Source: Betaproteobacteria bacterium (GTDB lineage Bacteria > Pseudomonadota > Gammaproteobacteria > Burkholderiales > SG8-39). Taken from it: a DNA stretch of 64,000 nucleotides. A model generated the notes under the pieces. The model made no database searches. It worked only from the letters and a program-made list of their open reading frames with translations, and had not been told where the DNA came from. This document shows positions 1 through 64,000 of the stretch, one piece after another. The position numbers and the translations under genes are program-made. Location: positions 1,627 to 65,626 of the forward strand of contig JAOUIL010000007.1 of NCBI GenBank assembly GCA_029883975.1, read 5' to 3'. Within the stretch, counting starts at the first letter, position 1, and each line of letters opens with the position of its first letter.

Positions 1-121
1 GCTCGACGAGGCGCTTCCACTGGCGGTTGCCGCTCACCGAGCTGTGCGCGAGCACCACCGGCGGGCCTTTGCCCTCGTCGATGCAGTCGATGCTCAAGCT
101 GCCGCGCCTGAGGAGGGACAT
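1..121 (-). CDS. alpha/beta hydrolase fold protein, N-terminal fragment (gene runs off the window start)
   Basis: Reverse-strand ATG at 121..119 reads MSLLRRGSLSIDCIDEGKGPPVVLAHSSVSGNRQWKRLVE..., which resembles an alpha/beta-hydrolase N-terminus. It starts 2 nt after the stop of the upstream SDR gene. It is absent from the ORF track because it is truncated. Confidence 0.45.
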   Translation of the reverse strand, partial: MSLLRRGSLSIDCIDEGKGPPVVLAHSSVSGNRQWKRLVE

Positions 122-123
122 GG

Positions 124-807
124 CTAGCGCGGGTAGGAGCCGCTGTTGACGTCCACCGTGCTGCCCGACATGTACTCGGGGCTGGAGCTGCCCAGCCAGA
201 CGACCACGCGCGCCACTTCCTCCGGCGTGCAGGCGCGGCCGGCGTGCACCGTGCGCATGACGCCGTCCTTCCTCGACTGCGGCAACTGCTCGTACATGGG
301 CGTGAGCGTAGGACCGGGCGCCACGGCGTTGACGAGGATGCCGTCGCGGCCGAGGTGCGCCGCGTAGCTCTTGGTGACGTTGAGCAGCGCCGCCTTGGTG
401 GCGCCGTACCAGAGGTCCGGATGGCCGGTGAACGCCGCCACCGAGCCTAGGTTGACGATACGGCCCGATTTTCTCTGCCGCATCTGCGGCGCGAGCGCCT
501 CGATGAGCGCTACCGGCGCGCGCAGGTTGACGGCCAGGATCTCGGCCACGTGCGCCTCGGGAATCGCGTCGTAGGGCTCGCAGTAGAGCACCCCCGCGTT
601 GTTCACCAGGGTGTCGATGGCGCCGAGTCTGGCGATGAGCGCCGGGATGCCGGCGAGGTCGGTGAGGTCGTAGTCCACGCGCTCGCCCGCGACCTCGGCG
701 CCGAACTGCTTGTCGAGCGCGAGCACCTTCCAACCCGCGGCGAGGAAGGCGCGCGCGGTCGCCAGGCCGATGCCGCGCCCGGCACCCGTGACCAGCGCCG
801 CCGGCAC
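124..807 (-). CDS. SDR family NAD(P)-dependent oxidoreductase
   Basis: 227-aa ORF with the Rossmann motif VTGAGRGIGLA, the NNAG motif (LVNNAGV) and the catalytic YGATK (YxxxK). Its start lies 1 nt after the stop of the upstream dapA-like gene. Confidence 0.85.
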   Translation of the reverse strand: MPAALVTGAGRGIGLATARAFLAAGWKVLALDKQFGAEVAGERVDYDLTDLAGIPALIARLGAIDTLVNNAGVLYCEPYDAIPEAHVAEILAVNLRAPVALIEALAPQMRQRKSGRIVNLGSVAAFTGHPDLWYGATKAALLNVTKSYAAHLGRDGILVNAVAPGPTLTPMYEQLPQSRKDGVMRTVHAGRACTPEEVARVVVWLGSSSPEYMSGSTVDVNSGSYPR

Positions 808-808
808 G

Positions 809-1768
809 CTAGCCGGCGAGGCCCGGCATGGCGAAGCCGGCCGCCTTCAGCTCCGGGATGAGCTCGGCTTCCTGCGCCGCCGTGAGCTCGACCAGCGGCG
901 GGCGCACGCGCCGCCACTCGGCGTCGTTGCCGTAATGCGCGACGATGGACTTCAGCGCCGCGATCATCGGCTGCTTCTGCACGATCTTGCGCGTGGCGCT
1001 TATTGCCGCCTGCATGCGCTCGGCCTCGCCCGAGCGCCAGTCGCGGAACAGCCTGTCGATCGCGCCCGGGTTGACGTTGGCCGTGGCGCTGATGCAGCCG
1101 GCGCCGCCGTGGCGCATGCCTTCCAGCAGGAACTGCTCGCTGCCCGGGAAGACGTCGAAGCCGTCCTTGCCGAACTCGTCGAGCATCGCCTTGGTGTTCG
1201 CCCAGTCGCCGGAGGAGTCCTTGGCGCCGGCGACGATGCGCGGATACTTCGCCAGCAGCCGCTCGATGAGCTTCAGCGTGATCGGCACCTGGCTCACCGG
1301 CGGGATGTGATAGAGGTACACGCGCAGCCGCTCGTCGCCCACCCGCTCGATCACCTCGGTGAAGTACCGGTAGAGGCCCTCGTCGGAGACGCCCTTGTAG
1401 TAGAAGGGCGGCAGCATCAGCACGCCCGCGCAGCCCATCTTCACCGCGTTGGCCGTGAGCCGCACCGTGGCGGGCAGCGCGCAATGTCCGGTGCCGGGCA
1501 TGAGCGCGGCGCCCGGCACGCCGGCGTGGATGAGCGCGGCGAGCATCGTCAGCTTCTCCTCCACCGACAGCGAGTTCGCCTCGCTGTTGGTGCCGAACAC
1601 CGCCAGCCCCGAGCAGCCGCTCTTCAGCAGCCACTTGCAGTGGCGCACGAAGCGCTCGCTGTCGGGCGCGAGGTCGGCCTTGAACGGGGTGATGACGGGC
1701 GAGAGCACGCCCTTCAGGCGCGCGGCCGCCTGCGGGCGGGCGGCGAGGGTGGAGGCGGTGGGGGTCAT
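809..1768 (-). CDS. dihydrodipicolinate synthase / N-acetylneuraminate lyase (DapA) family class I aldolase
   Basis: 319-aa ORF with the family motifs FGTNSEANSLS (GTxxE region) and AGAKDSSGD (Schiff-base Lys region). Confidence 0.85.
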   Translation of the reverse strand: MTPTASTLAARPQAAARLKGVLSPVITPFKADLAPDSERFVRHCKWLLKSGCSGLAVFGTNSEANSLSVEEKLTMLAALIHAGVPGAALMPGTGHCALPATVRLTANAVKMGCAGVLMLPPFYYKGVSDEGLYRYFTEVIERVGDERLRVYLYHIPPVSQVPITLKLIERLLAKYPRIVAGAKDSSGDWANTKAMLDEFGKDGFDVFPGSEQFLLEGMRHGGAGCISATANVNPGAIDRLFRDWRSGEAERMQAAISATRKIVQKQPMIAALKSIVAHYGNDAEWRRVRPPLVELTAAQEAELIPELKAAGFAMPGLAG

Positions 1769-1839
1769 GGTGAAATGGCAGTCCGGTGGAGAGCCGACAT
1801 TATGCTCGCGCGCCGCGCCCTCGGTACACTTCCTCCCGC

Positions 1840-2985
1840 ATGCCGAACCTCGGCCGCGCCGTGAACATCGAGGACCTGCGCCGCATGGCCAGACGGCGGC
1901 TGCCGCGCTCGGTGTTCGATTTCTTCGACGGCGGCGCCGAGGACGAGACGACGCTGCGCGGCAACCGGGCCGCCTTCGAGCGCGTGCGCCTGCTGCCCAG
2001 GGTGCTGGTGGACGTGCACGCGGTGGACTCGAGCGTCGATCTGCTCGGCATGCGCTCCAACCTGCCGATGGCCATCGCGCCCACCGGGGCGATCGGCGCG
2101 GGCCGCCACGACGCCGACCTGATGCTGGCGCGCGCGGCGCGCGCCGCGGGCATTCCCTACACCCTGGCGACGCCCGCCACCAACTCGATCGAGGAGATCG
2201 CCGAGCAGGCCGGCGGGCGCCTGTGGTTCCAGCTCTACCTGCTGAAGAACCGCGCGTTCCGCATGAAGCTCGTGCGCCGCGCCGCGGCCGCGGGCTACGA
2301 AGCGCTGCTGGTCACCGTCGACCTCACCACGGGCGGCAAGCGCGAGCGCGATCTGAGGAACGACTTCGCCGCCCCCTTCGTGCCGACCTGGCGCAACTCG
2401 CGCGACGTGCTCTTCAAGCCTTCCTGGCTCATGGGCATGGCGCGCCGCGGCGTGCCGCACATGAAGAACCTCGAGGGCATGCTGCAGAAGCCTCCCCGGC
2501 TCACCGACGTGGCGGCCTCGGTCGGCCGCGAGCTCGACGCCTCCTTCGACTGGGACGAGCTCAGGTCGCTGCGCGACGCCTGGCCCGGCAAGCTCCTGCT
2601 GAAGGGCATCGTCCGGCCCGACGACGCCGAACGTGCGGCAGCCGCAGGCTGCGACGGCGTGGTCGTCTCCAACCACGGCGGGCGGCAGCTGGACGGCGCC
2701 ATCGCCACCGCGGACGCGCTGCCGGCGGTGGCGCGCGCGGTGGGCTCGAGGATCGCGGTGCTGGTGGACGGCGGCGTGCGCCGCGGCGTGGACCTGCTCA
2801 AGGCGCGCGCGCTCGGCGCGCAGGGCGTGCTCACCGGCCGCGCGACGCTGTTCGGCGTGATGGCGGGCGGCGAGGCGGGCGCGCGGCGCGCGATCGAGAT
2901 CCTGGCCGGCGAGTTCGAGCGCGCGTTGATGCTGTGCGGCGTGCCGCGCGCGAGCGACATCCCGGCGGACCTGGTGGCCGCGTGA
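1840..2985 (+). CDS. FMN-dependent alpha-hydroxy acid dehydrogenase/oxidase (LldD / glycolate oxidase family)
   Basis: The N-terminus RLPRSVFDFFDGGAEDETTLRGN and the active-site signature VVSNHGGRQLDGA fit this family. I chose the start at ATG 1840 (MPNLGR...) instead of the track start at 1786 because it matches the family N-terminus. Confidence 0.85.
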   Translation: MPNLGRAVNIEDLRRMARRRLPRSVFDFFDGGAEDETTLRGNRAAFERVRLLPRVLVDVHAVDSSVDLLGMRSNLPMAIAPTGAIGAGRHDADLMLARAARAAGIPYTLATPATNSIEEIAEQAGGRLWFQLYLLKNRAFRMKLVRRAAAAGYEALLVTVDLTTGGKRERDLRNDFAAPFVPTWRNSRDVLFKPSWLMGMARRGVPHMKNLEGMLQKPPRLTDVAASVGRELDASFDWDELRSLRDAWPGKLLLKGIVRPDDAERAAAAGCDGVVVSNHGGRQLDGAIATADALPAVARAVGSRIAVLVDGGVRRGVDLLKARALGAQGVLTGRATLFGVMAGGEAGARRAIEILAGEFERALMLCGVPRASDIPADLVAA

Positions 2986-4181
2986 GCGCGCTTCCTGTCC
3001 TCGTGCTCGGCGGCGGCATCGGCGGCCTGGCCGCGTCGCTCGCGCTGGCGAGGAAGGGCTGCCGCGTGCGCCTGTTCGAGCAGGGCTCCGAGCTGAAGGA
3101 GATCGGCGCCGGCATCCAGCTCGGGCCGAACGTCTACCACATGTTCGAGGTGCTCGGCCTGACCGGCGCGATCGAGCGCTGGTCGGCGCACCCCGAGAAC
3201 CTCATCATGATGGACGCGCTCACCGGCGAGGAGGTGACGCGCATCCCCGTGGGCAGCGGGGCGTTCAGGAAGCGCTTCCGCGGCTACCAGTACGGCGTGA
3301 TCCACCGCGGCGACCTCTACCAGGTGCTGCTCGAGGCCTGCCGCGCCGAAAAGAACATCGAGCTGAACGAAAAGAGGAAGGGCCTCGCCTTCGAGGACAA
3401 GGGCGAGCGGATCGTCCTGCGCATGGAAGGCGGCGAAGCGATCGAGGGCGCGTGCCTCATCGGCGCGGACGGCCTGTGGTCGAGGGTGCGCGCGCAGATC
3501 CTCGGCGACGGCAAGCCGCGCGTCTCGGGCCACATCGCCTACCGCGCCGTGCTGCCGCGCGCCGAGGTGCCCGGCGACCTGTGGCAGAACAACGTCGTGC
3601 TGTGGGCGGGCCCCAGGACGCACCTCGTGCACTATCCCTTGCGCCGCGGCGAGCTCTACAACCTGGTCGCGGTCTTCCACAGCGACAAGTACGAGGAGGG
3701 CTGGGACGTCTACGGCGATCCGCAGGAGCTCGAGCGCAAGTTCGCCAACGAGCGCCCGGAGGTGCAGCGCCTGCTCGCCAAGATCAACGTGTGGAAGATG
3801 TGGGTGCTGTGCGACCGCGAGCCGGCGCGGCACTGGTCGAAGGGCCGCGTCACGCTGCTGGGTGACGCCGCGCACCCGACGCTGCAGTACCTCGCGCAGG
3901 GCGCCAATATGGCGATCGAGGATGCGGTGGTGCTCGCCGCCTGGGCGGAAATCACGAGCTTCGACTGGGAGAAGACCTTCAAGCGCTACGAGGATGCGCG
4001 TTACAAGAGGACGGCGCGCGTGCAGATCATGTCGCGCTACTACGGCGACGCGTACCACGCCGCGGGGGTCGTGCGCGAGCTGAGGAACGACGTGCTCGCC
4101 CCCAGGCCCGGCGCCGCGCCCGACTTCGAGGGCGTGGCGTGGCTGTACGACGGCATCGAGGTGCCTCAGCCGAAGAGGTGA
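2982..4181 (+). CDS. FAD-dependent aromatic monooxygenase, 3-hydroxybenzoate 6-hydroxylase / salicylate hydroxylase-like
   Basis: GTG start overlaps the upstream stop (GTGA at 2982..2985). Motifs present: GGGIGGLAASLAL (GxGxxG), GADGLWSRVR, and GDAAHPTLQYLAQGANMAIEDA. The track ORF 1449..4181 carries a spurious 5' extension. Confidence 0.8.
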   Translation: MSALPVLVLGGGIGGLAASLALARKGCRVRLFEQGSELKEIGAGIQLGPNVYHMFEVLGLTGAIERWSAHPENLIMMDALTGEEVTRIPVGSGAFRKRFRGYQYGVIHRGDLYQVLLEACRAEKNIELNEKRKGLAFEDKGERIVLRMEGGEAIEGACLIGADGLWSRVRAQILGDGKPRVSGHIAYRAVLPRAEVPGDLWQNNVVLWAGPRTHLVHYPLRRGELYNLVAVFHSDKYEEGWDVYGDPQELERKFANERPEVQRLLAKINVWKMWVLCDREPARHWSKGRVTLLGDAAHPTLQYLAQGANMAIEDAVVLAAWAEITSFDWEKTFKRYEDARYKRTARVQIMSRYYGDAYHAAGVVRELRNDVLAPRPGAAPDFEGVAWLYDGIEVPQPKR

Positions 4182-5551
4182 TCGAGCACCAGCTGCTTGA
4201 ACGCGGTGGCCTGCACGGTCCCCGCGGTCAGCAGGTCGCCGCGCGAGCTTATGACGAGCGGCCCGTGCGTCGGGTCGTCGGTCAGCCGCCCGTGCGAGCC
4301 CTTGACCAGGGCCGTGTCCCTGAGCGAGATGACGTCCATCAGCGTGCGAAAGCCGAGCTTCCTCTTGGCGAGCCGCCAGACGCTGGAAAGCTTCGGCAGC
4401 GCGAGCGCCGGGTCGAAGAACAGCTCCACCGGGTCGTAGCCCGGCTTGCGGTGGATGTCCACCGTGCGCGCGAAATCAGGCGCGCGAGCGTCGTCGAGCC
4501 AGTAGTAGTAGCTGAACCAGCGGTCGGCCTTCGAGATGGCGACCAGCTCGCCCGCGCGCTCGTGGTCGAGGCCCATCGCCTGCTTGCCGGCGTCGTCCAG
4601 CACGCGCTCCACGCCCTCCAGCTCTTCCAGCAGCGCGCGCACCGCGTGCAGGCGGCTGCGGTCGTTCACATAGACGTGCGCGATCTGGTGGTCGGCGACG
4701 GCGAAGGCGGCGCTCGCGCCCGGGTCGAGGATCTCGCGCCCGTGCTCCTCCGGTCGCACGGCGACCAGGCCCGCCTCGCGCAGCGCGCGGTTGATGTGCA
4801 CGGCGTCCGTCACCGGCGTGATGCCGTACTCGGAGACGACGATCACGTGGCGCCCGCTCGCCGCCGCGGCGTCGATCAGCGTGCCGCACGCGGCGTCCAG
4901 CTCGCGCAGGTCCTGCTGCACGCGCGGGTGGGACGTGTCGGGGCCGAGGCGCTGCAGGTTGTAGTCGAGGTGCGGCAGGTAGGCGAGCGTCAGCGTGGGA
5001 TCGCGCGTTGCCATGATGTGCAGCGTGGCCTGCGCGATCCAGTCCGTGGAGCTGATGTCGGTGAGCGGGCCCCAGAACTTGAACAGCGGAAACGCCCCGA
5101 GCTTCGCGTCCAGCTCGTCGTGCAGCGCGTAGGGATGCGCGTAGTGGTCGGGGATCTTGCGCCCGTCCGCCGGGTACATCGGGCGCGGCGTCGCGCTCCA
5201 GTCGGCGCTCGAGTACATGTTGTACCACCAGAACATCTGCGCGCAGGTGAATCCGGGGTCGCGCGCCTTCGCCGCCTCCCAGACCTTCTCGCCCGCCACC
5301 AGGCGGTTCGACTGGCGCCACAGCCAGACCTCCGACAGGTCGCGGAAATACCAGCCGTTCGCCACGATGCCGTGGCCGCTCGGCGCGAGCCCGGTGAGCA
5401 GCGTGGACTGCACCGTGCAGGTGACCGCGGGCACGACGGTGTCGAGCGGGCGCAGCGCGCCGCGCGCGGCGAGTCGCTGCAAGTTGGGCGTAAACGCGCC
5501 AACCAGCGCGGGCGACAGGCCGACCGCGAGTATGACGAGCGTGGGGTGCAC
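4166..5551 (-). CDS. eboF: EboF: alkaline phosphatase / nucleotide pyrophosphatase-phosphodiesterase superfamily protein
   Basis: The nucleophile region PAVTCTVQSTLLTGLAPSGHGIVANGWYFRD and the YLPHLDY motif fit the AP/NPP superfamily. It is divergent from eboA. I preferred the in-frame GTG at 5551 (VHPTLVILAVGLS...) because family members start a few residues before the V-I-x-x-x-GL strand. The track start at 5599 (also GTG) would overlap eboA. Confidence 0.8.
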   Translation of the reverse strand: MHPTLVILAVGLSPALVGAFTPNLQRLAARGALRPLDTVVPAVTCTVQSTLLTGLAPSGHGIVANGWYFRDLSEVWLWRQSNRLVAGEKVWEAAKARDPGFTCAQMFWWYNMYSSADWSATPRPMYPADGRKIPDHYAHPYALHDELDAKLGAFPLFKFWGPLTDISSTDWIAQATLHIMATRDPTLTLAYLPHLDYNLQRLGPDTSHPRVQQDLRELDAACGTLIDAAAASGRHVIVVSEYGITPVTDAVHINRALREAGLVAVRPEEHGREILDPGASAAFAVADHQIAHVYVNDRSRLHAVRALLEELEGVERVLDDAGKQAMGLDHERAGELVAISKADRWFSYYYWLDDARAPDFARTVDIHRKPGYDPVELFFDPALALPKLSSVWRLAKRKLGFRTLMDVISLRDTALVKGSHGRLTDDPTHGPLVISSRGDLLTAGTVQATAFKQLVLDHLFG

Positions 5552-5557
5552 GCGGCG

Positions 5558-5563
5558 TAGAAT
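5558..5563 (+). promoter_or_regulatory. -10-like hexamer TAGAAT upstream of eboA (no convincing -35)
   Basis: TAGAAT lies in the 32-bp eboF/eboA divergent spacer. It is followed by the RBS GGAGGGG (5575..5581) and ATG 5584. Confidence 0.25.
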
Positions 5564-5583
5564 ATCAGTCCCATGGAGGGGCA

Positions 5584-6441
5584 ATGAGCGAGGCGGCACG
5601 GACTCTGCTGCGCGGTTGGCTGGGCCGGCGGCTCGACGCGCAGCGCGCGGCGTGGCTCGATGCGCAGGTCGCCACGCTGCGCCAGGATGCGGCCGACGAG
5701 ACGCTCGACATCGCGCTCGGCATGGTGCCGCGCAAGCTCGGCAAGGCGGCGCTCGAGCTGAGGGACGAGGACCTCGCGGCGGCGCGCGCTGCGGTCCCCG
5801 GATGGGACCCGCGCGGCTGGAGCGTGACCGACGCCGCGCGCATCCTGCTGCTCGCCGGGCTGCCCGCGGGCGGCAAGCCCTTCGTCGAGCGCTTCAGGAC
5901 ACTGTGCCAGACGGCCGACGTCGCCGAACTCGAGACGCTGTACCGCGGCCTGCCGCTCTACCCGGAGCCCGCGTCGCTGCTCGACCAGGTGGGCGAGGGC
6001 CTGCGCAGCAACATGCGCAGCGTGTTCGAGGCGATCGCGCACCGCAACCCGTATCCGCGCACCCATTTCGACGCGCACCGCTGGAACCACATGGTGCTGA
6101 AGGCGCTGTTCATCGGCAGCCCGCTCGCGCCGATCCAGGGGCTGGACGAGCGCGCCAACGCCGAGCTGGCGCGCATCATGCTCGACTTCGCGCACGAGCG
6201 CTGGGCGGCGGGGCGCCCGGTGCCGTTCGAGATCTGGCGCTGCGTCGGGCCGTTCGCCGAAGGCAGCGCGGTCGACGACCTGGCGCGGGCGCTCGCGAGC
6301 GACGAGGCGACCGTGCGGCGCGCGGCGGCGCTTGCGCTCGCGGCGAGCCCGGACCGGCGCGCGGCCAAGCTGCTGCAGGACTTTCCCGCGCTCGCCGGCG
6401 ACATCAGCGGCAAGCGGCTCACCTGGGCAACGCTGCAGTAA
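5584..6441 (+). CDS. eboA: EboA-like protein (function unknown)
   Basis: 285-aa ORF with a strong RBS and no catalytic motif I can name. The call rests on its position directly upstream of the TatD-type eboB, within a locus that contains all other ebo families. Confidence 0.65.
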   Translation: MSEAARTLLRGWLGRRLDAQRAAWLDAQVATLRQDAADETLDIALGMVPRKLGKAALELRDEDLAAARAAVPGWDPRGWSVTDAARILLLAGLPAGGKPFVERFRTLCQTADVAELETLYRGLPLYPEPASLLDQVGEGLRSNMRSVFEAIAHRNPYPRTHFDAHRWNHMVLKALFIGSPLAPIQGLDERANAELARIMLDFAHERWAAGRPVPFEIWRCVGPFAEGSAVDDLARALASDEATVRRAAALALAASPDRRAAKLLQDFPALAGDISGKRLTWATLQ

Positions 6442-6470
6442 ACTTGTTCGCTCCCTCCGAGGATCCCGCC

Positions 6471-7397
6471 ATGATGCTCATCGACCCGCACGCGCACATG
6501 ATCTCGCGCACCACCGACGACTACGAGGCGATGGCGGCGGCCGGCGTGGTGGCGGTCATCGAGCCGGCGTTCTGGATCGGCCAGCCGCGCACCAACGTCG
6601 GCTCGTACCTCGACTACCTGTCGTCGATCGTCGGCTTCGAGCGCTTCCGCGCGAGCCAGTTCGGCATCCGCCACTACTGCACCATCGGCCTCAACTCCAA
6701 GGAAGCGAACAACGAGGCGCTCGCCGAAGGCGTGATGGAGCTCATCCCGCGCTTCGCGCTGAAGGAGGGCGTGGTGGCGATCGGCGAGATCGGCTACGAC
6801 GAGCAGACGGCGCTCGAGGACAAGTACTTCCGCGCGCAGCTCGAGCTCGCCAAGCAGCTCGACCTGCCGGTCATGATCCACACCCCGCACCGCGACAAGA
6901 AGCGCGGCACCTCGCGCTCGATGGACGTGTGCGACGAGCACGGCCTCGAGCCGTCCAAGGTGGTGGTCGACCACAACAACGAGGAGACGGTGAAGGAGAC
7001 GCTCGAGCGCGGCTACTGGGCGGCGTTCTCCATCTACCCGAGCACCAAGATGGGCAACGCGCGCATGGTGGAGATCCTGCGCCAGTACGGCGCCAGGCAG
7101 GTCATCGTGGACTCGGCCTGCGACTGGGGCATCTCCGAGCCGCTCGGCGTGGCCAAGACCGCGAAGCTTGCACTGCAGCAAGGAATCCCTGAAGCCGACG
7201 TCAGGCTGGCCTGCTACCAGAACGCGCTCACTGCCTATGGGCAGAGCGGGCAGATCAAGGAAGAGGACTGGCTCAACCCGGTCGCCATCGACCAGCGCGC
7301 TGTCTTTGAAGGGAATTCCATCCTGCGCGGCGGGCGCGAGCCGAAGGTCGAGGCGGGCAAGAACCGCCGCACGCTGGACGATTTGATCATCGAGTAG
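6471..7397 (+). CDS. eboB: EboB: TatD-family metal-dependent hydrolase
   Basis: MMLIDPHAHMISR (HxH metal motif), GEIGYDE and VMIHTPH fit the TatD/amidohydrolase fold. The real start is ATG 6471; the track ORF 5157..7397 has a long spurious extension. Confidence 0.85.
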   Translation: MMLIDPHAHMISRTTDDYEAMAAAGVVAVIEPAFWIGQPRTNVGSYLDYLSSIVGFERFRASQFGIRHYCTIGLNSKEANNEALAEGVMELIPRFALKEGVVAIGEIGYDEQTALEDKYFRAQLELAKQLDLPVMIHTPHRDKKRGTSRSMDVCDEHGLEPSKVVVDHNNEETVKETLERGYWAAFSIYPSTKMGNARMVEILRQYGARQVIVDSACDWGISEPLGVAKTAKLALQQGIPEADVRLACYQNALTAYGQSGQIKEEDWLNPVAIDQRAVFEGNSILRGGREPKVEAGKNRRTLDDLIIE

Positions 7398-7402
7398 CGT
7401 GC

Positions 7403-7423
7403 GCGGCGCGCATGCCGCGCCGC
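7403..7423 (+). terminator. GC hairpin after eboB (possible terminator, no U-tract)
   Basis: GCGGCGCG-CATGC-CGCGCCGC forms an 8-bp perfect stem starting 6 nt after the eboB stop. Confidence 0.3.
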
Positions 7424-7505
7424 CGCAATGCGGGATTTCGCGTTCCTGTCGCTGAGCGAAACGCCGCTCACGGCGCCGCCCTGCGGCGCGTTCATGACAC
7501 GTATA

Positions 7506-7526
7506 CTGAACTTTCCTGACGTTCAG
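7506..7526. promoter_or_regulatory. inverted repeat CTGAAC-N9-GTTCAG overlapping a TATACT -10-like box
   Basis: Seen in the 233-nt gap upstream of the PQQ dehydrogenase gene. TATACT lies at 7502..7507. No good -35 was found. Confidence 0.25.
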
Positions 7527-7630
7527 GGAGGCGGCGGTCGCCGGAAGGCTCGGTGCTCGCCAGGCGCATCGCAGAGGGCCCCGGCGATGCGCGCGGAGGA
7601 GGGGCACAAGATTTCTTCTGGAGGGATCCG

Positions 7631-8929
7631 ATGAAACTCGCAAAGGTCGGTGGAGTGCTGTCCGCCGCCGTCGTGCTCGCGGTCGCGGGCGGGGCGGCGA
7701 TGGCGCAGACCAAGATCAAGCTGGAGCCGCTGGTCACGGCCATCAACACGCCGCTCGCGATGGTGCAGCCGGCGGGCGACGCCCGCATGTTCATCATCGA
7801 GCAGAACGGCAGGGTGAAGATCCTGGAGGGCGGCAAGCTGCGCCCGACGCCGTTCCTCGACATCCGCAGCAAGATCCCGGCGCTGCACCACGACTTCGAC
7901 GAGCGCGGCCTGCTCGGCATCGCCTTCCACCCGAAGTTCAAGGACAACGGCAAGTTCTACGTCGCCTACAGCGCGCACCTGGACTACCAGGCGGACCTCG
8001 GGCAGATGCTGTGGTACTCGCACAGCAACGTGGTCGAGGAGTACACCGTCTCCAAGGGCGACAAGAACACCGCGGACCCGAGCTCGGCGCGGCGCATCCA
8101 CTCGGTGGCCTGGCCGCAGTTCAACCACAACGGCCACTGGATCGGCTTCGGCAAGGACGGCAAGCTGTACATCTCGATGGGTGACGGCGGCTACGCCAAC
8201 GACTGGGGCATCGGCCACAACCCCGCCCTCGGCAACGGGCAGGACATGTCGACGCAGCTGGGCAAGATCCTGCGCATCGATGTGGACGCGCGCACCGGCG
8301 ACAAGCCCTACGGCATCCCGTCCGACAACCCGTTTGTCGGCAACAAGAGCGCCGCGCCGGAGATCTGGGCGAGCGGCCTGCGCAACCCGTGGCGCTGCTC
8401 GTTCGACACGGGAAGCGGCGACCTGTTCTGCGGCGACGTGCAGCAGAACAGCTATGAGGCGATCAAGATCATCGGCAAGGGCCAGAACATGGGCTGGCGG
8501 CGTGTGGAAGGCATCATGCGCTGCTTCGACTACCTGAAGCCCGATGACCACCCGGCCAACTGCGACAAGGCCGGCATCACGCCCGCGATCCTCGAGTACA
8601 ACAACTGCACGGCCAAGCCCCAGGGCTGCAAGGGGATCTCGGTCACGGGCGGCTACGTGTACCAGGGCAAGCACGCGGCGTGGAAGGGCAAGTACATCTT
8701 CGGCGACTGGAGCAAGTCCTTCGGCGAGATGGACGGCCAGATCTTCTTCGCCACCAAGGGCAAGGACGGCAAGTGGAGCATGGAAGTCGCGGAAGTCACC
8801 AACATGAAGGGCAAGCTGCCCTACGTGCTGGCGTTCGCGCAGGACAATGCGGGCGAGGTCTACGCGCTCACTTCCATCACCACGGGCCCGAACGGCTCGC
8901 TCGACACGATCTACAAGATCGTTCCCTGA
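7631..8929 (+). CDS. periplasmic PQQ-dependent sugar dehydrogenase (soluble glucose/sorbosone dehydrogenase beta-propeller family)
   Basis: The RBS GGAGGGA precedes ATG 7631. Signal peptide: MKLAKVGGVLSAAVVLAVAGGAAMAQ. Family motifs: GLLGIAFHP, NHNGHWIGFGKDGKLYISMGDGG, GLRNPWR. Confidence 0.85.
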   Translation: MKLAKVGGVLSAAVVLAVAGGAAMAQTKIKLEPLVTAINTPLAMVQPAGDARMFIIEQNGRVKILEGGKLRPTPFLDIRSKIPALHHDFDERGLLGIAFHPKFKDNGKFYVAYSAHLDYQADLGQMLWYSHSNVVEEYTVSKGDKNTADPSSARRIHSVAWPQFNHNGHWIGFGKDGKLYISMGDGGYANDWGIGHNPALGNGQDMSTQLGKILRIDVDARTGDKPYGIPSDNPFVGNKSAAPEIWASGLRNPWRCSFDTGSGDLFCGDVQQNSYEAIKIIGKGQNMGWRRVEGIMRCFDYLKPDDHPANCDKAGITPAILEYNNCTAKPQGCKGISVTGGYVYQGKHAAWKGKYIFGDWSKSFGEMDGQIFFATKGKDGKWSMEVAEVTNMKGKLPYVLAFAQDNAGEVYALTSITTGPNGSLDTIYKIVP

Positions 8930-8942
8930 GCCGGCTGCAAGC

Positions 8943-8980
8943 CGCCGCCGCCGCGCTCGTGCGCGGCGGCGGCGCGTTTT
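8943..8980 (+). terminator. rho-independent terminator-like hairpin after the PQQ dehydrogenase gene
   Basis: 14-bp perfect GC stem (CGCCGCCGCCGCGC / GCGCGGCGGCGGCG) with loop TCGT, followed by CGTTTT. Confidence 0.6.
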
Positions 8981-9002
8981 CCGGCGTAGTAACATTTGGT
9001 GC

Positions 9003-9356
9003 ATGAGAACGACGTGCGGACCCTTGCGCATCGCCTGCGCGGCCGCGGTGTTGCTGGCCGCGACGACGCTGCAGGCGCAGGAGAAGGCCCCGGTGTTCGA
9101 CAAGGCCTACCTGAGCAGCAAGAAGAACATCGAGCTCGGCAGGAGCGTCTGGGAAGGGCAGTGCCGCCATTGCCACGGCGCGGCGGCCTACCCGGGCAAG
9201 GCGCCCAAGCTCAATCCGGGGCAGCTGGAGCCGGGCTTCATCTACGACCGCGTGACCTACGGCTTCGGCAAGATGCCGGCCTGGAAGGACGTGTTCTCGG
9301 TCGAGCAGCGCAAGGGCGTCGTCGCCTTCATCAAGAGCGACGACTTCTCGCCCTAG
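9003..9356 (+). CDS. class I c-type cytochrome (periplasmic)
   Basis: 117 aa from ATG 9003. It has a signal peptide ...AAAVLLAATTLQAQE, the heme-binding CRHCH (CxxCH) motif, and a distal Met region GFGKMPAW. Confidence 0.75.
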   Translation: MRTTCGPLRIACAAAVLLAATTLQAQEKAPVFDKAYLSSKKNIELGRSVWEGQCRHCHGAAAYPGKAPKLNPGQLEPGFIYDRVTYGFGKMPAWKDVFSVEQRKGVVAFIKSDDFSP

Positions 9357-9709
9357 GCGGCGGGCTTGCGCAGCAACGCGCCGGCGAGGACCACGAGCAG
9401 CACGGCGAGGCCGATCATCACGCCCATGCCCTCGCGCGCGGTTTCCTCCACCCACCACACTTCTTTCAGCCAGAAGCCGGGCACGGTGGGCCAGTAGAAC
9501 ACCATGGCGCCGACGCCCGCAGCGACCGTGGCCCAAAGCAGCCGCTCCCCGGCGACCGACGCGACGCGCGCCGGACGGAAGGCCGCGGCGAACGCCCAGG
9601 CGGCGGGGATCAGGTAGATGACGATCCACAGCAGCGCGTCCGGGTCGTTGTATTGCACGACTGCGAAGGCCGCCATCAGCAACCCGAGTAGGATCAGGAC
9701 GTAACGCAT
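9353..9709 (-). CDS. small four-helix integral membrane protein (resembles TMEM220-type proteins)
   Basis: 118 aa, MRYVLILLGLLMAAFAVVQYNDPD...; four hydrophobic segments and G/C-dominated third codon positions. Only the last 118 codons of track ORF 9353..10915 look real. The family assignment is from memory of the VQYNDPD N-terminus. Confidence 0.6.
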   Translation of the reverse strand: MRYVLILLGLLMAAFAVVQYNDPDALLWIVIYLIPAAWAFAAAFRPARVASVAGERLLWATVAAGVGAMVFYWPTVPGFWLKEVWWVEETAREGMGVMIGLAVLLVVLAGALLRKPAA

Positions 9710-10897
9710 ATGAAGCATTCTACTCAGACGCGCACGGCCACGCACTGGCAGCGCTTCTCGGTGCCCTACGAGTTCCCGGTCGTGTTCACCGAGGGCGTGT
9801 TCGATCCGGACAATCCGGCGCTGCGCGAGGCGTTCAGCCGCCTGGAGCCGGCAAAGCGCCATCGCGCCGTGTTCTTCGTCGATGACGGCCTGCAGGCGGG
9901 CGGCGCGCCGCTGATCGAGGCGATCCAGGCGTACGCGGCGCGCCACGCCGACGCGCTCGAGCTCGCCTGCCCGCCGGTCGCGCTGCCCGGCGGCGAAAAG
10001 ATCAAGACCGACCTGCACTTCGTCGAGAGCATCCAGCAGAAGCTGTTCGACCTGCACCTCGACCGTCACTCGTACGTGGTCGCGGTGGGCGGCGGCGCGG
10101 TGCTGGACGCGGTGGGCCTCGTGGCGGCGACCACCCACCGCGGCGTGCGCCACATCCGCGTGCCCACCACGGTGCTGGCGCAGAACGATTCGGGTGTGGG
10201 CGTGAAGAACGGCGTCAACCTGCTTGGCGTGAAGAATTTCGTCGGCACGTTCGCGCCGCCGTTCGCGGTGCTGAACGACCACGACTTCATCGACTCGCTG
10301 CCGGACCGCGACAAGGTCGCCGGCATGGCCGAGGCGGTCAAGGTGGCGCTGATCCGCGACGCGGAGTTCTTCGGCTGGCTCGAGCGCCACATGGACGACC
10401 TCGCCACCTTCGGGCGCGCGGCGATGCAGCACATGATTCGCCGCTGCGCCGAGCTGCACATGCGCCAGATCGGCCAGGGCGGCGACCCGTTCGAGACCGG
10501 CAGCGCCCGGCCCCTGGACTACGGGCACTGGTCGGCGCACAAGCTCGAGAGCCTGACGCGCCACCACGTGCGCCACGGCGAGGCGGTGGCCATCGGCATG
10601 GCGCTCGATGCGCGCTACTCGGTGCTCGCCGGCCTGCTGCCGGCGGGCGAGGAGCTGCGCATCTGCGCGCTGCTCGAGTACCTCGGCTTCGACCTCTGGC
10701 ACCCGGCGCTCGAGCGCACCGGTACGAGCGGCGAGTGGAGCATCCTCGAGGGCCTGCGTGACTTCCAGGAGCATCTCGGCGGCGAGCTGACCATCACTTT
10801 GCTGGGCGGCATCGGCGTCGGCGTCGAGGTGCACGAGATCGACCACGCGCGCATGCGCCAGGCGATGGCGTGGCTGAAAGCGCGCGCGGGCGGCTGA
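9710..10897 (+). CDS. eboD: EboD: 3-dehydroquinate synthase-like sugar phosphate cyclase
   Basis: 395 aa with DHQS-fold motifs VVAVGGGAVLDAVG, RVPTTVLAQNDSGVGVKNGVN and HGEAVAIGM. It is translationally coupled to eboE. Confidence 0.85.
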   Translation: MKHSTQTRTATHWQRFSVPYEFPVVFTEGVFDPDNPALREAFSRLEPAKRHRAVFFVDDGLQAGGAPLIEAIQAYAARHADALELACPPVALPGGEKIKTDLHFVESIQQKLFDLHLDRHSYVVAVGGGAVLDAVGLVAATTHRGVRHIRVPTTVLAQNDSGVGVKNGVNLLGVKNFVGTFAPPFAVLNDHDFIDSLPDRDKVAGMAEAVKVALIRDAEFFGWLERHMDDLATFGRAAMQHMIRRCAELHMRQIGQGGDPFETGSARPLDYGHWSAHKLESLTRHHVRHGEAVAIGMALDARYSVLAGLLPAGEELRICALLEYLGFDLWHPALERTGTSGEWSILEGLRDFQEHLGGELTITLLGGIGVGVEVHEIDHARMRQAMAWLKARAGG

Positions 10898-12090
10898 TGC
10901 ATCTCCGGTCCGCACGCGACCTCGGACACCTCACCTACTGCACGAACATCCACGCCGGCGAGCCGCTGGATGACGTGATGGCGAGCCTGGCGCGCCACCT
11001 GCCGGCGATCAAGGCGCAGGTGGCGCCCGCGCAGCCCCTCGGCGTCGGGCTGCGCCTGGGCCACGCGGCGGCCGAAGGCCTGCGCGACGCGGACGCGCTG
11101 GCGCGGCTCAAGCGCTTTCTCGCCGAAGGCGGCTACTACGTGTTCACGATCAACGGCTTTCCTTACGGTGCGTTCCATGGGCGCGCCGTGAAGGAGGACG
11201 CGTACAAGCCCGACTGGAGCGATCCGGCGCGGCTCACTTACACCGACCTGCTGGCCGACATCCTGAGCGAGCTGCTGCCTGCGGGGCAGGAGGGCAGCGT
11301 CAGCACGGTGCCGTGCACCTTCAAGCCCTGGGCCGAGGGACGGCTGGCGGCAATCACCGAGAACCTCATCCGCCACGTGGCGCATCTGGTCGGCAACGCC
11401 GCGCGCACGGGCCAGACGATCTCGCTCGCGCTCGAGCCGGAGCCGTATTGCCAGCTCGAGACCATCGAGGAGACCACCCGCTTTTTCAAGGAGCGGCTAT
11501 TCGCGCGCGCGGGCGTTGCGCGGCTCGCGGCGCTCACCGGGCTCCCGGCCGCAGCCGCCGAAGCAGCCATGCGCCGGCACATCGGCGTGTGCTACGACGT
11601 CTGCCACGCCGCAGTGGAATTCGAGGACCCGAAGGAAAGCATCGCGCGGCTGCGCACCGAGGGCATCCTGATCGGCAAGCTGCAGCTGAGCTCGGCGCTC
11701 AGGATCGCGGCGTTCGATGCGGCGAGCGCGCGCCAGCTCGCCGCCTTCGCTGAGCCGGTCTACCTGCACCAGGCGGTGCAGAAGGCCAACGGGTCCCTGA
11801 CGCGCTTCGTGGACCTGCCGCAGGCGCTCGCCGCCGGCGGCGCCGCGGCGGGCGCGGAGCTGCGCGTGCACTTCCACGTGCCGGTGTTCCTCGAGCAGAT
11901 GGAGCATTTCGGCACCACGCAGGCGTTTCTTGCGCAGATCCTCGCGCAGCACCGCGCCGAGCCGATCAGCCGCCACCTCGAGGTCGAGACCTACACCTGG
12001 GACGTCCTGCCCAAGGCCTACCGGACGGCCGAGCTCAGCACGGCGATCGCGCGCGAGCTCGACTGGGTCAAGGCGCGGCTGCTGCAGTGA
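10897..12090 (+). CDS. eboE: EboE: xylose isomerase-like TIM-barrel protein
   Basis: ATG 10897 overlaps the eboD stop (TGATG). The N-terminus HLTYCTNIHAGEPLDDV is as I recall for EboE. The track start at 10870 is probably too long. Confidence 0.75.
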   Translation: MHLRSARDLGHLTYCTNIHAGEPLDDVMASLARHLPAIKAQVAPAQPLGVGLRLGHAAAEGLRDADALARLKRFLAEGGYYVFTINGFPYGAFHGRAVKEDAYKPDWSDPARLTYTDLLADILSELLPAGQEGSVSTVPCTFKPWAEGRLAAITENLIRHVAHLVGNAARTGQTISLALEPEPYCQLETIEETTRFFKERLFARAGVARLAALTGLPAAAAEAAMRRHIGVCYDVCHAAVEFEDPKESIARLRTEGILIGKLQLSSALRIAAFDAASARQLAAFAEPVYLHQAVQKANGSLTRFVDLPQALAAGGAAAGAELRVHFHVPVFLEQMEHFGTTQAFLAQILAQHRAEPISRHLEVETYTWDVLPKAYRTAELSTAIARELDWVKARLLQ

Positions 12091-12935
12091 AGCTGCGCAG
12101 CGCGCTCGCGCTCGGCCGCGTTTCCAACCTGCCGACGGTGTGGAGCAACGCGCTCGCCGGCGCGGTGCTGGCGGGCGCCGCTGCGTTCGGCGCGCAATTC
12201 GCGGTGATGCTCGTCGCGTTCTCGCTGTTCTACACCGGCGGCATGTTCCTCAACGACGCCTTCGACGCGCCGTGGGACGCGAAGCAGCGCCCGGAGCGGC
12301 CGATTCCCGCGGGCGAGGCGAGCCGGCGCGCGGTGTTCGGCTGGGGCTTCGGCATGATGGCGCTCGGCGTCGCGCTGCTCGCGTGGATCGGCGTGGCGCC
12401 CGCGCTCGCCGGCGCCGCGCTGGCGGCGACGATCACGTACTACGACTGGCATCACAAGGGCAACGTCTTCAGCCCGGTGGTCATGGGCCTGTGCCGCGTG
12501 CTGGTGTACGTGTCGGCGGGCCTGTGCATCACGCGCGCGCTGCCCGAAGCGCTGTGGATCGGCGCCGCGCTGATGCTCTGCTACCTCATCGGCCTCACCT
12601 ATATCGCGAAGCAGGAGAACCTCGGCAGGGTGGAGAATCTCTGGCCGCTCGCCTTTCTCGCGGCGCCCGTGGCCTACGGCGCCTGGCTGGCGCTTGCGCA
12701 GCCGGTCGTGGGGCTCTTCTGGCTCTTTTTTGCCGGCTGGATGCTGGTGGCGCTCTGGTACCTGCGGCGGCGCCGCAAGGGCGATATCCCGCGCGCGGTG
12801 GTGAGCCTGATCGCCGGCATCTCGCTGCTGGATGCGCTGCTGATCGCGGGAACCGGCGCGCTCGCGCTCGCCGTCGTTGCGCTCGCCGGCTTCGGCGTGA
12901 CGCTGTTCTTCCAGCGCTACGTCGCGGGGACGTAG
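12087..12935 (+). CDS. eboC: EboC: UbiA-family membrane prenyltransferase
   Basis: GTG 12087 overlaps the eboE stop (GTGA). It has the first Asp-rich motif LNDAFDAPWD (NDxxDxxxD) and is hydrophobic throughout with multiple TM helices. Confidence 0.85.
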   Translation: MKLRSALALGRVSNLPTVWSNALAGAVLAGAAAFGAQFAVMLVAFSLFYTGGMFLNDAFDAPWDAKQRPERPIPAGEASRRAVFGWGFGMMALGVALLAWIGVAPALAGAALAATITYYDWHHKGNVFSPVVMGLCRVLVYVSAGLCITRALPEALWIGAALMLCYLIGLTYIAKQENLGRVENLWPLAFLAAPVAYGAWLALAQPVVGLFWLFFAGWMLVALWYLRRRRKGDIPRAVVSLIAGISLLDALLIAGTGALALAVVALAGFGVTLFFQRYVAGT

Positions 12936-12943
12936 GAGCGGGT

Positions 12944-12969
12944 AACGGGGGAACCTGGGTTCCCCTGTT
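12944..12969. terminator. hairpin between convergent eboC and the outer-membrane protein gene (possible bidirectional terminator)
   Basis: AACGGGGGAAC-CTGG-GTTCCCCTGTT forms an 11-bp stem with one G-T pair. It sits in the 42-nt convergent gap. Confidence 0.45.
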
Positions 12970-12977
12970 CCGAGCGG

Positions 12978-13868
12978 TTACTGGAAGCGGTAGAAGTAGG
13001 TCGCCCGGACAATCGTGCCGCTGTACTTGTTCCCGCTCTGCGGGCCTTCCTCCGCCTTCGCGCTGTAGCCCGAGAGCAGGAAATCGAGCGCATGCCCGCC
13101 GGCGAACGGCAGGTTGACGCCGAGCTCGTAGATCAGGGTGCTGGCGTCCACGCGGTACGAGTCGGTGGGGCGGCCGAGCTCCTCGGCGAACGCCGGGTCG
13201 GTGGCCCACGCGCCGGACAGGCCGCCGACGGTGACGGAGTTGAAGACCTGGTCGCCGCTCACCTGCGTGAGGCGAGCGTAGGCGGTATTCCTCGTGCCGA
13301 AACGGTAATCGAGGCTCGCCCAGAAGCGCGTGTTGTCCATGTCGTAGATCGCGACTTCCCCGGGCCGGCCCGGGTCGCCGCCGTTGCGGGTGTCCCAGGC
13401 CACGCCCGCGCCGAGCCGGACGCGGTCCGTGACATGGCTGCCGACGCTGCCTTCGATCGTGGCGATCGTGCCGTCGCGCAGCTCGCTGTCCGAGTGCTGC
13501 AGCCAGACGAGGTTGCCCGCCACCTCGAAGATGGGGGAGCTGAAGTTCAGTCCCGGCTGGGTGCGCCAGGCCGCGCGGCCCGACAAGGCGAGGTTGCTCA
13601 GGTCGCTGAAGGTGACGAACTGGCTGTAGCGCGCTGCTCCGCGGAAGACGGCGCCGCTGCGCGGGCCGAGGAGTACGCTGCGCACCGCGGAGCCCTCGAC
13701 CGACAGGATGCTGTCGCTCTCGACGTCCGCGTCGTACAGCCCGCGCGTGACGTTGTCGTCGACCATCGCATCCGCGGATATCCCGTAGCGCCACCCTTCC
13801 GCGGCGTGCGCGGACGACAGGGCCGCGGCGACGAGCAGCGCGGCGGCGATCGACAGGTGGCGCGGCAT
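12978..13868 (-). CDS. outer-membrane beta-barrel protein (family not recognised)
   Basis: 296 aa from ATG 13868. Signal peptide MPRHLSIAAALLVAAALSSAHA-AEG, alternating-polarity strands, and a C-terminal aromatic signature ATYFYRFQ. Confidence 0.6.
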   Translation of the reverse strand: MPRHLSIAAALLVAAALSSAHAAEGWRYGISADAMVDDNVTRGLYDADVESDSILSVEGSAVRSVLLGPRSGAVFRGAARYSQFVTFSDLSNLALSGRAAWRTQPGLNFSSPIFEVAGNLVWLQHSDSELRDGTIATIEGSVGSHVTDRVRLGAGVAWDTRNGGDPGRPGEVAIYDMDNTRFWASLDYRFGTRNTAYARLTQVSGDQVFNSVTVGGLSGAWATDPAFAEELGRPTDSYRVDASTLIYELGVNLPFAGGHALDFLLSGYSAKAEEGPQSGNKYSGTIVRATYFYRFQ

Positions 13869-13938
13869 CAAGCTTCCCCGGCGGTGGGCTTGCGCGTGAT
13901 AATACGTCGCCCATCGGTCCGGCGAAAGAGCGATCTCC

Positions 13939-14649
13939 ATGGCCAAGCGTACTGCTGATGCGGAAGACCCGAGGCGCGCATTCCTGCTGCAGGCGCTCGC
14001 CGCCGGCCTGCTCGCGGCGGGCGGCGCCGGCGTGGCGCGCGCGCAGTTTTTCGGCCGCCGCCCGCAGCCGCTGCCGGCCGGGCGCTCGGTGTACGAGGCG
14101 AGCGGCGCGGTAACGGTGAACGGACAGCCCGTGTCGCCGCAGACGCGCATCGGCGCCGGCGCGAGCATCGAGACCGGCAAGGGGGCGCAGCTCATCTTCG
14201 TGGTGGGCAGCGACGCTTTCCTGCTGCGCGGCAACAGCCGCCTCGAGCTCGCCGGGCAGGGCTTCGCGCTCAGCGTGATGCGCCTCGCCACCGGCGCGCT
14301 GCTCTCGGTATTCGGCCGCGGCGACCGGCGCGTCGTCACGCCGACCTCGACGGTCGGCATCCGTGGCACGGGCCTGTACGTCGAGTCCGAGCCCGAGCGC
14401 AGCTACGTCTGCACCTGCTATGGCGAGGTGAACATCGCGGCGCCGGACGACCCGGCGGTGGCCGAGCGCATCGTCTCCAAGCACCACGACGCGCCGCGCT
14501 ACGTGCTGAAGAGCGGCGCGCGGCGCATCCAGCCCGCGCCGTTCATCAACCACACGGACGTCGAGCTGGCGCTGATCGAGGCGCTGGTCGGGCGCACGCC
14601 GCCCTTCTCGCTGTTCGACGAGGATTACGGCGGCGCGCGCCGCTACTAA
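13939..14649 (+). CDS. FecR-domain protein with a twin-arginine-like signal
   Basis: 236 aa with DPRRAFLLQALAAGLLAAGGAGVARA (Tat-like) and a FecR-type beta-sandwich segment TPTSTVGIRGTGLYVE. There is no anti-sigma N-domain. Confidence 0.55.
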   Translation: MAKRTADAEDPRRAFLLQALAAGLLAAGGAGVARAQFFGRRPQPLPAGRSVYEASGAVTVNGQPVSPQTRIGAGASIETGKGAQLIFVVGSDAFLLRGNSRLELAGQGFALSVMRLATGALLSVFGRGDRRVVTPTSTVGIRGTGLYVESEPERSYVCTCYGEVNIAAPDDPAVAERIVSKHHDAPRYVLKSGARRIQPAPFINHTDVELALIEALVGRTPPFSLFDEDYGGARRY

Positions 14650-14669
14650 CCGGAAAGAGGAGGGAGGAG

Positions 14670-15878
14670 ATGACCATGTCGGGATGGAGACTGCGGGTGC
14701 TCGCCGTCGCCGCCGCGCTCGCCGCGGGCGGCGCGCAGGCGCAGACGGTGAAGGTCGGGGTCGTGCTGCCCTTTACGGGCGTGGGCGCGGAATTCGGGCA
14801 GCAGGTCGATCGCGGCATGCAGATGTTCCTCAAGCTCAACCCCGGCGCCTTCGCGCCCTACAAGGTGGAGCTGGTGAAGCGCGACTCGAAGAACCCGAGC
14901 GGCGCGGAGGCCAAGACCGCGGTGCAGGAGCTGATCGCGCAGGAAAAAGTCGACATCCTCGCCGGGTTCATCTACTCGCCCGATGCGATCGCCTCGGCGC
15001 CGCTGGCGACCGCTGCGAAGAAGCCGATGATCGTCATGAACGCGGGCACCGCCTGGATCACGAACCTGTCGCCGATGATCTCGCGCGTCTCGTTCTCCAT
15101 GTGGCACTCGGGCTACGCGATGGGCGAGGCGGCGGCGAAGACGCTGCAGGCGAAGACGGCGGTGGTCGGCTACTCCGACTTCCCGCCGGGCAAGGACAGC
15201 CTGGACGCGTTCAGGCGCGGCTTCGAGTCGAGCGGCGGCAAGGTCGTGGATGCGATCCCGATGGGCGGCCCCGGGCAGGTGCCCGACTTCACGCCCTTCT
15301 TCCAGCGCGCCAAGGACAGGAAGCCCGACGTGTTCTACGTGTTCGTGCCTTCGGGCGACCACGCAGTGGCGGTCACCAAGGCCTACGCGGCGCTCGGGAT
15401 GCGGCAGGCGGGCATCAAGCTGATCGGTCCCGGCGACCTGACGCCGGACCACAAGCTGCAGGCGATGGGCGACGACGCCGTGGGCCTGATCACCGCGCAC
15501 CACTACAACGCCGATCTCGACAATCCGGCCAACAAGCGCTTCGTCGCCGCGTGGAAGCAGGAGTACGGCGCCGGCGCCACGCCCGACTTCATGGGCGCGC
15601 AGGGCTACGACGGCATGGCCGCGATCGTGCATGTCGTGCGCACCCTGCAGGGCAGGATCGACCCGGACAAGGCGCAGGCGGCCCTGAAGGGCTGGAAGTA
15701 CGCCGATAGCCCGCGCGGCCCGATCATGATCGATGCGGCTACGCGCGACATCGTCATGAATGAGTACCTGAGCGAGCTGGTGAAGGTCGGCGGGCGCCTG
15801 GTGCAGAAGAACATCGGCGTCATCCCGGCCGTGAAGGACATGTGCAAGGAGCTCAAGGAAGGCAAGTGCGCGCAGTAG
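14670..15878 (+). CDS. ABC transporter substrate-binding protein (LivK / branched-chain amino acid-binding family)
   Basis: The RBS GAGGAGGGAGGAG precedes the start. It has a signal peptide and VKVGVVLPFTGVGAEFGQQ typical of type I periplasmic binding proteins. Confidence 0.85.
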   Translation: MTMSGWRLRVLAVAAALAAGGAQAQTVKVGVVLPFTGVGAEFGQQVDRGMQMFLKLNPGAFAPYKVELVKRDSKNPSGAEAKTAVQELIAQEKVDILAGFIYSPDAIASAPLATAAKKPMIVMNAGTAWITNLSPMISRVSFSMWHSGYAMGEAAAKTLQAKTAVVGYSDFPPGKDSLDAFRRGFESSGGKVVDAIPMGGPGQVPDFTPFFQRAKDRKPDVFYVFVPSGDHAVAVTKAYAALGMRQAGIKLIGPGDLTPDHKLQAMGDDAVGLITAHHYNADLDNPANKRFVAAWKQEYGAGATPDFMGAQGYDGMAAIVHVVRTLQGRIDPDKAQAALKGWKYADSPRGPIMIDAATRDIVMNEYLSELVKVGGRLVQKNIGVIPAVKDMCKELKEGKCAQ

Positions 15879-15899
15879 CGCGCTAGCCGCTCCCTGCAG

Positions 15900-16763
15900 A
15901 TGGACCTGGCCAGCATCCTGCTCGGCGGGCTCGCCGCCGGCATGGTGCTGTTCATCTGCTCGGTGGGCCTGTCGGTCACCATGGGGCTGATGGGCTTCGT
16001 CAACCTCGCGCACGGCGGCTTCGCCATGCTCGGCGGCTACGTCGTGGTCTACGCCATGCGCCACTGGGGGCTGCCGTTCGGCGCGGCGCTGGCGCTCGGC
16101 TTCGGCGCAGTCGCGCTGCTGGCAGTGGCGCTCGAGCGCGCACTCTACGCGCGCCTGTACGGCGCGGGGGAGCTCGACCAGGTGCTGTTCACGATCGGCC
16201 TGGTGTTCGTCATGATCGCGCTGGTGACGCTCGGCGTGGGGCCGGAGTCGCAGCGCGTGGAGCTGCCCCCCTGGCTCGACGGCCAGAGCGACCTCGGTTT
16301 CCTCACTTACCGCACCTACAGCCTGGCGCTGATCGCGGCCGGCACGCTGCTGATGGTCGCGCTGTGGCTCGGCTTCGAGCGCACGCGCATCGGCGCGAAG
16401 ATCCGCGCCGCGGTCGACAACCGGCGCATGGCGGAATCCGTCGGCGTGGACGTGGGGCGCCTGTTCACGCTCACCTTCGCGCTCGGCAGCGGGCTGGCCG
16501 CGGTGGGCGGCGCGCTGGGCGCGGAGATCCTCGGCCTCGACCCGCAGTACCCGCTGCGCTACCTGGCCTACTTCCTCATCGTGGTGGCGGTCGGGGGCCT
16601 GGGCAAGGTGACCGGCGTGTTCTTCGCGGCGCTGCTGATCGGCGTGCTCGACTTCGTGCTGAAAATCCACTTTCCCAAGGGGGGCACGATGTTCATCTAC
16701 GCGCTCACCCTCGTGTTCCTGCTGGCGCGCCCGCAGGGCATCTTCGGCAAGCGGGGCGCATGA
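15900..16763 (+). CDS. branched-chain amino acid-type ABC permease (LivH-like)
   Basis: 287 aa with GFVNLAHGGFAMLGGY and a polytopic hydrophobic profile. Confidence 0.9.
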   Translation: MDLASILLGGLAAGMVLFICSVGLSVTMGLMGFVNLAHGGFAMLGGYVVVYAMRHWGLPFGAALALGFGAVALLAVALERALYARLYGAGELDQVLFTIGLVFVMIALVTLGVGPESQRVELPPWLDGQSDLGFLTYRTYSLALIAAGTLLMVALWLGFERTRIGAKIRAAVDNRRMAESVGVDVGRLFTLTFALGSGLAAVGGALGAEILGLDPQYPLRYLAYFLIVVAVGGLGKVTGVFFAALLIGVLDFVLKIHFPKGGTMFIYALTLVFLLARPQGIFGKRGA

Positions 16764-17743
16764 GCGCGCTGCCTGCGCTGCAGGCGCTCGCCGCGCGCCA
16801 CCGGCTGCGCTGGTGGGAGGCGCTGCCCTGGGCTGCGGGCGTCGCCTGCTTCTTCCTGTTTCCCAATTACCTGGCGTTCGGCACGCAGGTGCTGGTGACG
16901 ATCCTGTTCGCGCTGTCGCTCGACCTGGTGCTCGGCTACGCGGGCATCGTCACGCTCGGCCATGCCGCCTTCTTCGGCGCCGGCGCCTACACGGTCGGCA
17001 TGCTCGCCGCGCACTGGGGATGGACCGAGCCGCTCTCCGGCCTAGTCGCGGCGGCGCTGGTCGCCGGCGTCGTCGGCCTGCTGAGCGGCTGGGTGCTGCT
17101 GCGCACGCACGGCCTGACGCTGCTGATGCTCACGTTGTGCACCATGGCGCTGCTCGAGCAGGCGGCGAACATGTTTTCGTCGTGGACCGGGGGGTTCGAC
17201 GGCATGCCCGGGCTGTCGTACCGGCCGATCCTCGGCCTGTTCGAGTTCGACGTGCTCTATTTCCGCTCGCAGTACCTGTACGCGCTGGCGGTGCTGCTCC
17301 TGTGCTTCGCCGTCGTGCGCACCTTGGCGTACTCGCCGTTCGGCCGCAGCCTGACCGGCATCCGCGAGAACGTGCTGCGCATGCACGCGGTGGGCGCGCC
17401 GGTGCATGCGCGCCAGGTGACCGCCTACGCGGTCTCCGCCGCGCTCGCGGGCGTCGCCGGCGCGGTGTTCGTGCAGGCCACGGGCTACGTCAATCTGGCG
17501 GTGCTCGGGCTGGAGCGCGCGGCCGGCGTGCTCATCATCCTGATCCTCGGCGGCCACGGGCGGCTGTACGGCGCCTTCGTCGGCGCCGTCGTCTACATGG
17601 TGCTCGAGCACACGCTGTCCAAGGCCTATCCGACGGCGTGGCAACTCGGCCTCGGCATCGGGCTGATGCTGGTCGCGCTCTACGCGCGCAACGGCCTGCT
17701 CGGCCTGGGCGACGCGCTGCGGCGCCGCTGGAGCGCGCGATGA
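16760..17743 (+). CDS. branched-chain amino acid-type ABC permease (LivM-like)
   Basis: ATG 16760 overlaps the LivH-like stop (ATGA). Contains LVLGYAGIVTLGHAAFFGAGAY. Confidence 0.9.
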   Translation: MSALPALQALAARHRLRWWEALPWAAGVACFFLFPNYLAFGTQVLVTILFALSLDLVLGYAGIVTLGHAAFFGAGAYTVGMLAAHWGWTEPLSGLVAAALVAGVVGLLSGWVLLRTHGLTLLMLTLCTMALLEQAANMFSSWTGGFDGMPGLSYRPILGLFEFDVLYFRSQYLYALAVLLLCFAVVRTLAYSPFGRSLTGIRENVLRMHAVGAPVHARQVTAYAVSAALAGVAGAVFVQATGYVNLAVLGLERAAGVLIILILGGHGRLYGAFVGAVVYMVLEHTLSKAYPTAWQLGLGIGLMLVALYARNGLLGLGDALRRRWSAR

Positions 17744-18495
17744 TCCCGGCGCTGCTCGAAACGCAGGCGCTGTGCAGGAGCTTCGGCGCCCTGCAAGTGG
17801 CAAACAACGTCGACTTCCGCCTGGAGGCGGGCGCGCGCCATGCCCTGATCGGGCCGAACGGGGCCGGCAAGACGACCTTCGTCAACCTGCTGACCGGCGT
17901 GATCGCGCCCTCGAGCGGCCGCGTGCTGCTCGACGGCGAGGACGTCACGCGCCTCGCGCAGGCCAGGCGCGTGCAGCGCGGCATCGCGCGCACCTTCCAG
18001 ATCAACCAGCTGTTCCGCGGCCTGACGGTGCTGGAGAACGTGTGCATCGCAGTGGCCGAGCGCATGCGCGCCGGGGGCGGCATGCTGCGCCCGGCCGGGC
18101 GCCGCACGCACGTCGTGGACGAGGCGGCGCGCGTGCTGGAAACGCTGCGGCTTTCGGCCGACGCGGGCCGGCGCGTGTCCGAACTGCCCTACGGGCGCCA
18201 GCGCCTCGTGGAGATCGCCATTGCGCTCGGGCTCGCGCCGCGCGTGCTGCTGCTGGACGAGCCCGCGGCCGGCATTCCGAGCGCCGAGAGCCACATCCTG
18301 CTGGACGCGATCGCGGGACTGCCGCGCGACATCGCGGTGCTGATCATCGAGCACGACATGGACCTGGTGTTCCGCTTCGCGCAGCGCATCACGGTGCTGG
18401 TGAGCGGGACGTTGTTCGCCGAAGGCACGCCCGCCGAGATCGCCGGCAACCGCGAGGTGCGCGAAGTCTACCTGGGAGCCGCGCGCGATGGCTGA
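17740..18495 (+). CDS. ABC transporter ATP-binding protein (LivG-like)
   Basis: ATG 17740 overlaps the upstream stop (ATGA). Walker A GPNGAGKTT and Walker B LLLDEPAAG are present. Confidence 0.9.
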   Translation: MIPALLETQALCRSFGALQVANNVDFRLEAGARHALIGPNGAGKTTFVNLLTGVIAPSSGRVLLDGEDVTRLAQARRVQRGIARTFQINQLFRGLTVLENVCIAVAERMRAGGGMLRPAGRRTHVVDEAARVLETLRLSADAGRRVSELPYGRQRLVEIAIALGLAPRVLLLDEPAAGIPSAESHILLDAIAGLPRDIAVLIIEHDMDLVFRFAQRITVLVSGTLFAEGTPAEIAGNREVREVYLGAARDG

Positions 18496-19189
18496 CGCGC
18501 TGCGGCTCGCGGGAGTGCGCGCCGGCTACGGCGAGACGCACGTGCTGCAGGACGTCGGCGTGGCGCTCGCCGCGGGCGAAAGCCTGTCCATCATCGGCAG
18601 GAACGGCGTGGGCAAGTCGACGCTGCTCGCCACGGTGATGGGGCACACGACGCTGCACGGCGGCTCGATCGAGCTGCGCGGCGAGCGCATCGAGCGGCTG
18701 CCGCCCTTCCGGCGCTCGCTTGCCGGCCTCGCCTACGTGCCGCAGGAGCGCGAGATCTTCCCCTCGCTCTCGGTGCGCGAGAACCTCGACATCGGCGCGC
18801 GCCCCGGGCACTGGACCGCGGCGCGCGTCTTCGAGCTGTTTCCCAACCTGCGCGAGCGGCTGGCGCACGGCGGCACGCAGCTTTCCGGTGGCGAGCAGCA
18901 GATGCTGGCCGTCGCGCGCGCGCTGCTCACCAACCCCGCGGTGTTGCTGATGGACGAGCCTACCGAGGGCCTTGCCCCCGTGATCGTGCAGGCGCTGGTC
19001 AGCGTGCTGGCGAAGCTGCGCGCGGCGGGAGGGCTGTCGATCGTGCTGGTGGAGCAGAACAGCCGCGTGGCGCTCGATTTCTCCGAGCGCACGGTGGTGA
19101 TGGACAAGGGCCGCATCGTCTACGACGGCCCTTCCGCGCGGCTGCGCGCCGATCCGGACCTGCTCGCCCGGCTGGTGGCCGCGGAATGA
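18488..19189 (+). CDS. ABC transporter ATP-binding protein (LivF-like)
   Basis: Walker A GRNGVGKST, signature LSGGEQQML and Walker B LLMDEPTEGL. It overlaps the upstream gene by 8 nt. Confidence 0.9.
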   Translation: MADALRLAGVRAGYGETHVLQDVGVALAAGESLSIIGRNGVGKSTLLATVMGHTTLHGGSIELRGERIERLPPFRRSLAGLAYVPQEREIFPSLSVRENLDIGARPGHWTAARVFELFPNLRERLAHGGTQLSGGEQQMLAVARALLTNPAVLLMDEPTEGLAPVIVQALVSVLAKLRAAGGLSIVLVEQNSRVALDFSERTVVMDKGRIVYDGPSARLRADPDLLARLVAAE

Positions 19190-19248
19190 CGCTTGTTCTT
19201 TCCCGCGGGCATCTCGTAGACTGGCGCCATCAACCAGGAGGTGGAACC

Positions 19249-21074
<1,826 letters not shown>

Positions 21075-21078
<4 letters not shown>

Positions 21079-21305
21079 CCGCGCTGGCGCGCCTGCAGCG
21101 CGCGCACGATCTCCCCCGGCTCCGGGTAGCGCGCGTCGCGATGCTTGGAGAAGATCAGCTCGCCGTCGCAGGCGACGTCGAAGATCCCGTTCTTGCCCTT
21201 GGCGAGCTCGGCCTCGACTCCCAGCGCCTGCCTGATCTCGGCAGCCAGACTGGCCGCCCGGGGCAGGTAGTTTCAGGGAACGCAGTAGGTGATGACGATC
21301 TTCAC
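21075..21305 (-). CDS. SelW/Rdx-family thioredoxin-like protein with in-frame TGA (candidate selenocysteine, CxxU)
   Basis: Hand translation from GTG 21305 gives VKIVITYCVP-TGA-NYLPRAASLAAEIRQALGVEAELAKGKNGIFDVACDGELIFSKHRDARYPEPGEIVRALQARQRG-TAG. It matches the Rdx/SelW-like layout: a beta-strand, then CxxC/U, then the RAxxLxxxL helix, then ...DGELIFSK...FPEP. G/C-dominated third codon positions continue across the TGA. It is not in the ORF track because of the TGA. Confidence 0.6.
21227..21267 (-). promoter_or_regulatory. SECIS-like stem-loop downstream of the in-frame UGA
   Basis: In the mRNA sense the sequence after the UGA is AACUA[CCUGCC]CCG[GGCGGCC]AGUCU[GGCUGCC]GAGAUCA[GGCAGG]. It has a 7-bp inner stem (one G-U) with the 5-nt loop AGUCU starting 21 nt after the UGA, plus a 6-bp outer stem. 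Confidence 0.4.
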
Positions 21306-21409
21306 GGCCGGACCATTGTAGACCCGCGGCCGCCGCGCGGAAACACGCCGGCAACAATCCGGGCACGTGGCGACATCGGCGCATTACCCGGGCTGCCTAG
21401 CATGCCGGC

Positions 21410-22666
21410 ATGGAAACCCGACAACTCGCTTCGCAACGCGCCCAGGGCTGGCTGCTCGTCGCCGCCGCCGTGGCGCTCCTCGCCGTCACCATGGGCTCGC
21501 GCACGGTGTTCGGCCTGTTCATCTCCCCGCTCAACTCGGCCACGGGCATGGGCATCGCCGCGATCAGCCTCGCGGTGGCGGTCAGCCAGCTCACCTGGGG
21601 CCTCGCGCAACCGCTCGCTGGCGTCCTCGCCGAGCGTTACGGCGCCGCGCGCGTCATCGCCGCGGGCTGTGTGCTCGCTGCCGGTTGCGGAGCGCTGCTG
21701 CCGCTCGCCGGCAGCGCCGTCACCTTGTCGGTGATCCTCGGTTTCGCGGGCGTCGCGGCGACCGTGGGCAGCCCGTCGCTGCTCGTCGGCACGGTGAGCG
21801 CGCGCTTCACCCCGGAGAAGCGCGGCCTGGTGGCCGGCATCGTCGGCGCGGGCGGTCCGCTCGGGCAACTGCTGCTCGCTCCGGCGACCCAGGGTCTGAT
21901 CACGCTGGCGGGCTGGACCACCGCCATGTTTTCCGTCGCGGCGCTCTCGATTGCCGCGCTGCCGCTCGCGCTCGCCTTCCGCCGCCGGCCGGCGCCGGCC
22001 GGCGCGCCGCGCGCGGCAGATCAGCCGAGCGCCACGGTGCGCGAGGCGCTTGCCAGCCGCGAGTTCTGGCTGATCAACGCCACGTTCTTCGTTTGCGGCG
22101 TGCACGTGTTCTTCCTTGTGACGCACTTGCCCGGCGTGATCGAGTTGTGCGGCCTGCCCGCGAGCGTCTCCGGCGTCGCGCTCGCGCTGCTGGGCCTGTT
22201 CAATATCGTCGGCAGCGTCGGCGCGGGGTGGGTCATCCAGCGCTTCTCCATGCAGCGCACGCTGTCGTTGTTGTTCGCCGCGCGCGCGATCGGCGTGGGG
22301 CTGTTCCTGGTCGCGCCCAAGACGGAGCTCACGGTGTTCGCGTTCTCGGTGTGGATGGGCGTCACCTACATGGCGGTGCTGCCGCCCACGGCCGGGCTGG
22401 TCGCCAAGCTGTTCGGCGCCGGCCGCCTGGCGACGCTGCTCGGCGTGGTGTTCATGCTGCACCAGGTCGGGGCGTTCCTCGGCTCGTGGTTGGGCGGCGT
22501 GGCGCTCGAGCTGACCGGCAGCTACGACACCATGTGGCAACTCGACGTGCTGCTCGCGCTCCTCGCCGCGGTGGTCAGCCTCACGATTCCCGGGCAGCGC
22601 GGCGCGCCGCGTGAGCAGCCCATCGCTCCCGCAGCGCTTCCACCCACATCGCCAGCGCGGGCGTAA
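21410..22666 (+). CDS. MFS transporter
   Basis: 418 aa with about 12 hydrophobic segments in an MFS-type two-halves layout. Confidence 0.85.
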   Translation: METRQLASQRAQGWLLVAAAVALLAVTMGSRTVFGLFISPLNSATGMGIAAISLAVAVSQLTWGLAQPLAGVLAERYGAARVIAAGCVLAAGCGALLPLAGSAVTLSVILGFAGVAATVGSPSLLVGTVSARFTPEKRGLVAGIVGAGGPLGQLLLAPATQGLITLAGWTTAMFSVAALSIAALPLALAFRRRPAPAGAPRAADQPSATVREALASREFWLINATFFVCGVHVFFLVTHLPGVIELCGLPASVSGVALALLGLFNIVGSVGAGWVIQRFSMQRTLSLLFAARAIGVGLFLVAPKTELTVFAFSVWMGVTYMAVLPPTAGLVAKLFGAGRLATLLGVVFMLHQVGAFLGSWLGGVALELTGSYDTMWQLDVLLALLAAVVSLTIPGQRGAPREQPIAPAALPPTSPARA

Positions 22667-25600
22667 GCAGCATCTGCATCATCGTGCCGAGCAGCACGCC
22701 GACGCCGATCGACACGGCGAGCGGGATGAGGAACTGCGCCTGGATGCTCTTCTCGACGATCAACGGGAAGATGCCGAGGAAGGTGGTGACCGCCGTCAGC
22801 AGGATCGGCCGGAAGCGGCTCTTGCACGCGTCCTGGATGGCCTGGGCGGCCGGCTTGCCGCGCTCGCGCTCCTCGTTGATGAAGTCGATCAGCACCAGCG
22901 AGCCGTTGACGATGATGCCGGCGAGGCCGACCACGCCGAACAGGCTCGTCAGGCCCATGGAAAGGCCCATCACCAGGTGGCCGACCACCGCGCCCACCAG
23001 GCCGAACGGGATCGAGGCGAGCACGATCAGCGGCTGGACATAGGAGCGGAAGGCGAGCGCGAGCAGCGCGTACATGCCGAACAGCGCCAGCACGAAGTTG
23101 CGCGCCAGCGACGGCAGCGTGCGCCCCTGCTCGCGCTGCTCGCCGCCCATTGCGTAGCTGAGGCCCGGGATCTCGCGCTGCAGGGCGGGGATCACCTCGT
23201 CCGTCAGTCGCGTGTTGACCTGCTGCCCGGTGATCACGCGGCTGTCCACCTCGGCGAGCACCGTCGACACGCGCCGGCCGTCGCGGCGCACGATGGTCGA
23301 GGGCCCGTAGCCGAGCGTGAGCTCCGCCACCTCGTGCAGCGGCACGAAGCCACCCGCGGGCGTGCGGATGCGGTGGCGCGCCAGGTCGGCGAGCGACGCG
23401 CGCTCGGCGCGCGGCAGGCGCACGTAGACGCGCACCTCGTCGCGCCCGCGCTGCACGCGCAGCGCTTCCGCCCCGAAGAACGCGGCGCGCACCTGCAGCG
23501 AGAGCGACTCGAGAGTCAGGCCGAGCGCGCGCGCCGAGGGCTTGAGCTGGAACTGCACCTCCTGCTTGCCGGGATCGCGGTCGTCGCGCACGTCGAACAC
23601 GCCGTCGATGCGGCGCAGCTCGTCCTGCAGCGCCTGCGTCGCCTGCGCTAGGCCCTGGGGCGTGCGCGCCGAGAGCTCGATCTGCACCGGCGAGCCGAGC
23701 TGGATGACGTTCGAGGCGAAGGTGAGCTTGCGCACGCGCGGCGGCGTGCCGGCCAGCTCGCGCCAGCGCCGCTCGAACTCGCCCGAGGTGATGCTGCGCA
23801 CCTCCGGGTCGAGCAGCTCGAAGACGATGGACGCCTTGTTGCCCTGCAGCAGGCCGAGCGCGCCGGCCGCGCCGGGACCGGTCGCCTCCTGCTGGCCGAC
23901 GGTGACGTACACGGCGTTGACCAGGTCGCGCCCGCTCGGGTCGGGCAGGCTCGCCGCCGCCTCGCGCCCGGCGCGCTCCAGGGCGAGCGCCGCGACGAGC
24001 GTGGTCTCGGCGGTCGCGCCGGGCCGCAGCTCGAGCGAGGCGGTCACGTAGCGCCCCTCGACCTGCGGGAAGAAGACGAACTTCAGGTGCCCGGCGGTGA
24101 CGGTGCCGAGCGCGAGCAGGAAGATGGAGGCCGCCGCGGCGATCACCACGCCGTAGTGCGCCGTGGAGAAGCGCAGCGCCGCGTCGAGCGGGCCGTCGAC
24201 GAAGCGCCGCAGGCCGCGGTCGGTCGCGTGGCGCAGGTCGGCCAGCCAGGCGCCGATCCGGGTGCGCGGCGTGAATCCGGCGATGCGCAGGTGCGCGAGG
24301 TGATGCGGCAGGATGAGCATCGCCTCGAGCACCGAGATCATGAGCACGATGATCACCACCGCCGGGATCTGGTAGAGGAACTTTCCGAGCGTGCCGGGCG
24401 CGAACAGCAGCGGCACGAAGGCCGCGACCGTGGTCGACACGGCGAGCGCCACCGGCAGCGCGACGCGCTGGCTGCCGCGCACCGCGGCCTCGACCTCGGG
24501 CGTGCCACGCTCGTTCTCGGCGTAGATGTTCTCGCCGGTGACGATGGCGTCGTCGACCACGATGCCGATCGCCAGGATGAAGCCGAACAGCGACATCATG
24601 TTGATCGACAGGCCGACGAACGGCATGACCGCGAACGTGCCGACGAAGGCGACGAAAATGCCGGCCGACACCCAGAGCGCGAGGCGCAGGTCGAGGAACA
24701 GCGCCAGCGCCGCCAGCACCAGCGCGAGGCCGAGCGCGCCGTTCTTCAGCAGCAGGTCCATGCGGTTGCGGAACTCCACCGAGTCGTCGCGCCACACGAG
24801 CACCTCGATGCCCGGCGGCACGCTCGCCCGCAGCTCGGCGAGGTAGGCGTTCACCTGGCGCACGACGTCGAGCACCTTGTCCTCGCCGACGCGGAACACC
24901 TGCACGAAGGCCGCCGGCTTGCCGTTGAAGCGCATGATCAGGTCGTCGTCGCGGAAGCCGTCGTCGATGCGCGCGATGTCGGCCAGGCGCACGCGCGCGC
25001 CCGTCGCCGACGAGACGACGACCACGCGCTCGAAGTCGGCGCGGTCGTAGTTGCGGCCGCGCGCGCGCAGCAGGATCGACTCGCCGCCCGCCTTGATGTC
25101 GCCGCTCGGCAGGTCGAGGCTCGAGCGCTTGAGCGTCGCCGCGATGTCCTGCAGCGTCAGGCCGTAGGCGCGCAGCGTGTCGTTGGCCACCTCGACCGAG
25201 ATCTCGTAGTCGCGCACGCGCGCCACCTGCACCAGCGAGATGCCGGGCGCGCCGGTGAGGTCGTCCTTGATGCGGTAGGCCATCTCGCGCAGCGTGGCCT
25301 CGCTCGCATCGCCATAGACCGCGAGCTCGATCACGCGCTGACGCGAGACCAGCTCCTTGATCTCCGGCCGCTCCGCCTCGGCGGGAAAGGTGGTGATGCG
25401 GTCGACCGCCGCCTTGACCTCGTCGAGCTTGGCGGCGGCGCTCACGCCGCGCATCAGCTCGATGCGCACCACGCCGGCGCCCTCGGCGGCGATCGAGGTG
25501 ACGCGGTCGATGCCGTCCAGGCCCTCGATCTGCTCCTCGATCTTCTGCGCGATTGCTTCCTCGACCTCGTCGGGCGCGGCGCCCGGGTAGAGCACGCGCA

Positions 25601-25730
25601 CCTCGAGCACGTCGAGCTCGACGAGCGGAAACACCTCCTGCTTCATGGTGAGCGCGCTCGACACCCCGGCGATGAGGATGAACAGCATCAGCAGGTTGGC
25701 GGCCACCGGGTGGCGCGCCATCCAGGCCAT
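22581..25730 (-). CDS. RND efflux transporter permease (AcrB/AcrD/AcrF family)
   Basis: 1049 aa from ATG 25730 (MAWMARHPVAANLLMLFILIAG...), with typical RND large periplasmic loops and 12 TM helices. The track ORF has a spurious 165-aa extension. Confidence 0.9.
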   Translation of the reverse strand: MAWMARHPVAANLLMLFILIAGVSSALTMKQEVFPLVELDVLEVRVLYPGAAPDEVEEAIAQKIEEQIEGLDGIDRVTSIAAEGAGVVRIELMRGVSAAAKLDEVKAAVDRITTFPAEAERPEIKELVSRQRVIELAVYGDASEATLREMAYRIKDDLTGAPGISLVQVARVRDYEISVEVANDTLRAYGLTLQDIAATLKRSSLDLPSGDIKAGGESILLRARGRNYDRADFERVVVVSSATGARVRLADIARIDDGFRDDDLIMRFNGKPAAFVQVFRVGEDKVLDVVRQVNAYLAELRASVPPGIEVLVWRDDSVEFRNRMDLLLKNGALGLALVLAALALFLDLRLALWVSAGIFVAFVGTFAVMPFVGLSINMMSLFGFILAIGIVVDDAIVTGENIYAENERGTPEVEAAVRGSQRVALPVALAVSTTVAAFVPLLFAPGTLGKFLYQIPAVVIIVLMISVLEAMLILPHHLAHLRIAGFTPRTRIGAWLADLRHATDRGLRRFVDGPLDAALRFSTAHYGVVIAAAASIFLLALGTVTAGHLKFVFFPQVEGRYVTASLELRPGATAETTLVAALALERAGREAAASLPDPSGRDLVNAVYVTVGQQEATGPGAAGALGLLQGNKASIVFELLDPEVRSITSGEFERRWRELAGTPPRVRKLTFASNVIQLGSPVQIELSARTPQGLAQATQALQDELRRIDGVFDVRDDRDPGKQEVQFQLKPSARALGLTLESLSLQVRAAFFGAEALRVQRGRDEVRVYVRLPRAERASLADLARHRIRTPAGGFVPLHEVAELTLGYGPSTIVRRDGRRVSTVLAEVDSRVITGQQVNTRLTDEVIPALQREIPGLSYAMGGEQREQGRTLPSLARNFVLALFGMYALLALAFRSYVQPLIVLASIPFGLVGAVVGHLVMGLSMGLTSLFGVVGLAGIIVNGSLVLIDFINEERERGKPAAQAIQDACKSRFRPILLTAVTTFLGIFPLIVEKSIQAQFLIPLAVSIGVGVLLGTMMQMLLTPALAMWVEALRERWAAHAARRAARES

Positions 25731-25738
25731 CAGTCCCC

Positions 25739-26932
25739 TCACGGCGCGGCGCGGCCGGCGGCGCCGATCTCGCGCACCGCCAGGCCCTCGGTGACCACCT
25801 TCAGGTCGGTGACGACCACGCGCGCGCCCGCGGGCAGGCCGTCGGCCGCGACCACCACGCGCTCGCCCGCATCCTGCAGCACGCGCACGGGCCGGATGGA
25901 GACGCGGTTGCCCTCGCCGAGCAGCCACAGCACGCCGCCGTCGCGCAGCGCGCGGCGCGGCACGAGCGCGTGCCGGCCGGCATCGGCGCCCGCGATGTCC
26001 ACGCTCGCGTACATGCCGAGCAGCAGCGGCGGCGCGGCGGCCGGGTCGCCGGAGAGCGGCGTGCCGCGCGCGCCCGGCTGGTCCACGCGCACCACGACGC
26101 TGAAGGTCCGGGTCGCGCTGTCCACGGCCGCCTCGACGCGGTCCACGCGCGCCGGCCACTGGTAGACGCCGTTGCCGTGAGACACGCGCACGCGCGCCTC
26201 GGCGCCGGCGGTGCCGCCGCGCCACAGATCGGCGATCAGCGCCATGTCCCGGTCCGAGAGCGACACCGCGATCTCCAGAGCGCCGTCGGCGAAGATGCGC
26301 GCCAGCTCCTTGCCGGGCTGCACGGTCTCGCCGGCATCGACGCGCTCGGCGAGCACCTTGCCGTCGAACGGCGCGCGCACCACGGCGCGCTCCAGGTCCA
26401 GGCGCCGCTGGTGCGCAAGCGCCTGCGCGCGCTCGAGCGCGGCGGCCGCCTGGTCGCGGGCCGCCATGCGCTCATCCAGCGTCTGTTGCGAGAGGTAGCT
26501 CTTGGCGATCAGCTCGCGCGTGCGCTCGAGCAGCTGCTCGGCGAGCCGCAGCGCCGCGCGCGCCGACGCCAGCTCGGCCTCGGCCTGCGCCAGCGCAGCG
26601 CGAAACGGCGCCTCGTCCAGGCGCACCAGCACCTGGCCGCGCTTGATGACGCCGCCGGTGACCAGCGCGGGGCTGACGAAGCTCACGCGCCCGGAGACTT
26701 CGGCGCCCACCACCACCTCGGCGCGCGGGCGCACCAGGCCGTTGCCGCTCACCGTGAGCGCGCCGCTGCGGAACTCGAGCGCCTCGGCCTGCACCAGCGG
26801 GAGTTGCTGCACCGGCGCGCGCACGGCCGGCTTGGGCTTCAACTTGTTGAGCGCCACGAAGCCGCCGGCACCGACGGCGAGGATCAGCGCGGTGACGATG
26901 CGCCAGAACCAGCGCGAAGAGGCCGTTGCCAT
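25739..26932 (-). CDS. efflux RND periplasmic adaptor (membrane fusion protein, HlyD family)
   Basis: Starts at ATG 26932 (MATASSRWFWRIVTALILAVG... TM anchor). It has a coiled-coil hairpin region and lies 8 nt upstream of the RND gene. Confidence 0.85.
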   Translation of the reverse strand: MATASSRWFWRIVTALILAVGAGGFVALNKLKPKPAVRAPVQQLPLVQAEALEFRSGALTVSGNGLVRPRAEVVVGAEVSGRVSFVSPALVTGGVIKRGQVLVRLDEAPFRAALAQAEAELASARAALRLAEQLLERTRELIAKSYLSQQTLDERMAARDQAAAALERAQALAHQRRLDLERAVVRAPFDGKVLAERVDAGETVQPGKELARIFADGALEIAVSLSDRDMALIADLWRGGTAGAEARVRVSHGNGVYQWPARVDRVEAAVDSATRTFSVVVRVDQPGARGTPLSGDPAAAPPLLLGMYASVDIAGADAGRHALVPRRALRDGGVLWLLGEGNRVSIRPVRVLQDAGERVVVAADGLPAGARVVVTDLKVVTEGLAVREIGAAGRAAP

Positions 26933-26990
26933 GGAGAAGCCGGAATTGTATCGGCTCGCGCCGCCCACCCGCGGTGCTATTCTCCAGCGC

Positions 26991-28652
26991 ATGGAGGAAG
27001 AAATCGACGCGCTGGTCATCGGGGCGGGCTTTGCCGGGCTCTACCAGCTTTACAGCCTGCGCGACCGCCTGGGACTGTCCACCCGGTTGCTGGAGGCGGG
27101 CGACGACCTCGGCGGCACCTGGTACTGGAACCGGTATCCCGGCGCGCGCTGCGATTCCGAAAGCCATGCCTACCGCTACTTTTTCTCGAAGGAGCTGAAC
27201 GAGGAGTGGGAGTGGACCGAGCGCTACCCGGGGCCGCCCGAGATCCTCAAGTACCTCGGCCGTGTCGCGGAAAAGTTCGACCTGCGTCGCGACATGCGCT
27301 TCGGCTGCCGCGTCGTCTCGGCGCGGTACGACGAGGGCGCCAATCGGTGGGTGGTGGAAACCGCCGCGGGAGAGCGCTACGCGGCCACCTACCTCGTCGC
27401 CGCGGTCGGCTGCCTTTCTTCGGCGAACGTGCCCGACATTCCCGGCCTGCGCGATTTTGCCGGCCAGTGGTTCCATACCGGGCGCTGGCCGCACGAAGGC
27501 GTGGACCTCGCCGGCAAGCGCGTCGGGCAGATCGGCACCGGCTCGACCGGCATCCAGGCCGCGCCCGTCATCGCCCAGTCGGCGGCGCACCTCACGGTGT
27601 TCCAGCGCACCGCGACCTACAGCGTGCCGGCGCGCAACGCTCCGCTGACTCCCGAGTTCAATCGCTGGGTGCGGGAAAACCACGCGGAAATCCGCGCGGT
27701 CGCCGAATCCACGCCCAACGGGCATGCCTTTCGCATCGCCGATCGCAACGTCGCGGACGTGACGCCCGAGGAACGCCGGGCCATCTACGAAGCCGCGTGG
27801 GAAAAGGGCGGGCTGCAGTTCCGCGCCACGTTCCGCGACCTGCTCGTGAACCAGGCAGCGAACGACACGGCCTGCGAGTTCATCAAAGGCCGCATCCGTG
27901 CCATCGTGCGCGACCCGGAGACCGCGCGAGCGCTCGCCGACGTCGACCACCCCTATGCCACGAAGCGCCCGCCGATCGACACCGGGTACTACGAAACCTT
28001 CAACCGCGACAACGTCACGCTCGTCGACCTGCGCGCCGACCCGATCGAATGCATCATGCCGCGCGGCATCCGCACGCGCAGCAGGGAGCACGCGCTCGAC
28101 GTCATCGTCTTCGCCACCGGCTACGACGCGATGACCGGCGCGCTGCTCGCGATCGACATTCGCGGCCGCGAGGGCCGCTCGCTGCGCGACGACTGGCGCG
28201 CCGGCCCCCACACCTATCTCGGCCTGCAGGTGCCGGGATACCCGAACTTCTTCACCATCACGGGGCCGGGCAGCCCTTCGGTGCTCACCAACATGCCGGT
28301 GGCCATCGAGCAGCACGTGGAATGGATCACCGGCTGCATCGCGCACCTGCGCAGGAACGGCATCGACGCCATCGAGCCGGATCCGGAGGCGGTGCGCCGC
28401 TGGGATGCGCACGTGGAGGAAGCCGCCAACGCCACGCTGCTGAGCAAGGCGAAGCACTCGTGGTACTACGGCGCCAATGTGCCGGGCAAGCCGCGCGTGT
28501 TCATGCCCTACGCCGGGGGTCTCGCCCGCTATCGCGCGATCTGCGCGGACGTCGCGGCGAAGGGCTACGAGGGGTTCCTGCTGGGCAGGACGCCGGTGGC
28601 GCGCAGCGCTTCGATGGGCGAGTTCGCCGAGGCGCGCGGCGTGGGGGTCTGA
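26991..28652 (+). CDS. Baeyer-Villiger-type flavin monooxygenase (class B FMO)
   Basis: GAGFAGLY, the BVMO fingerprint FAGQWFHTGRWPHEGVD (FxGxxxHxxxWP), and a second dinucleotide motif GQIGTGSTGIQ. An alternative start is ATG 26931. Confidence 0.85.
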   Translation: MEEEIDALVIGAGFAGLYQLYSLRDRLGLSTRLLEAGDDLGGTWYWNRYPGARCDSESHAYRYFFSKELNEEWEWTERYPGPPEILKYLGRVAEKFDLRRDMRFGCRVVSARYDEGANRWVVETAAGERYAATYLVAAVGCLSSANVPDIPGLRDFAGQWFHTGRWPHEGVDLAGKRVGQIGTGSTGIQAAPVIAQSAAHLTVFQRTATYSVPARNAPLTPEFNRWVRENHAEIRAVAESTPNGHAFRIADRNVADVTPEERRAIYEAAWEKGGLQFRATFRDLLVNQAANDTACEFIKGRIRAIVRDPETARALADVDHPYATKRPPIDTGYYETFNRDNVTLVDLRADPIECIMPRGIRTRSREHALDVIVFATGYDAMTGALLAIDIRGREGRSLRDDWRAGPHTYLGLQVPGYPNFFTITGPGSPSVLTNMPVAIEQHVEWITGCIAHLRRNGIDAIEPDPEAVRRWDAHVEEAANATLLSKAKHSWYYGANVPGKPRVFMPYAGGLARYRAICADVAAKGYEGFLLGRTPVARSASMGEFAEARGVGV

Positions 28653-28653
28653 G

Positions 28654-29652
28654 TCAGCCTGCCGGCCGGCGCGCGAATCTCGGGTACACCCGCCTGACGT
28701 TGCCCTCGAAGATCTTCTCGCGCTCCGCGGCGCTCAGGCCGCCGGCGGCGTCGACGTAGCGCCGCGTGTCGTCGTAGTAGTACCCGGTTTCCGGGTCCAC
28801 GCCGCGCACCGCGCCGACGATCTCCGAGGCGAACAGGATGTTCTCCGCCGGGATGACCTTCAGCAGCAGCTCGATGCCGGGCAGGTGGTAGACGCAGGTG
28901 TCGAAGAAGACGTTCTTCAGCAGCAGCTCCTTCAGCGGCGGCTTGCCCATGTCCTGCGCCAGGCCCCGGTAGCGGCCCCAGTGGTAGGGCACCGCGCCGC
29001 CGCCGTGCGGGATGACGAACTTGAGCGCAGGGAAGTCCTTGAACAGGTCCGACTGGATGAACTGCATGAACGCGGTCGTATCGGCGTTGATGTAGTGCGC
29101 GCCCGTGAAGTGGAAGGCCGGATTGCAGGAGGAGCTGACGTGCACCATCGCGGGCACCTCGAGCTCGACGAGCTTCTCGTACAGCGGGTACCAGAACCGG
29201 TCGCCGAGCGGCGGCGCCTTCCACCAGCCGCCGGAAGGGTCGGGGTTGAGGTTGACGCCGATGAAGCCGAGCTCCTGCACGCAGCGTACGAGCTCCGGGA
29301 TGCAGTTCTCCGGCGGAACGCCGGGGGACTGGGGCAGCTGGCACACCGGCGCGAAGTTGGACGGATGCAGGCTGCAGACGCGGTGGATCAGGTCGTTGCA
29401 CTTCCGCGACCAGGTCTCGCTCATCTTCGCGTCGCCGACGTGGTGCTCCATGGAGCCGGCGCGCGGCGAGAAGAACGTCAGGTCGGTGCCGCGCTCGCGC
29501 TGGATGCGCAGCTGGTTCTTCTCCAGCGTCTCGCGGATCTCGTCGTCGGAGATCCTGAGCGGCCCCGGGTCCTGGCCCGCCACCTGGCGCTTGCGCCACT
29601 CCCACAGCGCCTGCGGCGCGGTCGTGTAATGGCCGTGGCAATCGACGATCAC
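28654..29652 (-). CDS. amidohydrolase-2 family hydratase/decarboxylase, LigJ (4-oxalomesaconate hydratase)-like
   Basis: GTG 29652 overlaps the upstream stop (GTGA). VIVDCHGHY, PPLGDRFWYPLYEKLVELEVPAMVH and PHGGGAVPYHWGRY closely follow the LigJ pattern as I recall it. Confidence 0.75.
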   Translation of the reverse strand: MIVDCHGHYTTAPQALWEWRKRQVAGQDPGPLRISDDEIRETLEKNQLRIQRERGTDLTFFSPRAGSMEHHVGDAKMSETWSRKCNDLIHRVCSLHPSNFAPVCQLPQSPGVPPENCIPELVRCVQELGFIGVNLNPDPSGGWWKAPPLGDRFWYPLYEKLVELEVPAMVHVSSSCNPAFHFTGAHYINADTTAFMQFIQSDLFKDFPALKFVIPHGGGAVPYHWGRYRGLAQDMGKPPLKELLLKNVFFDTCVYHLPGIELLLKVIPAENILFASEIVGAVRGVDPETGYYYDDTRRYVDAAGGLSAAEREKIFEGNVRRVYPRFARRPAG

Positions 29653-30446
29653 GCGAGGAGCTCCTCCACCGCGTAGCGCTGCGGGATGAGGCCCTGCCGG
29701 TGCACGAAGTCGACCGCCACCTCGAGGTTGCGGCGGTTCGCCTCCAGGCCGATCGGGTTCATCTCGGGGTTGCCGGCGGCGGCGAAGCTTTCCTCGAGGA
29801 GGCGCATCAGCGGCGCAGCGTCCACCTGCGGCTTGACCGCCACCATGTGATTGATCTGGATGGCGCCCTTCCTCGCGCGCCACTCGCGCGCGGCGGCCGC
29901 CGCGTCCGGGATCACCGGCACGATGCGCGGGTCGGCGACCGGCGCGTCGCCCAGCACGGCGGCGTCGACGTCGCCCGCGAGCAGCATCTCCTCCGGCTTG
30001 CGCCCCGACGGCGCGCGCACGACGTTGGGCGGGTCGCGGAACTCGGCGACGTGCGCCTCTTCGAACGTCACCCAGGTGATCTTGCCGCAGTCCACGCCGT
30101 GGTCCTCGGCGAGGATGCCGCGGATCCACATGCCGGTGGTCACCGAGTAGGAGCGCACCGCCACGCGCGTACCTTCGAGCGCGCGCGGCGAGACCGGACG
30201 CTTGCTGTCGCACACGAGGCGCGGATGCTGCATGCGCGCGAGCACCACGGCGGGCAGCAGGCGATAGGGCTTGCCGGCCGCCTTGGCCATGAGGAAGGTC
30301 GTGATGGCGAGCTCCGCGAAATCGAACTCCAGGCCGCGCACCACGCGCTTGAATCCCGCGCTCGGTGGGCGCACGTCTTCGAATTGCAGCGCAGCGCTTT
30401 TCTTGAACGCCGCGGTGCAGGCGTAGTCGGCGAGCAGCGCCTTCAT
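29649..30446 (-). CDS. periplasmic-binding-protein-fold cytoplasmic protein (4,5-dihydroxyphthalate decarboxylase / NMT1-like)
   Basis: 265 aa from ATG 30446 with no signal peptide. The family assignment is tentative. It has 4-nt overlaps with both neighbours. Confidence 0.5.
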   Translation of the reverse strand: MKALLADYACTAAFKKSAALQFEDVRPPSAGFKRVVRGLEFDFAELAITTFLMAKAAGKPYRLLPAVVLARMQHPRLVCDSKRPVSPRALEGTRVAVRSYSVTTGMWIRGILAEDHGVDCGKITWVTFEEAHVAEFRDPPNVVRAPSGRKPEEMLLAGDVDAAVLGDAPVADPRIVPVIPDAAAAAREWRARKGAIQINHMVAVKPQVDAAPLMRLLEESFAAAGNPEMNPIGLEANRRNLEVAVDFVHRQGLIPQRYAVEELLA

Positions 30447-31318
30447 CTGCCCATCGCCTTGCGGATGGCTTTCACCAGCGCGACGCGATCTTCGGTCTTC
30501 GTCTTCAGGCCCATGTCCGCGACCCACTGCTGGCGCACCGCAGTCGCGGCCGCCATGGTCGGCTCCATGCCGATGCTGCGCAGCGTCTCGGAAACCTCGC
30601 GCATCTCGGCGGCGCGGCGCTTGCCGTGGCTCACCACGCGCTCGATCATGTAGCCGGAAAGCTCGTGCCAGTCGATCCCGGGCCAAGTCTCCTTGAGCGA
30701 GGCGAGCACGCGATCCTCGACGCCGTATTCGGCCGAGGCGGTCATCGACTCGACGAGCAGCGCTTCCAGCCCCTTCACCACGATCGAGCGGAACATCTTG
30801 ATGGCGGAAGCCTGTCCGACTTCATCGGAGACGAGCTCCATCTTCATGCCGAGCGCGGTTGCACGCGGCCCGAGCGCGGTGGCGCCGGGCCCGCCGACGA
30901 GGCAGGGCACCTTGTGAAGATACGGCGCCGCCGGCGCCATCACCGCGACGTCCACGTAGGCGGCGCCGGTGGGCGCGACGAGCGCCGCGGTCTCGATCTT
31001 GCGATTGGGCGAGACCGAGTTCATGTCGAGGACCAGCTGCCCCTGGCGCAAGCCCGGCAGGCACGAGCGCGCCGCCTCGAGGCTCGAGGAAGCGGTCACC
31101 GTCAGCATCACCAGATCCGCCTCGCGCACCGCGTCCACGTGGTCGCGCGCGAGGCCGACGCCAAGTTCGTGCGCCGCGGTTTCGAGGCGCGCGCCCGGCG
31201 GCGTGCCGAACAGGATGTCGTAGGCGCGGATCGCGGGCTTGCCCGCTTCCTTGACCAGCCCGCGGCTGATCGTCTGCCCGGCCTCGCCGAAGCCGATGAA
31301 GGCGATCCGTTCGCTCAT
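30443..31318 (-). CDS. NAD(P)-dependent oxidoreductase (6-phosphogluconate dehydrogenase-like NAD-binding domain)
   Basis: 291 aa from ATG 31318 with the N-terminal IAFIGFGEAGQ (GxGxxG) motif. ATGA overlaps occur at both ends. Confidence 0.75.
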   Translation of the reverse strand: MSERIAFIGFGEAGQTISRGLVKEAGKPAIRAYDILFGTPPGARLETAAHELGVGLARDHVDAVREADLVMLTVTASSSLEAARSCLPGLRQGQLVLDMNSVSPNRKIETAALVAPTGAAYVDVAVMAPAAPYLHKVPCLVGGPGATALGPRATALGMKMELVSDEVGQASAIKMFRSIVVKGLEALLVESMTASAEYGVEDRVLASLKETWPGIDWHELSGYMIERVVSHGKRRAAEMREVSETLRSIGMEPTMAAATAVRQQWVADMGLKTKTEDRVALVKAIRKAMGR

Positions 31319-31905
31319 TTCGAATGCAGCGTGGTGTCCTGCCCCGGCGGCGGATTGGCGATCGCGTCCTCGAGCGTCGCTTCCTCGCACCATTCCCCGG
31401 GCGGGCGGATGCGGCCATCGCTGCCGACCTGGTCGAGGCCCCAGTACAGCTCGAGGAAGTGGTTGTCCGGGTCGCGGAACTCGACCGCCATCTGGCAGCC
31501 GGCGCGGCGCCGGCCCTCGTAGTCGATCTTCACGCCGTGCTTCCTCAGGTGGTCGCGCGAACGCAGCAGCTCCTCCAGCGTCGCGAGCTCGAAGGCGAGG
31601 TGGTGCATCTCCCTGGCGGAGGCGTCCTCCTTCATGCCGCCCACCAGCGCGAGGCAGTGGTGGTCGGTGTTGCAGCGCAGGAACACCATGCCGCCCTTCA
31701 TCATGGTCTGCGGATAGACGTCGGAGACGCGAAAGCCGAGCACGCCGGTGTAGAACGCCACCGAGCGCTGCAGATCCTTCACCCGCAGCACCACGTGGCC
31801 GAGCTTTAGCACCTTGAATGGCAGCCCCGCGGGCGGCGCCATGCGGCGCAGGGCCTCGGCTTCGGGGCCCTTCAGTCCTTCCAGGTCTACGACGCCACGC
31901 GGCAT
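31315..31905 (-). CDS. VOC-family (glyoxalase/extradiol dioxygenase fold) protein, small extradiol dioxygenase-like
   Basis: 196 aa with candidate metal ligands arranged as LGHVVL ... HHLAFE ... FLELYW (H/H/E). The start could instead be the internal Met-22. Confidence 0.7.
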   Translation of the reverse strand: MPRGVVDLEGLKGPEAEALRRMAPPAGLPFKVLKLGHVVLRVKDLQRSVAFYTGVLGFRVSDVYPQTMMKGGMVFLRCNTDHHCLALVGGMKEDASAREMHHLAFELATLEELLRSRDHLRKHGVKIDYEGRRRAGCQMAVEFRDPDNHFLELYWGLDQVGSDGRIRPPGEWCEEATLEDAIANPPPGQDTTLHSK

Positions 31906-31978
31906 GAGGCGTCACTGTAGGCCAGCGGTGCGCGGTGCTCCAATGAATTTTGCGGGCCCGGCGATACCGAAGCGGGTA

Positions 31979-32929
31979 TCAGGCGTGGCGACGCGCCGCC
32001 TCGCGCAGCGCCTGGACGAGGTCGGCCGCGGCGGGCGCGAGCGGCCGGCCGGTCGCCGTGATCACCCCCACCGGCCCCGAGGGCGGCGGCAGCATCACGG
32101 GCAGCACGCGCAGCAGCCCGAGCGCGGCGTACTCGCGCGCCACGGTGCGCGGCATGACGCCGAGCATGTCGGACCCTTGCACGAGCATCTTGTTCACCGC
32201 GATGGAGACAGACTCCACGAGGCGCCGCGGCGGCGCCACGCCCGCCTGGCGGAACGCGGCGTCCAGCCGCCGCCGGTACGGCGCGTCGGGCGCGGGCACG
32301 ATCCACATCTCGCCGGCCAGGTCGGCGAGCGCGAGCGCGCGCCGCCGCCCGAGCGGATGCCCGGCGCGCGCCACCACCTGCATCGGCTCGTTGTAGAACG
32401 TCTCGAACTCGAGGCCCTCGCCCGGCACGTCGCTGGTCACGCGCCCGACCACGAGGTCGAGCTCGCCGCGGCGCAGCGCGGGCAGCAGGGCCGTGGCGCT
32501 GCCTTCCTGCACCAGCACCGTGTGGTGGGGGTGGCGCTGCTTGAAGCGCGCGAGCGCGCGCGGCACCAGCACTGGCGCGGCGACGAGCAGCGCGCCGATG
32601 GCCACGCGGCCGGATGCGCCTTCGGCCAGCGAGTTCATTTCCTCGCGCGCGTGGTCGAGCGTGGCGAGCATGGCGCGCGCGTGGCGGATCAGGCTCTCGC
32701 CGTAGGCGTTGGGCGTGAGCCCGCGCGGGCCGCGCTCGAACAGGCGCAGGCCGAGCATGCGCTCCAGGCCGCCGAGCAGCCGCGTGGCCGCGGGCTGCGT
32801 CATGCGCAGGCTGGCGGCGGCGCGGTGCATGTTGCGCTGCTCGTCGAGCGCCACCAGCAGCAGCACCTGGCGCATCTTCAGGCGCGAGCGCAGGAACCAG
32901 TCGGGCAGGATGCGGGTGGCCGGGGGCAC
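31979..32929 (-). CDS. LysR-family transcriptional regulator
   Basis: 316 aa with the wHTH segment HRAAASLRMTQPAATRLLGGLE and a LysR substrate-binding domain. Confidence 0.85.
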   Translation of the reverse strand: MPPATRILPDWFLRSRLKMRQVLLLVALDEQRNMHRAAASLRMTQPAATRLLGGLERMLGLRLFERGPRGLTPNAYGESLIRHARAMLATLDHAREEMNSLAEGASGRVAIGALLVAAPVLVPRALARFKQRHPHHTVLVQEGSATALLPALRRGELDLVVGRVTSDVPGEGLEFETFYNEPMQVVARAGHPLGRRRALALADLAGEMWIVPAPDAPYRRRLDAAFRQAGVAPPRRLVESVSIAVNKMLVQGSDMLGVMPRTVAREYAALGLLRVLPVMLPPPSGPVGVITATGRPLAPAAADLVQALREAARRHA

Positions 32930-32942
32930 GCGGCGATGCTGG

Positions 32943-32958
32943 TTTCGATATCAGGAAA
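32943..32958. promoter_or_regulatory. candidate LysR-type box TTTC-N8-GAAA
   Basis: Short dyad in the 80-bp LysR / TPP-enzyme divergent spacer, about 50-65 nt upstream of the predicted transcription start. Confidence 0.25.
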
Positions 32959-32971
32959 CGCCGCAATTCTA

Positions 32972-33001
32972 TTGGAAGCGGCGCGGACCGTCGGCTATAA
33001 G
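32972..33001 (+). promoter_or_regulatory. sigma70-like promoter (TTGGAA - 18 nt - TATAAG) for the TPP enzyme gene, implying a near-leaderless mRNA
   Basis: The -10 hexamer ends 8 nt before ATG 33010, and no Shine-Dalgarno sequence lies between them. Confidence 0.3.
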
Positions 33002-33009
33002 ATGGGCCG

Positions 33010-34593
33010 ATGAACGTCTCGGACGTCATGGTGGGATACCTGAGGGCGGCCGGCATCGGCCACGTCTTCGGCTATCCCGGCGACCCGAACATCGAGTTCA
33101 TGGAGTCCGTACGCCGCGCGGGCATGCAGTTCGTGCTCGGACGGCGCGAGGGCACCGCGGGCCTGATGGCCGAGGCCTACGGCTTCCTCACCGGGCGGCC
33201 GGGCGTGTGCATGTCCACGCTCGGGCCGGGCTCGTCGAACCTCGTCAACGCGGTGGCGAACGCCTGGCTCGATCGCGTGCCGATGATCGCTCTCTCGGGC
33301 CAGATCGAGCGCAAGCGCGAGCAGACCTTCACGCACCAGGTGCTCGACCACAACCGGCTGTTCTCGCCGGTGAGCAAGTGGACGACGCACGTCGCCGCCG
33401 ACACCGTGGGCGGAATCATGCGCCGCGCGCTGCGCACGGCGATGGGCGAGCGCCCGGGGCCGGTGCACATCACGACGCACGCCGACGTCGTAGGGGCGGA
33501 GGCGAAGGACGCCGGGATCGCACTGCCGCCGCTCGCAGCCAGCGCCTTCGGTGGTGACGCGGGGATCGCGGCGCGCCTGAAGAAGGCGAGGAAGCCGGTC
33601 ATCCTCGCCGGCATCGCCGCGCAGCGCGCCAACGCGCACCAGGCGCTCGCGCGCCTTGCCGAGAAGGCCGGCATTCCGGTGGTGGTCGCGCCGATGGCGA
33701 AAGGCGTGCTCGCCGAGGACCACCCGTACTACGCGGGCACGCTCGACATGGCGTGCAACGCGCTCATGTGGAAGTTCCTGGCGGGCTGCGATCTGCTGCT
33801 CGCCGTGGGCTTCGACGCCGTAGAGCTCATCAAGCCGTGGTCGCTCTCGGTGCCCACGGTGCACGTCGACGCGTTGCCCAACACCGACCAGATCTACCGC
33901 GCCGAGGTCGAGGTGGTGGGCGACATCGCTGCGATCGTCGAAGGGGTCGCCGACGCCTGGAAGGGCGAGCCGCGCTGGACGCAGGCGGCGGCGAAGCGCC
34001 ACCGCGACGCCTTGCGCGCCGCGTACTACGCGGGGCGCGTGAAGGGCAAGCTCAACCCGACGGACGTGATCGACGCGGTGCGCGAGGCGCTGCCGCGCGA
34101 GGCGATCGCCACCACCGACGTCGGCTCGCACAAGCTGCTCGTCGGGCAGGGGTGGGCCACCTATGCGCCGCGCTCCGTATTGATGTCGAACGGCCTTTCG
34201 TCCATGGGCTATTCGCTGCCGGCGGCGATGGTCGCGCAGATGCTCCACCCGACGCGCCCGGTGGTGTGCTTCATCGGCGACGGCGGTCTCGCCATGGTGC
34301 AAGGCGAGCTGCGGCTCGCGGCGAGCCTGAAGCTGCCGCTGCTGGTCGTCGTGTTCTGCGACCAGAGCCTCAACCGCATCGAGATCAAGCAGGCGAACCG
34401 CAAGTACCCGAGCTGGGGGACGCTGATCGAGGCCACCGACCTTGAGCTGCTCGCGCGCTCGATGGGTTGCGAGGGCGCGAGCGTGGCGAGCCCCCCGGCG
34501 TTCGAGCGCCTGCTCGCGGGCAAGCGGCCGAAGGATCGGCCGCTGGTCGTCGGCGCCCGGATCGATCCGGCGCAGTACACGCAGCAGTTCTGA
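33010..34593 (+). CDS. thiamine diphosphate-dependent enzyme (acetolactate synthase large-subunit family)
   Basis: 527 aa with FGYPGDPNIEF, LGPGSSNL and the ThDP motif IGDGGLAM... Confidence 0.85.
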   Translation: MNVSDVMVGYLRAAGIGHVFGYPGDPNIEFMESVRRAGMQFVLGRREGTAGLMAEAYGFLTGRPGVCMSTLGPGSSNLVNAVANAWLDRVPMIALSGQIERKREQTFTHQVLDHNRLFSPVSKWTTHVAADTVGGIMRRALRTAMGERPGPVHITTHADVVGAEAKDAGIALPPLAASAFGGDAGIAARLKKARKPVILAGIAAQRANAHQALARLAEKAGIPVVVAPMAKGVLAEDHPYYAGTLDMACNALMWKFLAGCDLLLAVGFDAVELIKPWSLSVPTVHVDALPNTDQIYRAEVEVVGDIAAIVEGVADAWKGEPRWTQAAAKRHRDALRAAYYAGRVKGKLNPTDVIDAVREALPREAIATTDVGSHKLLVGQGWATYAPRSVLMSNGLSSMGYSLPAAMVAQMLHPTRPVVCFIGDGGLAMVQGELRLAASLKLPLLVVVFCDQSLNRIEIKQANRKYPSWGTLIEATDLELLARSMGCEGASVASPPAFERLLAGKRPKDRPLVVGARIDPAQYTQQF

Positions 34594-34606
34594 ACGGGAG
34601 CGACGC

Positions 34607-35347
34607 ATGGACCTCGAGTTGAAAGGGCGCACCGCACTGGTCACCGGCGCCTCGGCCGGCATCGGCCGCGGCATCGCGCTCGCGCTCGCCGCCGAGGGCG
34701 TGCGCCTGGCGGTGACCGCACGCCGGCGCGAGCGGCTGGAGGCGCTGGAGAAGGAGATCGGCGCGCAGCTCGTGATCATCGAGCAGGACTTCATGCAGGA
34801 AGGCGCGCCGCAGAAGATCGCCGCGGCCGCGCTGGCCGGCCTGGGCAGCGTCGACATCCTGGTCAACAACGCCGGCGGCTCGCGCCCCTTCAAGCTCGAG
34901 GCGAGCGAGGCGCAGTGGGAGGAGGCGCTGACGCTCAACTTCACGCGCCAGCGCCAGCTCGCGCACGCGCTGCTGGCGCAGATGGTGGAGCGCAACTGGG
35001 GCCGCATCATCAACATCACGGGCAAGAGCGAGCCCGAGGGCGTGAACGGGGCGTTCGCCGCCAAGGCGGCGATGCACGCCTGGGCGAAGGGCCTGTCGCG
35101 CGAGGTCGGCCGGCACGGCATCACGGTGAACTGCATCCCGCCCGGGCGCATCATGAGCGAGCAGATCGAGCGCAACTACACGCCCGAGTACCGCAAGTGG
35201 CAGGCCGAGCACGAGATCCCGATGGGCCGCTACGGCGAGCCTGCGGACCTCGCCAACCTGGCGTGCTTTCTCGCCTCGCCGCGCGCCGGCTACATCACCG
35301 GCGCGGTGATCCCGGTGGACGGGGGCCTGCGGCGCTACCAGTTCTAG
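34607..35347 (+). CDS. SDR-fold protein lacking the canonical catalytic Tyr
   Basis: VTGASAGIGRGIA and NNAGG are present. The YxxxK position reads GAFAAKAA, with no Tyr four residues before the Lys. Confidence 0.8.
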   Translation: MDLELKGRTALVTGASAGIGRGIALALAAEGVRLAVTARRRERLEALEKEIGAQLVIIEQDFMQEGAPQKIAAAALAGLGSVDILVNNAGGSRPFKLEASEAQWEEALTLNFTRQRQLAHALLAQMVERNWGRIINITGKSEPEGVNGAFAAKAAMHAWAKGLSREVGRHGITVNCIPPGRIMSEQIERNYTPEYRKWQAEHEIPMGRYGEPADLANLACFLASPRAGYITGAVIPVDGGLRRYQF

Positions 35348-35354
35348 CGCGCCG

Positions 35355-36317
35355 CTAGTCGGCGCGCGCGCCCGAGACCTTCACCACCTCGGCCCAGCGC
35401 GCCACTTCCTCGCGCAGCGTCTTCGAGAACTCCTCGGGCGTGCTGCCCACCGGGTTCGCGCCCTGCTCGAGCATGCGCTTGCGCATCTCAGGGTCGCGCG
35501 TGGCGCGGATGACGCCCTCGGCGACCTTGTGCACGATCTCGGGCGGCGTCTTCGACGGCGCGAACAAGCCGTACCACACCGAGACCTCGACGCCCGCGAA
35601 GCCCGCCTCCTTCATGGTCGGCACGTCGGGCAGCTGCGGGTCGCGCTGCGCGGCCGCCGTGGCGAGCGCGCGCAGCCGGCCGGCCTTCACGTGGCCCTGG
35701 ATGGCGGGAACGTTGGCGAAGGAAAGGTCCACCTCGCCGGCGATGAGCGCGGTGAGCGAAGGCGACGAGCCCTTGTAGGGGATGTGCACGATGTAGGTCT
35801 TGGTGCGCAGCTTGAACAGCTCGGCCGCGAGGTGCTGCGTGGTGCCGACGCCCGCCGAGGAGTAGTTGAGCTTGCCGGGCGACTTGCGCGCCAGGGCCAC
35901 CAGCTCCTGCACCGTCTGCGCCGGCAGCTTCGCGGGCACCACCAGCACGTTCGGGCTCTCGGAGAACATGGACACCGGCGCGAAGTCGCGCAGCGTGTCG
36001 AACGGCAGGTCGCGGAACAGCGACATGTTGATCGCGATCGCCGCGGTGTTGATGAGCAGCGTGTGGCCGTCGGGCGCGGACTTGGCGACGAAGTCGTTGG
36101 CGATGTTGGTGCTGGCGCCGGGCTTGTTCTCCACCACCACCGGCTGGCCGAGGTGCTCGGCGAGCTTGGGCGCGAGCATGCGCGCATTGATGTCCACGCC
36201 GCCACCGGGCGGGAAGCCGACGATGAGGCGCACGGGGCGCGACGGATAGGCGGTCTGCGCGAGCGCCGGCGCGGCGACGGCGAGCAGTGCGGCGAGCACG
36301 AGAATGCGCTTCATCAC
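35355..36317 (-). CDS. Bug-family tripartite tricarboxylate transporter substrate-binding protein (TctC-like)
   Basis: 320 aa with a signal peptide and AYPSRPVRLIVGFPPGGGVDINAR, typical of Bug proteins. Confidence 0.9.
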   Translation of the reverse strand: MMKRILVLAALLAVAAPALAQTAYPSRPVRLIVGFPPGGGVDINARMLAPKLAEHLGQPVVVENKPGASTNIANDFVAKSAPDGHTLLINTAAIAINMSLFRDLPFDTLRDFAPVSMFSESPNVLVVPAKLPAQTVQELVALARKSPGKLNYSSAGVGTTQHLAAELFKLRTKTYIVHIPYKGSSPSLTALIAGEVDLSFANVPAIQGHVKAGRLRALATAAAQRDPQLPDVPTMKEAGFAGVEVSVWYGLFAPSKTPPEIVHKVAEGVIRATRDPEMRKRMLEQGANPVGSTPEEFSKTLREEVARWAEVVKVSGARAD

Positions 36318-36339
36318 GGCGGTCTCCCTGGGGTGGCGG

Positions 36340-37290
36340 CTAGGCGCGGATCGGCTCGATCGGCTCCACGCCCCGCCAGGCGCCCGAGTCGATGAGCGCC
36401 TGCGCGGTGTCCTTCAGCTCCGCGGCGACCATCGCCGCAGCCGGCGACAGGCGCTCGCGCGCGAGCGAGTAGAGGTAGTTCGGCCGGCGCATGCGCGCGC
36501 CCGTCACCGACAGCGCGCGCCATTCACGGCCGCGCTCGCCCTCCAGGAAGATGGCAGCCATCGGCTTGATGGTCGCACCCATCCCGTCGTAAACGCAGTG
36601 CATGAGCAGGGACAGCGAGTCGATCTCGGCGACCACGCGCGCCGAGAGGTGGCGCTGCTCGAACTCCGCGGCGATGCGCCGCCGCAGCCCGTGGGTGCCG
36701 GTCGGCAGGATGAGCGGCAGCGCGGCGGCTTCCTCGATGGTGAGGCTCGTGCGCCGCGGCGCGACGAGCGGGCTCGCCTTCGGCAGGATGACGAACAGCT
36801 CCTCCTCCAGCAGCGGCTCCACCGACAGGTCGAAGGCGACGTCGCTCGCGAACAGCACCGCGAGGTCGAGCTGGCCGAGGCGCATCATCTGCCCGAGGTG
36901 GCCGCTCATGCCTTCCACCACGTTGAGCATCACGTTCGGGTAGCGCTCGCGGATGCGGCGCACGAGCGGCAGGCCGAGCGCAGCCACTGTGGTGGCCGGC
37001 AGCCCGACCGACACCATGCCCTGCACGGCGCCGGATTCCTGGCGTGCAATGGACAGCGCCTGATCGAGCTGGCGCAGCATGAAGCGCGCATGGTGGTAGA
37101 GCGCGAGCCCGTTCTCGGTCGGTGCCACGCCGCGCGAGGAGCGGTTGAGCAGCGGCCTGCCCACCTCCTCCTCGAGCTTGCTCACCTGCTGGCTGAGCGC
37201 GGGCTGGGCGATGAAGAGCTGGCGCGAGGCCTTGGAGAGGCTGCCGCTCTCGACGATCTGGGCGAAATAGCGAAGCTGGCGCAGGTCCAC
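36340..37290 (-). CDS. LysR-family transcriptional regulator
   Basis: GTG 37290 is preceded by the RBS GGGAGGAGGA. The protein starts VDLRQLRYFAQIVESGSLSKASRQLFIAQPALSQQV. The track start at 37341 is probably too long. Confidence 0.85.
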   Translation of the reverse strand: MDLRQLRYFAQIVESGSLSKASRQLFIAQPALSQQVSKLEEEVGRPLLNRSSRGVAPTENGLALYHHARFMLRQLDQALSIARQESGAVQGMVSVGLPATTVAALGLPLVRRIRERYPNVMLNVVEGMSGHLGQMMRLGQLDLAVLFASDVAFDLSVEPLLEEELFVILPKASPLVAPRRTSLTIEEAAALPLILPTGTHGLRRRIAAEFEQRHLSARVVAEIDSLSLLMHCVYDGMGATIKPMAAIFLEGERGREWRALSVTGARMRRPNYLYSLARERLSPAAAMVAAELKDTAQALIDSGAWRGVEPIEPIRA

Positions 37291-37325
37291 CGGGTTCCTC
37301 CTCCCAAGGCGTTCCGGATATAGCT

Positions 37326-37973
37326 TCAGCTTATACCGCAATCGCCTCGCGCCGCGTAGACCAGGCGGTACGCGGCGCGTTGCGCCACCTGCGCCGGGCG
37401 CAGGGCCGCCTCCAGCGCGGATAGCACGTCCAGCGCCTCCTGTGCTTCATTGGTGTCGACGAGGGCAGCCCAGGCGACGCTCGCGTCGCCGCCGCGCAGC
37501 GCGCCTTCCGCCGTGGACCGCGCGACCAGTGCCGGGTCCTCGGGGAGCAGCCAGCGGCAGCGCAGCACGCCGGGGCGCTGCAGCAATTGGGAGAACACCC
37601 TTGCCGGATCCGGTGGAGCGCCGGCGCCCGCCAGGGTTGCAAGGTGGCCGCCTTCCGGCACGCCCTGCTGCAGCGCAAGTCGGCACACGGTGCGCGACAT
37701 GTTGCGGTAGGTGGGCATGATCTCGCGGGTGCGCGGCGACGGCGATTCCAGGCGTGCGCGATAGGCGGCGGAGGACAGCACCGCGGGGGTTCGCGTGCGA
37801 TACAGGCTGAGGAACTGCCGGCCTTCGCCGCCCGCGAGCCGGTAGCGGTGCGCCGAGAGGAAGCCCTCGACCGACAGGCGCTCGGCGTGGTGCTCGGTGT
37901 TGTACCAGTGGGAGACCTCGGCCTCCTTGCCGGGTACGACGTCGTGCCAGATGGCGAGCAGCCCTTCGTGCAT
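37326..37973 (-). CDS. hypothetical protein (two-repeat alpha+beta, family not recognised)
   Basis: 215-aa ORF directly upstream of the LysR gene on the same strand. I preferred it over the alternative-frame ORF 37331..37984, which is Arg/Pro/Ala-rich. Confidence 0.4.
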   Translation of the reverse strand: MHEGLLAIWHDVVPGKEAEVSHWYNTEHHAERLSVEGFLSAHRYRLAGGEGRQFLSLYRTRTPAVLSSAAYRARLESPSPRTREIMPTYRNMSRTVCRLALQQGVPEGGHLATLAGAGAPPDPARVFSQLLQRPGVLRCRWLLPEDPALVARSTAEGALRGGDASVAWAALVDTNEAQEALDVLSALEAALRPAQVAQRAAYRLVYAARGDCGIS

Positions 37974-37989
37974 CGGGCATTCATCGTAA

Positions 37990-38010
37990 GCTATAAGCTG
38001 GCGCTATAGC
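37990..38010. promoter_or_regulatory. dyad GCTATA-N9-TATAGC, candidate operator in a divergent control region
   Basis: Perfect 6-bp inverted repeat in the 98-bp AT-richer spacer between 37973 (minus-strand operon including LysR) and 38072 (cupin/ABC operon). Confidence 0.3.
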
Positions 38011-38071
38011 CAGCCTCACTAAACCGTATTTCACCCCGCGCAGCCATGTTCCTAGACTTCGGAGCACGCCC

Positions 38072-38476
38072 ATGAAGAAGCCCGCACGCAAGCGCCGCGA
38101 CACCGCATTCGTCGAGCAGATGGCGCGCGTCGCCTGGAAGGAGTTCCCGGGCCACTTCGGCGGCGCGCTGTCCAAGATGCTCGCCGGCCCGGACAACACG
38201 GGCTCCGCGCTCATCGACTTTCGCATTTCGCGCTACGCACCCAACGCCTACGTCGCCGAGCATGCGCACAAGGTGCAGGAGCAGATCTACTACGTGCTGG
38301 AAGGCGAAGGCGTGCTGACCGTGGGCGAGGAACGCCATCTGATGCGGCCGCACGACTACGTCTACCTGCCGCCTGGCGTGCCGCACAGCTTCACCAATAC
38401 CGGCACCGCCGGGCTCGTCTTCTTCGTGGTGACGACGCCGGCGCACGACGAACCACACCCCAAGGGAGGGAAGTGA
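38072..38476 (+). CDS. cupin domain protein
   Basis: 134 aa with cupin motif 1 (AEHAHKVQEQIYYVLEGEG) and motif 2 (YLPPGVPHSFTN). Confidence 0.75.
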   Translation: MKKPARKRRDTAFVEQMARVAWKEFPGHFGGALSKMLAGPDNTGSALIDFRISRYAPNAYVAEHAHKVQEQIYYVLEGEGVLTVGEERHLMRPHDYVYLPPGVPHSFTNTGTAGLVFFVVTTPAHDEPHPKGGK

Positions 38477-38478
38477 GC

Positions 38479-39705
38479 ATGACCACCAGAAGAGAGCTGC
38501 TGAAGGCGGGAACCGCGGGCGCGCTCGCGCTCGGCTTCCCCGCCATCGTCAAGGCGCAATCCGCCGCCATCAAGATCGGGCACCTGACGCCGATGACCGG
38601 ATTCCTCGGCGCGCTCGGCGTGTACGCCGTGAAGGGCATCCAGATCGCCGCCGAGGAGATCAACGCCGCGGGCGGTGTCATGGGCCGCAAGCTCGACGTG
38701 ATGTCGGAGGACTCCGTCAACCCGGCCACCGCCTCGACCAAGGCGCAGCGCATGTTCGAGCAGGACAAGGTCGACGTGCTGATGGGCGAGATCAACTCCG
38801 CTTCGGCCAAGACCATCATGCAGGTCGCGGACCGCAACAAGCGCCTGTTCATGCAGATCGGCGCGCGCTCGGACGTGCTGCGCGGCAAGGACTGCAACCG
38901 TTACACCTTCCACGTCGACATCCCGGTCACGGTGATGGTGAACGCGGCCGGCCAGGCGCTGGCGCGCGAGGGCTACATCAAGGGCAAGAAGATCTACTTC
39001 CTCACCTCCGATTACCTCTTCGGCCACGACCTGGCCAAGGCGGCGAAGGCGTTCTGCGCCGCGAACGGCGGCACGGTCGTCGGCGACGAGCTCACGGCGA
39101 CCGACACCACCGACTTCAGCCCGTTCCTGCTGAAGATCCGCCAGGCGAAGCCCGACCTCGTGGCGACCAATCTCGGCGGCAACCAGGTCACCAACTTCGT
39201 CAAGCAGTACGCCGAGTTCGGCCTGCCCTTCCAGGTCGCGGGCTTCAACCTGAACACCGCGGACGCCTGGGCGGCGGGCGACGGCAACCTCGCGGGCATC
39301 TGGCCCACCGTCTGGCACCACGAGCTCGACACCCCGGGCTCGAAGGCCTTCGTCGCCAAGTTCCGCAAGATCCACGGCCAGCCGCCGGAGAACCACGCCT
39401 GGATCGAGTACGTGTCGCTGAAGGTCATGGCGCAGGCGATGAACGAAACCAAGTCGGTGGACACCGAGAAGCTCATCAAGTACTTCGAGAGCGGCGCGCA
39501 GTTCGACCTGCTGAAGAAGAGGAACGGCTACTTCCGTTCCTGGGACCACCAGATGATCCAGGAGGCCTATCCCTTCTCCGTGAAGCCCAAGGGCCAGGCA
39601 AAGGACAAGTGGGACTTCCTCAAGTTCGGCGCGGCGGTGCCGGCGCCGGACCAGCCGCTGGAGAGCATCAACCCGCCCAAGTCGGCGAACGCCTGCGTGC
39701 TGTAA
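38479..39705 (+). CDS. ABC transporter substrate-binding protein (LivK family) with a Tat-like signal
   Basis: The RBS GGGAGGGA lies 8 nt before ATG 38479. The protein starts MTTRRELLKAGTAGALALGFPAIVKAQ, followed by a type I PBP fold. Confidence 0.85.
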   Translation: MTTRRELLKAGTAGALALGFPAIVKAQSAAIKIGHLTPMTGFLGALGVYAVKGIQIAAEEINAAGGVMGRKLDVMSEDSVNPATASTKAQRMFEQDKVDVLMGEINSASAKTIMQVADRNKRLFMQIGARSDVLRGKDCNRYTFHVDIPVTVMVNAAGQALAREGYIKGKKIYFLTSDYLFGHDLAKAAKAFCAANGGTVVGDELTATDTTDFSPFLLKIRQAKPDLVATNLGGNQVTNFVKQYAEFGLPFQVAGFNLNTADAWAAGDGNLAGIWPTVWHHELDTPGSKAFVAKFRKIHGQPPENHAWIEYVSLKVMAQAMNETKSVDTEKLIKYFESGAQFDLLKKRNGYFRSWDHQMIQEAYPFSVKPKGQAKDKWDFLKFGAAVPAPDQPLESINPPKSANACVL

Positions 39706-39758
39706 GCCCGCGCCTCGCGCGGCGGCGACGGTGCTCGCCGCCGCCGCGCGGCTGATCC

Positions 39759-40634
39759 ATGCAGCTGCTCTTTCTCCTCGAGCAGGTCGTCAACGGCCTG
39801 GTCCTCGGCGGGTATTACCTGCTGATCGCGCTCGGCCTGTCGCTCATCTTCAGCGTGGGCGGGGTGGTGAACCTCGCCCACGGCGCGTTCTACGCGCTCG
39901 GCGCCTATGTGTCGCTCGAGATCGCCCGGCGCCTGGGCTTCGGCGCGGGCGTGGCGCTCTCGCCGGTGGTGGTGGCGCTGCTCGGCATCGCCTTCGAGCG
40001 CTTCATCCTGCGCCGCTTCTACACGGCCGACCCGATCCTGAGCCTGCTCGTCACTTTCGGACTCGCGCTCGTCGCCGAGCAGGCGATCCGCATCGCCTGG
40101 GGCGCGGCGCCGCTGCCCGCGTCGATGCCGCAGGCCTTCAAGGGCGCGGTCGTGCTCGGCGATTTCCTGTTCTCGAAGTACCGCCTGTTTCTCCTCGCGG
40201 TGGTGGCGACGGTGCTCGCGGGCATCTGGCTGCTGCTCAACAAGACCGCCTTCGGCCGCGTGGTGCGCGCGGGCATCCAGCGTCCCGACATGGTGGCGGC
40301 GCTCGGCATCCGCCTGCAGCCCTACATGACGACCATCGTCATGCTCGGCGTGGGCATGGCGGCGCTCGGCGGGGCGTTGTTCGCCCCGATCGTCATCGTG
40401 CATCCGGCGATGGGCGCGGAGATTCTCACCGTCGCGTTCGTCGTCGTGGTGATCGGCGGCCTCGGCAGCTTCTGGGGCGTGGTGCTCGCGGCGCTGCTGG
40501 TGGGCGTGGTGCGCGGCATCACCACGCACTTCGTGCCGGCGGCGAGCGAGGCCTCGATGTACCTCCTCATGTTCCTCGTGCTGATGTTCCGCCCGCGCGG
40601 GCTGCTCGGCGAGCGCATCGAGAAGTTCGAATGA
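39759..40634 (+). CDS. branched-chain amino acid-type ABC permease (LivH-like)
   Basis: 291 aa containing GVVNLAHGAFYALGAY. Confidence 0.9.
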   Translation: MQLLFLLEQVVNGLVLGGYYLLIALGLSLIFSVGGVVNLAHGAFYALGAYVSLEIARRLGFGAGVALSPVVVALLGIAFERFILRRFYTADPILSLLVTFGLALVAEQAIRIAWGAAPLPASMPQAFKGAVVLGDFLFSKYRLFLLAVVATVLAGIWLLLNKTAFGRVVRAGIQRPDMVAALGIRLQPYMTTIVMLGVGMAALGGALFAPIVIVHPAMGAEILTVAFVVVVIGGLGSFWGVVLAALLVGVVRGITTHFVPAASEASMYLLMFLVLMFRPRGLLGERIEKFE

Positions 40635-43144
40635 ACCGCGCGCGGACCCTCGTCATCGGCGCAGGCGTGCTCGTCGCGCTGCCCTTCGTCCTGCACGCGA
40701 TGGGCCTCGCGGTGAATACCGCGACGCAGATCGTGACGCTCGCCATCGCGGCGCTCGGCCTGAACATGCTGGTGGGCTTCACGGGCCTCACCTCCTTCGG
40801 CCACAGCACCTGGTTCGGCATCGGCGCCTACGCCGCCGCGATCTCGCAGAAGCACTGGTTTCCCGGGCAGATCGCACTGCCGCTCGCTTTCTCGGTGGCC
40901 TTCGTCGCGCTGCTTTCGCTCACGGTGGGCGCGCTCGTCCTGCGCCGGCGCGGCGTGTACTTCGCGCTGCTGACGCTCGCGCTGTCCGCGCTCACCTACA
41001 CGGTCGCCTTCCGCTGGACCGAGCTCACCGGGGGCGAGGACGGGCTGGGCGGCCTGTCGCGCGGCGGCATCCCGGCGGTGCCGCTCGACGACAGCCGCGT
41101 CTACTACGCGTTCGTCGCGCTCGTCGCCTTCGGCGTGCTCTTCGCGCTGGTGCGCGTGCTGCGCTCGCCGTTCGGCCACGTGCTGGTCGCGATCCGCGAG
41201 AACCAGCAGCGCGCCACCTTCCAGGGTTATGCGGTGGACCGCTACCGGCTCGCGGTGTTCGTGCTCTCGGCGGTGGTCACGGGCCTCGGGGGCGTGCTGC
41301 AGGGCTTCCTCAACTATCTCGTGTCCGCCGAGTCGGTGTCGGTACCGTTCTCGGGCGAGCTGCTGGCCATGGTGGTGATCGGCGGCATGCACCACGTGCT
41401 CGGCCCCGCGCTCGGCGTGCTGTTCTACGTCTCCTTCCGCGAGCTGTTTTCCATCTGGACGGGGAACTGGCTGCTCTGGTTCGGCCTGGTTTTCGTCGGG
41501 TTCGTGCTCTTTTCGCCCGCGGGGCTCGCGGGCATCTGGGCGAAGATCCGCCGGCGCCTGCGCCCGCCGCCGCCCGAGTCCGCGGCGATGAGCCGGCGCA
41601 AGGTGTACGAGGGCCTGCCGCTGCCCGCTTTCCTGCGCCCCGCGCAGCAGGCCGGCACGGTGCTCGAGCTACGCAGCGTGCAGAAGCACTTCGGCGGCAT
41701 CCGCGCGGTGGCCGAGGCGAGCCTGACGGTGCGCGCGGGCGAGATCCACGCGTTGATCGGCCCGAACGGCGCGGGCAAGACCACGCTGTTCAACCTCGCC
41801 TCGGGCCTGTATCCGCCCGATGCGGGCGCGGTCGCGCTGCACGGCCTCGAGATCCACGGGCTGCCCGCGCACCGCATCTGCCGCGAGGGCCTCGCGCGCT
41901 CGTTCCAGATCACGAATCTGTTCAAGGGCCTCACGATCTACGAGAACCTGCGCCTCTCGGTGCAGGCGAAGCATGCGGCGCGCTTCAACGCCTGGCGCGA
42001 CATCGACAGCTACGCCGACATCCATGCCGAGACGCAGGAACTCGCGAGGTTCCTGGGGCTGGAAGGCATCGAGGAAATCCAGGGCGGGGAGCTCTCCTAT
42101 GGCGGGCAGCGCCTGCTCGATCTCGGCATCGCGCTCGGCTCGAAGCCGGGCGTGCTGCTGCTCGACGAGCCGCTCGCCGGCCTGGCGGCCGCCGAGCGCG
42201 AGCGCGTGAGCGCGCTGGTGAAGAGCGTGGGCGCGGCGCTGCCCGTGCTGATCGTCGAGCACGACATCGACCGCGTGCTCGGCCTCTCGCAGACCGTCAC
42301 CGTGATGAACCAGGGCGAGGTGCTGATGAGCGGCACGCCCGAGGCGGTGCGCGCCGACCGGCGCGTGCAGGAGGTCTATACCGGGACCGGCACGCCGCCC
42401 GTCACGCACCGCAGCGCGCAAGCCGCGGGCGCGCCGCTGCTCGGCTTCGAGCGCGTGAACACCTTCTACGGCAAGAGCCACATCCTGTGCGACGCGAGCC
42501 TCGACGTGCGCGAGGGCGAGATCGTGGCGCTGCTCGGCCGCAACGGCGCCGGGAAGTCGACGCTGCTGAAGACGCTCGCGGGCCTCGTGCCCGCCTCCTC
42601 GGGGACGATCGAGTTCGAGGGCCGCGGCATCGCCGGCCTCGCGGCGCACGAGATCGCGCGCCGCGGCATCGGCTACGTGCCGCAGGGCCGGGGGCTGTTC
42701 GCCGGCATGACGGTGGCCGACAACCTCGCGCTCGGCCGCCTCGCGCGCGCGACCGACGGGCGCCACGGGGTCGCGTGGAGCGAGCAGAGAATCTTCGAGT
42801 ACTTCCCGCGGCTGAAGGAGCGCATGCACGTCGCCGCCGACTACCTGTCCGGCGGCGAGCAGCAGATGGCCGCCGTGGCGCGCGCGCTCTCGGGCAACGT
42901 GAAGCTGCTGCTGCTCGACGAGCCCTTCGAGGGCCTTGCGCCTGCGATCGTGCAGGAGCTGTTCGCCGTGTTCGACGCCTTGCGCGGCCAGACCTCGATC
43001 GTCATCGTCGAGCACAACCTCGACCTCGTGCTCGCGCTCGCCGACCGCGTGTTCGCGCTCGAGCGCGGCGCCGTGTTCCACCAGGGGCCGGCCGCGCCCC
43101 TCCTCAAGGACCTCGACTACAGGAAGAAGATCCTATGGCTATGA
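40631..43144 (+). CDS. fused ABC transporter protein: LivM-like permease + LivG-like ATPase + LivF-like ATPase in one 837-aa ORF
   Basis: ATG 40631 overlaps the LivH-like stop (ATGA). There is no stop codon through the permease (VGFTGLTSFGHSTWFGIGAY), the first NBD (GPNGAGKTT ... LLLDEPLAGL) and the second NBD (GRNGAGKST ... LSGGEQQM ... LLLDEPFEGL). Confidence 0.8.
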   Translation: MNRARTLVIGAGVLVALPFVLHAMGLAVNTATQIVTLAIAALGLNMLVGFTGLTSFGHSTWFGIGAYAAAISQKHWFPGQIALPLAFSVAFVALLSLTVGALVLRRRGVYFALLTLALSALTYTVAFRWTELTGGEDGLGGLSRGGIPAVPLDDSRVYYAFVALVAFGVLFALVRVLRSPFGHVLVAIRENQQRATFQGYAVDRYRLAVFVLSAVVTGLGGVLQGFLNYLVSAESVSVPFSGELLAMVVIGGMHHVLGPALGVLFYVSFRELFSIWTGNWLLWFGLVFVGFVLFSPAGLAGIWAKIRRRLRPPPPESAAMSRRKVYEGLPLPAFLRPAQQAGTVLELRSVQKHFGGIRAVAEASLTVRAGEIHALIGPNGAGKTTLFNLASGLYPPDAGAVALHGLEIHGLPAHRICREGLARSFQITNLFKGLTIYENLRLSVQAKHAARFNAWRDIDSYADIHAETQELARFLGLEGIEEIQGGELSYGGQRLLDLGIALGSKPGVLLLDEPLAGLAAAERERVSALVKSVGAALPVLIVEHDIDRVLGLSQTVTVMNQGEVLMSGTPEAVRADRRVQEVYTGTGTPPVTHRSAQAAGAPLLGFERVNTFYGKSHILCDASLDVREGEIVALLGRNGAGKSTLLKTLAGLVPASSGTIEFEGRGIAGLAAHEIARRGIGYVPQGRGLFAGMTVADNLALGRLARATDGRHGVAWSEQRIFEYFPRLKERMHVAADYLSGGEQQMAAVARALSGNVKLLLLDEPFEGLAPAIVQELFAVFDALRGQTSIVIVEHNLDLVLALADRVFALERGAVFHQGPAAPLLKDLDYRKKILWL

Positions 43145-44565
43145 CTCCGCAGGCGCTGCTCCTCGACGGGCAATGGGCGGCCGGCAAGGGCGCGCCGCTC
43201 GTCGTGATGGACAAGTACCGGCTCGCGCCCGGCGCCGAGGTCGCCACGCCCGACGCGGCGCAGGCGAAGCGCGCGGTGGACGCCGCGCACGCCGCGTTCC
43301 GGCGCGGCGCGCCCGGGCCCTACGAGCGCGGCGCGATCCTCGAGCGCGCCGCGGCGCTGCTCGAGCCGAAGGCCGAAGAGTTCGTGCGCATCATGCAGAT
43401 GGAGGCGGGCTTCACCGCCGCGGATGCGCAGGGCGAGGTGCGCCGCTGCGTGCAGACGCTCAAGCTCTCCGCCGAGGAGGCGCGGCGCCTCGCGGGCGAG
43501 GTCATTCCGCTCGCCGGCGCGCCGCAGCAGGCCGGGCGCCTGGGCTTCACGCTGCGCGTGCCGCTCGGCGTGGTGCTGGCGATCACGCCGTTCAATTCGC
43601 CGCTCAACACCGTGGCGCACAAGATCGCGCCCGCCTTCGCCGCGGGCAACGCCGTGATCCTGAAGCCCTCGTCGGCCACGCCGCTCACCGCCTTCAAGCT
43701 GGCCGAGGTGCTGCTCGAGGCGGGACTGCCGGCGGGCTTCCTTTCGGTGATTCCCGGCAGCGCGCAGGTCGCCGCGTGGCTGATCGCGGACGAGCGCGTG
43801 CGCTTTTTCGCCTTCACCGGCAGCACCGAGGTGGGCCGCAGCATCCAGGCGCGCGCGGGCCTGCGGCGCACGCAGATGGAGCTCGGCTCGATCGCGTTCA
43901 CGATCCTCGCCGACGACGCGAACCTCGAAGCGGCGTTGCCCAAGGTGGTGAACGCGGGCTACCGCAAGGCGGGGCAGGTGTGCACCTCGGTGCAGCTGCT
44001 GCTCGCGCACCGCTCGCTCGCCGGCGAGGTCGAGCGCCAGCTCGCGCACAAGGTGCGCGCGCTCAAGCACGGGGACCCGCGCGACCCCGAGACCTTCGTC
44101 GGGCCGCTGATCAGCGAGAAGGAGGCGATCCGCGTCGACAACTGGATCGAGGAGGCGGTGGCGAAAGGCGCGCAGCGGCTCGCGGGCGGGCCGCGCAAGG
44201 GCGCCTCGATTCCGCCCGCGCTGCTCAGCGGCATCGACGACACGATGAAGGTGGGCTGCCAGGAGGTGTTCGGGCCGCTGGTGTGCATCGTGCCGTTCGA
44301 CACGCTCGACGAGGCGATCGCGCGTGTGAACGCCACGCCCTACGGGCTCGCCACCGGCATGTTCACCAACCGGCTGGAAGACGCCTTCAAGGCCGCGCGC
44401 CGGCTCGAGGTGGGCGGCGTGCACGTGAACGAGACGTCCAGCTCGCGCGTCGACCTGATGCCCTACGGCGGCTCGAAAGAGAGCGGCTTCGGGCGCGAGG
44501 GCCCGCGCTATGCTGTGCACGAGATGACCGAAGAGCGCATCGTCACCTTCACGTTGAACGCGTAG
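43141..44565 (+). CDS. NAD(P)-dependent aldehyde dehydrogenase
   Basis: ATG 43141 overlaps the upstream stop (ATGA); an alternative ATG is at 43135. FTGSTEVG, the catalytic Glu region MELGS and the Cys region GQVCTSV are present. Confidence 0.85.
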   Translation: MTPQALLLDGQWAAGKGAPLVVMDKYRLAPGAEVATPDAAQAKRAVDAAHAAFRRGAPGPYERGAILERAAALLEPKAEEFVRIMQMEAGFTAADAQGEVRRCVQTLKLSAEEARRLAGEVIPLAGAPQQAGRLGFTLRVPLGVVLAITPFNSPLNTVAHKIAPAFAAGNAVILKPSSATPLTAFKLAEVLLEAGLPAGFLSVIPGSAQVAAWLIADERVRFFAFTGSTEVGRSIQARAGLRRTQMELGSIAFTILADDANLEAALPKVVNAGYRKAGQVCTSVQLLLAHRSLAGEVERQLAHKVRALKHGDPRDPETFVGPLISEKEAIRVDNWIEEAVAKGAQRLAGGPRKGASIPPALLSGIDDTMKVGCQEVFGPLVCIVPFDTLDEAIARVNATPYGLATGMFTNRLEDAFKAARRLEVGGVHVNETSSSRVDLMPYGGSKESGFGREGPRYAVHEMTEERIVTFTLNA

Positions 44566-44575
44566 GAGCATCGCC

Positions 44576-46360
44576 ATGGCCAGGATGAAAGGCGGCGAGC
44601 TGATCGCCGAGTACCTGATCAAGCAGAAGGTGCCGTACCTGTTCGGCATCTGCGGGCACGGCAACGTGGGGATCCTCGACCCGCTGTACGCGGTGCGCGA
44701 CAAGCTGAAGCTCGTCTCTCCGCGCCACGAGCAGTGCGCGGGGCACATGGCCGACGGCTACTTCCGCGTGAGGCACCAGCCGGTGGCGACGCTCACCTCC
44801 ACGGGCCCGGGCTCGGCGAACCTCGTGATGTCGCTCGCCACGGCGCTTTCGGACTCCTCGGCTTTCCTCGCCATCACCTCGAACGTGCCCACCTCGCAGA
44901 TGAACCGCGCGCCGTTCCAGGAAATCTACAAGCACAACCAGGCCGACTTCCCGTCGGTGGTGCGCCCGGTGGTGAAGCGCGCCTTCCAGCCCACGCGCGT
45001 GGACATGCTGCCGCTCGCGCTACGCCAGGGCTTCGACACCATGGTGACCGGGCGCCCCGGGCCGGTGAACATCGACGTGCCGTACAACGTGTACCAGGAA
45101 GAGGACGACGTCGAGCTGCCGGCGGCGTCGCACGTGATGGGGCAGCACCGCCCCGGCGCGTCGGACGCCGACATCGCCAGGGTGGTGGACATGCTGGCGG
45201 ACGCGGTGCGCCCCGTGATGTTCATCGGCCACGGCGCGACGCTCTCGGAAGCGGGGCCCGAGATCACACAACTGCAGCAGTCCTACGGCATCCCGGTCAT
45301 CACCTCGCCGAACGGCATGGGCTGCGTGCCCGCGGACGACCCGCTCACGCTCGGCTTCATCGGCAGGTACGGCGCCTATCCGGCGAACCAGGCCGGGCGC
45401 CACGCGGACCTCGTCCTCACGATCGGCACGCGGTTCGACGACCGCTCCTCCTCGAGCTGGCATCCGGGCTACTCGTGGAATTTCCCCAAGACCAGGCTCG
45501 TGCACGTCGACCTCGACCCGCAGGAGCTCGGCCGCAACTATCCGCCGACGCTGGGCATCATCGCCGACGCCAAGGTGTTCGCCGCGCAACTGCTCGCGGC
45601 GCTCGGGCTGCGCGAGCAGCGCGGCGCGCCGCCGCTGAAGAAGCAGCTCTCCGAGTGGCGCGCCGAGGTGGACGCCTGGAACAGGGAGTGGGAGGCGTTC
45701 GTGCGGCCCAACTTCGGCAAGCGCACCTCGCCGCTGCGGCCCGAGTACGTGGTGGACGCGCTGCAGAAGGTCCTGCCCGACGATGCGATCCTCACTTGCG
45801 ACTCGGGCGTGCACCACAACTGGTTCATGCAGTTCTGGCGCCCGAGGCGCGCGCAGTCGATGCTGAACAGCTGGGGCTACTCCTCGATGGGCTTCGGCGT
45901 GTGCAGCGTGATGGGCGCGCAGCTCGCGGCGCCCGAGCGGCCGTGCATCTCGGTGTGCGGCGACGGCGGCTTCTCCATGACGCCGTACGTCGTGGCCACG
46001 GCGGTCGAGTACGGCCTGCCGTGCATCTGGCTGGTGTGGAACAACTTCAGCTGGGCGGCGATCCGCGACATCCAGGTCGGCATGTTCGGCAACCGGCAGC
46101 TGGGCACGTACTTCGAGAAGGACAGGAAACCGTACAACCCGGACTTTGCCGCCTGGGCGCGCGCCTGCGGCGCCGATGGCCTCACCATCACGAAGAGCGA
46201 GGACCTCGCGGGCGCCCTGCAGCAGGCGATCAGGAACAAGCGCCCCTGCGTGCTCGACGTGCACGTCGACGCGGAAGTGCGCCCGCCGTCCACCGGCACC
46301 TGGGAGCTGCCGCCGACGCCTTACAAGGAACCCGCTTTCGGCAAACCCTGGGTGGCATGA
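44576..46360 (+). CDS. thiamine diphosphate-dependent enzyme (acetolactate synthase-like family, specificity unknown)
   Basis: 594 aa preceded by the RBS AGGAG. Contains TGPGSANL and the ThDP motif CGDGGFSM...NN. Confidence 0.85.
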   Translation: MARMKGGELIAEYLIKQKVPYLFGICGHGNVGILDPLYAVRDKLKLVSPRHEQCAGHMADGYFRVRHQPVATLTSTGPGSANLVMSLATALSDSSAFLAITSNVPTSQMNRAPFQEIYKHNQADFPSVVRPVVKRAFQPTRVDMLPLALRQGFDTMVTGRPGPVNIDVPYNVYQEEDDVELPAASHVMGQHRPGASDADIARVVDMLADAVRPVMFIGHGATLSEAGPEITQLQQSYGIPVITSPNGMGCVPADDPLTLGFIGRYGAYPANQAGRHADLVLTIGTRFDDRSSSSWHPGYSWNFPKTRLVHVDLDPQELGRNYPPTLGIIADAKVFAAQLLAALGLREQRGAPPLKKQLSEWRAEVDAWNREWEAFVRPNFGKRTSPLRPEYVVDALQKVLPDDAILTCDSGVHHNWFMQFWRPRRAQSMLNSWGYSSMGFGVCSVMGAQLAAPERPCISVCGDGGFSMTPYVVATAVEYGLPCIWLVWNNFSWAAIRDIQVGMFGNRQLGTYFEKDRKPYNPDFAAWARACGADGLTITKSEDLAGALQQAIRNKRPCVLDVHVDAEVRPPSTGTWELPPTPYKEPAFGKPWVA

Positions 46361-46361
46361 C

Positions 46362-47029
46362 ATGACGAAGAAACTGGCATTGGTATTCGGCGGCTCGCGC
46401 GGCATCGGCGCCGCGTGCGTCCAGGCGCTGGACGGCGATTTCGAGGTCGTGTCCACGTCCAGCAAGCAAGCCGATATCCAGAAGGCCGAGGACGTGAAGC
46501 GCGCGTTCGACGAGGCCGAGAAGCGGCACGGACGCAAGGTCGACTGCGTCGTCGTCGCTGCCGGCATCGGCGTGCCGCCGGGCCCGATCGCGCAGTACGA
46601 CGTCGCGAACTTCAGGAAGCTGGTGGAAGTGAACCTCGTAGGCGCCTTCAACGTGCTGCGCGAGGCGGGGCAGCGCGTCGCCGACGGCGGCTCGATCATC
46701 GCCATCACGACCTCGATGGTGCGCCACGCAGTGCCCGGCTTCGGGCCCTATGCGGGCACGAAAGCCGCGGTCGAAGTCATGCTGCGCTCGATGGCCAAGG
46801 AAATCGCGCCGCGCAAGGTGCGCGTCAACGCGGTAGCGCCGGGTCCGGTGGACACCGACCTGTTTCGCGCCGGCAAGACCGAGGAGGCCAAGCAGCGCTC
46901 GGCGACCCTGAGCCCGTTCAACCGCATCGGCACGCCGGAGGAAGTGGCCGAGGTGGTGGCGTTCCTCGCCTCCGACCGGGCCTCCTGGGTGCACGGCCAG
47001 ATCGTCCAGCCAATGGCGGAATGGTCTGA
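46362..47029 (+). pseudogene. SDR family oxidoreductase with an apparent 1-nt frameshift 20 nt before its expected stop
   Basis: FGGSRGIGAA, YAGTK and PGPVDT fit an SDR. Frame A reads ...WVHGQIVQPMAEW... and stays open to 48746, antisense to the next gene. The next frame reads ...ANGGMV-TGA (47027..47029), the usual SDR C-terminus. Confidence 0.6.
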
Positions 47030-47042
47030 CTCTCGGCGAACG

Positions 47043-48719
47043 CTAGGCGGCGCTGCCGGCCAGGGAGCGCGCCGCGAGCCAGCCGAACACGAGCGCCGGC
47101 CCGAGCGTGATGCCCGGCCCCGGATAGGCGCCGCCCATGATCGAGTTCATGTCGTTGCCGCAGGCGTACAGGCCGGCAATCGGCCGGCCGTCGCGGTCGA
47201 GCACGCGCGCGTCGGCGTCGGTCACGAGGCCCGCCGCGGTGCCGAGGTCGCTCGGATGCAGGCGCACGGCATAGAACGGCGGTTGCTCGATCGGGCGCAT
47301 GCAGGGATTCGGCCCGTGGGCGGCGTCGCCGAGATAGCGCTGGTAGACGTCGCCGCCGAGGTTGAACCGCGTATCGACGCCGCGCACGGCGTCGGCGTTG
47401 TATTGCGCGACCGTGCGCTCGAGCCCCTCGCGCTCGACGCCGAGGCTGCCCGCGAGATCGGCCAGCGCCCTGCCCGACGCGAGGTACCCCTGCGACAGGA
47501 AGCGTCCGGGCCGGAGCGTGAAGGGCCGCACGGCGCCCAGTCCGTACTGCCAGAGGCTGCGCCGGTCGCAGAGCAGGAACGCCGGGATCGCCCCGGCGCG
47601 GAACATCGCCAGCGCGAACTCGTGGTAGGACACGGCTTCGCTCGTGAAGCGCTCCCCGCGCGCATTCACGGCGATGATGCCGGGCTTGCCGCGGTCGGCC
47701 ACCGTGTGCGGAAACACGGCGGCCGAGCCGTCGGCGCGCCGGAACTTCGACATCGGCGCCCAGTAGGCGTTGTGCAGGTTGCCTTCCGCCACGCGGCCGC
47801 CGGCGGATTCGCCCAGGCGCAGGCCGTCGCCCGCGTCGCCCTCGCAGACTGGCGATGCCGGGTCCGCGCCCTGCGGCAGCCAGCGCGCGCGGCGCTGCGC
47901 GTCGTGCGAGAAGCCGCCGGCCGCGAGCACCACGCCGCGGCGCGCCGCGATGCGCGCGCCGTCGCGCAATTCCACGCCCGAGACGCCGCGCTCGTCGCGC
48001 TGCAGCCGGGCGACTTCGGCGCGCGTGCGGATCTCGACGCCCAGGTCGCGCGCCGAGCGCAGCAGCCGCGCGACGAGCGCGTTGCCGAGCACGAGGCTCG
48101 TGCCGCGCGGCGCGGCGAGCCGCTCGCGCGCGTGGCGCACGAGCAGCCGCGCGACGCGCGCCATCGAACGCGGCGAGCGCGTCACCGCGCGCAAGTGCGG
48201 CAGGTCGGCCCGGTCCACCATCATGCCGCCGAACAGCGTGAACTCCGGGAGCGGCGGGCGCAGCAGGGCGAGGTCCGCCCCGAGCGCGCGCGCGTCGTAG
48301 CCGACGGGCTCCAGCACGCGCCCGCCCGGCGTCGCGCCGGGAAGCGAAGGGTAGTAGTCGGGATAGCGCACCACGGGTTTCAGGCGCAGCGCGGTGCGCG
48401 CCTCGAGCCAGTCGATCGCGGCGGGACCCTCGCGCAGGAATGCCTCGACCAGCGCCGGCCGCGCGCCCGCCGACAGCGTGGCGCCGAGATAGGCGCGCGC
48501 CGCGGCCTCGCTGTCGGTGAGGCCGGCGCCCGCCATCTTCGTGTTGGCGGGAATCCAGACCATGCCGCCCGAGATCGCCGCGGTGCCGCCGACCCAGGGC
48601 GTCTTCTCCAGCAGCAGCACGCGAAGTCCGCGCGCGGCCGCGGAGCAGGCGGCGGCGAAGCCGCCGGCGCCGGCGCCCAGCACGATCACGTCGCGCGTCG
48701 AGTCACTCCTCATCGGCAC
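47043..48719 (-). CDS. FAD-dependent oxidoreductase (3-ketosteroid dehydrogenase / fumarate reductase flavoprotein-like)
   Basis: 558 aa with DVIVLGAGAGGFAAA, EKTPWVGGTAAISGG and the C-terminal YACGND...GPGITLGPA. Confidence 0.85.
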   Translation of the reverse strand: MPMRSDSTRDVIVLGAGAGGFAAACSAAARGLRVLLLEKTPWVGGTAAISGGMVWIPANTKMAGAGLTDSEAAARAYLGATLSAGARPALVEAFLREGPAAIDWLEARTALRLKPVVRYPDYYPSLPGATPGGRVLEPVGYDARALGADLALLRPPLPEFTLFGGMMVDRADLPHLRAVTRSPRSMARVARLLVRHARERLAAPRGTSLVLGNALVARLLRSARDLGVEIRTRAEVARLQRDERGVSGVELRDGARIAARRGVVLAAGGFSHDAQRRARWLPQGADPASPVCEGDAGDGLRLGESAGGRVAEGNLHNAYWAPMSKFRRADGSAAVFPHTVADRGKPGIIAVNARGERFTSEAVSYHEFALAMFRAGAIPAFLLCDRRSLWQYGLGAVRPFTLRPGRFLSQGYLASGRALADLAGSLGVEREGLERTVAQYNADAVRGVDTRFNLGGDVYQRYLGDAAHGPNPCMRPIEQPPFYAVRLHPSDLGTAAGLVTDADARVLDRDGRPIAGLYACGNDMNSIMGGAYPGPGITLGPALVFGWLAARSLAGSAA

Positions 48720-48762
48720 ATGCTGTATACGCTAATTTACGACTGAAGAATCGGGAGAGGCC

Positions 48763-50244
48763 GTGGCAGACGTTTACGATGTCATCGTGGTCGGCGCGGG
48801 CAACGCCGCGTTCTGCGCGGCGCTCGCCGCGCGCGAGAAGGTCCAGAAGGTGCTGGTGCTCGAGCGCTCGGGCGAGGACGAGTCGGGCGGCAACTCGCGC
48901 TTCACGGCGGGGCTGATGCGCGTCGCCTACGCGGGCGTGGACGACCTGAAGCGCGCGATTCCCGACCTGACGGCCGAGGAGATCGCGCGCACCGATTTCG
49001 GCACCTACACCGAGGACCAGTTCCTCGACGACATGGCGCGCGTCACCGAGTACCGCTGCGACCCGGACCTCACCGAGATCCTGGTGAAGCGCAGCCTCGA
49101 CACGGTGGCCTGGATGCGCGCCAAGGGCGTGCGCTTCACCGCCGCCTGGGGGCGGCAGGCGTTCAACATCGGCGGCAGGTTCAAGTTCTGGGGCGGGCTT
49201 ACGGTGGAAGCCGTGGGGGGCGGGCCCGGGCTGGTGGAGTCGCTCACCAACGCGGCGAAGAAGAACGGCATCGACCTCTGGTACTCGGCGCGCGCGGTGG
49301 GCCTCATCGCCGACGACGAGGGCGTGCAGGGCGTGCGCGTGAAGAAGGACGGCAAGACCGTGGAAGTGCGCGCGCCGAGCGTGGTGCTCGCCGCGGGCGG
49401 ATTCCAGGCCAATCCCGAGTGGCGCGCACGCTACCTCGGGCCCGGCTGGGAGCTCGCCAAGGTGCGCGGCACGCGCTTCAACACCGGCGACGTGATCCGC
49501 ATGGCGCTCGACGTCGGCGCCGCGCCCGTGGGCAACTGGTCCGGCTGCCACGCGGTGGCCTGGGAGCGCAACGCCCCCGAGTTCGGCGACCTCGCCGTGG
49601 GCGACCAGTTCCAGAAGCACTCCTATCCCTGGGGCGTGTACGTCAACGCGCTCGGCAAGCGGTTCGTCGACGAGGGCGCGGACTTCCGCAATTACACCTA
49701 CGCCAAGTACGGGCGCGTGATCCTCGGCCAGCCGGGGCAGTTCGCCTGGCAGATCTTCGACGCCAAGGTGAAGGCGCAGCTGCGCGACGAGTACAAGATC
49801 CGCCAGGTCACCAAGGTGACGGCGAACACGCTGGAAGAGCTGTGCGCGAAGCTGGAGGACACCGACGGGAAGACCGCGCTCGAGGAGCTGAAGGCCTACA
49901 ACGCCGCGGTGCGCCAGGACATCCCGTTCAACCCGAACGTCAAGGACGGGCGTTGCACGCGAGGCCTCGCGATCCCGAAGTCGAACTGGGCGAACACCCT
50001 CGATACGCCGCCGTTCGAGGCCTACGCGGTGACCTGCGGCATCACGTTCACCTTCGGGGGCTTGCGCATCAACACCGAGGCGCAGGTGATCTCGACCGAC
50101 GGCGCGCCGATCCCGGGCCTGTACGCGGCGGGCGAGCTGGTCGGCGGCATCTTCTACTTCAACTACCCCGGCGGCACGGGGTTGACCAACGGCGCGGTGT
50201 TCGGGCGCATTGCGGGCGCAAGCGCCGCGCTACACTCGACTTAG
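48763..50244 (+). CDS. tcuA: FAD-dependent tricarballylate dehydrogenase TcuA-like flavoprotein
   Basis: GTG 48763 follows the RBS GGGAGAGG. YDVIVVGAGNAAFCAALAARE, GGNSRFTAG and the C-terminal YAAGELVGG resemble TcuA as I recall it. Confidence 0.7.
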   Translation: MADVYDVIVVGAGNAAFCAALAAREKVQKVLVLERSGEDESGGNSRFTAGLMRVAYAGVDDLKRAIPDLTAEEIARTDFGTYTEDQFLDDMARVTEYRCDPDLTEILVKRSLDTVAWMRAKGVRFTAAWGRQAFNIGGRFKFWGGLTVEAVGGGPGLVESLTNAAKKNGIDLWYSARAVGLIADDEGVQGVRVKKDGKTVEVRAPSVVLAAGGFQANPEWRARYLGPGWELAKVRGTRFNTGDVIRMALDVGAAPVGNWSGCHAVAWERNAPEFGDLAVGDQFQKHSYPWGVYVNALGKRFVDEGADFRNYTYAKYGRVILGQPGQFAWQIFDAKVKAQLRDEYKIRQVTKVTANTLEELCAKLEDTDGKTALEELKAYNAAVRQDIPFNPNVKDGRCTRGLAIPKSNWANTLDTPPFEAYAVTCGITFTFGGLRINTEAQVISTDGAPIPGLYAAGELVGGIFYFNYPGGTGLTNGAVFGRIAGASAALHST

Positions 50245-50271
50245 AACGACCTGTCCAACAAGGAGGAGCAC

Positions 50272-51369
50272 ATGAGGACCATCATGCACACGAGCCGGCG
50301 CAGATTGATCAAGGCTGCCGTGGCGGGCGCGCTCGCTGCGTCCCTGCCGCTCGCCGCGCACGCGGCCGACTTCCGCGGCAAGACCATCGATTTCGTCATT
50401 CCGTTCCCGGTCGCCGGCGGCTCGGACGTGTGGGCGCGCTTCTATGCGCCGTTCATGACCAAGTACCTGCCCGGCAACCCGACGGTCGTGGTGAAGAACG
50501 TCCCGGGCGGCGGCTCGACGCGCGGCGCGAACGAGTTCGCGGAGCGGGCGAAGCCCGACGGCCTCACCATCCTCGGCACCTCGGGCTCGACCCAGTTCCC
50601 GTACCTGCTCGGCGACACGCGCGTGCGCTACGAGTACAAGGACTGGACGCCGGTGCTGGCCTCGCCGACCGGCGGCGTCGTGTTCGTGAACGCGAATCTC
50701 GGCGTCAAGTCCGCCGCGGACATCGCCGCGCTGAGGAAAGCCAAGCTCATCTACGGCAGCGAAGGCGCGACCTCGCTCAGCCTCGTGCCGATGCTCGCCT
50801 TCCGCCAGCTCGACCTGCCCGTGCAGTACGTCTTCGGCATGAAGGCGCGCGGCGGCGCACGCCTCGCCTTCGAGCGCGGCGAGTCGAACATCGACTACCA
50901 GACCTCGTCGGCCTACCTCGCGAGCGTCGTGCCCCTGGTCAAGGCCGGCAAGGCCGTGCCGCTGTTCAGCTGGGGCGTGCTCGATGCCAGCGGCAAGCTG
51001 GCGCGCGACCCGACCTTCCCCGACCTGCCGCACGTCGGCGAGGTCATCGGCGCCGCGGGCGGCAAGCAGTCCGGCCTGGAGTGGGACACGCTGATGGCCT
51101 TCATCACGGCGGGCTTCGGTGCGCAGAAGATCGTCGTGTTGCCCAAGGGAACGCCGAAGGACATCGTCGCGGCCTACTCCCAGGCGTTCGGAAAGATGCA
51201 GAGCGACCCGCAGTTCGCGGCCACGAAGGAGAAGATCCTCGGCGAGTACCCGCAGGCGACCGGCAAGGACGCCGAGACGCTCTACCGCGTGGCCACCCAG
51301 GTGTCTCCGGCCTCGCGCTACTGGGTGCGCGAGCACCTCGTGCAGAACTACGGGGTGAAGTTCGAATAG
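50272..51369 (+). CDS. divergent TTT-family (TctC/Bug-like) substrate-binding protein with a Tat-like signal
   Basis: The RBS AAGGAGGAG precedes the start. SRRRLIKAAVAGALAASLPLAAHA and IPFPVAGGSDVWAR fit the family. At 365 aa it is longer than typical Bug proteins. Confidence 0.65.
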   Translation: MRTIMHTSRRRLIKAAVAGALAASLPLAAHAADFRGKTIDFVIPFPVAGGSDVWARFYAPFMTKYLPGNPTVVVKNVPGGGSTRGANEFAERAKPDGLTILGTSGSTQFPYLLGDTRVRYEYKDWTPVLASPTGGVVFVNANLGVKSAADIAALRKAKLIYGSEGATSLSLVPMLAFRQLDLPVQYVFGMKARGGARLAFERGESNIDYQTSSAYLASVVPLVKAGKAVPLFSWGVLDASGKLARDPTFPDLPHVGEVIGAAGGKQSGLEWDTLMAFITAGFGAQKIVVLPKGTPKDIVAAYSQAFGKMQSDPQFAATKEKILGEYPQATGKDAETLYRVATQVSPASRYWVREHLVQNYGVKFE

Positions 51370-51403
51370 GACGGCGACGGCGCCCGCGGCGCCGTCCCAG
51401 CCC

Positions 51404-53401
51404 ATGCTCGACACGCTGCTCACCGCGCTCGGCAATCTGTTTGCCGCCCAGCACCTGATGTTCCTGGCGGTGGGCGTGGTGATCGGCATGGCGATCGGCA
51501 TCCTGCCCGGCCTGGGCGGCATCGCCGGGCTGTCGCTGCTGCTGCCCTTCCTGTACGGCATGAACGAGGTGTCGGCGCTCGCGATGCTCGTGGGCCTGAT
51601 CGCGGTGATCAACACCTCGGACACCTTCACCTCGGTGCTGATGGGCATCCCGGGCTCGAGCGCGAGCCAGGCGACGGTGGTCGACGGCTTCCCGCTCGCG
51701 CAGCAAGGGCATGCCGCGCGCGCGCTCGGCGCCGCCTTCTCGGCCTCGCTGCTGGGCGGCGTGTTCGGTGCGCTGCTGCTCAGCGTGGCGGTGCTGGTCG
51801 CGCGGCCCGTGATCCTCGCCTTCAGCTCCGCCGAGATGTTCATGCTCGCGGTGTTCGGCATGTCGATGGTCGGCGTGCTCGCGGGCGCGAGCCTCGCCAA
51901 GGGCCTGGCCGCCTGCGGCATCGGCCTGGTGCTCGGCACGATCGGCCCCGCGCCGGCCACCGGCGTGGAGCGCATGCACCTGGGCATCGACTACCTGCGC
52001 GACGGCCTGCCGCTGGTGGTAGTCGCGCTGGGCCTGTTTGCCTTTCCGGAGATCGTCGACCTGCTGCGCCTGAACCGGCCGATCGCCAAGGCCAGCAAGC
52101 TCGGCGCGGGCTGGATGCAGGGCTTTTGCGACACGGTGCGCCACTGGTTCATCGTCCTGCGCTGCTCCGGGCTCGGCGCGCTGGTCGGCGCGATCCCGGG
52201 CCTGGGCGGCAGCGTGGTCGACTGGATCGCCTACGGGCACGTGGTGCAGACCTCGCGCGACAAGTCGAAGTTCGGCAGCGGCGACATCCGCGGCGTGGTG
52301 GCCCCGGAGTCGGCGAACAATGCCTGCCAGGGCGGCGCGCTCATGCCGACGCTCCTGTTCGGCGTGCCGGGATCGGGCAGCATGGCGATCTTCCTGGCGG
52401 GCCTGGTGCTGCTCGGCATCGAGCCGGGACCGAGCATGGTGGGCGAGAACCTGTCGCTCTCCTACACGGTGGTGTGGTCGCTCGCGCTCGCCAACGTGAT
52501 CGGCGCGGGCCTGTGCCTGCTGCTCGCCGGCCCGATCGCGCGGCTGACGCTCATCCCGTTCACGCTGATCGCGCCTTTCATGATGGTGGTGATCACCTTC
52601 GCCGCATTCCAGGCGCGTCGCGACCTCTCGGACCTGGTGCTGCTGCTCGGTGTCGGCCTGGTCGGCATCCTGCTGCGCCGCTTCGGCTGGCCGCGGCCGG
52701 CGGTGCTGATCGGCTTCGTGCTCGCGCCGCAGGCGGAGACCTATCTCTACCAGGCGGTGCAGTTCTACTCGTGGGGGTTTCTCGCCCGCCCCGGCGTGCT
52801 CATCATCCTCGCCATCACGGCGGTCTCGGTGTTCCTCGGCTCTCGCTCGCGCGTCGGCGAGGAGGGCGTGGTGCGCGGCGGCGCCGAGGCCGCGAGCGCG
52901 CCGCACCCGGGCGCGCGGCGGCGCGGGCCGCAGATCCTGTTCGCTGCCGGCGCCGCGACGCTGTTCGCCTTCGCCATCGTGGACGGATTGCGGCACTCGT
53001 TCCTGGCGGCGGTGTTTCCGGTGGCGGTCGGCGCGGCGTCGCTCGCCGCCGGCGGCTACGTGCTGTGGGCGGTTACGGGGCGCCGCGTCGATCACCCCGC
53101 CAACCAGGACCAGGAGGTCACCGGCGCGCACGTCGGCGACCCGACGGTTGCCGACCCCTGGACGAGCGTTGCCTGGTTCGCCGCGCTGTTCGCGCTCGCC
53201 GCGCTGCTGGGCTACCTGCTGGCGGTCGCGCTGTTCTTCCTCGTCTTCGTGCGCAAGCGCGCGGGCCGCAGCTGGCCGGTGACCGTCGCCTACACGGTCG
53301 CGATGCTCGCCTGCGTCCTCTTGCTCGGGCATGCGCTGAGCCTCGATTTCCCGCGCGGGCTGCTGCAGGCCTACGTGGACCTGCCGTGGCCGTTCAACTG
53401 A
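51404..53401 (+). CDS. tctA: TctA-family tripartite tricarboxylate transporter large permease with a C-terminal TctB-like extension
   Basis: 665 aa. The first ~500 aa are TctA-like (GILPGLGGIAGLSLLLPF, GIPGSSASQATVVDG). The last ~160 aa have four hydrophobic helices ending LSLDFPRGLL, like the small TctB subunit. Confidence 0.85.
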   Translation: MLDTLLTALGNLFAAQHLMFLAVGVVIGMAIGILPGLGGIAGLSLLLPFLYGMNEVSALAMLVGLIAVINTSDTFTSVLMGIPGSSASQATVVDGFPLAQQGHAARALGAAFSASLLGGVFGALLLSVAVLVARPVILAFSSAEMFMLAVFGMSMVGVLAGASLAKGLAACGIGLVLGTIGPAPATGVERMHLGIDYLRDGLPLVVVALGLFAFPEIVDLLRLNRPIAKASKLGAGWMQGFCDTVRHWFIVLRCSGLGALVGAIPGLGGSVVDWIAYGHVVQTSRDKSKFGSGDIRGVVAPESANNACQGGALMPTLLFGVPGSGSMAIFLAGLVLLGIEPGPSMVGENLSLSYTVVWSLALANVIGAGLCLLLAGPIARLTLIPFTLIAPFMMVVITFAAFQARRDLSDLVLLLGVGLVGILLRRFGWPRPAVLIGFVLAPQAETYLYQAVQFYSWGFLARPGVLIILAITAVSVFLGSRSRVGEEGVVRGGAEAASAPHPGARRRGPQILFAAGAATLFAFAIVDGLRHSFLAAVFPVAVGAASLAAGGYVLWAVTGRRVDHPANQDQEVTGAHVGDPTVADPWTSVAWFAALFALAALLGYLLAVALFFLVFVRKRAGRSWPVTVAYTVAMLACVLLLGHALSLDFPRGLLQAYVDLPWPFN

Positions 53402-53409
53402 CCGCCCCG

Positions 53410-54753
53410 ATGGCCACCGTCCTGGAGCGCTTCGCCGACTGGGCCGTCGCGTTCCGCGCGCAGCCGCTTGCGTCCGAGGTCGTCCACCATGCCAGGCGCG
53501 CGGTGATCGACCTGCACGCGGCGATGATCTCGGGCGCCGTCGAGGCGCCCGCGACGCTGCTGGAGAGGGCGCTCGCCGAGGAGCTCGACCGCGGCGAGGC
53601 GCGTCTCGCGCTCGGGCGCCGCGCCGCGGTGCGCGCGGCGGGCCTGATCAACGGCGCGGCCGCGCACACCACCGAGGTGGACGACATCTTCCGCGACGGC
53701 ATCTACCACCCGGGCGCGCCGACCATTCCCGCGGCGCTCGCGCTCGCGCAGTCGCTCGGCGCCTCGGGCGAGGCGTTCCTGCGCGCCGTGGTGGTCGGCT
53801 ACGAGATCTCGACGCGCATCGGCGCGGCGATGGGCCGCGCGCACTACAGGTACTGGCACAACACCGGCACGATCGGTTGCTTCGGCTCTTGCGCGGCGGC
53901 CGCGGAGCTCCTTGGCCTCGATGCGAAGCGCTTCGCGCACGCGCTCGCGACCGTGACCACGTTCTCCGCGGGCTTGCAGCAGTCCTTTCGCCAGGACTCG
54001 ATGTCCAAGCCCCTGCACGCGGGTCGCGCGGCGGAAGCCGGGCTTACCGCGGCGCTCGCCGCGCGCGAAGGGGTGATCGGCTCGCTCGACGTGATCGACG
54101 GCGAGGCGGGCTACGGGCGCGCGATGAGCGACGGGCCCGACTGGGACAAGGCGGTGGCGACGCTCGGGAAGGACTTTCACATCACGCGCATGACGTTCAA
54201 GAATCACACCTGCTGCGGCCACACCTTCGCCGCCATCGACGGCGCGCTCGCGCTGCAGGCGAAGATGGGCCTCAAGGCGCAGGACATCGCCCGCGTGCAC
54301 GTCGGCACCTACAAGGCGGCGCTGGACGTCGCCGGCTACGAAGAGCCGCGCACGGCGGCCGAGGGCCGCTTCTCGCTCAAGTACGTGGTGGCCACCGCGC
54401 TCACGCACGGCAGCGTGCGCTTCGCCGCCTTCGCGCCGGCGCGCCTCTCGGACCCGGCGACGCGCGAGCTGATGCACCACATCGACGTGGCGGTGGACCC
54501 GCAGCTCGACGCCGCCTTCCCCGCGCAGCGGGCCGCGCGCGTGGCGATCGAAGCGCGCGACGGGCGGCGCGAGGAGTTCCTGCAACCCACGCGCATCGGC
54601 GACCCGGACGCGCCGCTCTCGGACGCGCAGCTCGACGCCAAGTTCCTCGAGCTCGCCGGGCCTGTGCTCGGCGACGCGGCGGCGCGCGCGCAGCTGGCCT
54701 CGCTCTGGAAGATCGACTCGCGGCCGACCCTGCGCCCCGGCGCTGGGGGATAA
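53410..54753 (+). CDS. MmgE/PrpD family protein (2-methylcitrate dehydratase-like)
   Basis: 447 aa from ATG 53410 with INGAAAHTTEVDD, YHPGAP and WHNTGT. Confidence 0.85.
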   Translation: MATVLERFADWAVAFRAQPLASEVVHHARRAVIDLHAAMISGAVEAPATLLERALAEELDRGEARLALGRRAAVRAAGLINGAAAHTTEVDDIFRDGIYHPGAPTIPAALALAQSLGASGEAFLRAVVVGYEISTRIGAAMGRAHYRYWHNTGTIGCFGSCAAAAELLGLDAKRFAHALATVTTFSAGLQQSFRQDSMSKPLHAGRAAEAGLTAALAAREGVIGSLDVIDGEAGYGRAMSDGPDWDKAVATLGKDFHITRMTFKNHTCCGHTFAAIDGALALQAKMGLKAQDIARVHVGTYKAALDVAGYEEPRTAAEGRFSLKYVVATALTHGSVRFAAFAPARLSDPATRELMHHIDVAVDPQLDAAFPAQRAARVAIEARDGRREEFLQPTRIGDPDAPLSDAQLDAKFLELAGPVLGDAAARAQLASLWKIDSRPTLRPGAGG

Positions 54754-54762
54754 TCGCGCCCC

Positions 54763-55827
54763 ATGGCGCAGGACGCAGTTCCCACCAGCATCGCCGTGCT
54801 GCGCATGTCCGCGCTCGGCGACGTGGTGATGACGCTGCCGCTGCTGCGCACGCTGCAAAAGGCCTTCCCGCGCGCGAAGCTCTACTGGATCGTGGCGCGG
54901 CCGTTCCACGCCATCGTCGAGGGCGTCTCCGGCGTCGAGCTGATCGTCATCGACAAGCCGCGCGGGCCGCTTTCCTACTGGCGCCTGTGGCGCCAGCTGC
55001 GGGCATACTCCTTCGACTGGCTGCTCGCGCCGCAGGCCAGCATGCGCGCCAACCTCGTCATGTCGGCGACGCGCGCCGGGCGCAAGATCGGCTTCGGCGC
55101 GCTGCACTCGCGCGACTTGCAGCGCTGGTTCGTCGACGAGTTCGTGCCCGCGGAGCCCGAGCACCTGATCGACAGCTTCCTGCGCTTCGCCACCTACGTC
55201 GGCGCGCGCGAGCATGTCCTGGAATGGGGCCTGCCGCTCAAGCCCGAGGAGCACGATTGGGCGCGCGCACAGGTGACGAACGCGCGCGGCATCAAGCTTG
55301 CCGTGGTGCTGGCGGCGAGCAAGGCCGAGCGCAACTGGCCCGTCGAGCGCTACCGCGAGGCGCTCAACCGCGTCGCCGCGCGCTGGCCGCTGACGGTCGT
55401 GCTGATCGGCGGCCCCGGCGAGGGCGAGCGACGGCTCGCCGCCGAGCTGCGCGAAGGCCTCGTGCCGGCGGTGCTCGATCTCGTCGGGCAGACCAGCCTG
55501 CGGCAGCTGGCGGCGCTCCTCGGGCAGGTGGACGCCTTGCTCGCGCCCGACACGGGCCCCTTGCACATCGCGCAGGCGATGAACAAGCCCGTGGTCGGCC
55601 TGTACGCAGTGGCGCCGTCGAAGAAGACCGGCCCCTACCTCGAGCCGCAATGGACGGTGGACGTGTTCGACGAGGCCGCGGCGACCATCCTCGGCCGCGA
55701 GCGGATGGGCTGGCGACAGCGGGTGCACGACGAGCGGGCGCTGCGCCTCATCACCGTGGATGCGGTAGTGGGTAAAATGGAGAAACTTTTCGAGCATCGC
55801 GGTTTCAAACGGCTGGCGAACCCATGA
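54763..55827 (+). CDS. glycosyltransferase family 9 (heptosyltransferase-like)
   Basis: 354 aa with IAVLRMSALGDVVMTLPLLRTLQKAFP and DTGPLHIAQAM, typical of the GT9 family. Confidence 0.8.
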   Translation: MAQDAVPTSIAVLRMSALGDVVMTLPLLRTLQKAFPRAKLYWIVARPFHAIVEGVSGVELIVIDKPRGPLSYWRLWRQLRAYSFDWLLAPQASMRANLVMSATRAGRKIGFGALHSRDLQRWFVDEFVPAEPEHLIDSFLRFATYVGAREHVLEWGLPLKPEEHDWARAQVTNARGIKLAVVLAASKAERNWPVERYREALNRVAARWPLTVVLIGGPGEGERRLAAELREGLVPAVLDLVGQTSLRQLAALLGQVDALLAPDTGPLHIAQAMNKPVVGLYAVAPSKKTGPYLEPQWTVDVFDEAAATILGRERMGWRQRVHDERALRLITVDAVVGKMEKLFEHRGFKRLANP

Positions 55828-56459
55828 GCACCGAACTTCTCGACCTGGACAGGCTGCGCGCGCAGCCCATCGTGCGCGATCCGTTTCCCTTCGTGGTGGT
55901 GAGCGGCATGCTCAAGCCGGGCGCCATCAAGGACATCTCGCGCGACTTCCCGCCGATCGGCGACGGTGGCGTCTATCCCGTGGACATCCTGCCGCTCGGC
56001 CCTGCCATGAAGAAGCTGGTGGAGGAGATCGGCGGCGAGGAGTTCCGCAAGGTGGTGGAGGAGAAGTTCGGGCTGGATCTCCAGGGCCGGCCGACGATGA
56101 TCACGCTGCGCGGCCGCTCGCGCGAGAAGGACGGGCGAATCCACAAGGACTCGGACGACAAGGTGGTGAGCCTGCTCCTCTACCTCAACGAGGACTGGCC
56201 GCACAAGACCGGCAACCTGAGGATGCTGCGCTCGCCGGACGACCTGGAGAGCACGGTGGCGGAGATTCCCTCGACCGCCGGCACCCTGGTGATCTTCGAG
56301 GTGACGCCCAACGGCTGGCACGGACACCACAAGTACGTCGGCGAGCGGCGCGTGCTGATGCTCAACTACATGACGGGCGCCGAGTCGCATTCGCGCGAGC
56401 TCAAGCGCCACCGCTTCTCGGCAAAGATCAAGGGGTTCAAGAAGCGGCTGGGGCTGTAG
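55824..56459 (+). CDS. 2OG-Fe(II) oxygenase superfamily protein
   Basis: ATG 55824 overlaps the GT9 stop (ATGA). It has the HxD motif RIHKDSD, a distal His in NGWHGH, and a basic C-terminal tail. Confidence 0.7.
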   Translation: MSTELLDLDRLRAQPIVRDPFPFVVVSGMLKPGAIKDISRDFPPIGDGGVYPVDILPLGPAMKKLVEEIGGEEFRKVVEEKFGLDLQGRPTMITLRGRSREKDGRIHKDSDDKVVSLLLYLNEDWPHKTGNLRMLRSPDDLESTVAEIPSTAGTLVIFEVTPNGWHGHHKYVGERRVLMLNYMTGAESHSRELKRHRFSAKIKGFKKRLGL

Positions 56460-56491
56460 GTCGCGCCGCAGCCATCTTCCAGGGAGGGGAA

Positions 56492-57331
56492 ATGGCGGAC
56501 CAGCGCAAGCCGGTGCCCATGAAGGTGGGCGCCAACACCATGTCGTTCATGTGGAAGACCTCCGCGCGCAAGGCGCTGGAGACGCTCGCGCGGGAGGGGT
56601 ACCGGTGCTTCGAGGTGATGGCGCAGCGCCCGCACTTCGACCCGTACATGAAGCGCGCCGAAGCGCTCGCCTTCGCGCGCTTCCTGCGCGCTGCCGGGCT
56701 CACGGTCGAGACGATCAACCTGCCGAGCCTGGACCAGAACCTGGCCAGCGCGTCCCCGGAGATGCGCGACTATTCGGTGCGCCTGTTCGAGCGCCTGGTC
56801 GCCATCGCCGAGACCATCGGCGCAGCCGCGGTCGTCATGGTGACGGGACGCGTCAATCCCCTGATCGCGCCGGCGAGGGCGGACCTGGAGGGCTGGTTTG
56901 CCGAAGCCTTCGGGCGCGTTCTGCGCGCAGCGGAGCGCGCCGGCGTGCACCTGCTGCTGGAGAACATCCCCATGGGCGTGTACCCGCGCGCCGACCAGCT
57001 GATCCGCTTCGCCGAGCGCATCGACAGCCCGCTGGTGGGCATCTGCTACGACATCGCCAACGCACACTTCATCGGCGAGGACACGGCCAAGGGGCTGCGC
57101 AAGGTGAAAGCGCGGCTGGGCATCGTTCACCTGTCCGACACGGGACGGAAGGCCTGGCGCCACGACCCGGTCGGGGAGGGCAGCTGCGACTTCGCCGGTT
57201 TCGGCGCGACGCTGCGCAAGATCGGCTACTCGCGGACCTCCATGCTAGAGATCGTCTCGGACGAGCCGGTCGCGGGCATCGTTGCCAGCCACCGAGCGAT
57301 TGCGCAGTGGGGCTGGGCGACGCCCGGGTGA
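56492..57331 (+). CDS. sugar phosphate isomerase/epimerase (xylose isomerase-like TIM barrel)
   Basis: 279 aa with LLLENIP and DIANAH, typical AP endonuclease 2 / XylA-like barrel motifs. Confidence 0.75.
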   Translation: MADQRKPVPMKVGANTMSFMWKTSARKALETLAREGYRCFEVMAQRPHFDPYMKRAEALAFARFLRAAGLTVETINLPSLDQNLASASPEMRDYSVRLFERLVAIAETIGAAAVVMVTGRVNPLIAPARADLEGWFAEAFGRVLRAAERAGVHLLLENIPMGVYPRADQLIRFAERIDSPLVGICYDIANAHFIGEDTAKGLRKVKARLGIVHLSDTGRKAWRHDPVGEGSCDFAGFGATLRKIGYSRTSMLEIVSDEPVAGIVASHRAIAQWGWATPG

Positions 57332-57332
57332 G

Positions 57333-57818
57333 CTAAACCCAGACCTGGATGACGTAGTCGTAGGCGGCCTGCGCGTTGGTCATGTCCACGCGCTGCAGCT
57401 TGATCCTGTAGCCGCCCTTGGCCTTCTTCAGCTGGTGGGTGTACTGGCCGGCGAAATGGCGCACGTCGTCGCGCCGCAGCTCCATCATGTGAAAGCGCGA
57501 GCGCGCCGTCACGTCGCCGTTCTTCGCCACCTTGTCGATCACCACGTTGGAAACGATGTGGTTGGTGCCCCACAGCGGCCGCTGCGACCAGGCGTCGGGG
57601 TGTTGCACGCGACCCATGCGCACGGTCATCAGGTTCTTGTCCTCGGCGAAGATCGCGGGCATCCCTTCCCAGGTCTTGTGCGAGGGCTCGGGCGGCATCC
57701 AGTACACGCCGTCGGGCGTGAAAAGGTCGATCCACGCCTGCCACTGCTTGGAGTCGAGCAGCTCCGCCTGCCGGTAGAGGAACTGCTCGACGTCGTGCTG
57801 CACTTGGACCCTGCTCAC
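57333..57818 (-). CDS. aromatic ring-hydroxylating dioxygenase beta subunit
   Basis: GTG 57818 overlaps the alpha-subunit stop (GTGA). The 161-aa product has EQFLYRQAELLDSKQWQAWIDLFTPDGVYWMP, typical of the SnoaL-like beta subunit. Confidence 0.85.
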   Translation of the reverse strand: MSRVQVQHDVEQFLYRQAELLDSKQWQAWIDLFTPDGVYWMPPEPSHKTWEGMPAIFAEDKNLMTVRMGRVQHPDAWSQRPLWGTNHIVSNVVIDKVAKNGDVTARSRFHMMELRRDDVRHFAGQYTHQLKKAKGGYRIKLQRVDMTNAQAAYDYVIQVWV

Positions 57819-59146
57819 CGCGCTCCTCCCATGAACCGCGCCCAGGCCTTCATCTGGTTGCGCATCGGCGCTTCCGACGTGCCCTGGTTGGGCGCCGACT
57901 CCACCACGCCGTTCTTCTCGATGTCGTGGCCGTGATGGCGCGCAAAGCTCACCCAGTCGCCGCCGTCCGAGGACAGGCCCTGGTGGCACTTCCAGAAGTT
58001 CTCCAGGTCGTCCGCGTTGATCATCGTGGAGGGCGAGTTGACGAGGTTGTAATAGGCCAGCGACCTGCGGTAGATCGGCTCCGGCGCGCCCTTGAGGCGG
58101 AAGTGCCAGATCTCGGTGAGCGTCCTGTCCACGCCGAGCGGGCGCACCGCGCGCAGCTGCTGCAGCGGCGACTGCACCGACAGGCCCGGGTAGAGCAGCA
58201 CGTGGTGGATGTTGACGCCGATGATCTCCTCGAAGCGCTTCTTGCCGTACGCCTTGATCATGATCTTGTCGTAGGCGAGCGTGTCCGGGTCCTGCGGCCT
58301 GAGGCCCATGTAGCCGGTGAGGATGCAGTGGCCGTAGGGATAGTTGATGGTCTGGAAGTTGTCCCACTTGTCGATGGTCACGGTCGCGAAGGCCGACAGC
58401 ATGTGGTACGAGAGCGGTACCTCGCCCTTCTTCGTCTTCTTCGCCAATTGCTTTTCCACCTCGTGCGCCGCGCGGCCGGTGGACTGGTGCGTGACCGAGG
58501 GGTGCAGCGCGTCGAGCTGGTTCTCGAGGAAGATCTTCCAGTTGGAGTGCTGGATGACGCGGAAGCAGTTCGGCACCACCTCGACCTCGCCCTCGGGGGC
58601 GCGGTCGCACATGTCGTCGAAGGCGACGATGGCGGGCCCGAGGAACTCCTTGAGCGACGGGCCGTCCGCCGCCAGGCTGGCGAAGACGAAGCCGCGATAG
58701 CTCTCGACGCGCGCCGCGCGCTTCACGCAGAGCTCGGCGCTGTCCTTGCCGATGCGCGTGCCCTGGTAGCCCGACTCCATCATCGGGATGCTGCGCAGCC
58801 TGCCGTCGGGATGGAAGGTCCAGGCGTGGTAGGAGCAGCGGAAGAACTCGCCGGTGTTGCCGCTCCTGTCGCCGCAGAGCATGTTGCCGCGGTGCGGGCA
58901 GCGGTTGTAGAGCACGTGCACCTTCTTGTCCTTGCCGCGCACCAGGATCATCGGCTGGCGGCCGATCTGCACCGTGTAATAGTCGCCGGGCTTGGGCACC
59001 TGGCTCTCGTGCCCGCAGTAGATCCACACCGTCTCGTGAATGCGTTGCATTTCGAGATCGAAGACCTGCGGGTCGGTGTAGACCTCCTTGCGGACCCGGT
59101 CGGGCTCCACGAACTTGGCAAGGTCGGGAATGCGTTCCTGCAGCAT
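57815..59146 (-). CDS. Rieske (2Fe-2S) aromatic ring-hydroxylating dioxygenase alpha subunit
   Basis: 443 aa with the Rieske motif CGHES...CPHRG and the mononuclear iron motif NQLDALHPSVTH. Confidence 0.9.
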   Translation of the reverse strand: MLQERIPDLAKFVEPDRVRKEVYTDPQVFDLEMQRIHETVWIYCGHESQVPKPGDYYTVQIGRQPMILVRGKDKKVHVLYNRCPHRGNMLCGDRSGNTGEFFRCSYHAWTFHPDGRLRSIPMMESGYQGTRIGKDSAELCVKRAARVESYRGFVFASLAADGPSLKEFLGPAIVAFDDMCDRAPEGEVEVVPNCFRVIQHSNWKIFLENQLDALHPSVTHQSTGRAAHEVEKQLAKKTKKGEVPLSYHMLSAFATVTIDKWDNFQTINYPYGHCILTGYMGLRPQDPDTLAYDKIMIKAYGKKRFEEIIGVNIHHVLLYPGLSVQSPLQQLRAVRPLGVDRTLTEIWHFRLKGAPEPIYRRSLAYYNLVNSPSTMINADDLENFWKCHQGLSSDGGDWVSFARHHGHDIEKNGVVESAPNQGTSEAPMRNQMKAWARFMGGAR

Positions 59147-59208
59147 GGGGCTCCTCCTCGGCGCGAAACGTGGGAGATTCTAACGCCGGCCCCCAGTTAA
59201 GATGGGGC

Positions 59209-60873
59209 ATGGGTTTCGCATGCGACGTGCTGGTGGCGGGCTCGGGTGCGGGCGGGCTCGCCGCCGCGGTGACTGCGCGCGAGGCCGGGCTCGACGTGCT
59301 GGTCGCGGAAAAAGAGCCCTGGTTCGGCGGCACCACCGCGCTCTCGGGCGGCTGGCTGTGGATCCCGAACCACCCGATGCAGAAGGAGATCGGCGTCGCA
59401 GACTCGATCGAGGACGCGAGCACCTATCTGCTGCATGAGGCGGGCGAGAAATTCGACCCCGAGCGCGTCAACGCCTTCCTCACCGCGGGCCCGCGCATGA
59501 TCGAGTTCTTCACGCGCGAGACGGCGGTGAAGTTCGATCCTTCGGCGACCTTCTCCGACTACCACCCCGACGCGCCCGGCGGGCGGCCGGGCGGGCGCTC
59601 GATCGTGGCGCGCGCCTTCGACGGGCGCGAGCTGGGGCGCATGCTGAGCATGCTGCGCCCGCCGCTCCCGGAGCTCACGGTGTTCGGCATCATGATCGGC
59701 TCGGGCGCGGAGCTGGTGCACTTCATGCGCTGGTCGAAGTCGCTCGCCTCGGCCGCGTTCGTCGCGCGGCGCCTGCTCGGCCACGGCGCGGCGACGCTGT
59801 TTCACGGGCGCGGCGTGCGGCTCACCAACGGCAACGCGCTCGCCGGACGGCTCCTCAAGTCGGCGCTCGACGCGGGCGTGCGCCTGGAAGCCTCGACGTC
59901 GGTGAAGGAGCTCGTCCGCGAAGAGGGCCGCGTGACCGGCGCGATCCTCGAATCCGGCGGCAGCGCGGTCCGAGTCATGGCGAGAAAGGGCGTAGTGCTC
60001 GCTTGCGGCGGATTCCCGCGCGACGGCGCGCGCCAGGCGCGGCTGTTCCGCCACCGCGAGCATTATTCGCCGGCGCCGCCGGGCAACACCGGCGACGGGC
60101 TGAAGATCGCCGAGGCGGCGGGCGCCCTGCTGGACGAATCGCTGCCCAACGCCGCGGCCTGGGTGCCGGTGTCGCGCGTGCCGCGCGGCGGCGGGGCCTA
60201 CGGCCTGTTCCCGCACTTCATCGACCGCGCCAAGCCCGGCGTCCTCGCCGTGACGCGGCACGGCACGCGCTTCGTGAACGAGGGCAACTCGTACCACGAC
60301 TTCGTGCAGGCGCTCCTGACGACGGGCGAGACGCACGCGTGGCTCGTGACCGACCATCGCGCGCTGCGCGCCTACGGCCTCGGGTTCGTGAAGCCGCGGC
60401 CGCTGCCGATCGCGCCGCACTTGAAGTCCGGCTATCTGCTGCGTGGCGAAACGGTCGGCGAGCTGGCGGTGCGCGCGGGCATCCACGTTGCGCTCGAGGG
60501 CACGGTCGAGGCATACAACGCGCACGCGAAAATGGGATCTGACCCTGTTTTTCGCAAAGGCGAGAACGCCTACAACCGTTTCTACGGCGACCCGGACATC
60601 GAGCCCAACCCTTGCGTCGCGCCGCTCGCGCAGCCGCCCTTCTACGCGGTGCGCGTGGAGATCGGCGACCTCGGCACCTACGCGGGCATCGCCACCAACG
60701 GCCACGCCCAGGTGCTCGATGCGCACAAGCGCCCGATCCCCGGCCTGTACGCGGCGGGCAACGACGCGCTCTCCATCATGGGCGGCAACTATCCCGGGCC
60801 CGGCATCACGCTCGGCCCCGCCATGACCTTCGGCTGGATCGCCGGCCGCCACCTCGCAGGACAACTGCCATGA
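59209..60873 (+). CDS. FAD-dependent oxidoreductase (3-ketosteroid dehydrogenase-like), paralog of 47043..48719
   Basis: CDVLVAGSGAGGLAAA, EKEPWFGGTTALSGG and the C-terminal YAAGND...GPGITLGPA. The start was chosen at ATG 59209. Confidence 0.85.
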   Translation: MGFACDVLVAGSGAGGLAAAVTAREAGLDVLVAEKEPWFGGTTALSGGWLWIPNHPMQKEIGVADSIEDASTYLLHEAGEKFDPERVNAFLTAGPRMIEFFTRETAVKFDPSATFSDYHPDAPGGRPGGRSIVARAFDGRELGRMLSMLRPPLPELTVFGIMIGSGAELVHFMRWSKSLASAAFVARRLLGHGAATLFHGRGVRLTNGNALAGRLLKSALDAGVRLEASTSVKELVREEGRVTGAILESGGSAVRVMARKGVVLACGGFPRDGARQARLFRHREHYSPAPPGNTGDGLKIAEAAGALLDESLPNAAAWVPVSRVPRGGGAYGLFPHFIDRAKPGVLAVTRHGTRFVNEGNSYHDFVQALLTTGETHAWLVTDHRALRAYGLGFVKPRPLPIAPHLKSGYLLRGETVGELAVRAGIHVALEGTVEAYNAHAKMGSDPVFRKGENAYNRFYGDPDIEPNPCVAPLAQPPFYAVRVEIGDLGTYAGIATNGHAQVLDAHKRPIPGLYAAGNDALSIMGGNYPGPGITLGPAMTFGWIAGRHLAGQLP

Positions 60874-62312
60874 ACACCGCCTTCTGGTCCGCTACCAAGC
60901 TCGTTGCCGCCCTGCGCGCGAAGAAGATCAGCGCGCTCGAGCTGTTCGACCTGTACGCCGCGCGCGTGCGCCAGCACAACCGGGCGCTGAACGCCATCTG
61001 CGTCATGAACCTCGACGCAGACCGGAAGGCCGCGCGCGCCGCGGATCGCTTCCGCGGCAAGCGCGGGCCGCTGCACGGGCTGCCGATGACGGTGAAGGAA
61101 TCCTTCGATGTCGCGGGCTGGCCCACCACCTGGGGGATGCCGGAGCACAAGGACAACTTCGCGAGGAAGGACGCGCTCGCGGTCGAGCGCCTGAGGCGGG
61201 CGGGCGCCATCGTCTTCGGCAAGACCAACGTGCCGGTGCTGCTTGCCGACTGGCAGAGCTTCAACCCGATCTATGGCACCACCAACAATCCGTGGGACCT
61301 GCTGCGCACGCCGGGCGGCTCCTCCGGCGGCTCGGCGGCGGCGCTCGCCGCGGGCCTGACGGGCCTCGAGCTGGGCAGCGACATCGGCGCCTCGATCCGC
61401 AACCCGGCACACTACTGCGGCGTCTACGGCCACAAGCCGACCTGGGGCATCTGCTCCTCGCGCGGCCACGCGCTGCCCGGATCGGCGCACCCCGGCGACA
61501 TCGCGGCGATCGGGCCGCTGGCGAGGTGCGCGGACGACCTCAAGCTCGCCATGGACATCATCGCCGGACCCGACGCCGTCGACGGCGCGGGCTGGAAGCT
61601 CGCGCTGGACAAGCCGGGGATCCCTTCTTTCCGCAAGCTGCGCGTGGCGGTGATGCCCTCGCACCCGACTGCCGAAGTGGACTCGAGCGTCTCCGGCGCG
61701 ATCGAGCGCCTGGCGCACGCGCTGGCGAAGAAGGGCGCCAGGGTTTCCGACAAGGCACGTCCCGCCTTTGAAGCCGAGGAGGCGCACCGTGTGTACCTCG
61801 CGCTGCTGCGCTCGGCGACCTCGGCGCGACAGTCGCCGCACCACGTGGCGCTATGGGAGGAGCTCTTCCAGACGCGGCCGAAGGAGGACATGAGCTACGA
61901 GGCCCAGGCCGCGCGCGCGAACGTCATGCGCCACAAGGAGTGGCTCGGCTGGTCCAACCGCCGCCACCAGATGCGCCTGCTGTGGGCGGAGTTCTTCAAG
62001 CAGTGGGACGTGCTGCTCTGCCCGCCGGCGGCGACGCCCGCGTTTCCCCAGAACCAGCGCGGCGAGCGCTGGGAGCGCATGATCGAGGTGAACGGCAGGC
62101 CGCAGCCCTCCACCACGCAGATGTTCTGGGCGGGCTACTCCGGCATGTGTTTCCTGCCCTCGACCGTGGCGCCGATCGAGCTCGCCGGCGGCAAGCTCCC
62201 GGTCGGCGTGCAGATCGTGGGGCCGCAGTACGGCGACTACCGCACGATCGCGGTGGCGCGGCTCGTCGAGCGCGACTACTTCGCCTTCACGCCGCCGCCG
62301 GGGTACGATTAG
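60870..62312 (+). CDS. amidase (amidase-signature family)
   Basis: ATG 60870 overlaps the upstream stop (ATGA). GGSSGGSAAALA and GSDIGASIR are the AS-family signatures. Confidence 0.9.
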   Translation: MNTAFWSATKLVAALRAKKISALELFDLYAARVRQHNRALNAICVMNLDADRKAARAADRFRGKRGPLHGLPMTVKESFDVAGWPTTWGMPEHKDNFARKDALAVERLRRAGAIVFGKTNVPVLLADWQSFNPIYGTTNNPWDLLRTPGGSSGGSAAALAAGLTGLELGSDIGASIRNPAHYCGVYGHKPTWGICSSRGHALPGSAHPGDIAAIGPLARCADDLKLAMDIIAGPDAVDGAGWKLALDKPGIPSFRKLRVAVMPSHPTAEVDSSVSGAIERLAHALAKKGARVSDKARPAFEAEEAHRVYLALLRSATSARQSPHHVALWEELFQTRPKEDMSYEAQAARANVMRHKEWLGWSNRRHQMRLLWAEFFKQWDVLLCPPAATPAFPQNQRGERWERMIEVNGRPQPSTTQMFWAGYSGMCFLPSTVAPIELAGGKLPVGVQIVGPQYGDYRTIAVARLVERDYFAFTPPPGYD

Positions 62313-63214
62313 AGCGCGTCGTAGTGCTGCGCCATGCGCCGCCGACCGGCCTCGTCGGGCATTGGGCCGAAGCCCGCGGCGACGTTGTCCTGCATGTGCG
62401 CCGGCTTGCCGGTGGCCGGGATGACGCAGGTGACGGCCGGGTGCGACACGATCCACTTGAGGAAGTACTGCGCCCAGCTGGCGATGCCAAGCTCGGCGGC
62501 CCAGGCGGGCAGCGGCTTGCCGCGCACGCGCGCGAACATGCCTCCGGTCGCGAACGGGCGGTTCACCATCACCGCGACGCCGAGCTGCGCCGCGAGCGGC
62601 AGCAGCCGCTCGGCCGCGTGCGGCTCCTCGAGCGAATAGTTGATCTGCACGAAGTCGTACTGCTTCGTGCGCAGCCAGCGCTCGACCTCGGCGTGCGCCG
62701 AGGCCGTGTAGTGCGTGATGCCGACGTAGCGCACGCGCTGCTCCGCCTTCCACGCGAGCAGCGTCTTCGTGTGCGTTTCTACGTCCACGAGGTTGTGCAC
62801 CTGCATGAGGTCCATGCGCCCGGCGCGCATGCGCTCGATCGAGCGCTGCATCTGGCGGATGCCCTCGTCGCGCCCCTGCGTCCACACCTTGGTTGCCATG
62901 AAGAGCGGCTCGCAGATCTTCAGGGCCGCGCACAGATCACCGACCACGGCCTCGCTCGTGCCGTACATGGGGGAGGAATCGACGACGCGCGCGCCCGCGG
63001 CGAACAGGACCTTCAGCACCTCCTGCAGAGCGGGGCGCGCGCCGGCGTCCGCGCCGACGTCGAAGGTCTGCCACGTGCCCAGGCCGATCACCGGCAGCGC
63101 CTCGCCGCTCGCGGGAATGCGCCGCGCGTGCATGGCGGCGCCGGCGGCCGCGCCGGCGCCGCTCAGCGCCATGCCTGCGAGCGCGCCAAGGAATTCACGT
63201 CGGCGTATCGGCAT
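62309..63214 (-). CDS. aldo/keto reductase with a twin-arginine signal
   Basis: 301 aa from ATG 63214 (MPIRRREFLGALAGMALSGAGAAAG) with an AKR fold (GLGTWQTF, DSSPMYG). Its stop overlaps the amidase stop (TTAG). Confidence 0.85.
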   Translation of the reverse strand: MPIRRREFLGALAGMALSGAGAAAGAAMHARRIPASGEALPVIGLGTWQTFDVGADAGARPALQEVLKVLFAAGARVVDSSPMYGTSEAVVGDLCAALKICEPLFMATKVWTQGRDEGIRQMQRSIERMRAGRMDLMQVHNLVDVETHTKTLLAWKAEQRVRYVGITHYTASAHAEVERWLRTKQYDFVQINYSLEEPHAAERLLPLAAQLGVAVMVNRPFATGGMFARVRGKPLPAWAAELGIASWAQYFLKWIVSHPAVTCVIPATGKPAHMQDNVAAGFGPMPDEAGRRRMAQHYDAL

Positions 63215-63291
63215 GTCCACGGCCCGGGGGCCGGCAAACGACGCATGCGCTATAGTAGCCGAGCCTTCGGACCGCCAAGGAGAAACGCGCA

Positions 63292-63885
63292 ATGAGCATC
63301 GGTGCCTGGATCGTCCTCGGGCTCGTCGTGGCGCTCGCCGCCTGGATCATCTCGATCTACAACGGGCTGGTCACGCTGCGCAACCGCTTCAAGAACGCGT
63401 TCGCGCAGATCGACGTGCAGCTGAAGCGCCGCTATGACCTGATTCCCAACCTGGTCGAGGCGGCCAAGGGCTATCTGGCGCACGAGCGCCAGACGCTCGA
63501 GGCGGTGATCGCGGCGCGCGGCGCGGCGGTGAACGCGGCGCAGCGCGCCGCGGCGGCCCCGGGAGAGCCGTCCGCCATGGCGGGGTTGGCGCAGGCCGAG
63601 GGCGTGCTCGGCGGGGCGCTCGGCCGGCTGCTCGCCGTGTTCGAGGCCTATCCCGACCTCAAGGCCAACCAGAACGTCCTGCAGGTGCAGGAAGAGCTGA
63701 CCAGCACGGAGAACAAGGTGGCCTTCGCGCGCCAGGGCTACAACGATGCCGTGATGTCCTACAACACGCGGCGCGAATCGTTTCCGGACAACGTGGTCGC
63801 CGGCCTGTTCGCCTTCAAGGAGGCGATGCTGCTCGAGGCCACCGAGTCCAAGGAGGAGCGGCAGGCGCCGAAGGTGAAGTTCTAG
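63292..63885 (+). CDS. lemA: LemA family protein
   Basis: 197 aa preceded by the RBS AAGGAGA. It has an N-terminal TM helix followed by YNGLVTLRNRFKNAFAQIDVQLKRRYDLIPNLVE. Confidence 0.9.
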   Translation: MSIGAWIVLGLVVALAAWIISIYNGLVTLRNRFKNAFAQIDVQLKRRYDLIPNLVEAAKGYLAHERQTLEAVIAARGAAVNAAQRAAAAPGEPSAMAGLAQAEGVLGGALGRLLAVFEAYPDLKANQNVLQVQEELTSTENKVAFARQGYNDAVMSYNTRRESFPDNVVAGLFAFKEAMLLEATESKEERQAPKVKF

Positions 63886-63892
63886 GGGCGCC

Positions 63893-64000
63893 TTGGATTT
63901 CTTTCAGCACCAGGAGCTCGCGCGCCGCAACACGCGCGTGCTGGTGCTGCTGTATGCCCTGGCCGTCGCGGCGGTGGTCGCGGCGGTCACCGCCGTCCTC
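63893..64000 (+). CDS. M48-family (HtpX-like) metallopeptidase, N-terminal fragment (runs off the window end)
   Basis: TTG 63893 gives (M)DFFQHQELARRNTRVLVLLYALAVAAVVAAV..., the usual N-terminus of the peptidase encoded next to lemA. It is truncated by the window end. Confidence 0.45.
   Translation, partial: MDFFQHQELARRNTRVLVLLYALAVAAVVAAVTAVL

Follow-up and report, generated by a model that had tools for sequence, protein, structure and literature searches.

A complete FABDEC-type ebo cluster with a dehydrogenase-cytochrome c-TMEM220 module, probably directing a saccharoquinoline/thallusin-type meroterpenoid, in an uncultured soil Burkholderiales bacterium

The stretch of DNA analyzed here, referred to as the window, comprises 64,000 nucleotides (contig JAOUIL010000007.1 of assembly GCA_029883975.1, positions 1,627 to 65,626, forward strand) from a Burkholderiales bacterium whose nearest sequences are all metagenome-assembled genomes. 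Using the list of open reading frames together with Pfam and NCBIfam profile matches, we found all six ebo families intact within 8.8 kb (4166-12935; Table 1), and we regard the identification of this region as an ebo cluster as practically certain. No internal stops occur in the cluster frames, the G+C content at third codon positions is 0.87-0.94 in five frames, and the eboD/eboE (TGATG) and eboE/eboC (GTGA) overlaps are read directly from the sequence. A preliminary description of this DNA had claimed a complete six-gene ebo cluster, and its coordinates and overlaps were borne out by the profile matches and by this direct reading. Between eboB and eboD there is no gap; three real genes, here called G, c, and t, fill the interval.

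Table 1. Features of the ebo cluster and of the genes between eboB and eboD (window coordinates).
Feature	Position	Strand	Profile (E-value)	Description
eboF	4166..5551	-	Phosphodiest PF01663 (1.1e-62)	Alkaline-phosphatase/NPP-superfamily phosphodiesterase
eboA	5584..6441	+	NF035938 EboA_domain	EboA domain with C-terminal HEAT-like extension
eboB	6471..7397	+	TatD PF01026 (1.4e-16)	TatD-like metal-dependent hydrolase, N-terminal HxH
G	7631..8929	+	PF07995 (3.7e-34)	Secreted GSDH-family (PQQ-type) sugar dehydrogenase, six-bladed propeller
Hairpin	8943..8974	+		Perfect 14-bp G+C hairpin between G and c, with GCGTTTTCC after it
c	9003..9356	+	PF13442 (8.4e-14)	Secreted monohaem class I cytochrome c, CRHCH
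t	9353..9709	-	PF15071 (1.1e-13)	TMEM220-family membrane protein, 118 aa
eboD	9710..10897	+	NF004852	Sugar phosphate cyclase, EboD clade
eboE	10897..12090	+	NF035939 TIM_EboE	Xylose-isomerase-like TIM barrel
eboC	12087..12935	+	UbiA PF01040	Intramembrane UbiA-superfamily prenyltransferase, GTG start

The divergent genes eboF and eboA lie 32 bp apart. The eboF frame is open as far as a GTG at 5599, a start that would overlap eboA; translation more likely begins at the GTG at 5551, and the encoded protein is without a signal peptide. EboA scored above the cut-off of NF035938 EboA_domain (177.6 bits versus 50) and below that of NF035937 EboA_family (232 versus 320), with a weak HEAT_2 match at residues 220-266. 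EboB, whose N terminus reads MMLIDPHAHM, is encoded by the most conserved ebo gene, with 86-93% identity in Burkholderiales and approximately 80% in Alphaproteobacteria, and eboF shows 61-85% identity to its counterparts in ebo loci. As there are no dedicated NCBIfam models for EboB and EboF, membership was assessed by synteny and by 61-93% identity to ebo-linked homologues, and here a TatD-like amidohydrolase and a PF01663 phosphodiesterase adjoin the other ebo genes.

EboD scored 571.9 bits against NF004852 (cut-off, 333) and 217.5 bits against the aroB equivalog TIGR01357, below its cut-off of 305, and in BLASTP it was 54-69% identical to ebo-linked EboD proteins versus 37% (144 bits) to E. 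coli AroB. Its nearest solved structures are 3-dehydroquinate synthases, Pfam gives the generic DHQ_synthase, and comparison with the PDB structures of EEVS, DDGS, and DOIS yielded 116, 98, and 107 bits, respectively. By sequence, EboD groups with the ebo-linked cyclases (the DEI synthase clade) and is distinct from housekeeping AroB. EboE matched the equivalog NF035939 TIM_EboE over its full length (1-379/379), scoring 454.1 bits (cut-off, 250). In EboC, the conserved Asp-rich Mg2+/diphosphate motif, NDAFDAPWD, occupies residues 56-64; N56, D57, D60, and D64 are invariant in nine ebo-linked sequences, the Streptomyces type included, and R71-P72-I73-P74 is likewise invariant across ebo-linked homologues. 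The two best NCBIfam matches of EboC, NF035940 EboC (121.9 bits; cut-off, 250) and SCO3242 (102.1 bits; cut-off, 260), both fell below threshold; the SCO3242 family is the actinomycete ebo type. Identity between EboC and the ebo-linked C proteins of Proteobacteria is 41-51%, with UbiA at 26 bits and MenA not significant; the NCBI pipeline annotates these ebo-linked homologues no further than 'UbiA family prenyltransferase.' Because the NF035940 score lies under the cut-off, the protein was filed below equivalog level; its synteny and best match make it a putative member of the EboC clade. Judged by these profiles, EboC and EboA of the window belong to a clade diverging from the Bacteroidota and cyanobacterial references.

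The same nine genes occur in the same order, F'ABGct'DEC, in at least 10 other Burkholderiales assemblies (identical in loci L002, L003, L009, L013, L017, L027, L029, L031, L032, and L093), so that chance is not an issue. All 80 loci retrieved with EboE have further ebo genes, with full sets wherever the contig is long enough. The FABDEC order was already listed in 2016 (Yurchenko et al., PMC5133447) as typical outside Bacteroidetes and Cyanobacteria, with Burkholderiales bacterium JOSHI_001 among its examples, and insertions in ebo clusters were noted there and left unanalyzed. The JOSHI_001 operon has the same six families, order, and taxonomic order as the window, and the A-B and D-E-C blocks are kept, F being divergent from A both in the window and in its relatives; five of the six JOSHI_001 protein accession numbers lie close together, so that its cluster appears compact, whereas in the window B and D are separated by three additional genes. 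The preliminary description had called the order non-canonical and rearranged and the cluster interrupted. Neither view holds: the order is a catalogued one that recurs in the relatives of the window, and the insert is a conserved module, repeatedly found next to ebo genes in three classes of Proteobacteria. The comparisons which that description had proposed came out in favor of an ebo assignment, in that the DHQS-like protein is not housekeeping AroB, the UbiA-like protein is neither UbiA nor MenA, and the six genes are conserved together as a set across the 80 loci surveyed.

The product of G begins with a signal peptide, MKLAKVGGVLSAAVVLAVAGGAAMA/Q, read by eye. Residues N165-H166-x-G168 and R251-N252-P253, the latter within GxRNP, are invariant with E. 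coli YliI, and a third motif, NxGW, is common to both proteins; we take NHxG, GxRNP, and NxGW to hold the catalytic His and the PQQ-site residues, as in sGDH. Based on the PF07995 match and these motifs, G is a member of the PQQ-dependent soluble sugar dehydrogenase family with predicted PQQ binding. G shares the GSDH fold family with E. coli YliI, to which it is only 23% identical, and with Acinetobacter sGDH, and it is secreted and followed by a class I cytochrome c; it differs from soluble PQQ aldose and sorbosone dehydrogenases by a Cys-rich insertion, a TMEM220 partner, and co-location with ebo genes. Its best solved relative is the propeller of vertebrate Hedgehog-interacting protein (1.3e-38). 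The hairpin after G looks like a putative terminator or attenuator. A signal peptide and the haem motif of c were read from the sequence; c follows G in every locus with G and is its presumed electron acceptor. The product of t has four hydrophobic segments, and the gene is wedged between its neighbors, its start codon abutting that of eboD (cat/atg) and its stop overlapping that of c.

How closely this module belongs to the ebo genes was judged from its distribution. In ebo loci of at least 15 kb (n = 36), to which the count of locus content was restricted, G and c were present in 27. The distance from G to an ebo gene has a median of 654 bp and a maximum of 2041 bp, and this adjacency spans at least 12 gene orders in Alpha-, Beta-, and Gammaproteobacteria. 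Among all 80 loci, 44 have an orthologue of G (at least 50% identity) adjacent to ebo genes, and in 42 t lies directly upstream of eboD, in divergent orientation. When eight G orthologues were looked up from the G side, seven proved to be stand-alone, in G-c-t or G-c operons whose flanks contained no ebo gene for 10 kb. On proteobacterial plasmids, none of six ebo clusters inspected, five in Alphaproteobacteria (Ketogulonicigenium, two in Salipiger, Roseivivax, and Azospirillum) and one in the betaproteobacterium Mycetohabitans, had G-c-t next to it; one of the Salipiger clusters is followed by a non-homologous PQQ dehydrogenase. The link between G-c-t and the ebo genes is thus recurrent and, because the module also occurs alone, not obligatory.

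We put the chance that G-c-t is functionally linked to the ebo genes at about even. The strongest alternative, which we rate somewhat lower and still quite plausible, concerns the module only and leaves the ebo genes unaffected: G-c-t would be an unrelated passenger, a general periplasmic sugar-oxidizing unit held in place by inherited synteny. The stand-alone operons and module-free plasmid clusters fit such a passenger, as do the hallmarks of G, which are all those of an ordinary YliI-type aldose dehydrogenase. It is harder to reconcile with an adjacency that at least 12 rearrangements across three classes have left intact, at distances never above about 2 kb, or with the PQQ dehydrogenase of the Salipiger plasmid. 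Furthermore, six of the seven stand-alone G copies group in one clade in neighbor-joining trees, which have no bootstrap support, and because the position of this clade mirrors that of the only F'ABDEC clade lacking G in the EboE tree, the trees suggest that the copies stem from one excision event rather than from a general independence of the module. Of the 91 gene clusters confined to Maribacter that produce thallusin, one corresponds to a fusion of cytochrome c and GSDH, which weakly favors a link of the module to the ebo product.

Thallusin, an algal growth signal, has been tied to the ebo genes in a preprint of May 2026 (Kallscheuer et al., 10.64898/2026.05.21.724671), on which this link rests. 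Single deletions of eboB, eboC, eboE, and eboF each abolished thallusin, and among 35 strains tested, all 27 producers had ebo genes and all 8 non-producers were without them; isotope labeling showed incorporation of aspartate, and the model proposed has a cyclitol and L-aspartate forming the quinoline ring before prenylation (10.64898/2026.05.21.724671). As cited in PMC12904256, the product of EboD was published in 2024, EboD being the DEI synthase, and farnesylation of hydroxyquinolines by EboC was reported in 2022 (Ubi-297/EboC, PMC9235831), with 6,7,8-trihydroxyquinaldate as the substrate (PMC9235831; 10.64898/2026.05.21.724671); this activity was demonstrated for EboC homologues from three other phyla. 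These studies overtake the preliminary description, which had considered the molecule undetermined and suggested a prenylated cyclitol or carrier lipid; the latter is now the weaker model, as the preprint puts quinoline formation before prenylation.

The window contains the thallusin-determining 'core' genes B, C, E, and F, plus A and D. Clusters in the preprint were defined by gaps of at most six ORFs (supplement, 10.64898/2026.05.21.724671), and the largest gap in the cluster of the window is three ORFs; the preprint counts 3,403 ebo clusters in 3,304 genomes. The sole Pseudomonadota producer among the strains tested was Tranquillimonas, and no betaproteobacterium was among them; EboC and EboA of the window fall under NCBIfam thresholds built around the reference clades. 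Following the preprint model, in which single steps are not allocated to enzymes, EboE, EboB, EboF, and EboA would convert the cyclitol and L-aspartate to a trihydroxyquinoline-2-carboxylate, and EboC, in the membrane, would attach the farnesyl group and possibly cyclize it to a saccharoquinoline/thallusin-type meroterpenoid. By analogy, it is rather probable that the window organism makes a thallusin-type product. Our main reading, with a probability of roughly 0.65, is that the locus is an intact FABDEC-type ebo cluster of an uncultured soil Burkholderiales bacterium that makes such a meroterpenoid, accompanied by the G-c-t redox module.

As to the module, G-c-t would constitute an autonomous periplasmic redox unit kept repeatedly next to ebo genes in Proteobacteria, in which G would oxidize an ebo product or intermediate in the periplasm and pass electrons to the cytochrome c. 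That it is a dedicated periplasmic partner of the ebo genes in Proteobacteria is a more specific and improbable proposal, which takes two forms. In the first, G-c-t may oxidize the farnesylated trihydroxyquinoline and thereby supply the missing saccharoquinoline-to-thallusin step. In the second, the PQQ pocket of G may accommodate the quinoline made by the ebo enzymes; by our own chemical reasoning, the 8-oxy/N1/2-carboxylate face of this quinoline presumably mimics the metal-binding face of PQQ. In either form, t, head-to-head with eboD in those 42 loci, may help hand the molecule across the membrane. For the saccharoquinoline-to-thallusin oxidation, the preprint found no enzyme (10.64898/2026.05.21.724671).

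A different role for the whole cluster follows from the carrier-lipid or 'metabolite traffic' model (Klicki 2018), in which a membrane-anchored prenylated cyclitol ferries a metabolite across the inner membrane, and G and c would process the exported cargo. The NCBI name for EboE is still 'metabolite traffic protein,' and the two secreted proteins inside the cluster of the window fit a periplasmic end point. We nevertheless consider the model unlikely: the preprint reports that Nostoc punctiforme itself makes thallusin and takes the scytonemin effect to be possibly indirect (10.64898/2026.05.21.724671), EboC homologues prenylate hydroxyquinolines rather than cyclitols (PMC9235831; 10.64898/2026.05.21.724671), and no candidate cargo pathway was found next to the ebo cluster within the window. 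The Nostoc punctiforme cluster contains homologues of A, B, C, E, and F, D lying close by, and is of the ABCDEF type beside scytonemin genes (PMC6282210), whereas the window has another order and no scytonemin context.

Less probable still is a role like that of the EDB ('edible') cluster of Pseudomonas fluorescens NZI7, whereby the product would act indirectly, as a cofactor or regulator, in the conversion of tryptophan to indole repellents against grazers, which would be compatible with thallusin-type chemistry. EDB is described as six ebo homologues and three extra genes, some with signal peptides, which by this description agree with G, c, and t in number and in the presence of signal peptides (two of the window extras are secreted) and may correspond to them; expression of EDB in E. 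coli gives indole derivatives. The indoles are considered unlikely direct EDB products, the indole-repellent phenotype is not known to be tied to thallusin, and no tryptophan-catabolic genes were seen beside the ebo cluster in the window. That the cluster consists of housekeeping enzymes of shikimate and quinone synthesis (AroB and UbiA/MenA) lying by chance beside unrelated hydrolases has next to no probability: the generic Pfam assignments (DHQ_synthase, UbiA) and the 3-dehydroquinate synthases that are nearest to EboD among solved structures would suit it, but it is refuted by the profile scores, the BLASTP comparisons, and the co-conservation of ebo genes across the 80 loci.

The cluster itself is a further instance of a widespread, partly explained system, and it adds an abundant soil lineage of uncultured Burkholderiales to those predicted to be able to make a thallusin-type signal. 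The thallusin preprint does not discuss a dehydrogenase/cytochrome partner, and no analysis of the dehydrogenase/cytochrome c/TMEM220 partner was found in the ebo literature we examined. As a concrete candidate for the late oxidative or periplasmic side of ebo biology that awaits explanation, G-c-t is open to testing, and it might connect three ebo phenotypes, namely thallusin, the periplasmic maturation of scytonemin, and the EDB-dependent indoles.

Because open reading frames alone are uninformative at the G+C content of the window (~70%), family searches and codon-position G+C were used, and these resolved 4166-12935 into nine consecutive genes. The family searches bore out the coordinates and family calls proposed earlier for the six ebo genes, and the TGATG and GTGA overlaps were confirmed in the sequence. 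The preliminary description had also called the cluster interrupted; extra DNA is indeed present between eboB and eboD, but its content had been missed, i.e., genes for a secreted GSDH-family PQQ-type dehydrogenase (G), a secreted cytochrome c (c), and a TMEM220-family membrane protein (t).

Genes of the ebo cluster in the window, with the supporting family match or motif
Gene	Position	Strand	Evidence
eboF	4166-5551	-	PF01663, 1.1e-62
eboA	5584-6441	+	EboA_domain 177.6 bits, cut-off 50
eboB	6471-7397	+	TatD, 1.4e-16; N-terminal HAH
G	7631-8929	+	GSDH PF07995, 3.7e-34
c	9003-9356	+	Cytochrome_CBB3 PF13442; haem motif CRHCH
t	9353-9709	-	TMEM220 PF15071, 1.1e-13
eboD	9710-10897	+	NF004852 571.9 bits, cut-off 333
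eboE	10897-12090	+	TIM_EboE 454.1 bits, cut-off 250
eboC	12087-12935	+	UbiA family; NDAFDAPWD motif

EboD is 54-69% identical (411-558 bits) to ebo-cluster cyclases of Alpha-, Beta-, and Gammaproteobacteria and one Myxococcales genome, whereas its identity to E. coli AroB drops to 37% (144 bits), and it scored under the cut-off of the aroB equivalog model; this DHQS-like protein is not a housekeeping AroB. Likewise, EboC shares 41-51% identity with ebo-linked prenyltransferases, while neither UbiA (26 bits for the E. coli protein) nor MenA is meaningfully similar to it. Its top two NCBIfam matches, to the EboC model (121.9 bits, cut-off 250) and to the SCO3242 family (102.1, cut-off 260), the latter confirmed as the prenyltransferase of the actinomycete ebo cluster, both fell below their cut-offs, and NCBI annotation of proteobacterial ebo clusters goes no further than "UbiA family prenyltransferase"; for these reasons, we assign the protein to the EboC clade, on synteny, best match, and the invariant motifs N56-D57-x-x-D60-x-x-x-D64 and RPIP, rather than at the equivalog level. 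An EboE search of 185,579 species-representative genomes recovered 80 loci, and further ebo genes were present in all 80, in support of six genes co-conserved as a unit. A cyclase grouping with housekeeping AroB, a prenyltransferase grouping with UbiA/MenA, or absence of co-conservation had been named as grounds for rejecting the ebo assignment; none of these was found.

The order of the genes, previously described as rearranged and non-canonical, proved typical of the lineage, since FABDEC (A-F standing for eboA-eboF) was named in 2016, with ABDEFC and DECABF, as typical of ebo clusters beyond Bacteroidetes and Cyanobacteria (Yurchenko et al. 2016, PMC5133447), where Table S2 gives it for Burkholderiales bacterium JOSHI_001, and since the order recurs among relatives. 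Specifically, F'ABGct'DEC (primes marking the opposite strand) is shared exactly by ten loci among the relatives of the window, and F'ABDE(C) is found in eight, seven of them full F'ABDEC and one (L028) cut off before eboC. The nearest loci are all from metagenome-assembled Burkholderiales/Betaproteobacteria (top three EboE identities, 94, 90, and 87%), and one of them, L001, is collinear with window positions 7591-21817 at 89.3% nucleotide identity; a second large EboE protein search returned relatives of at least 78% identity only, short of the F'ABDEC clade and Pseudomonas. Six loci (L005, L009, L024, L025, L029, and L030) with EboE 73-83% identical to Burkholderiales come from metagenome-assembled genomes labelled "uncultured Enterobacteriaceae" or "Planctomycetota bacterium" and are probably mislabelled or mis-binned. 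In L024 (4551-7367), a truncated eboF runs directly into eboE-eboC with A, B, and D absent between, which looks like a deletion derivative of a FABDEC cluster. Altogether, the window carries an intact ebo cluster in a known arrangement and a new uncultured host.

Upstream of the cluster lie genes for an SDR, a DHDPS-family aldolase, an FMN-dependent hydroxyacid dehydrogenase, and a 3-hydroxybenzoate 6-monooxygenase, and on the downstream side are those for two uncharacterised exported proteins and an ABC transporter of the branched-chain type; synteny of these flanks is limited to the closest relatives. The monooxygenase gene (3003-4181; NF006021 484.6 bits, cut-off 459) is convergent with eboF, the two sharing 16 bp. 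It was rejected as a cluster member, as none of the relatives has an orthologue at 50% identity or more and the FMN dehydrogenase gene directly adjoins eboF in L029; an aromatic hydroxylase seems to have been inserted recently beside a pathway making a polyhydroxylated aromatic ring. A downstream exported protein (~12978-13880, minus strand) was also rejected, being kept in the closest relatives only and not in other ebo loci. Elsewhere in the window, ten large open reading frames were scanned, and their products are generic proteins of catabolism and transport.

The product was previously described as unknown, and a review still calls the final product so (PMC12904256), but this view is outdated. 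The product of EboD, the DEI synthase, was published in 2024 (cited in PMC12904256), EboC homologues farnesylate hydroxyquinolines (PMC9235831), and a May 2026 preprint (10.64898/2026.05.21.724671) ties the ebo genes to thallusin: among 35 strains, they occur in 27 of 27 producers and 0 of 8 non-producers; in Stieleria, deletion of any one of eboB, C, E, or F stops thallusin production; label from L-aspartate appears in the quinoline part; 6,7,8-trihydroxyquinaldate is farnesylated by EboC of three phyla; and Nostoc punctiforme is a producer too. For the oxidative step from saccharoquinoline to thallusin, the preprint found no enzyme, and accessory dehydrogenases are not part of its discussion; the 91 gene clusters that its Table S3 gives as exclusive to Maribacter producers include a cytochrome c/GSDH protein, which is weak independent support.

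By inspection, G and c both begin with Sec-type signal peptides, and four hydrophobic segments are seen in t. Among solved structures, the best relative of G is the propeller of vertebrate Hedgehog-interacting protein (HHIP; 1.3e-38, 136 bits), with bacterial sGDH (59 bits) and E. coli YliI (36 bits) scoring far below. Unlike in HHIP, RNP and NxGW are retained in G, which has NHxG, GxRNP, and NxGW in common with the PQQ enzyme YliI; judged by sequence, G is probably a true quinoprotein.

The three genes recur beside ebo genes. A G orthologue (at least 50% identity) with c was found in 27 of 36 ebo loci of at least 15 kb, at a median distance of 654 bp (maximum, 2041 bp) from an ebo gene, and this adjacency is kept across at least 12 gene orders, including F'AB-Gct'-DEC, AB-Gct'-DECF', t'DECF'AB-Gc, DEF'-Gc, Gc-EAB, and Gc-DECABF, as well as ECF'-c'G'-B'A'D' in a Granulosicoccaceae genome. 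Divergent t stands immediately upstream of eboD in 42 of the 80 loci, including loci from which G-c has moved. Yet when long contigs were approached from the G side, only one of eight orthologues (77-86% identical), that of L093, lay inside an ebo cluster; the remaining seven were stand-alone G-c-t or G-c operons. The module was absent from the inspected plasmid ebo clusters of Rhodobacterales, Azospirillum, and Mycetohabitans, and the best G match on annotated plasmids was 41% identical, the one neighbourhood inspected (Pontibacter) being without ebo genes. In neighbor-joining trees (no bootstrap), six stand-alone G copies form one clade, whose place mirrors that of the single G-less F'ABDEC clade in the EboE tree, the pattern expected from one excision event in one sublineage, which would reconcile part of the conflict. 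Pairing stand-alone modules with ebo clusters by ENA sample accession was discarded, since one accession held two different G-c-t contigs and hence denotes a metagenome, not a genome.

Several loci vary the association. Four from Geminicoccales and unclassified Pseudomonadota metagenome-assembled genomes (L046, L047, L055, and L058) have the order (t')-D-E-F'-G-c with eboA, eboB, and eboC absent within 10 kb, retaining cyclase and redox module with no prenyltransferase nearby. On a Salipiger plasmid (L089:14352-16840), next after the ebo cluster come a small hypothetical protein and a non-homologous PQQ-dependent dehydrogenase of 715 aa, and on a Ketogulonicigenium plasmid (L081:6768-8814), two Gfo/Idh/MocA oxidoreductases precede eboD; both lack G-c-t, and these enzymes may be non-orthologous replacements of the redox partner. 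Three stand-alone G-c(-t) operons adjoin TonB-dependent receptor genes (L086:12257-14220, L087:11828-13798, and L094:7962-9842), which is notable given that thallusin and 8-hydroxyquinaldate-type molecules chelate iron, though it could be a coincidence.

The junctions are tight. The start codons of t and eboD abut at 9707-9712 (cat|atg) with zero intergenic bases, also in L001, L011, L021, L025, and L093, so each promoter must sit within the coding sequence of the other gene; the stop codons of convergent c (TAG 9354-9356) and t (9353-9355, minus strand) share two bases; and the divergent eboF and eboA starts are 32 bp apart (5552-5583; 20 bp in L093), leaving hardly any space for two promoters. 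Between G and c, a perfect 14-bp G+C hairpin followed by GCGTTTTCC (8943-8974) could attenuate read-through into the cytochrome gene. An Rfam scan of 3500-14000 returned zero RNA families, and promoter and terminator scans gave no match exceeding shuffle expectation and no convincing consensus.

In P. fluorescens NZI7, the "edible" (EDB) cluster has been described as comprising six ebo homologues and three genes without assigned function, some with signal peptides (PMC12904256); going by that description, the extra genes would correspond to G, c, and t in count and in type, and we infer that they may be the same. We conclude that the G-c-t genes form an autonomous unit, which in Proteobacteria tends to be retained next to ebo genes, and a functional link to ebo is plausible, at a probability of about 0.5. 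Published work now proposes most of the chemistry of the ebo cluster; the part of the locus worth following is the conserved periplasmic redox module.

Follow-up and report, generated by a model that had tools for sequence, protein, structure and literature searches.

Among bacterial gene clusters whose chemistry is only partly resolved, the ebo clusters are some of the most widespread: 3,304 of 124,295 genomes (about 3%) carry them. Both scytonemin export and nematode repellence have been tied to them. A 2026 preprint assigns ebo to the biosynthesis of thallusin, a meroterpenoid known as an algal morphogen and described as a metal chelator. EboD turns mannose-6-phosphate into a C6 cyclitol, the oxidative conversion of saccharoquinoline into thallusin is without an assigned enzyme, and thallusin producers among the Bacteroidota have a plain six-gene ebo operon. 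In the Proteobacteria, the confirmed producer of thallusin is Tranquillimonas alkanivorans DSM 19547. In the published descriptions consulted, genes inserted in ebo clusters are named only for cyanobacteria (a glycosyltransferase, tyrA and dsbA). In Pseudomonas fluorescens NZI7, the variant called EDB is described as six ebo homologues joined by three extra genes with no function assigned, some of them with signal peptides; transposon and heterologous-expression data exist for this cluster.

Periplasmic proteins encoded together with ebo genes are known from the cyanobacterial scytonemin-ebo locus, where ScyD, ScyE and ScyF belong to the beta-propeller clan, and ScyE has been proposed for a final oxidative step, in the periplasm. 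PQQ alcohol dehydrogenases associated with PedF c550 are periplasmic enzymes of the eight-bladed PF01011 type, encoded beside their own small class I cytochrome c. sGDH of Acinetobacter and YliI/Asd of E. coli are periplasmic six-bladed propellers of the family PF07995. The substrates of these known enzymes of the glucose/sorbosone dehydrogenase (GSDH) family are aldose hemiacetals, not phenols or cyclitols.

In the window, as the whole stretch of 64,000 nucleotides analysed is called here, all six ebo genes are found within positions 4166-12935, and flank a trio of genes located between eboB and eboD (Table 1). The position of the trio had been predicted, and all three members are real coding genes found at the expected coordinates. 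Gene calls on a metagenome contig 99.9% identical to the window include the same nine genes; on this contig a 461-aa eboF gene is called at the same site, and PF28008 is recorded for eboA. EboB is 80-95% identical to EboB proteins of other ebo loci. The eboA product scores 232 with the full-length EboA model NF035937, under the cut-off of 320, and the eboC product 121.9 bits with the EboC equivalog NF035940 (cut-off 250); the place of eboC after eboD-eboE is kept in all related loci. The ebo split is a real insertion or relocation state, because in the close relative L121 (EboB 91% identical) eboD directly follows eboB.

Table 1. Genes and hairpin of the ebo locus in the window
Feature	Coordinates	Strand	Length	Match or remark
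eboF, type I phosphodiesterase / nucleotide pyrophosphatase family	4166-5551	-		PF01663, 213 bits; divergent from eboA
eboA	5584-6441	+		NF035938 EboA_domain, 177.6 bits (cut-off 50)
eboB, TatD-like hydrolase	6471-7397	+		PF01026, 61 bits
GSDH-family beta-propeller	7631-8929	+	432 aa	PF07995, 118.6 bits (cut-off 25)
GC-rich stem-loop with short T-run	8939-8980	+		terminator- or attenuator-like; just past propeller stop codon
class I c-type cytochrome	9003-9356	+	117 aa	PF13442, 50.9 bits (cut-off 27)
TMEM220-family four-helix membrane protein	9353-9709	-	118 aa	PF15071, 52.2 bits (cut-off 27)
eboD, sugar phosphate cyclase, DHQS-like	9710-10897	+		NF004852, 571.9 bits (cut-off 333); also PF01761, PF24621
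eboE, TIM-barrel	10897-12090	+		NF035939 TIM_EboE, 454 bits (cut-off 250)
eboC, UbiA-like prenyltransferase	12087-12935	+		PF01040, 50.2 bits (cut-off 34.2)

The propeller carries the motifs GLLGIAFHP and GLRNPWR, and its N-terminus (MKLAKVGGVLSAAVVLAVAGGAAMA/QT) looks, by eye, like a Sec signal peptide; GC at the three codon positions is 0.57, 0.43 and 0.96. The adjacent gene had been described as coding for a secreted class I cytochrome c, and this agrees with the CRHCH haem site, the Met in GKMPAW and the hydrophobic, signal-like N-terminus ending in TLQA/QE, likewise read by eye. The protein also has a weak NCBIfam match to c550 PedF. The prediction of an antisense four-helix membrane protein proved correct as well, with helices counted by eye and a PF15071 match extending over residues 12-107 (codon-position GC 0.70, 0.46 and 0.92). 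This gene is tightly packed on both sides: its stop codon overlaps that of the cytochrome c gene (CTAG, 9353-9356), and its start adjoins the ATG of eboD (9709/9710). Among 63 TMEM220-family homologues, the motifs QxNDPD and E.AREGMG are both kept. No conserved His or Cys is found among the same 63 proteins, and for this reason the TMEM220-family protein is not considered a redox carrier. A search anchored on it returned only close relatives, all in the gene order of the window.

The stem-loop separating the propeller and cytochrome c genes folds at -48.3 kcal/mol (z -4.1). Hairpin and T-run are found at the same position in other lineages, and T-runs are canonical in the loci L054, L062, L027 and L090. 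In the window the hairpin was missed by a simple terminator scan because only 4 T are present. No sigma-70 promoters were found by the promoter scan, and folding revealed no significant structure in the spacer between eboB and the propeller gene (z -0.8). The terminator-like hairpin, conserved in position, speaks against simple co-transcription across 7397-9710.

Recurrence of dehydrogenase and cytochrome c genes within or next to other ebo loci, a test put forward with the original prediction, was strongly positive in two independently anchored samples. Propeller orthologues were found in 480 GTDB genomes. In a sample of 82 loci, hosting orthologues 66-96% identical in 80 species genomes, an ebo gene lies 63-2041 nt from the propeller gene in 53. 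Flanks are too short to judge linkage in 16 loci, and in 13 the nearest 5 kb or more on either side are free of ebo genes; 53 of the 66 judgeable loci (80%) are hence ebo-linked. The linked loci belong to Beta-, Alpha- and Gammaproteobacteria (Burkholderiales such as Zeimonas and Limnohabitans, Hyphomicrobiales, Rhizobiaceae, Rhodospirillales, Thalassobaculaceae, Granulosicoccaceae), range in GC from 0.30 to 0.71, and feature 26 raw gene orders, about 14-16 of which are distinct. One culturable carrier is Zeimonas arvi CC-CFT501 (L046). The propeller gene is usually found directly after eboB, near eboD. Of the 73 orthologous loci whose right flank is 900 nt or longer, all have a cytochrome c gene after that of the propeller; in L084 it encodes a di-haem protein.

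The second sample, anchored on EboB and picked independently of the propeller, includes 29 metagenome loci with at least five ebo genes. GSDH-family genes were found in 15 of these near-complete clusters (an orthologue in 11, only a distant paralogue in 4). No GSDH homologue is found nearby in the other 14, or in eight plasmid ebo clusters from seven genera. A chance insertion confined to one lineage is rejected, as the genome and metagenome samples both speak against it.

The trio is also found without ebo. At least 13 Burkholderiales loci, P0037 and P0053 among them, carry its genes in the order propeller, cytochrome c, TMEM220 (G-c-T), all in the same orientation and without any ebo gene over the nearest 5-10 kb. 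Strict dependence of the trio on ebo is ruled out by the 13 loci lacking ebo genes in the vicinity. Occurring ebo-free, and missing from many ebo clusters, the trio is an autonomous, conserved module, accessory to ebo and not part of its core. Nor is it essential for the core product, because thallusin-producing Bacteroidota have the plain six-gene operon.

No description of the link between ebo and the trio was found in the literature searched, as the original prediction had supposed. The three extra genes of the EDB variant would fit the propeller, cytochrome c and membrane protein, judging from the description of that cluster. ScyD, ScyE and ScyF differ from the trio, as they are members of the NHL and PEP-CTERM families, lack any cytochrome c partner and are restricted to cyanobacteria. 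PedF-type pairs follow the same logic as the trio, and differ in the type of enzyme; near eboB, only the analogue found in Salipiger, described below, is of the eight-bladed kind. Finally, the propeller has a dedicated cytochrome c gene, whereas YliI in E. coli has none.

The propeller had been predicted to be a secreted PQQ-dependent dehydrogenase. A GSDH-type propeller with a signal-like N-terminus it is; dependence on PQQ is insecure. Among solved structures the closest is that of the Hedgehog-interacting protein (HHIP), matched over residues 33-431 with E 1e-38, versus E 3e-15 for sGDH in the same PDB search; the propeller is nearer to HHIP than to either sGDH or YliI. HHIP is a eukaryotic signalling receptor with a non-enzymatic propeller and without redox partner, and shares with the window protein a C-terminal blade motif (Y-V-L-A-F in the propeller, H-I-L-G-F in HHIP). 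With TIGR03606 (non_repeat_PQQ) the propeller reaches 62 bits where 434.55 is required, and the match is limited to residues 34-296.

Active-site residues were compared by aligning the propeller and 13 orthologues with YliI and sGDH. The sequence used for the latter was checked for length (454) and at 13 positions numbered in the literature. Equivalents of sGDH His144, Arg228 and Asn229 are invariant in the propeller and the 13 orthologues, and are shared with YliI; Arg-Asn is lost in HHIP, where His-Asp is found. In contrast with sGDH and YliI, the Ca/PQQ motif Gln/His246-Gly247-Pro248 is replaced by Val-Gln-Gln, and the C-terminal Arg406/Arg408 pair (R-x-R), which binds the PQQ carboxylates, is absent, the propeller tract Y-V-L being aligned to R-I-R of YliI. 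For Lys377 the alignment leaves two readings, Ser or a Lys one position away. No pqq genes were found in the window, where about 45 ORFs were scanned against Pfam. This is not decisive, because E. coli carries YliI and yet makes no PQQ. A plain PQQ sugar dehydrogenase is not accepted, as both the PDB search and the residue comparison are against it, and the PQQ label stems from annotation habit, without a basis in the sequence.

Other redox genes are found at some ebo loci. After eboB, Salipiger plasmid 2 carries genes for a four-helix membrane protein of 114 aa and a PF01011 PQQ dehydrogenase of 715 aa, which is 8-bladed, non-homologous to the propeller and located in the same slot. Ketogulonicigenium encodes a cytochrome c and a 'dehydrogenase' of the DUF7133 type 5 kb downstream, and its ebo cluster is accompanied by Gfo/Idh/MocA oxidoreductases and a sugar-phosphate isomerase. 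These solutions are rare, since neither the 8-bladed PQQ dehydrogenase, nor DUF7133, nor a ferritin-like pair was found in the EboB-anchored loci. The 633-aa ebo neighbour of Mycetohabitans, used as query, reached a homologue in Pseudomonas cichorii with no ebo linkage. In Maribacter, a cytochrome c-COG2133 fusion is one of 91 genes present in all eight thallusin producers and absent from the one non-producer, a weak phyletic hint in favour of an ebo-linked redox module.

A redox role in the periplasm, linked to ebo, is the best reading of these data because of the recurrence of the trio, the signal-like N-termini and the constant pairing with cytochrome c. The original prediction is supported up to this point, and less so as to PQQ, which is uncertain, and a simple polyol as substrate. 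In its specific form, that the trio is a self-contained accessory module whose periplasmic oxidoreductase acts on an ebo-derived metabolite, the proposal is the likeliest of those considered and stands evenly poised. Besides the linkage in both samples and the pairing with cytochrome c, the Salipiger analogue, the invariant His and Arg-Asn residues, the Maribacter fusion, the enzyme-less step of thallusin formation and the cyanobacterial propellers encoded with ebo speak for it. Against it count the ebo-free trios, the ebo clusters without the module, the plain operon of the Bacteroidota, the lost PQQ/Ca ligands, the non-enzymatic nature of HHIP, the lack of pqq genes in the window and the aldose substrates of known GSDH-family enzymes. 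The Sec-exported six-bladed propeller would oxidize a compound that the Ebo enzymes produce or that depends on them, plausibly at the polyhydroxylated head group, exposed to the periplasm, of a prenylated cyclitol-derived product. Candidate substrates are a meroterpenoid of the saccharoquinoline/thallusin type with a trihydroxy-quinoline, or a cyclitol-derived intermediate from earlier in the pathway. The dedicated soluble cytochrome c encoded by the neighbouring gene would take up the electrons and hand them on to the respiratory chain. The TMEM220-family protein is probably an inner-membrane anchor, or a hand-over partner for a lipophilic substrate. The original prediction had assumed that ebo delivers something to the periplasm, a premise now rivalled by the assignment to thallusin biosynthesis in the 2026 preprint. 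Because of that assignment, a prenylated polyhydroxy-quinoline or a cyclitol-derived intermediate is a likelier substrate than a simple polyol.

Different functions may be envisaged. The trio might work as a general periplasmic aldose or sugar dehydrogenase, oxidizing free sugars as YliI and sGDH do and feeding respiration via the cytochrome c, and be found with ebo because of shared regulation, mobility or sugar pools, leaving the ebo product untouched. The Pfam family is that of glucose/sorbosone dehydrogenases, the trio stands alone among unrelated neighbours in at least 13 loci, many ebo clusters do without it, and a terminator-like hairpin parts the propeller gene from the downstream genes. 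Under passive hitch-hiking, however, one would not expect adjacency to be kept through about 14-16 rearrangements, in three classes and over the whole GC range observed, nor 80% of the judgeable loci to be linked to clusters present in about 3% of genomes. Moreover, a non-homologous PQQ dehydrogenase fills the same slot in Salipiger, and half of the sGDH/YliI cofactor ligands are missing from the propeller. We deem a general sugar dehydrogenase unlikely.

Equally unlikely, in our opinion, is that the propeller is a non-enzymatic binding module similar to HHIP, which would bind the lipophilic ebo product, or its metal chelate, in the periplasm as a receptor, chaperone or carrier, with the cytochrome c otherwise employed, for example in reducing a bound Fe(III) chelate. 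The full-length match to HHIP, the C-terminal blade closer to HHIP than to the R-I-R of YliI, the missing Gly-Pro Ca/PQQ motif and the metal-chelating properties described for thallusin are all in line with such a role. The catalytic His and the Arg-Asn pair lost in HHIP are nevertheless invariant in the propeller, the obligatory cytochrome c partner is the signature of a dehydrogenase, and the analogue in Salipiger is a genuine dehydrogenase with a PQQ domain. The trio could alternatively act upstream of, or beside, the pathway, by oxidizing or salvaging an extracellular or periplasmic cyclitol or sugar (inositol, inosose, mannose-type), and thereby supply the EboD branch, recycle its material or break down the signal. 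The C6 cyclitol made by EboD, the usual position of the propeller gene directly after eboB and near eboD, and the oxidoreductases and isomerase of the Ketogulonicigenium cluster may be read in this sense. However, in the loci examined the trio has no consistent linkage to a transporter for sugars or cyclitols, TMEM220 would be left without a role, and GSDH-type enzymes are not known to be active on cyclitols; we regard an upstream or side role as very unlikely.

Returning to a periplasmic oxidoreductase acting on an ebo-derived metabolite, the trio is a concrete candidate for the periplasmic compartment and the late oxidative step of thallusin formation, because it has stayed with ebo despite many rearrangements, across three classes of Proteobacteria, and is replaced by a different PQQ dehydrogenase in at least one lineage. 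More specifically, propeller, cytochrome c and TMEM220 protein might constitute the missing periplasmic oxidase of the ebo pathway in Proteobacteria, turning the trihydroxy-quinoline ring into a hydroxy-quinone which, by a ring-opening rearrangement, would give thallusin or a lineage-specific analogue; the Maribacter fusion would do the same in Bacteroidota. So detailed a scheme is distinctly unlikely to be right as it stands. The propeller has more than 7,700 database relatives at E <= 1e-20, and the association described here delimits a large bacterial subfamily of HHIP-like propellers with an obligatory cytochrome c partner.

The G+C content of the window is about 70%, and ORFs were therefore filtered by codon-position GC prior to comparison with Pfam and NCBIfam. 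Three non-ebo genes, here called the trio, separate eboB from eboD. The original prediction had described this arrangement, which is confirmed by the domain matches and by an 85-kb metagenome contig, 99.9% identical to the window, on which the same nine genes are called; the protein motifs quoted in the prediction were all found. Among named genomes the nearest is an uncultured Burkholderiales MAG; its propeller and that of the window share 96% identity. FMN-dependent dehydrogenase and FAD monooxygenase genes adjoin eboF (1774-4181), and a 3-hydroxyanthranilate 3,4-dioxygenase gene (19508-20086) lies 6.5 kb downstream of eboC. The related ebo cluster of L181 (L-numbers denote compared loci) is also flanked by FMN-dehydrogenase and DHDPS genes; L010 has no such neighbours. 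At about position 6281 of L008 (JGI contig Ga0224505_10001814, otherwise 99.96% identical) eboC is disrupted by a 1-nt indel, which is a natural frameshift or else a mistake of assembly.

Genes of the ebo region in the window, and distant GSDH paralogues at other ebo clusters
Feature	Locus	Position	Strand
eboF	window	4166-5551	-
eboA	window	5584-6441	+
eboB	window	6471-7397	+
GSDH-family propeller	window	7631-8929	+
cytochrome c	window	9003-9356	+
TMEM220-family protein	window	9353-9709	-
eboD	window	9710-10897	+
eboE	window	10897-12090	+
eboC	window	12087-12935	+
distant GSDH paralogue	L020	4377-5675	
distant GSDH paralogue	L047	472-1815	
distant GSDH paralogue	L103/L104	between eboF and eboA	
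distant GSDH paralogue	L062/L064/L076	downstream of eboA	

More than 7,700 database relatives of the propeller were found at E <= 1e-20, and the top 120 are 77-87% identical to it. With each species represented by a single genome, 480 relatives were found, and the best 80 (66-96% identity) were analysed along with two further loci. The cytochrome c gene directly follows the propeller gene in all 73 loci with enough flank. An ebo gene is located 63-2041 nt from the propeller gene in 53 loci, and the recurrence of dehydrogenase and cytochrome c genes in or next to other ebo clusters, proposed as a check in the original prediction, is borne out. Thirteen loci, with 5 kb or more of sequence on each side, lack ebo genes, and 16 have flanks too short for a call. 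Ebo-linked loci are found in Burkholderiales (the window clade, Zeimonas and a Limnohabitans/Comamonadaceae clade), and in Hyphomicrobiales, Rhizobiaceae, Afifella, Rhodospirillales, Thalassobaculaceae and Granulosicoccaceae. Denoting ebo genes by their letters, propeller, cytochrome and TMEM220 by G, c and T, and strand by > or <, the window reads F<A>B>G>c>T<D>E>C>; other orders are T<D>E>C>F<A>B>G>c>, G>c>A<C<E<D<F<B< and D>E>C>G>c>A>B>. The TMEM220 gene lies either 3' of the cytochrome gene or head-to-head with eboD. Ebo-free loci are all organized as G>c>T> on a single strand. In the propeller tree they make up Rubrivivax/Rhizobacter/Piscinibacter-type clades nested among ebo-linked ones, and L047, a member of these otherwise ebo-free clades, carries the trio immediately upstream of eboF. 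Ebo-free loci are what an independent sugar dehydrogenase would leave; with ebo genes so near in 53 loci, this reading is held unlikely.

Metagenome contigs were also scanned with the EboB of Salipiger, a selection independent of the propeller, and the count was restricted to the 29 loci showing at least five ebo genes. Of these, 11 have the propeller orthologue, four have instead a more remote GSDH paralogue (25-59% identity), and 14 have no GSDH-family gene. In the two samples together, 26 raw gene-order strings (about 14-16 after merging truncated contigs) were counted, and locus G+C spans 0.30 to 0.71. GSDH-positive and -negative clusters are interleaved by EboB similarity to the window (68-92%), which implies that the module was gained, lost or relocated repeatedly. 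In L121, whose EboB is 91% identical to that of the window, eboB passes straight into eboD. No homologue of any trio gene was found within 12-15 kb of eight plasmid ebo clusters (Azospirillum, Mycetohabitans, Roseivivax, Ketogulonicigenium, two Salipiger plasmids, Deinococcus, Aureibacter). The module, frequent and strongly ebo-linked, is therefore accessory. The distant paralogues recur beside ebo clusters, sometimes alongside the main orthologue.

Propeller and cytochrome genes, always adjacent and co-oriented, are nevertheless separated by a hairpin (8939-8980), formed 3' of the propeller stop codon by a perfect 14-bp G+C stem followed by UUUU (-48.3 kcal/mol, z -4.1). A hairpin with a T-run is found at the equivalent site in most of 22 folded related loci, among which L054, L062, L027 and L090; its position is kept, its sequence is not, and in lower-GC lineages canonical intrinsic terminators occupy the site. 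The structure resembles an internal terminator or attenuator, so that the propeller gene is probably the last of a transcription unit or else precedes an attenuator that sets how much enzyme is made relative to cytochrome. The stop codons of the cytochrome and TMEM220 genes overlap within CTAG (9353-9356), and the TMEM220 start codon directly adjoins the eboD ATG on the opposite strand (junction 9707-9712); the corresponding gap is about 190 nt in alphaproteobacterial relatives such as L065. As no room is left for divergent promoters, TMEM220 is an antisense gene within the ebo transcription path, and in the window clade eboDEC would be transcribed from inside it or by antisense read-through.

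The PQQ-dependence originally ascribed to the propeller is not secure. The nearest solved structures are the propellers of HHIP, the Hedgehog-interacting protein (E 1e-38, full length); soluble PQQ glucose dehydrogenase (sGDH) and other PQQ sugar dehydrogenases score only 1e-15 to 1e-8. The propeller and its orthologues were aligned with E. coli YliI, taken from the genome, and with what we take to be the sGDH sequence, the length and 13 numbered positions of which agree. The catalytic base His144 and Arg228-Asn229 of sGDH are invariant in the window protein and its orthologues, whereas HHIP has His-Asp at the latter site. Gln/His246-Gly247-Pro248 is replaced by Val-Gln-Gln, Gln231 by Trp, and the C-terminal Arg-x-Arg, which binds the PQQ carboxylates, by Tyr-Val-Leu, as in HHIP. 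Against the curated PQQ family model the protein scores only 62 bits, far below the cut-off of 434, and no pqq genes were found within the 64-kb window. The C-terminal state shared with HHIP would suit a non-catalytic HHIP-like binder. This is improbable because the cytochrome partner is always present and His/Arg/Asn are kept, and the protein is probably a catalytic, HHIP-like GSDH-family propeller, with PQQ as no more than a putative cofactor.

A non-homologous analogue of the trio occupies the same position after eboB in Salipiger sp. CCB-MM3 plasmid 2 (L097 20500-22988); it encodes a 114-aa four-helix membrane protein and a PQQ dehydrogenase of 715 aa with eight blades (PF01011, E 2e-190). 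Plasmid 1 (L096) bears a near-identical copy of the ebo cluster, with a 1.2-kb unannotated gap instead. Ketogulonicigenium plasmids encode a c-type cytochrome and a DUF7133 'dehydrogenase' 5 kb past eboB. That periplasmic dehydrogenases of different kinds occur in the same neighbourhood is better explained by a common functional need than by hitch-hiking. Some functional coupling of trio and ebo is quite likely. On the best explanation, propeller, cytochrome and membrane partner would form an accessory periplasmic oxidoreductase module, and we give about an even chance that it acts on an ebo-dependent metabolite. A precursor-salvage enzyme is very improbable.

The ebo cluster itself is already known; its link to the trio appears to be undescribed, as the literature searched gave no case of ebo genes paired with a sorbosone or PQQ dehydrogenase. 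In an earlier model the scytonemin monomer is exported to the periplasm, the site of action of the propeller-clan protein ScyE. Non-ebo genes inserted in ebo clusters were remarked on, and left unanalysed (Yurchenko 2016). The P. fluorescens EDB cluster is described as containing six ebo genes and three uncharacterized ones, some of which encode signal peptides; these three could be the trio or a different set. A 2026 preprint (bioRxiv 10.64898/2026.05.21.724671) assigns ebo to thallusin biosynthesis: EboC farnesylates a trihydroxyquinaldate, and no enzyme is assigned to the oxidation by which saccharoquinoline rearranges to thallusin, an open step on which the trio-ebo link bears directly. 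Its Supplementary Table S3, and not its main text, includes a fusion of cytochrome c with a COG2133 (YliI-type) propeller, locus 788 of Maribacter sp. UH1, which is unlinked to ebo (loci 2608-2612). The fusion belongs to a set of 91 genes shared by all thallusin-producing Maribacter but missing from the only non-producer; with one non-producer as contrast, this distribution is only a hint.

Other genes also accompany ebo clusters. A hypothetical protein of about 600 aa (38% identical between the two loci) and a PF12902 ferritin-like protein are encoded as a conserved pair directly upstream of ebo in Mycetohabitans, a betaproteobacterium (L092 11409-14427), and on a Cytophagales plasmid of Aureibacter, Bacteroidota (L099 8221-11281), and may be another accessory module; in Pseudomonas cichorii (L180) the pair stands alone. 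TctABC tripartite tricarboxylate transporters flank ebo on Rhodobacterales plasmids of Roseivivax (L093 21348-24433) and Ketogulonicigenium (L094 16970-20143) and, thallusin being a tricarboxylic acid, could link the cluster to uptake or export. In the Granulosicoccaceae MAG contig L084 (1348-1908 and 3528-4397), on which neither eboD nor eboF was seen, a Nudix-family ORF resembling an isopentenyl-diphosphate isomerase separates eboB from the propeller gene, and the cytochrome has two haem sites, CAVCH and CRHCH.
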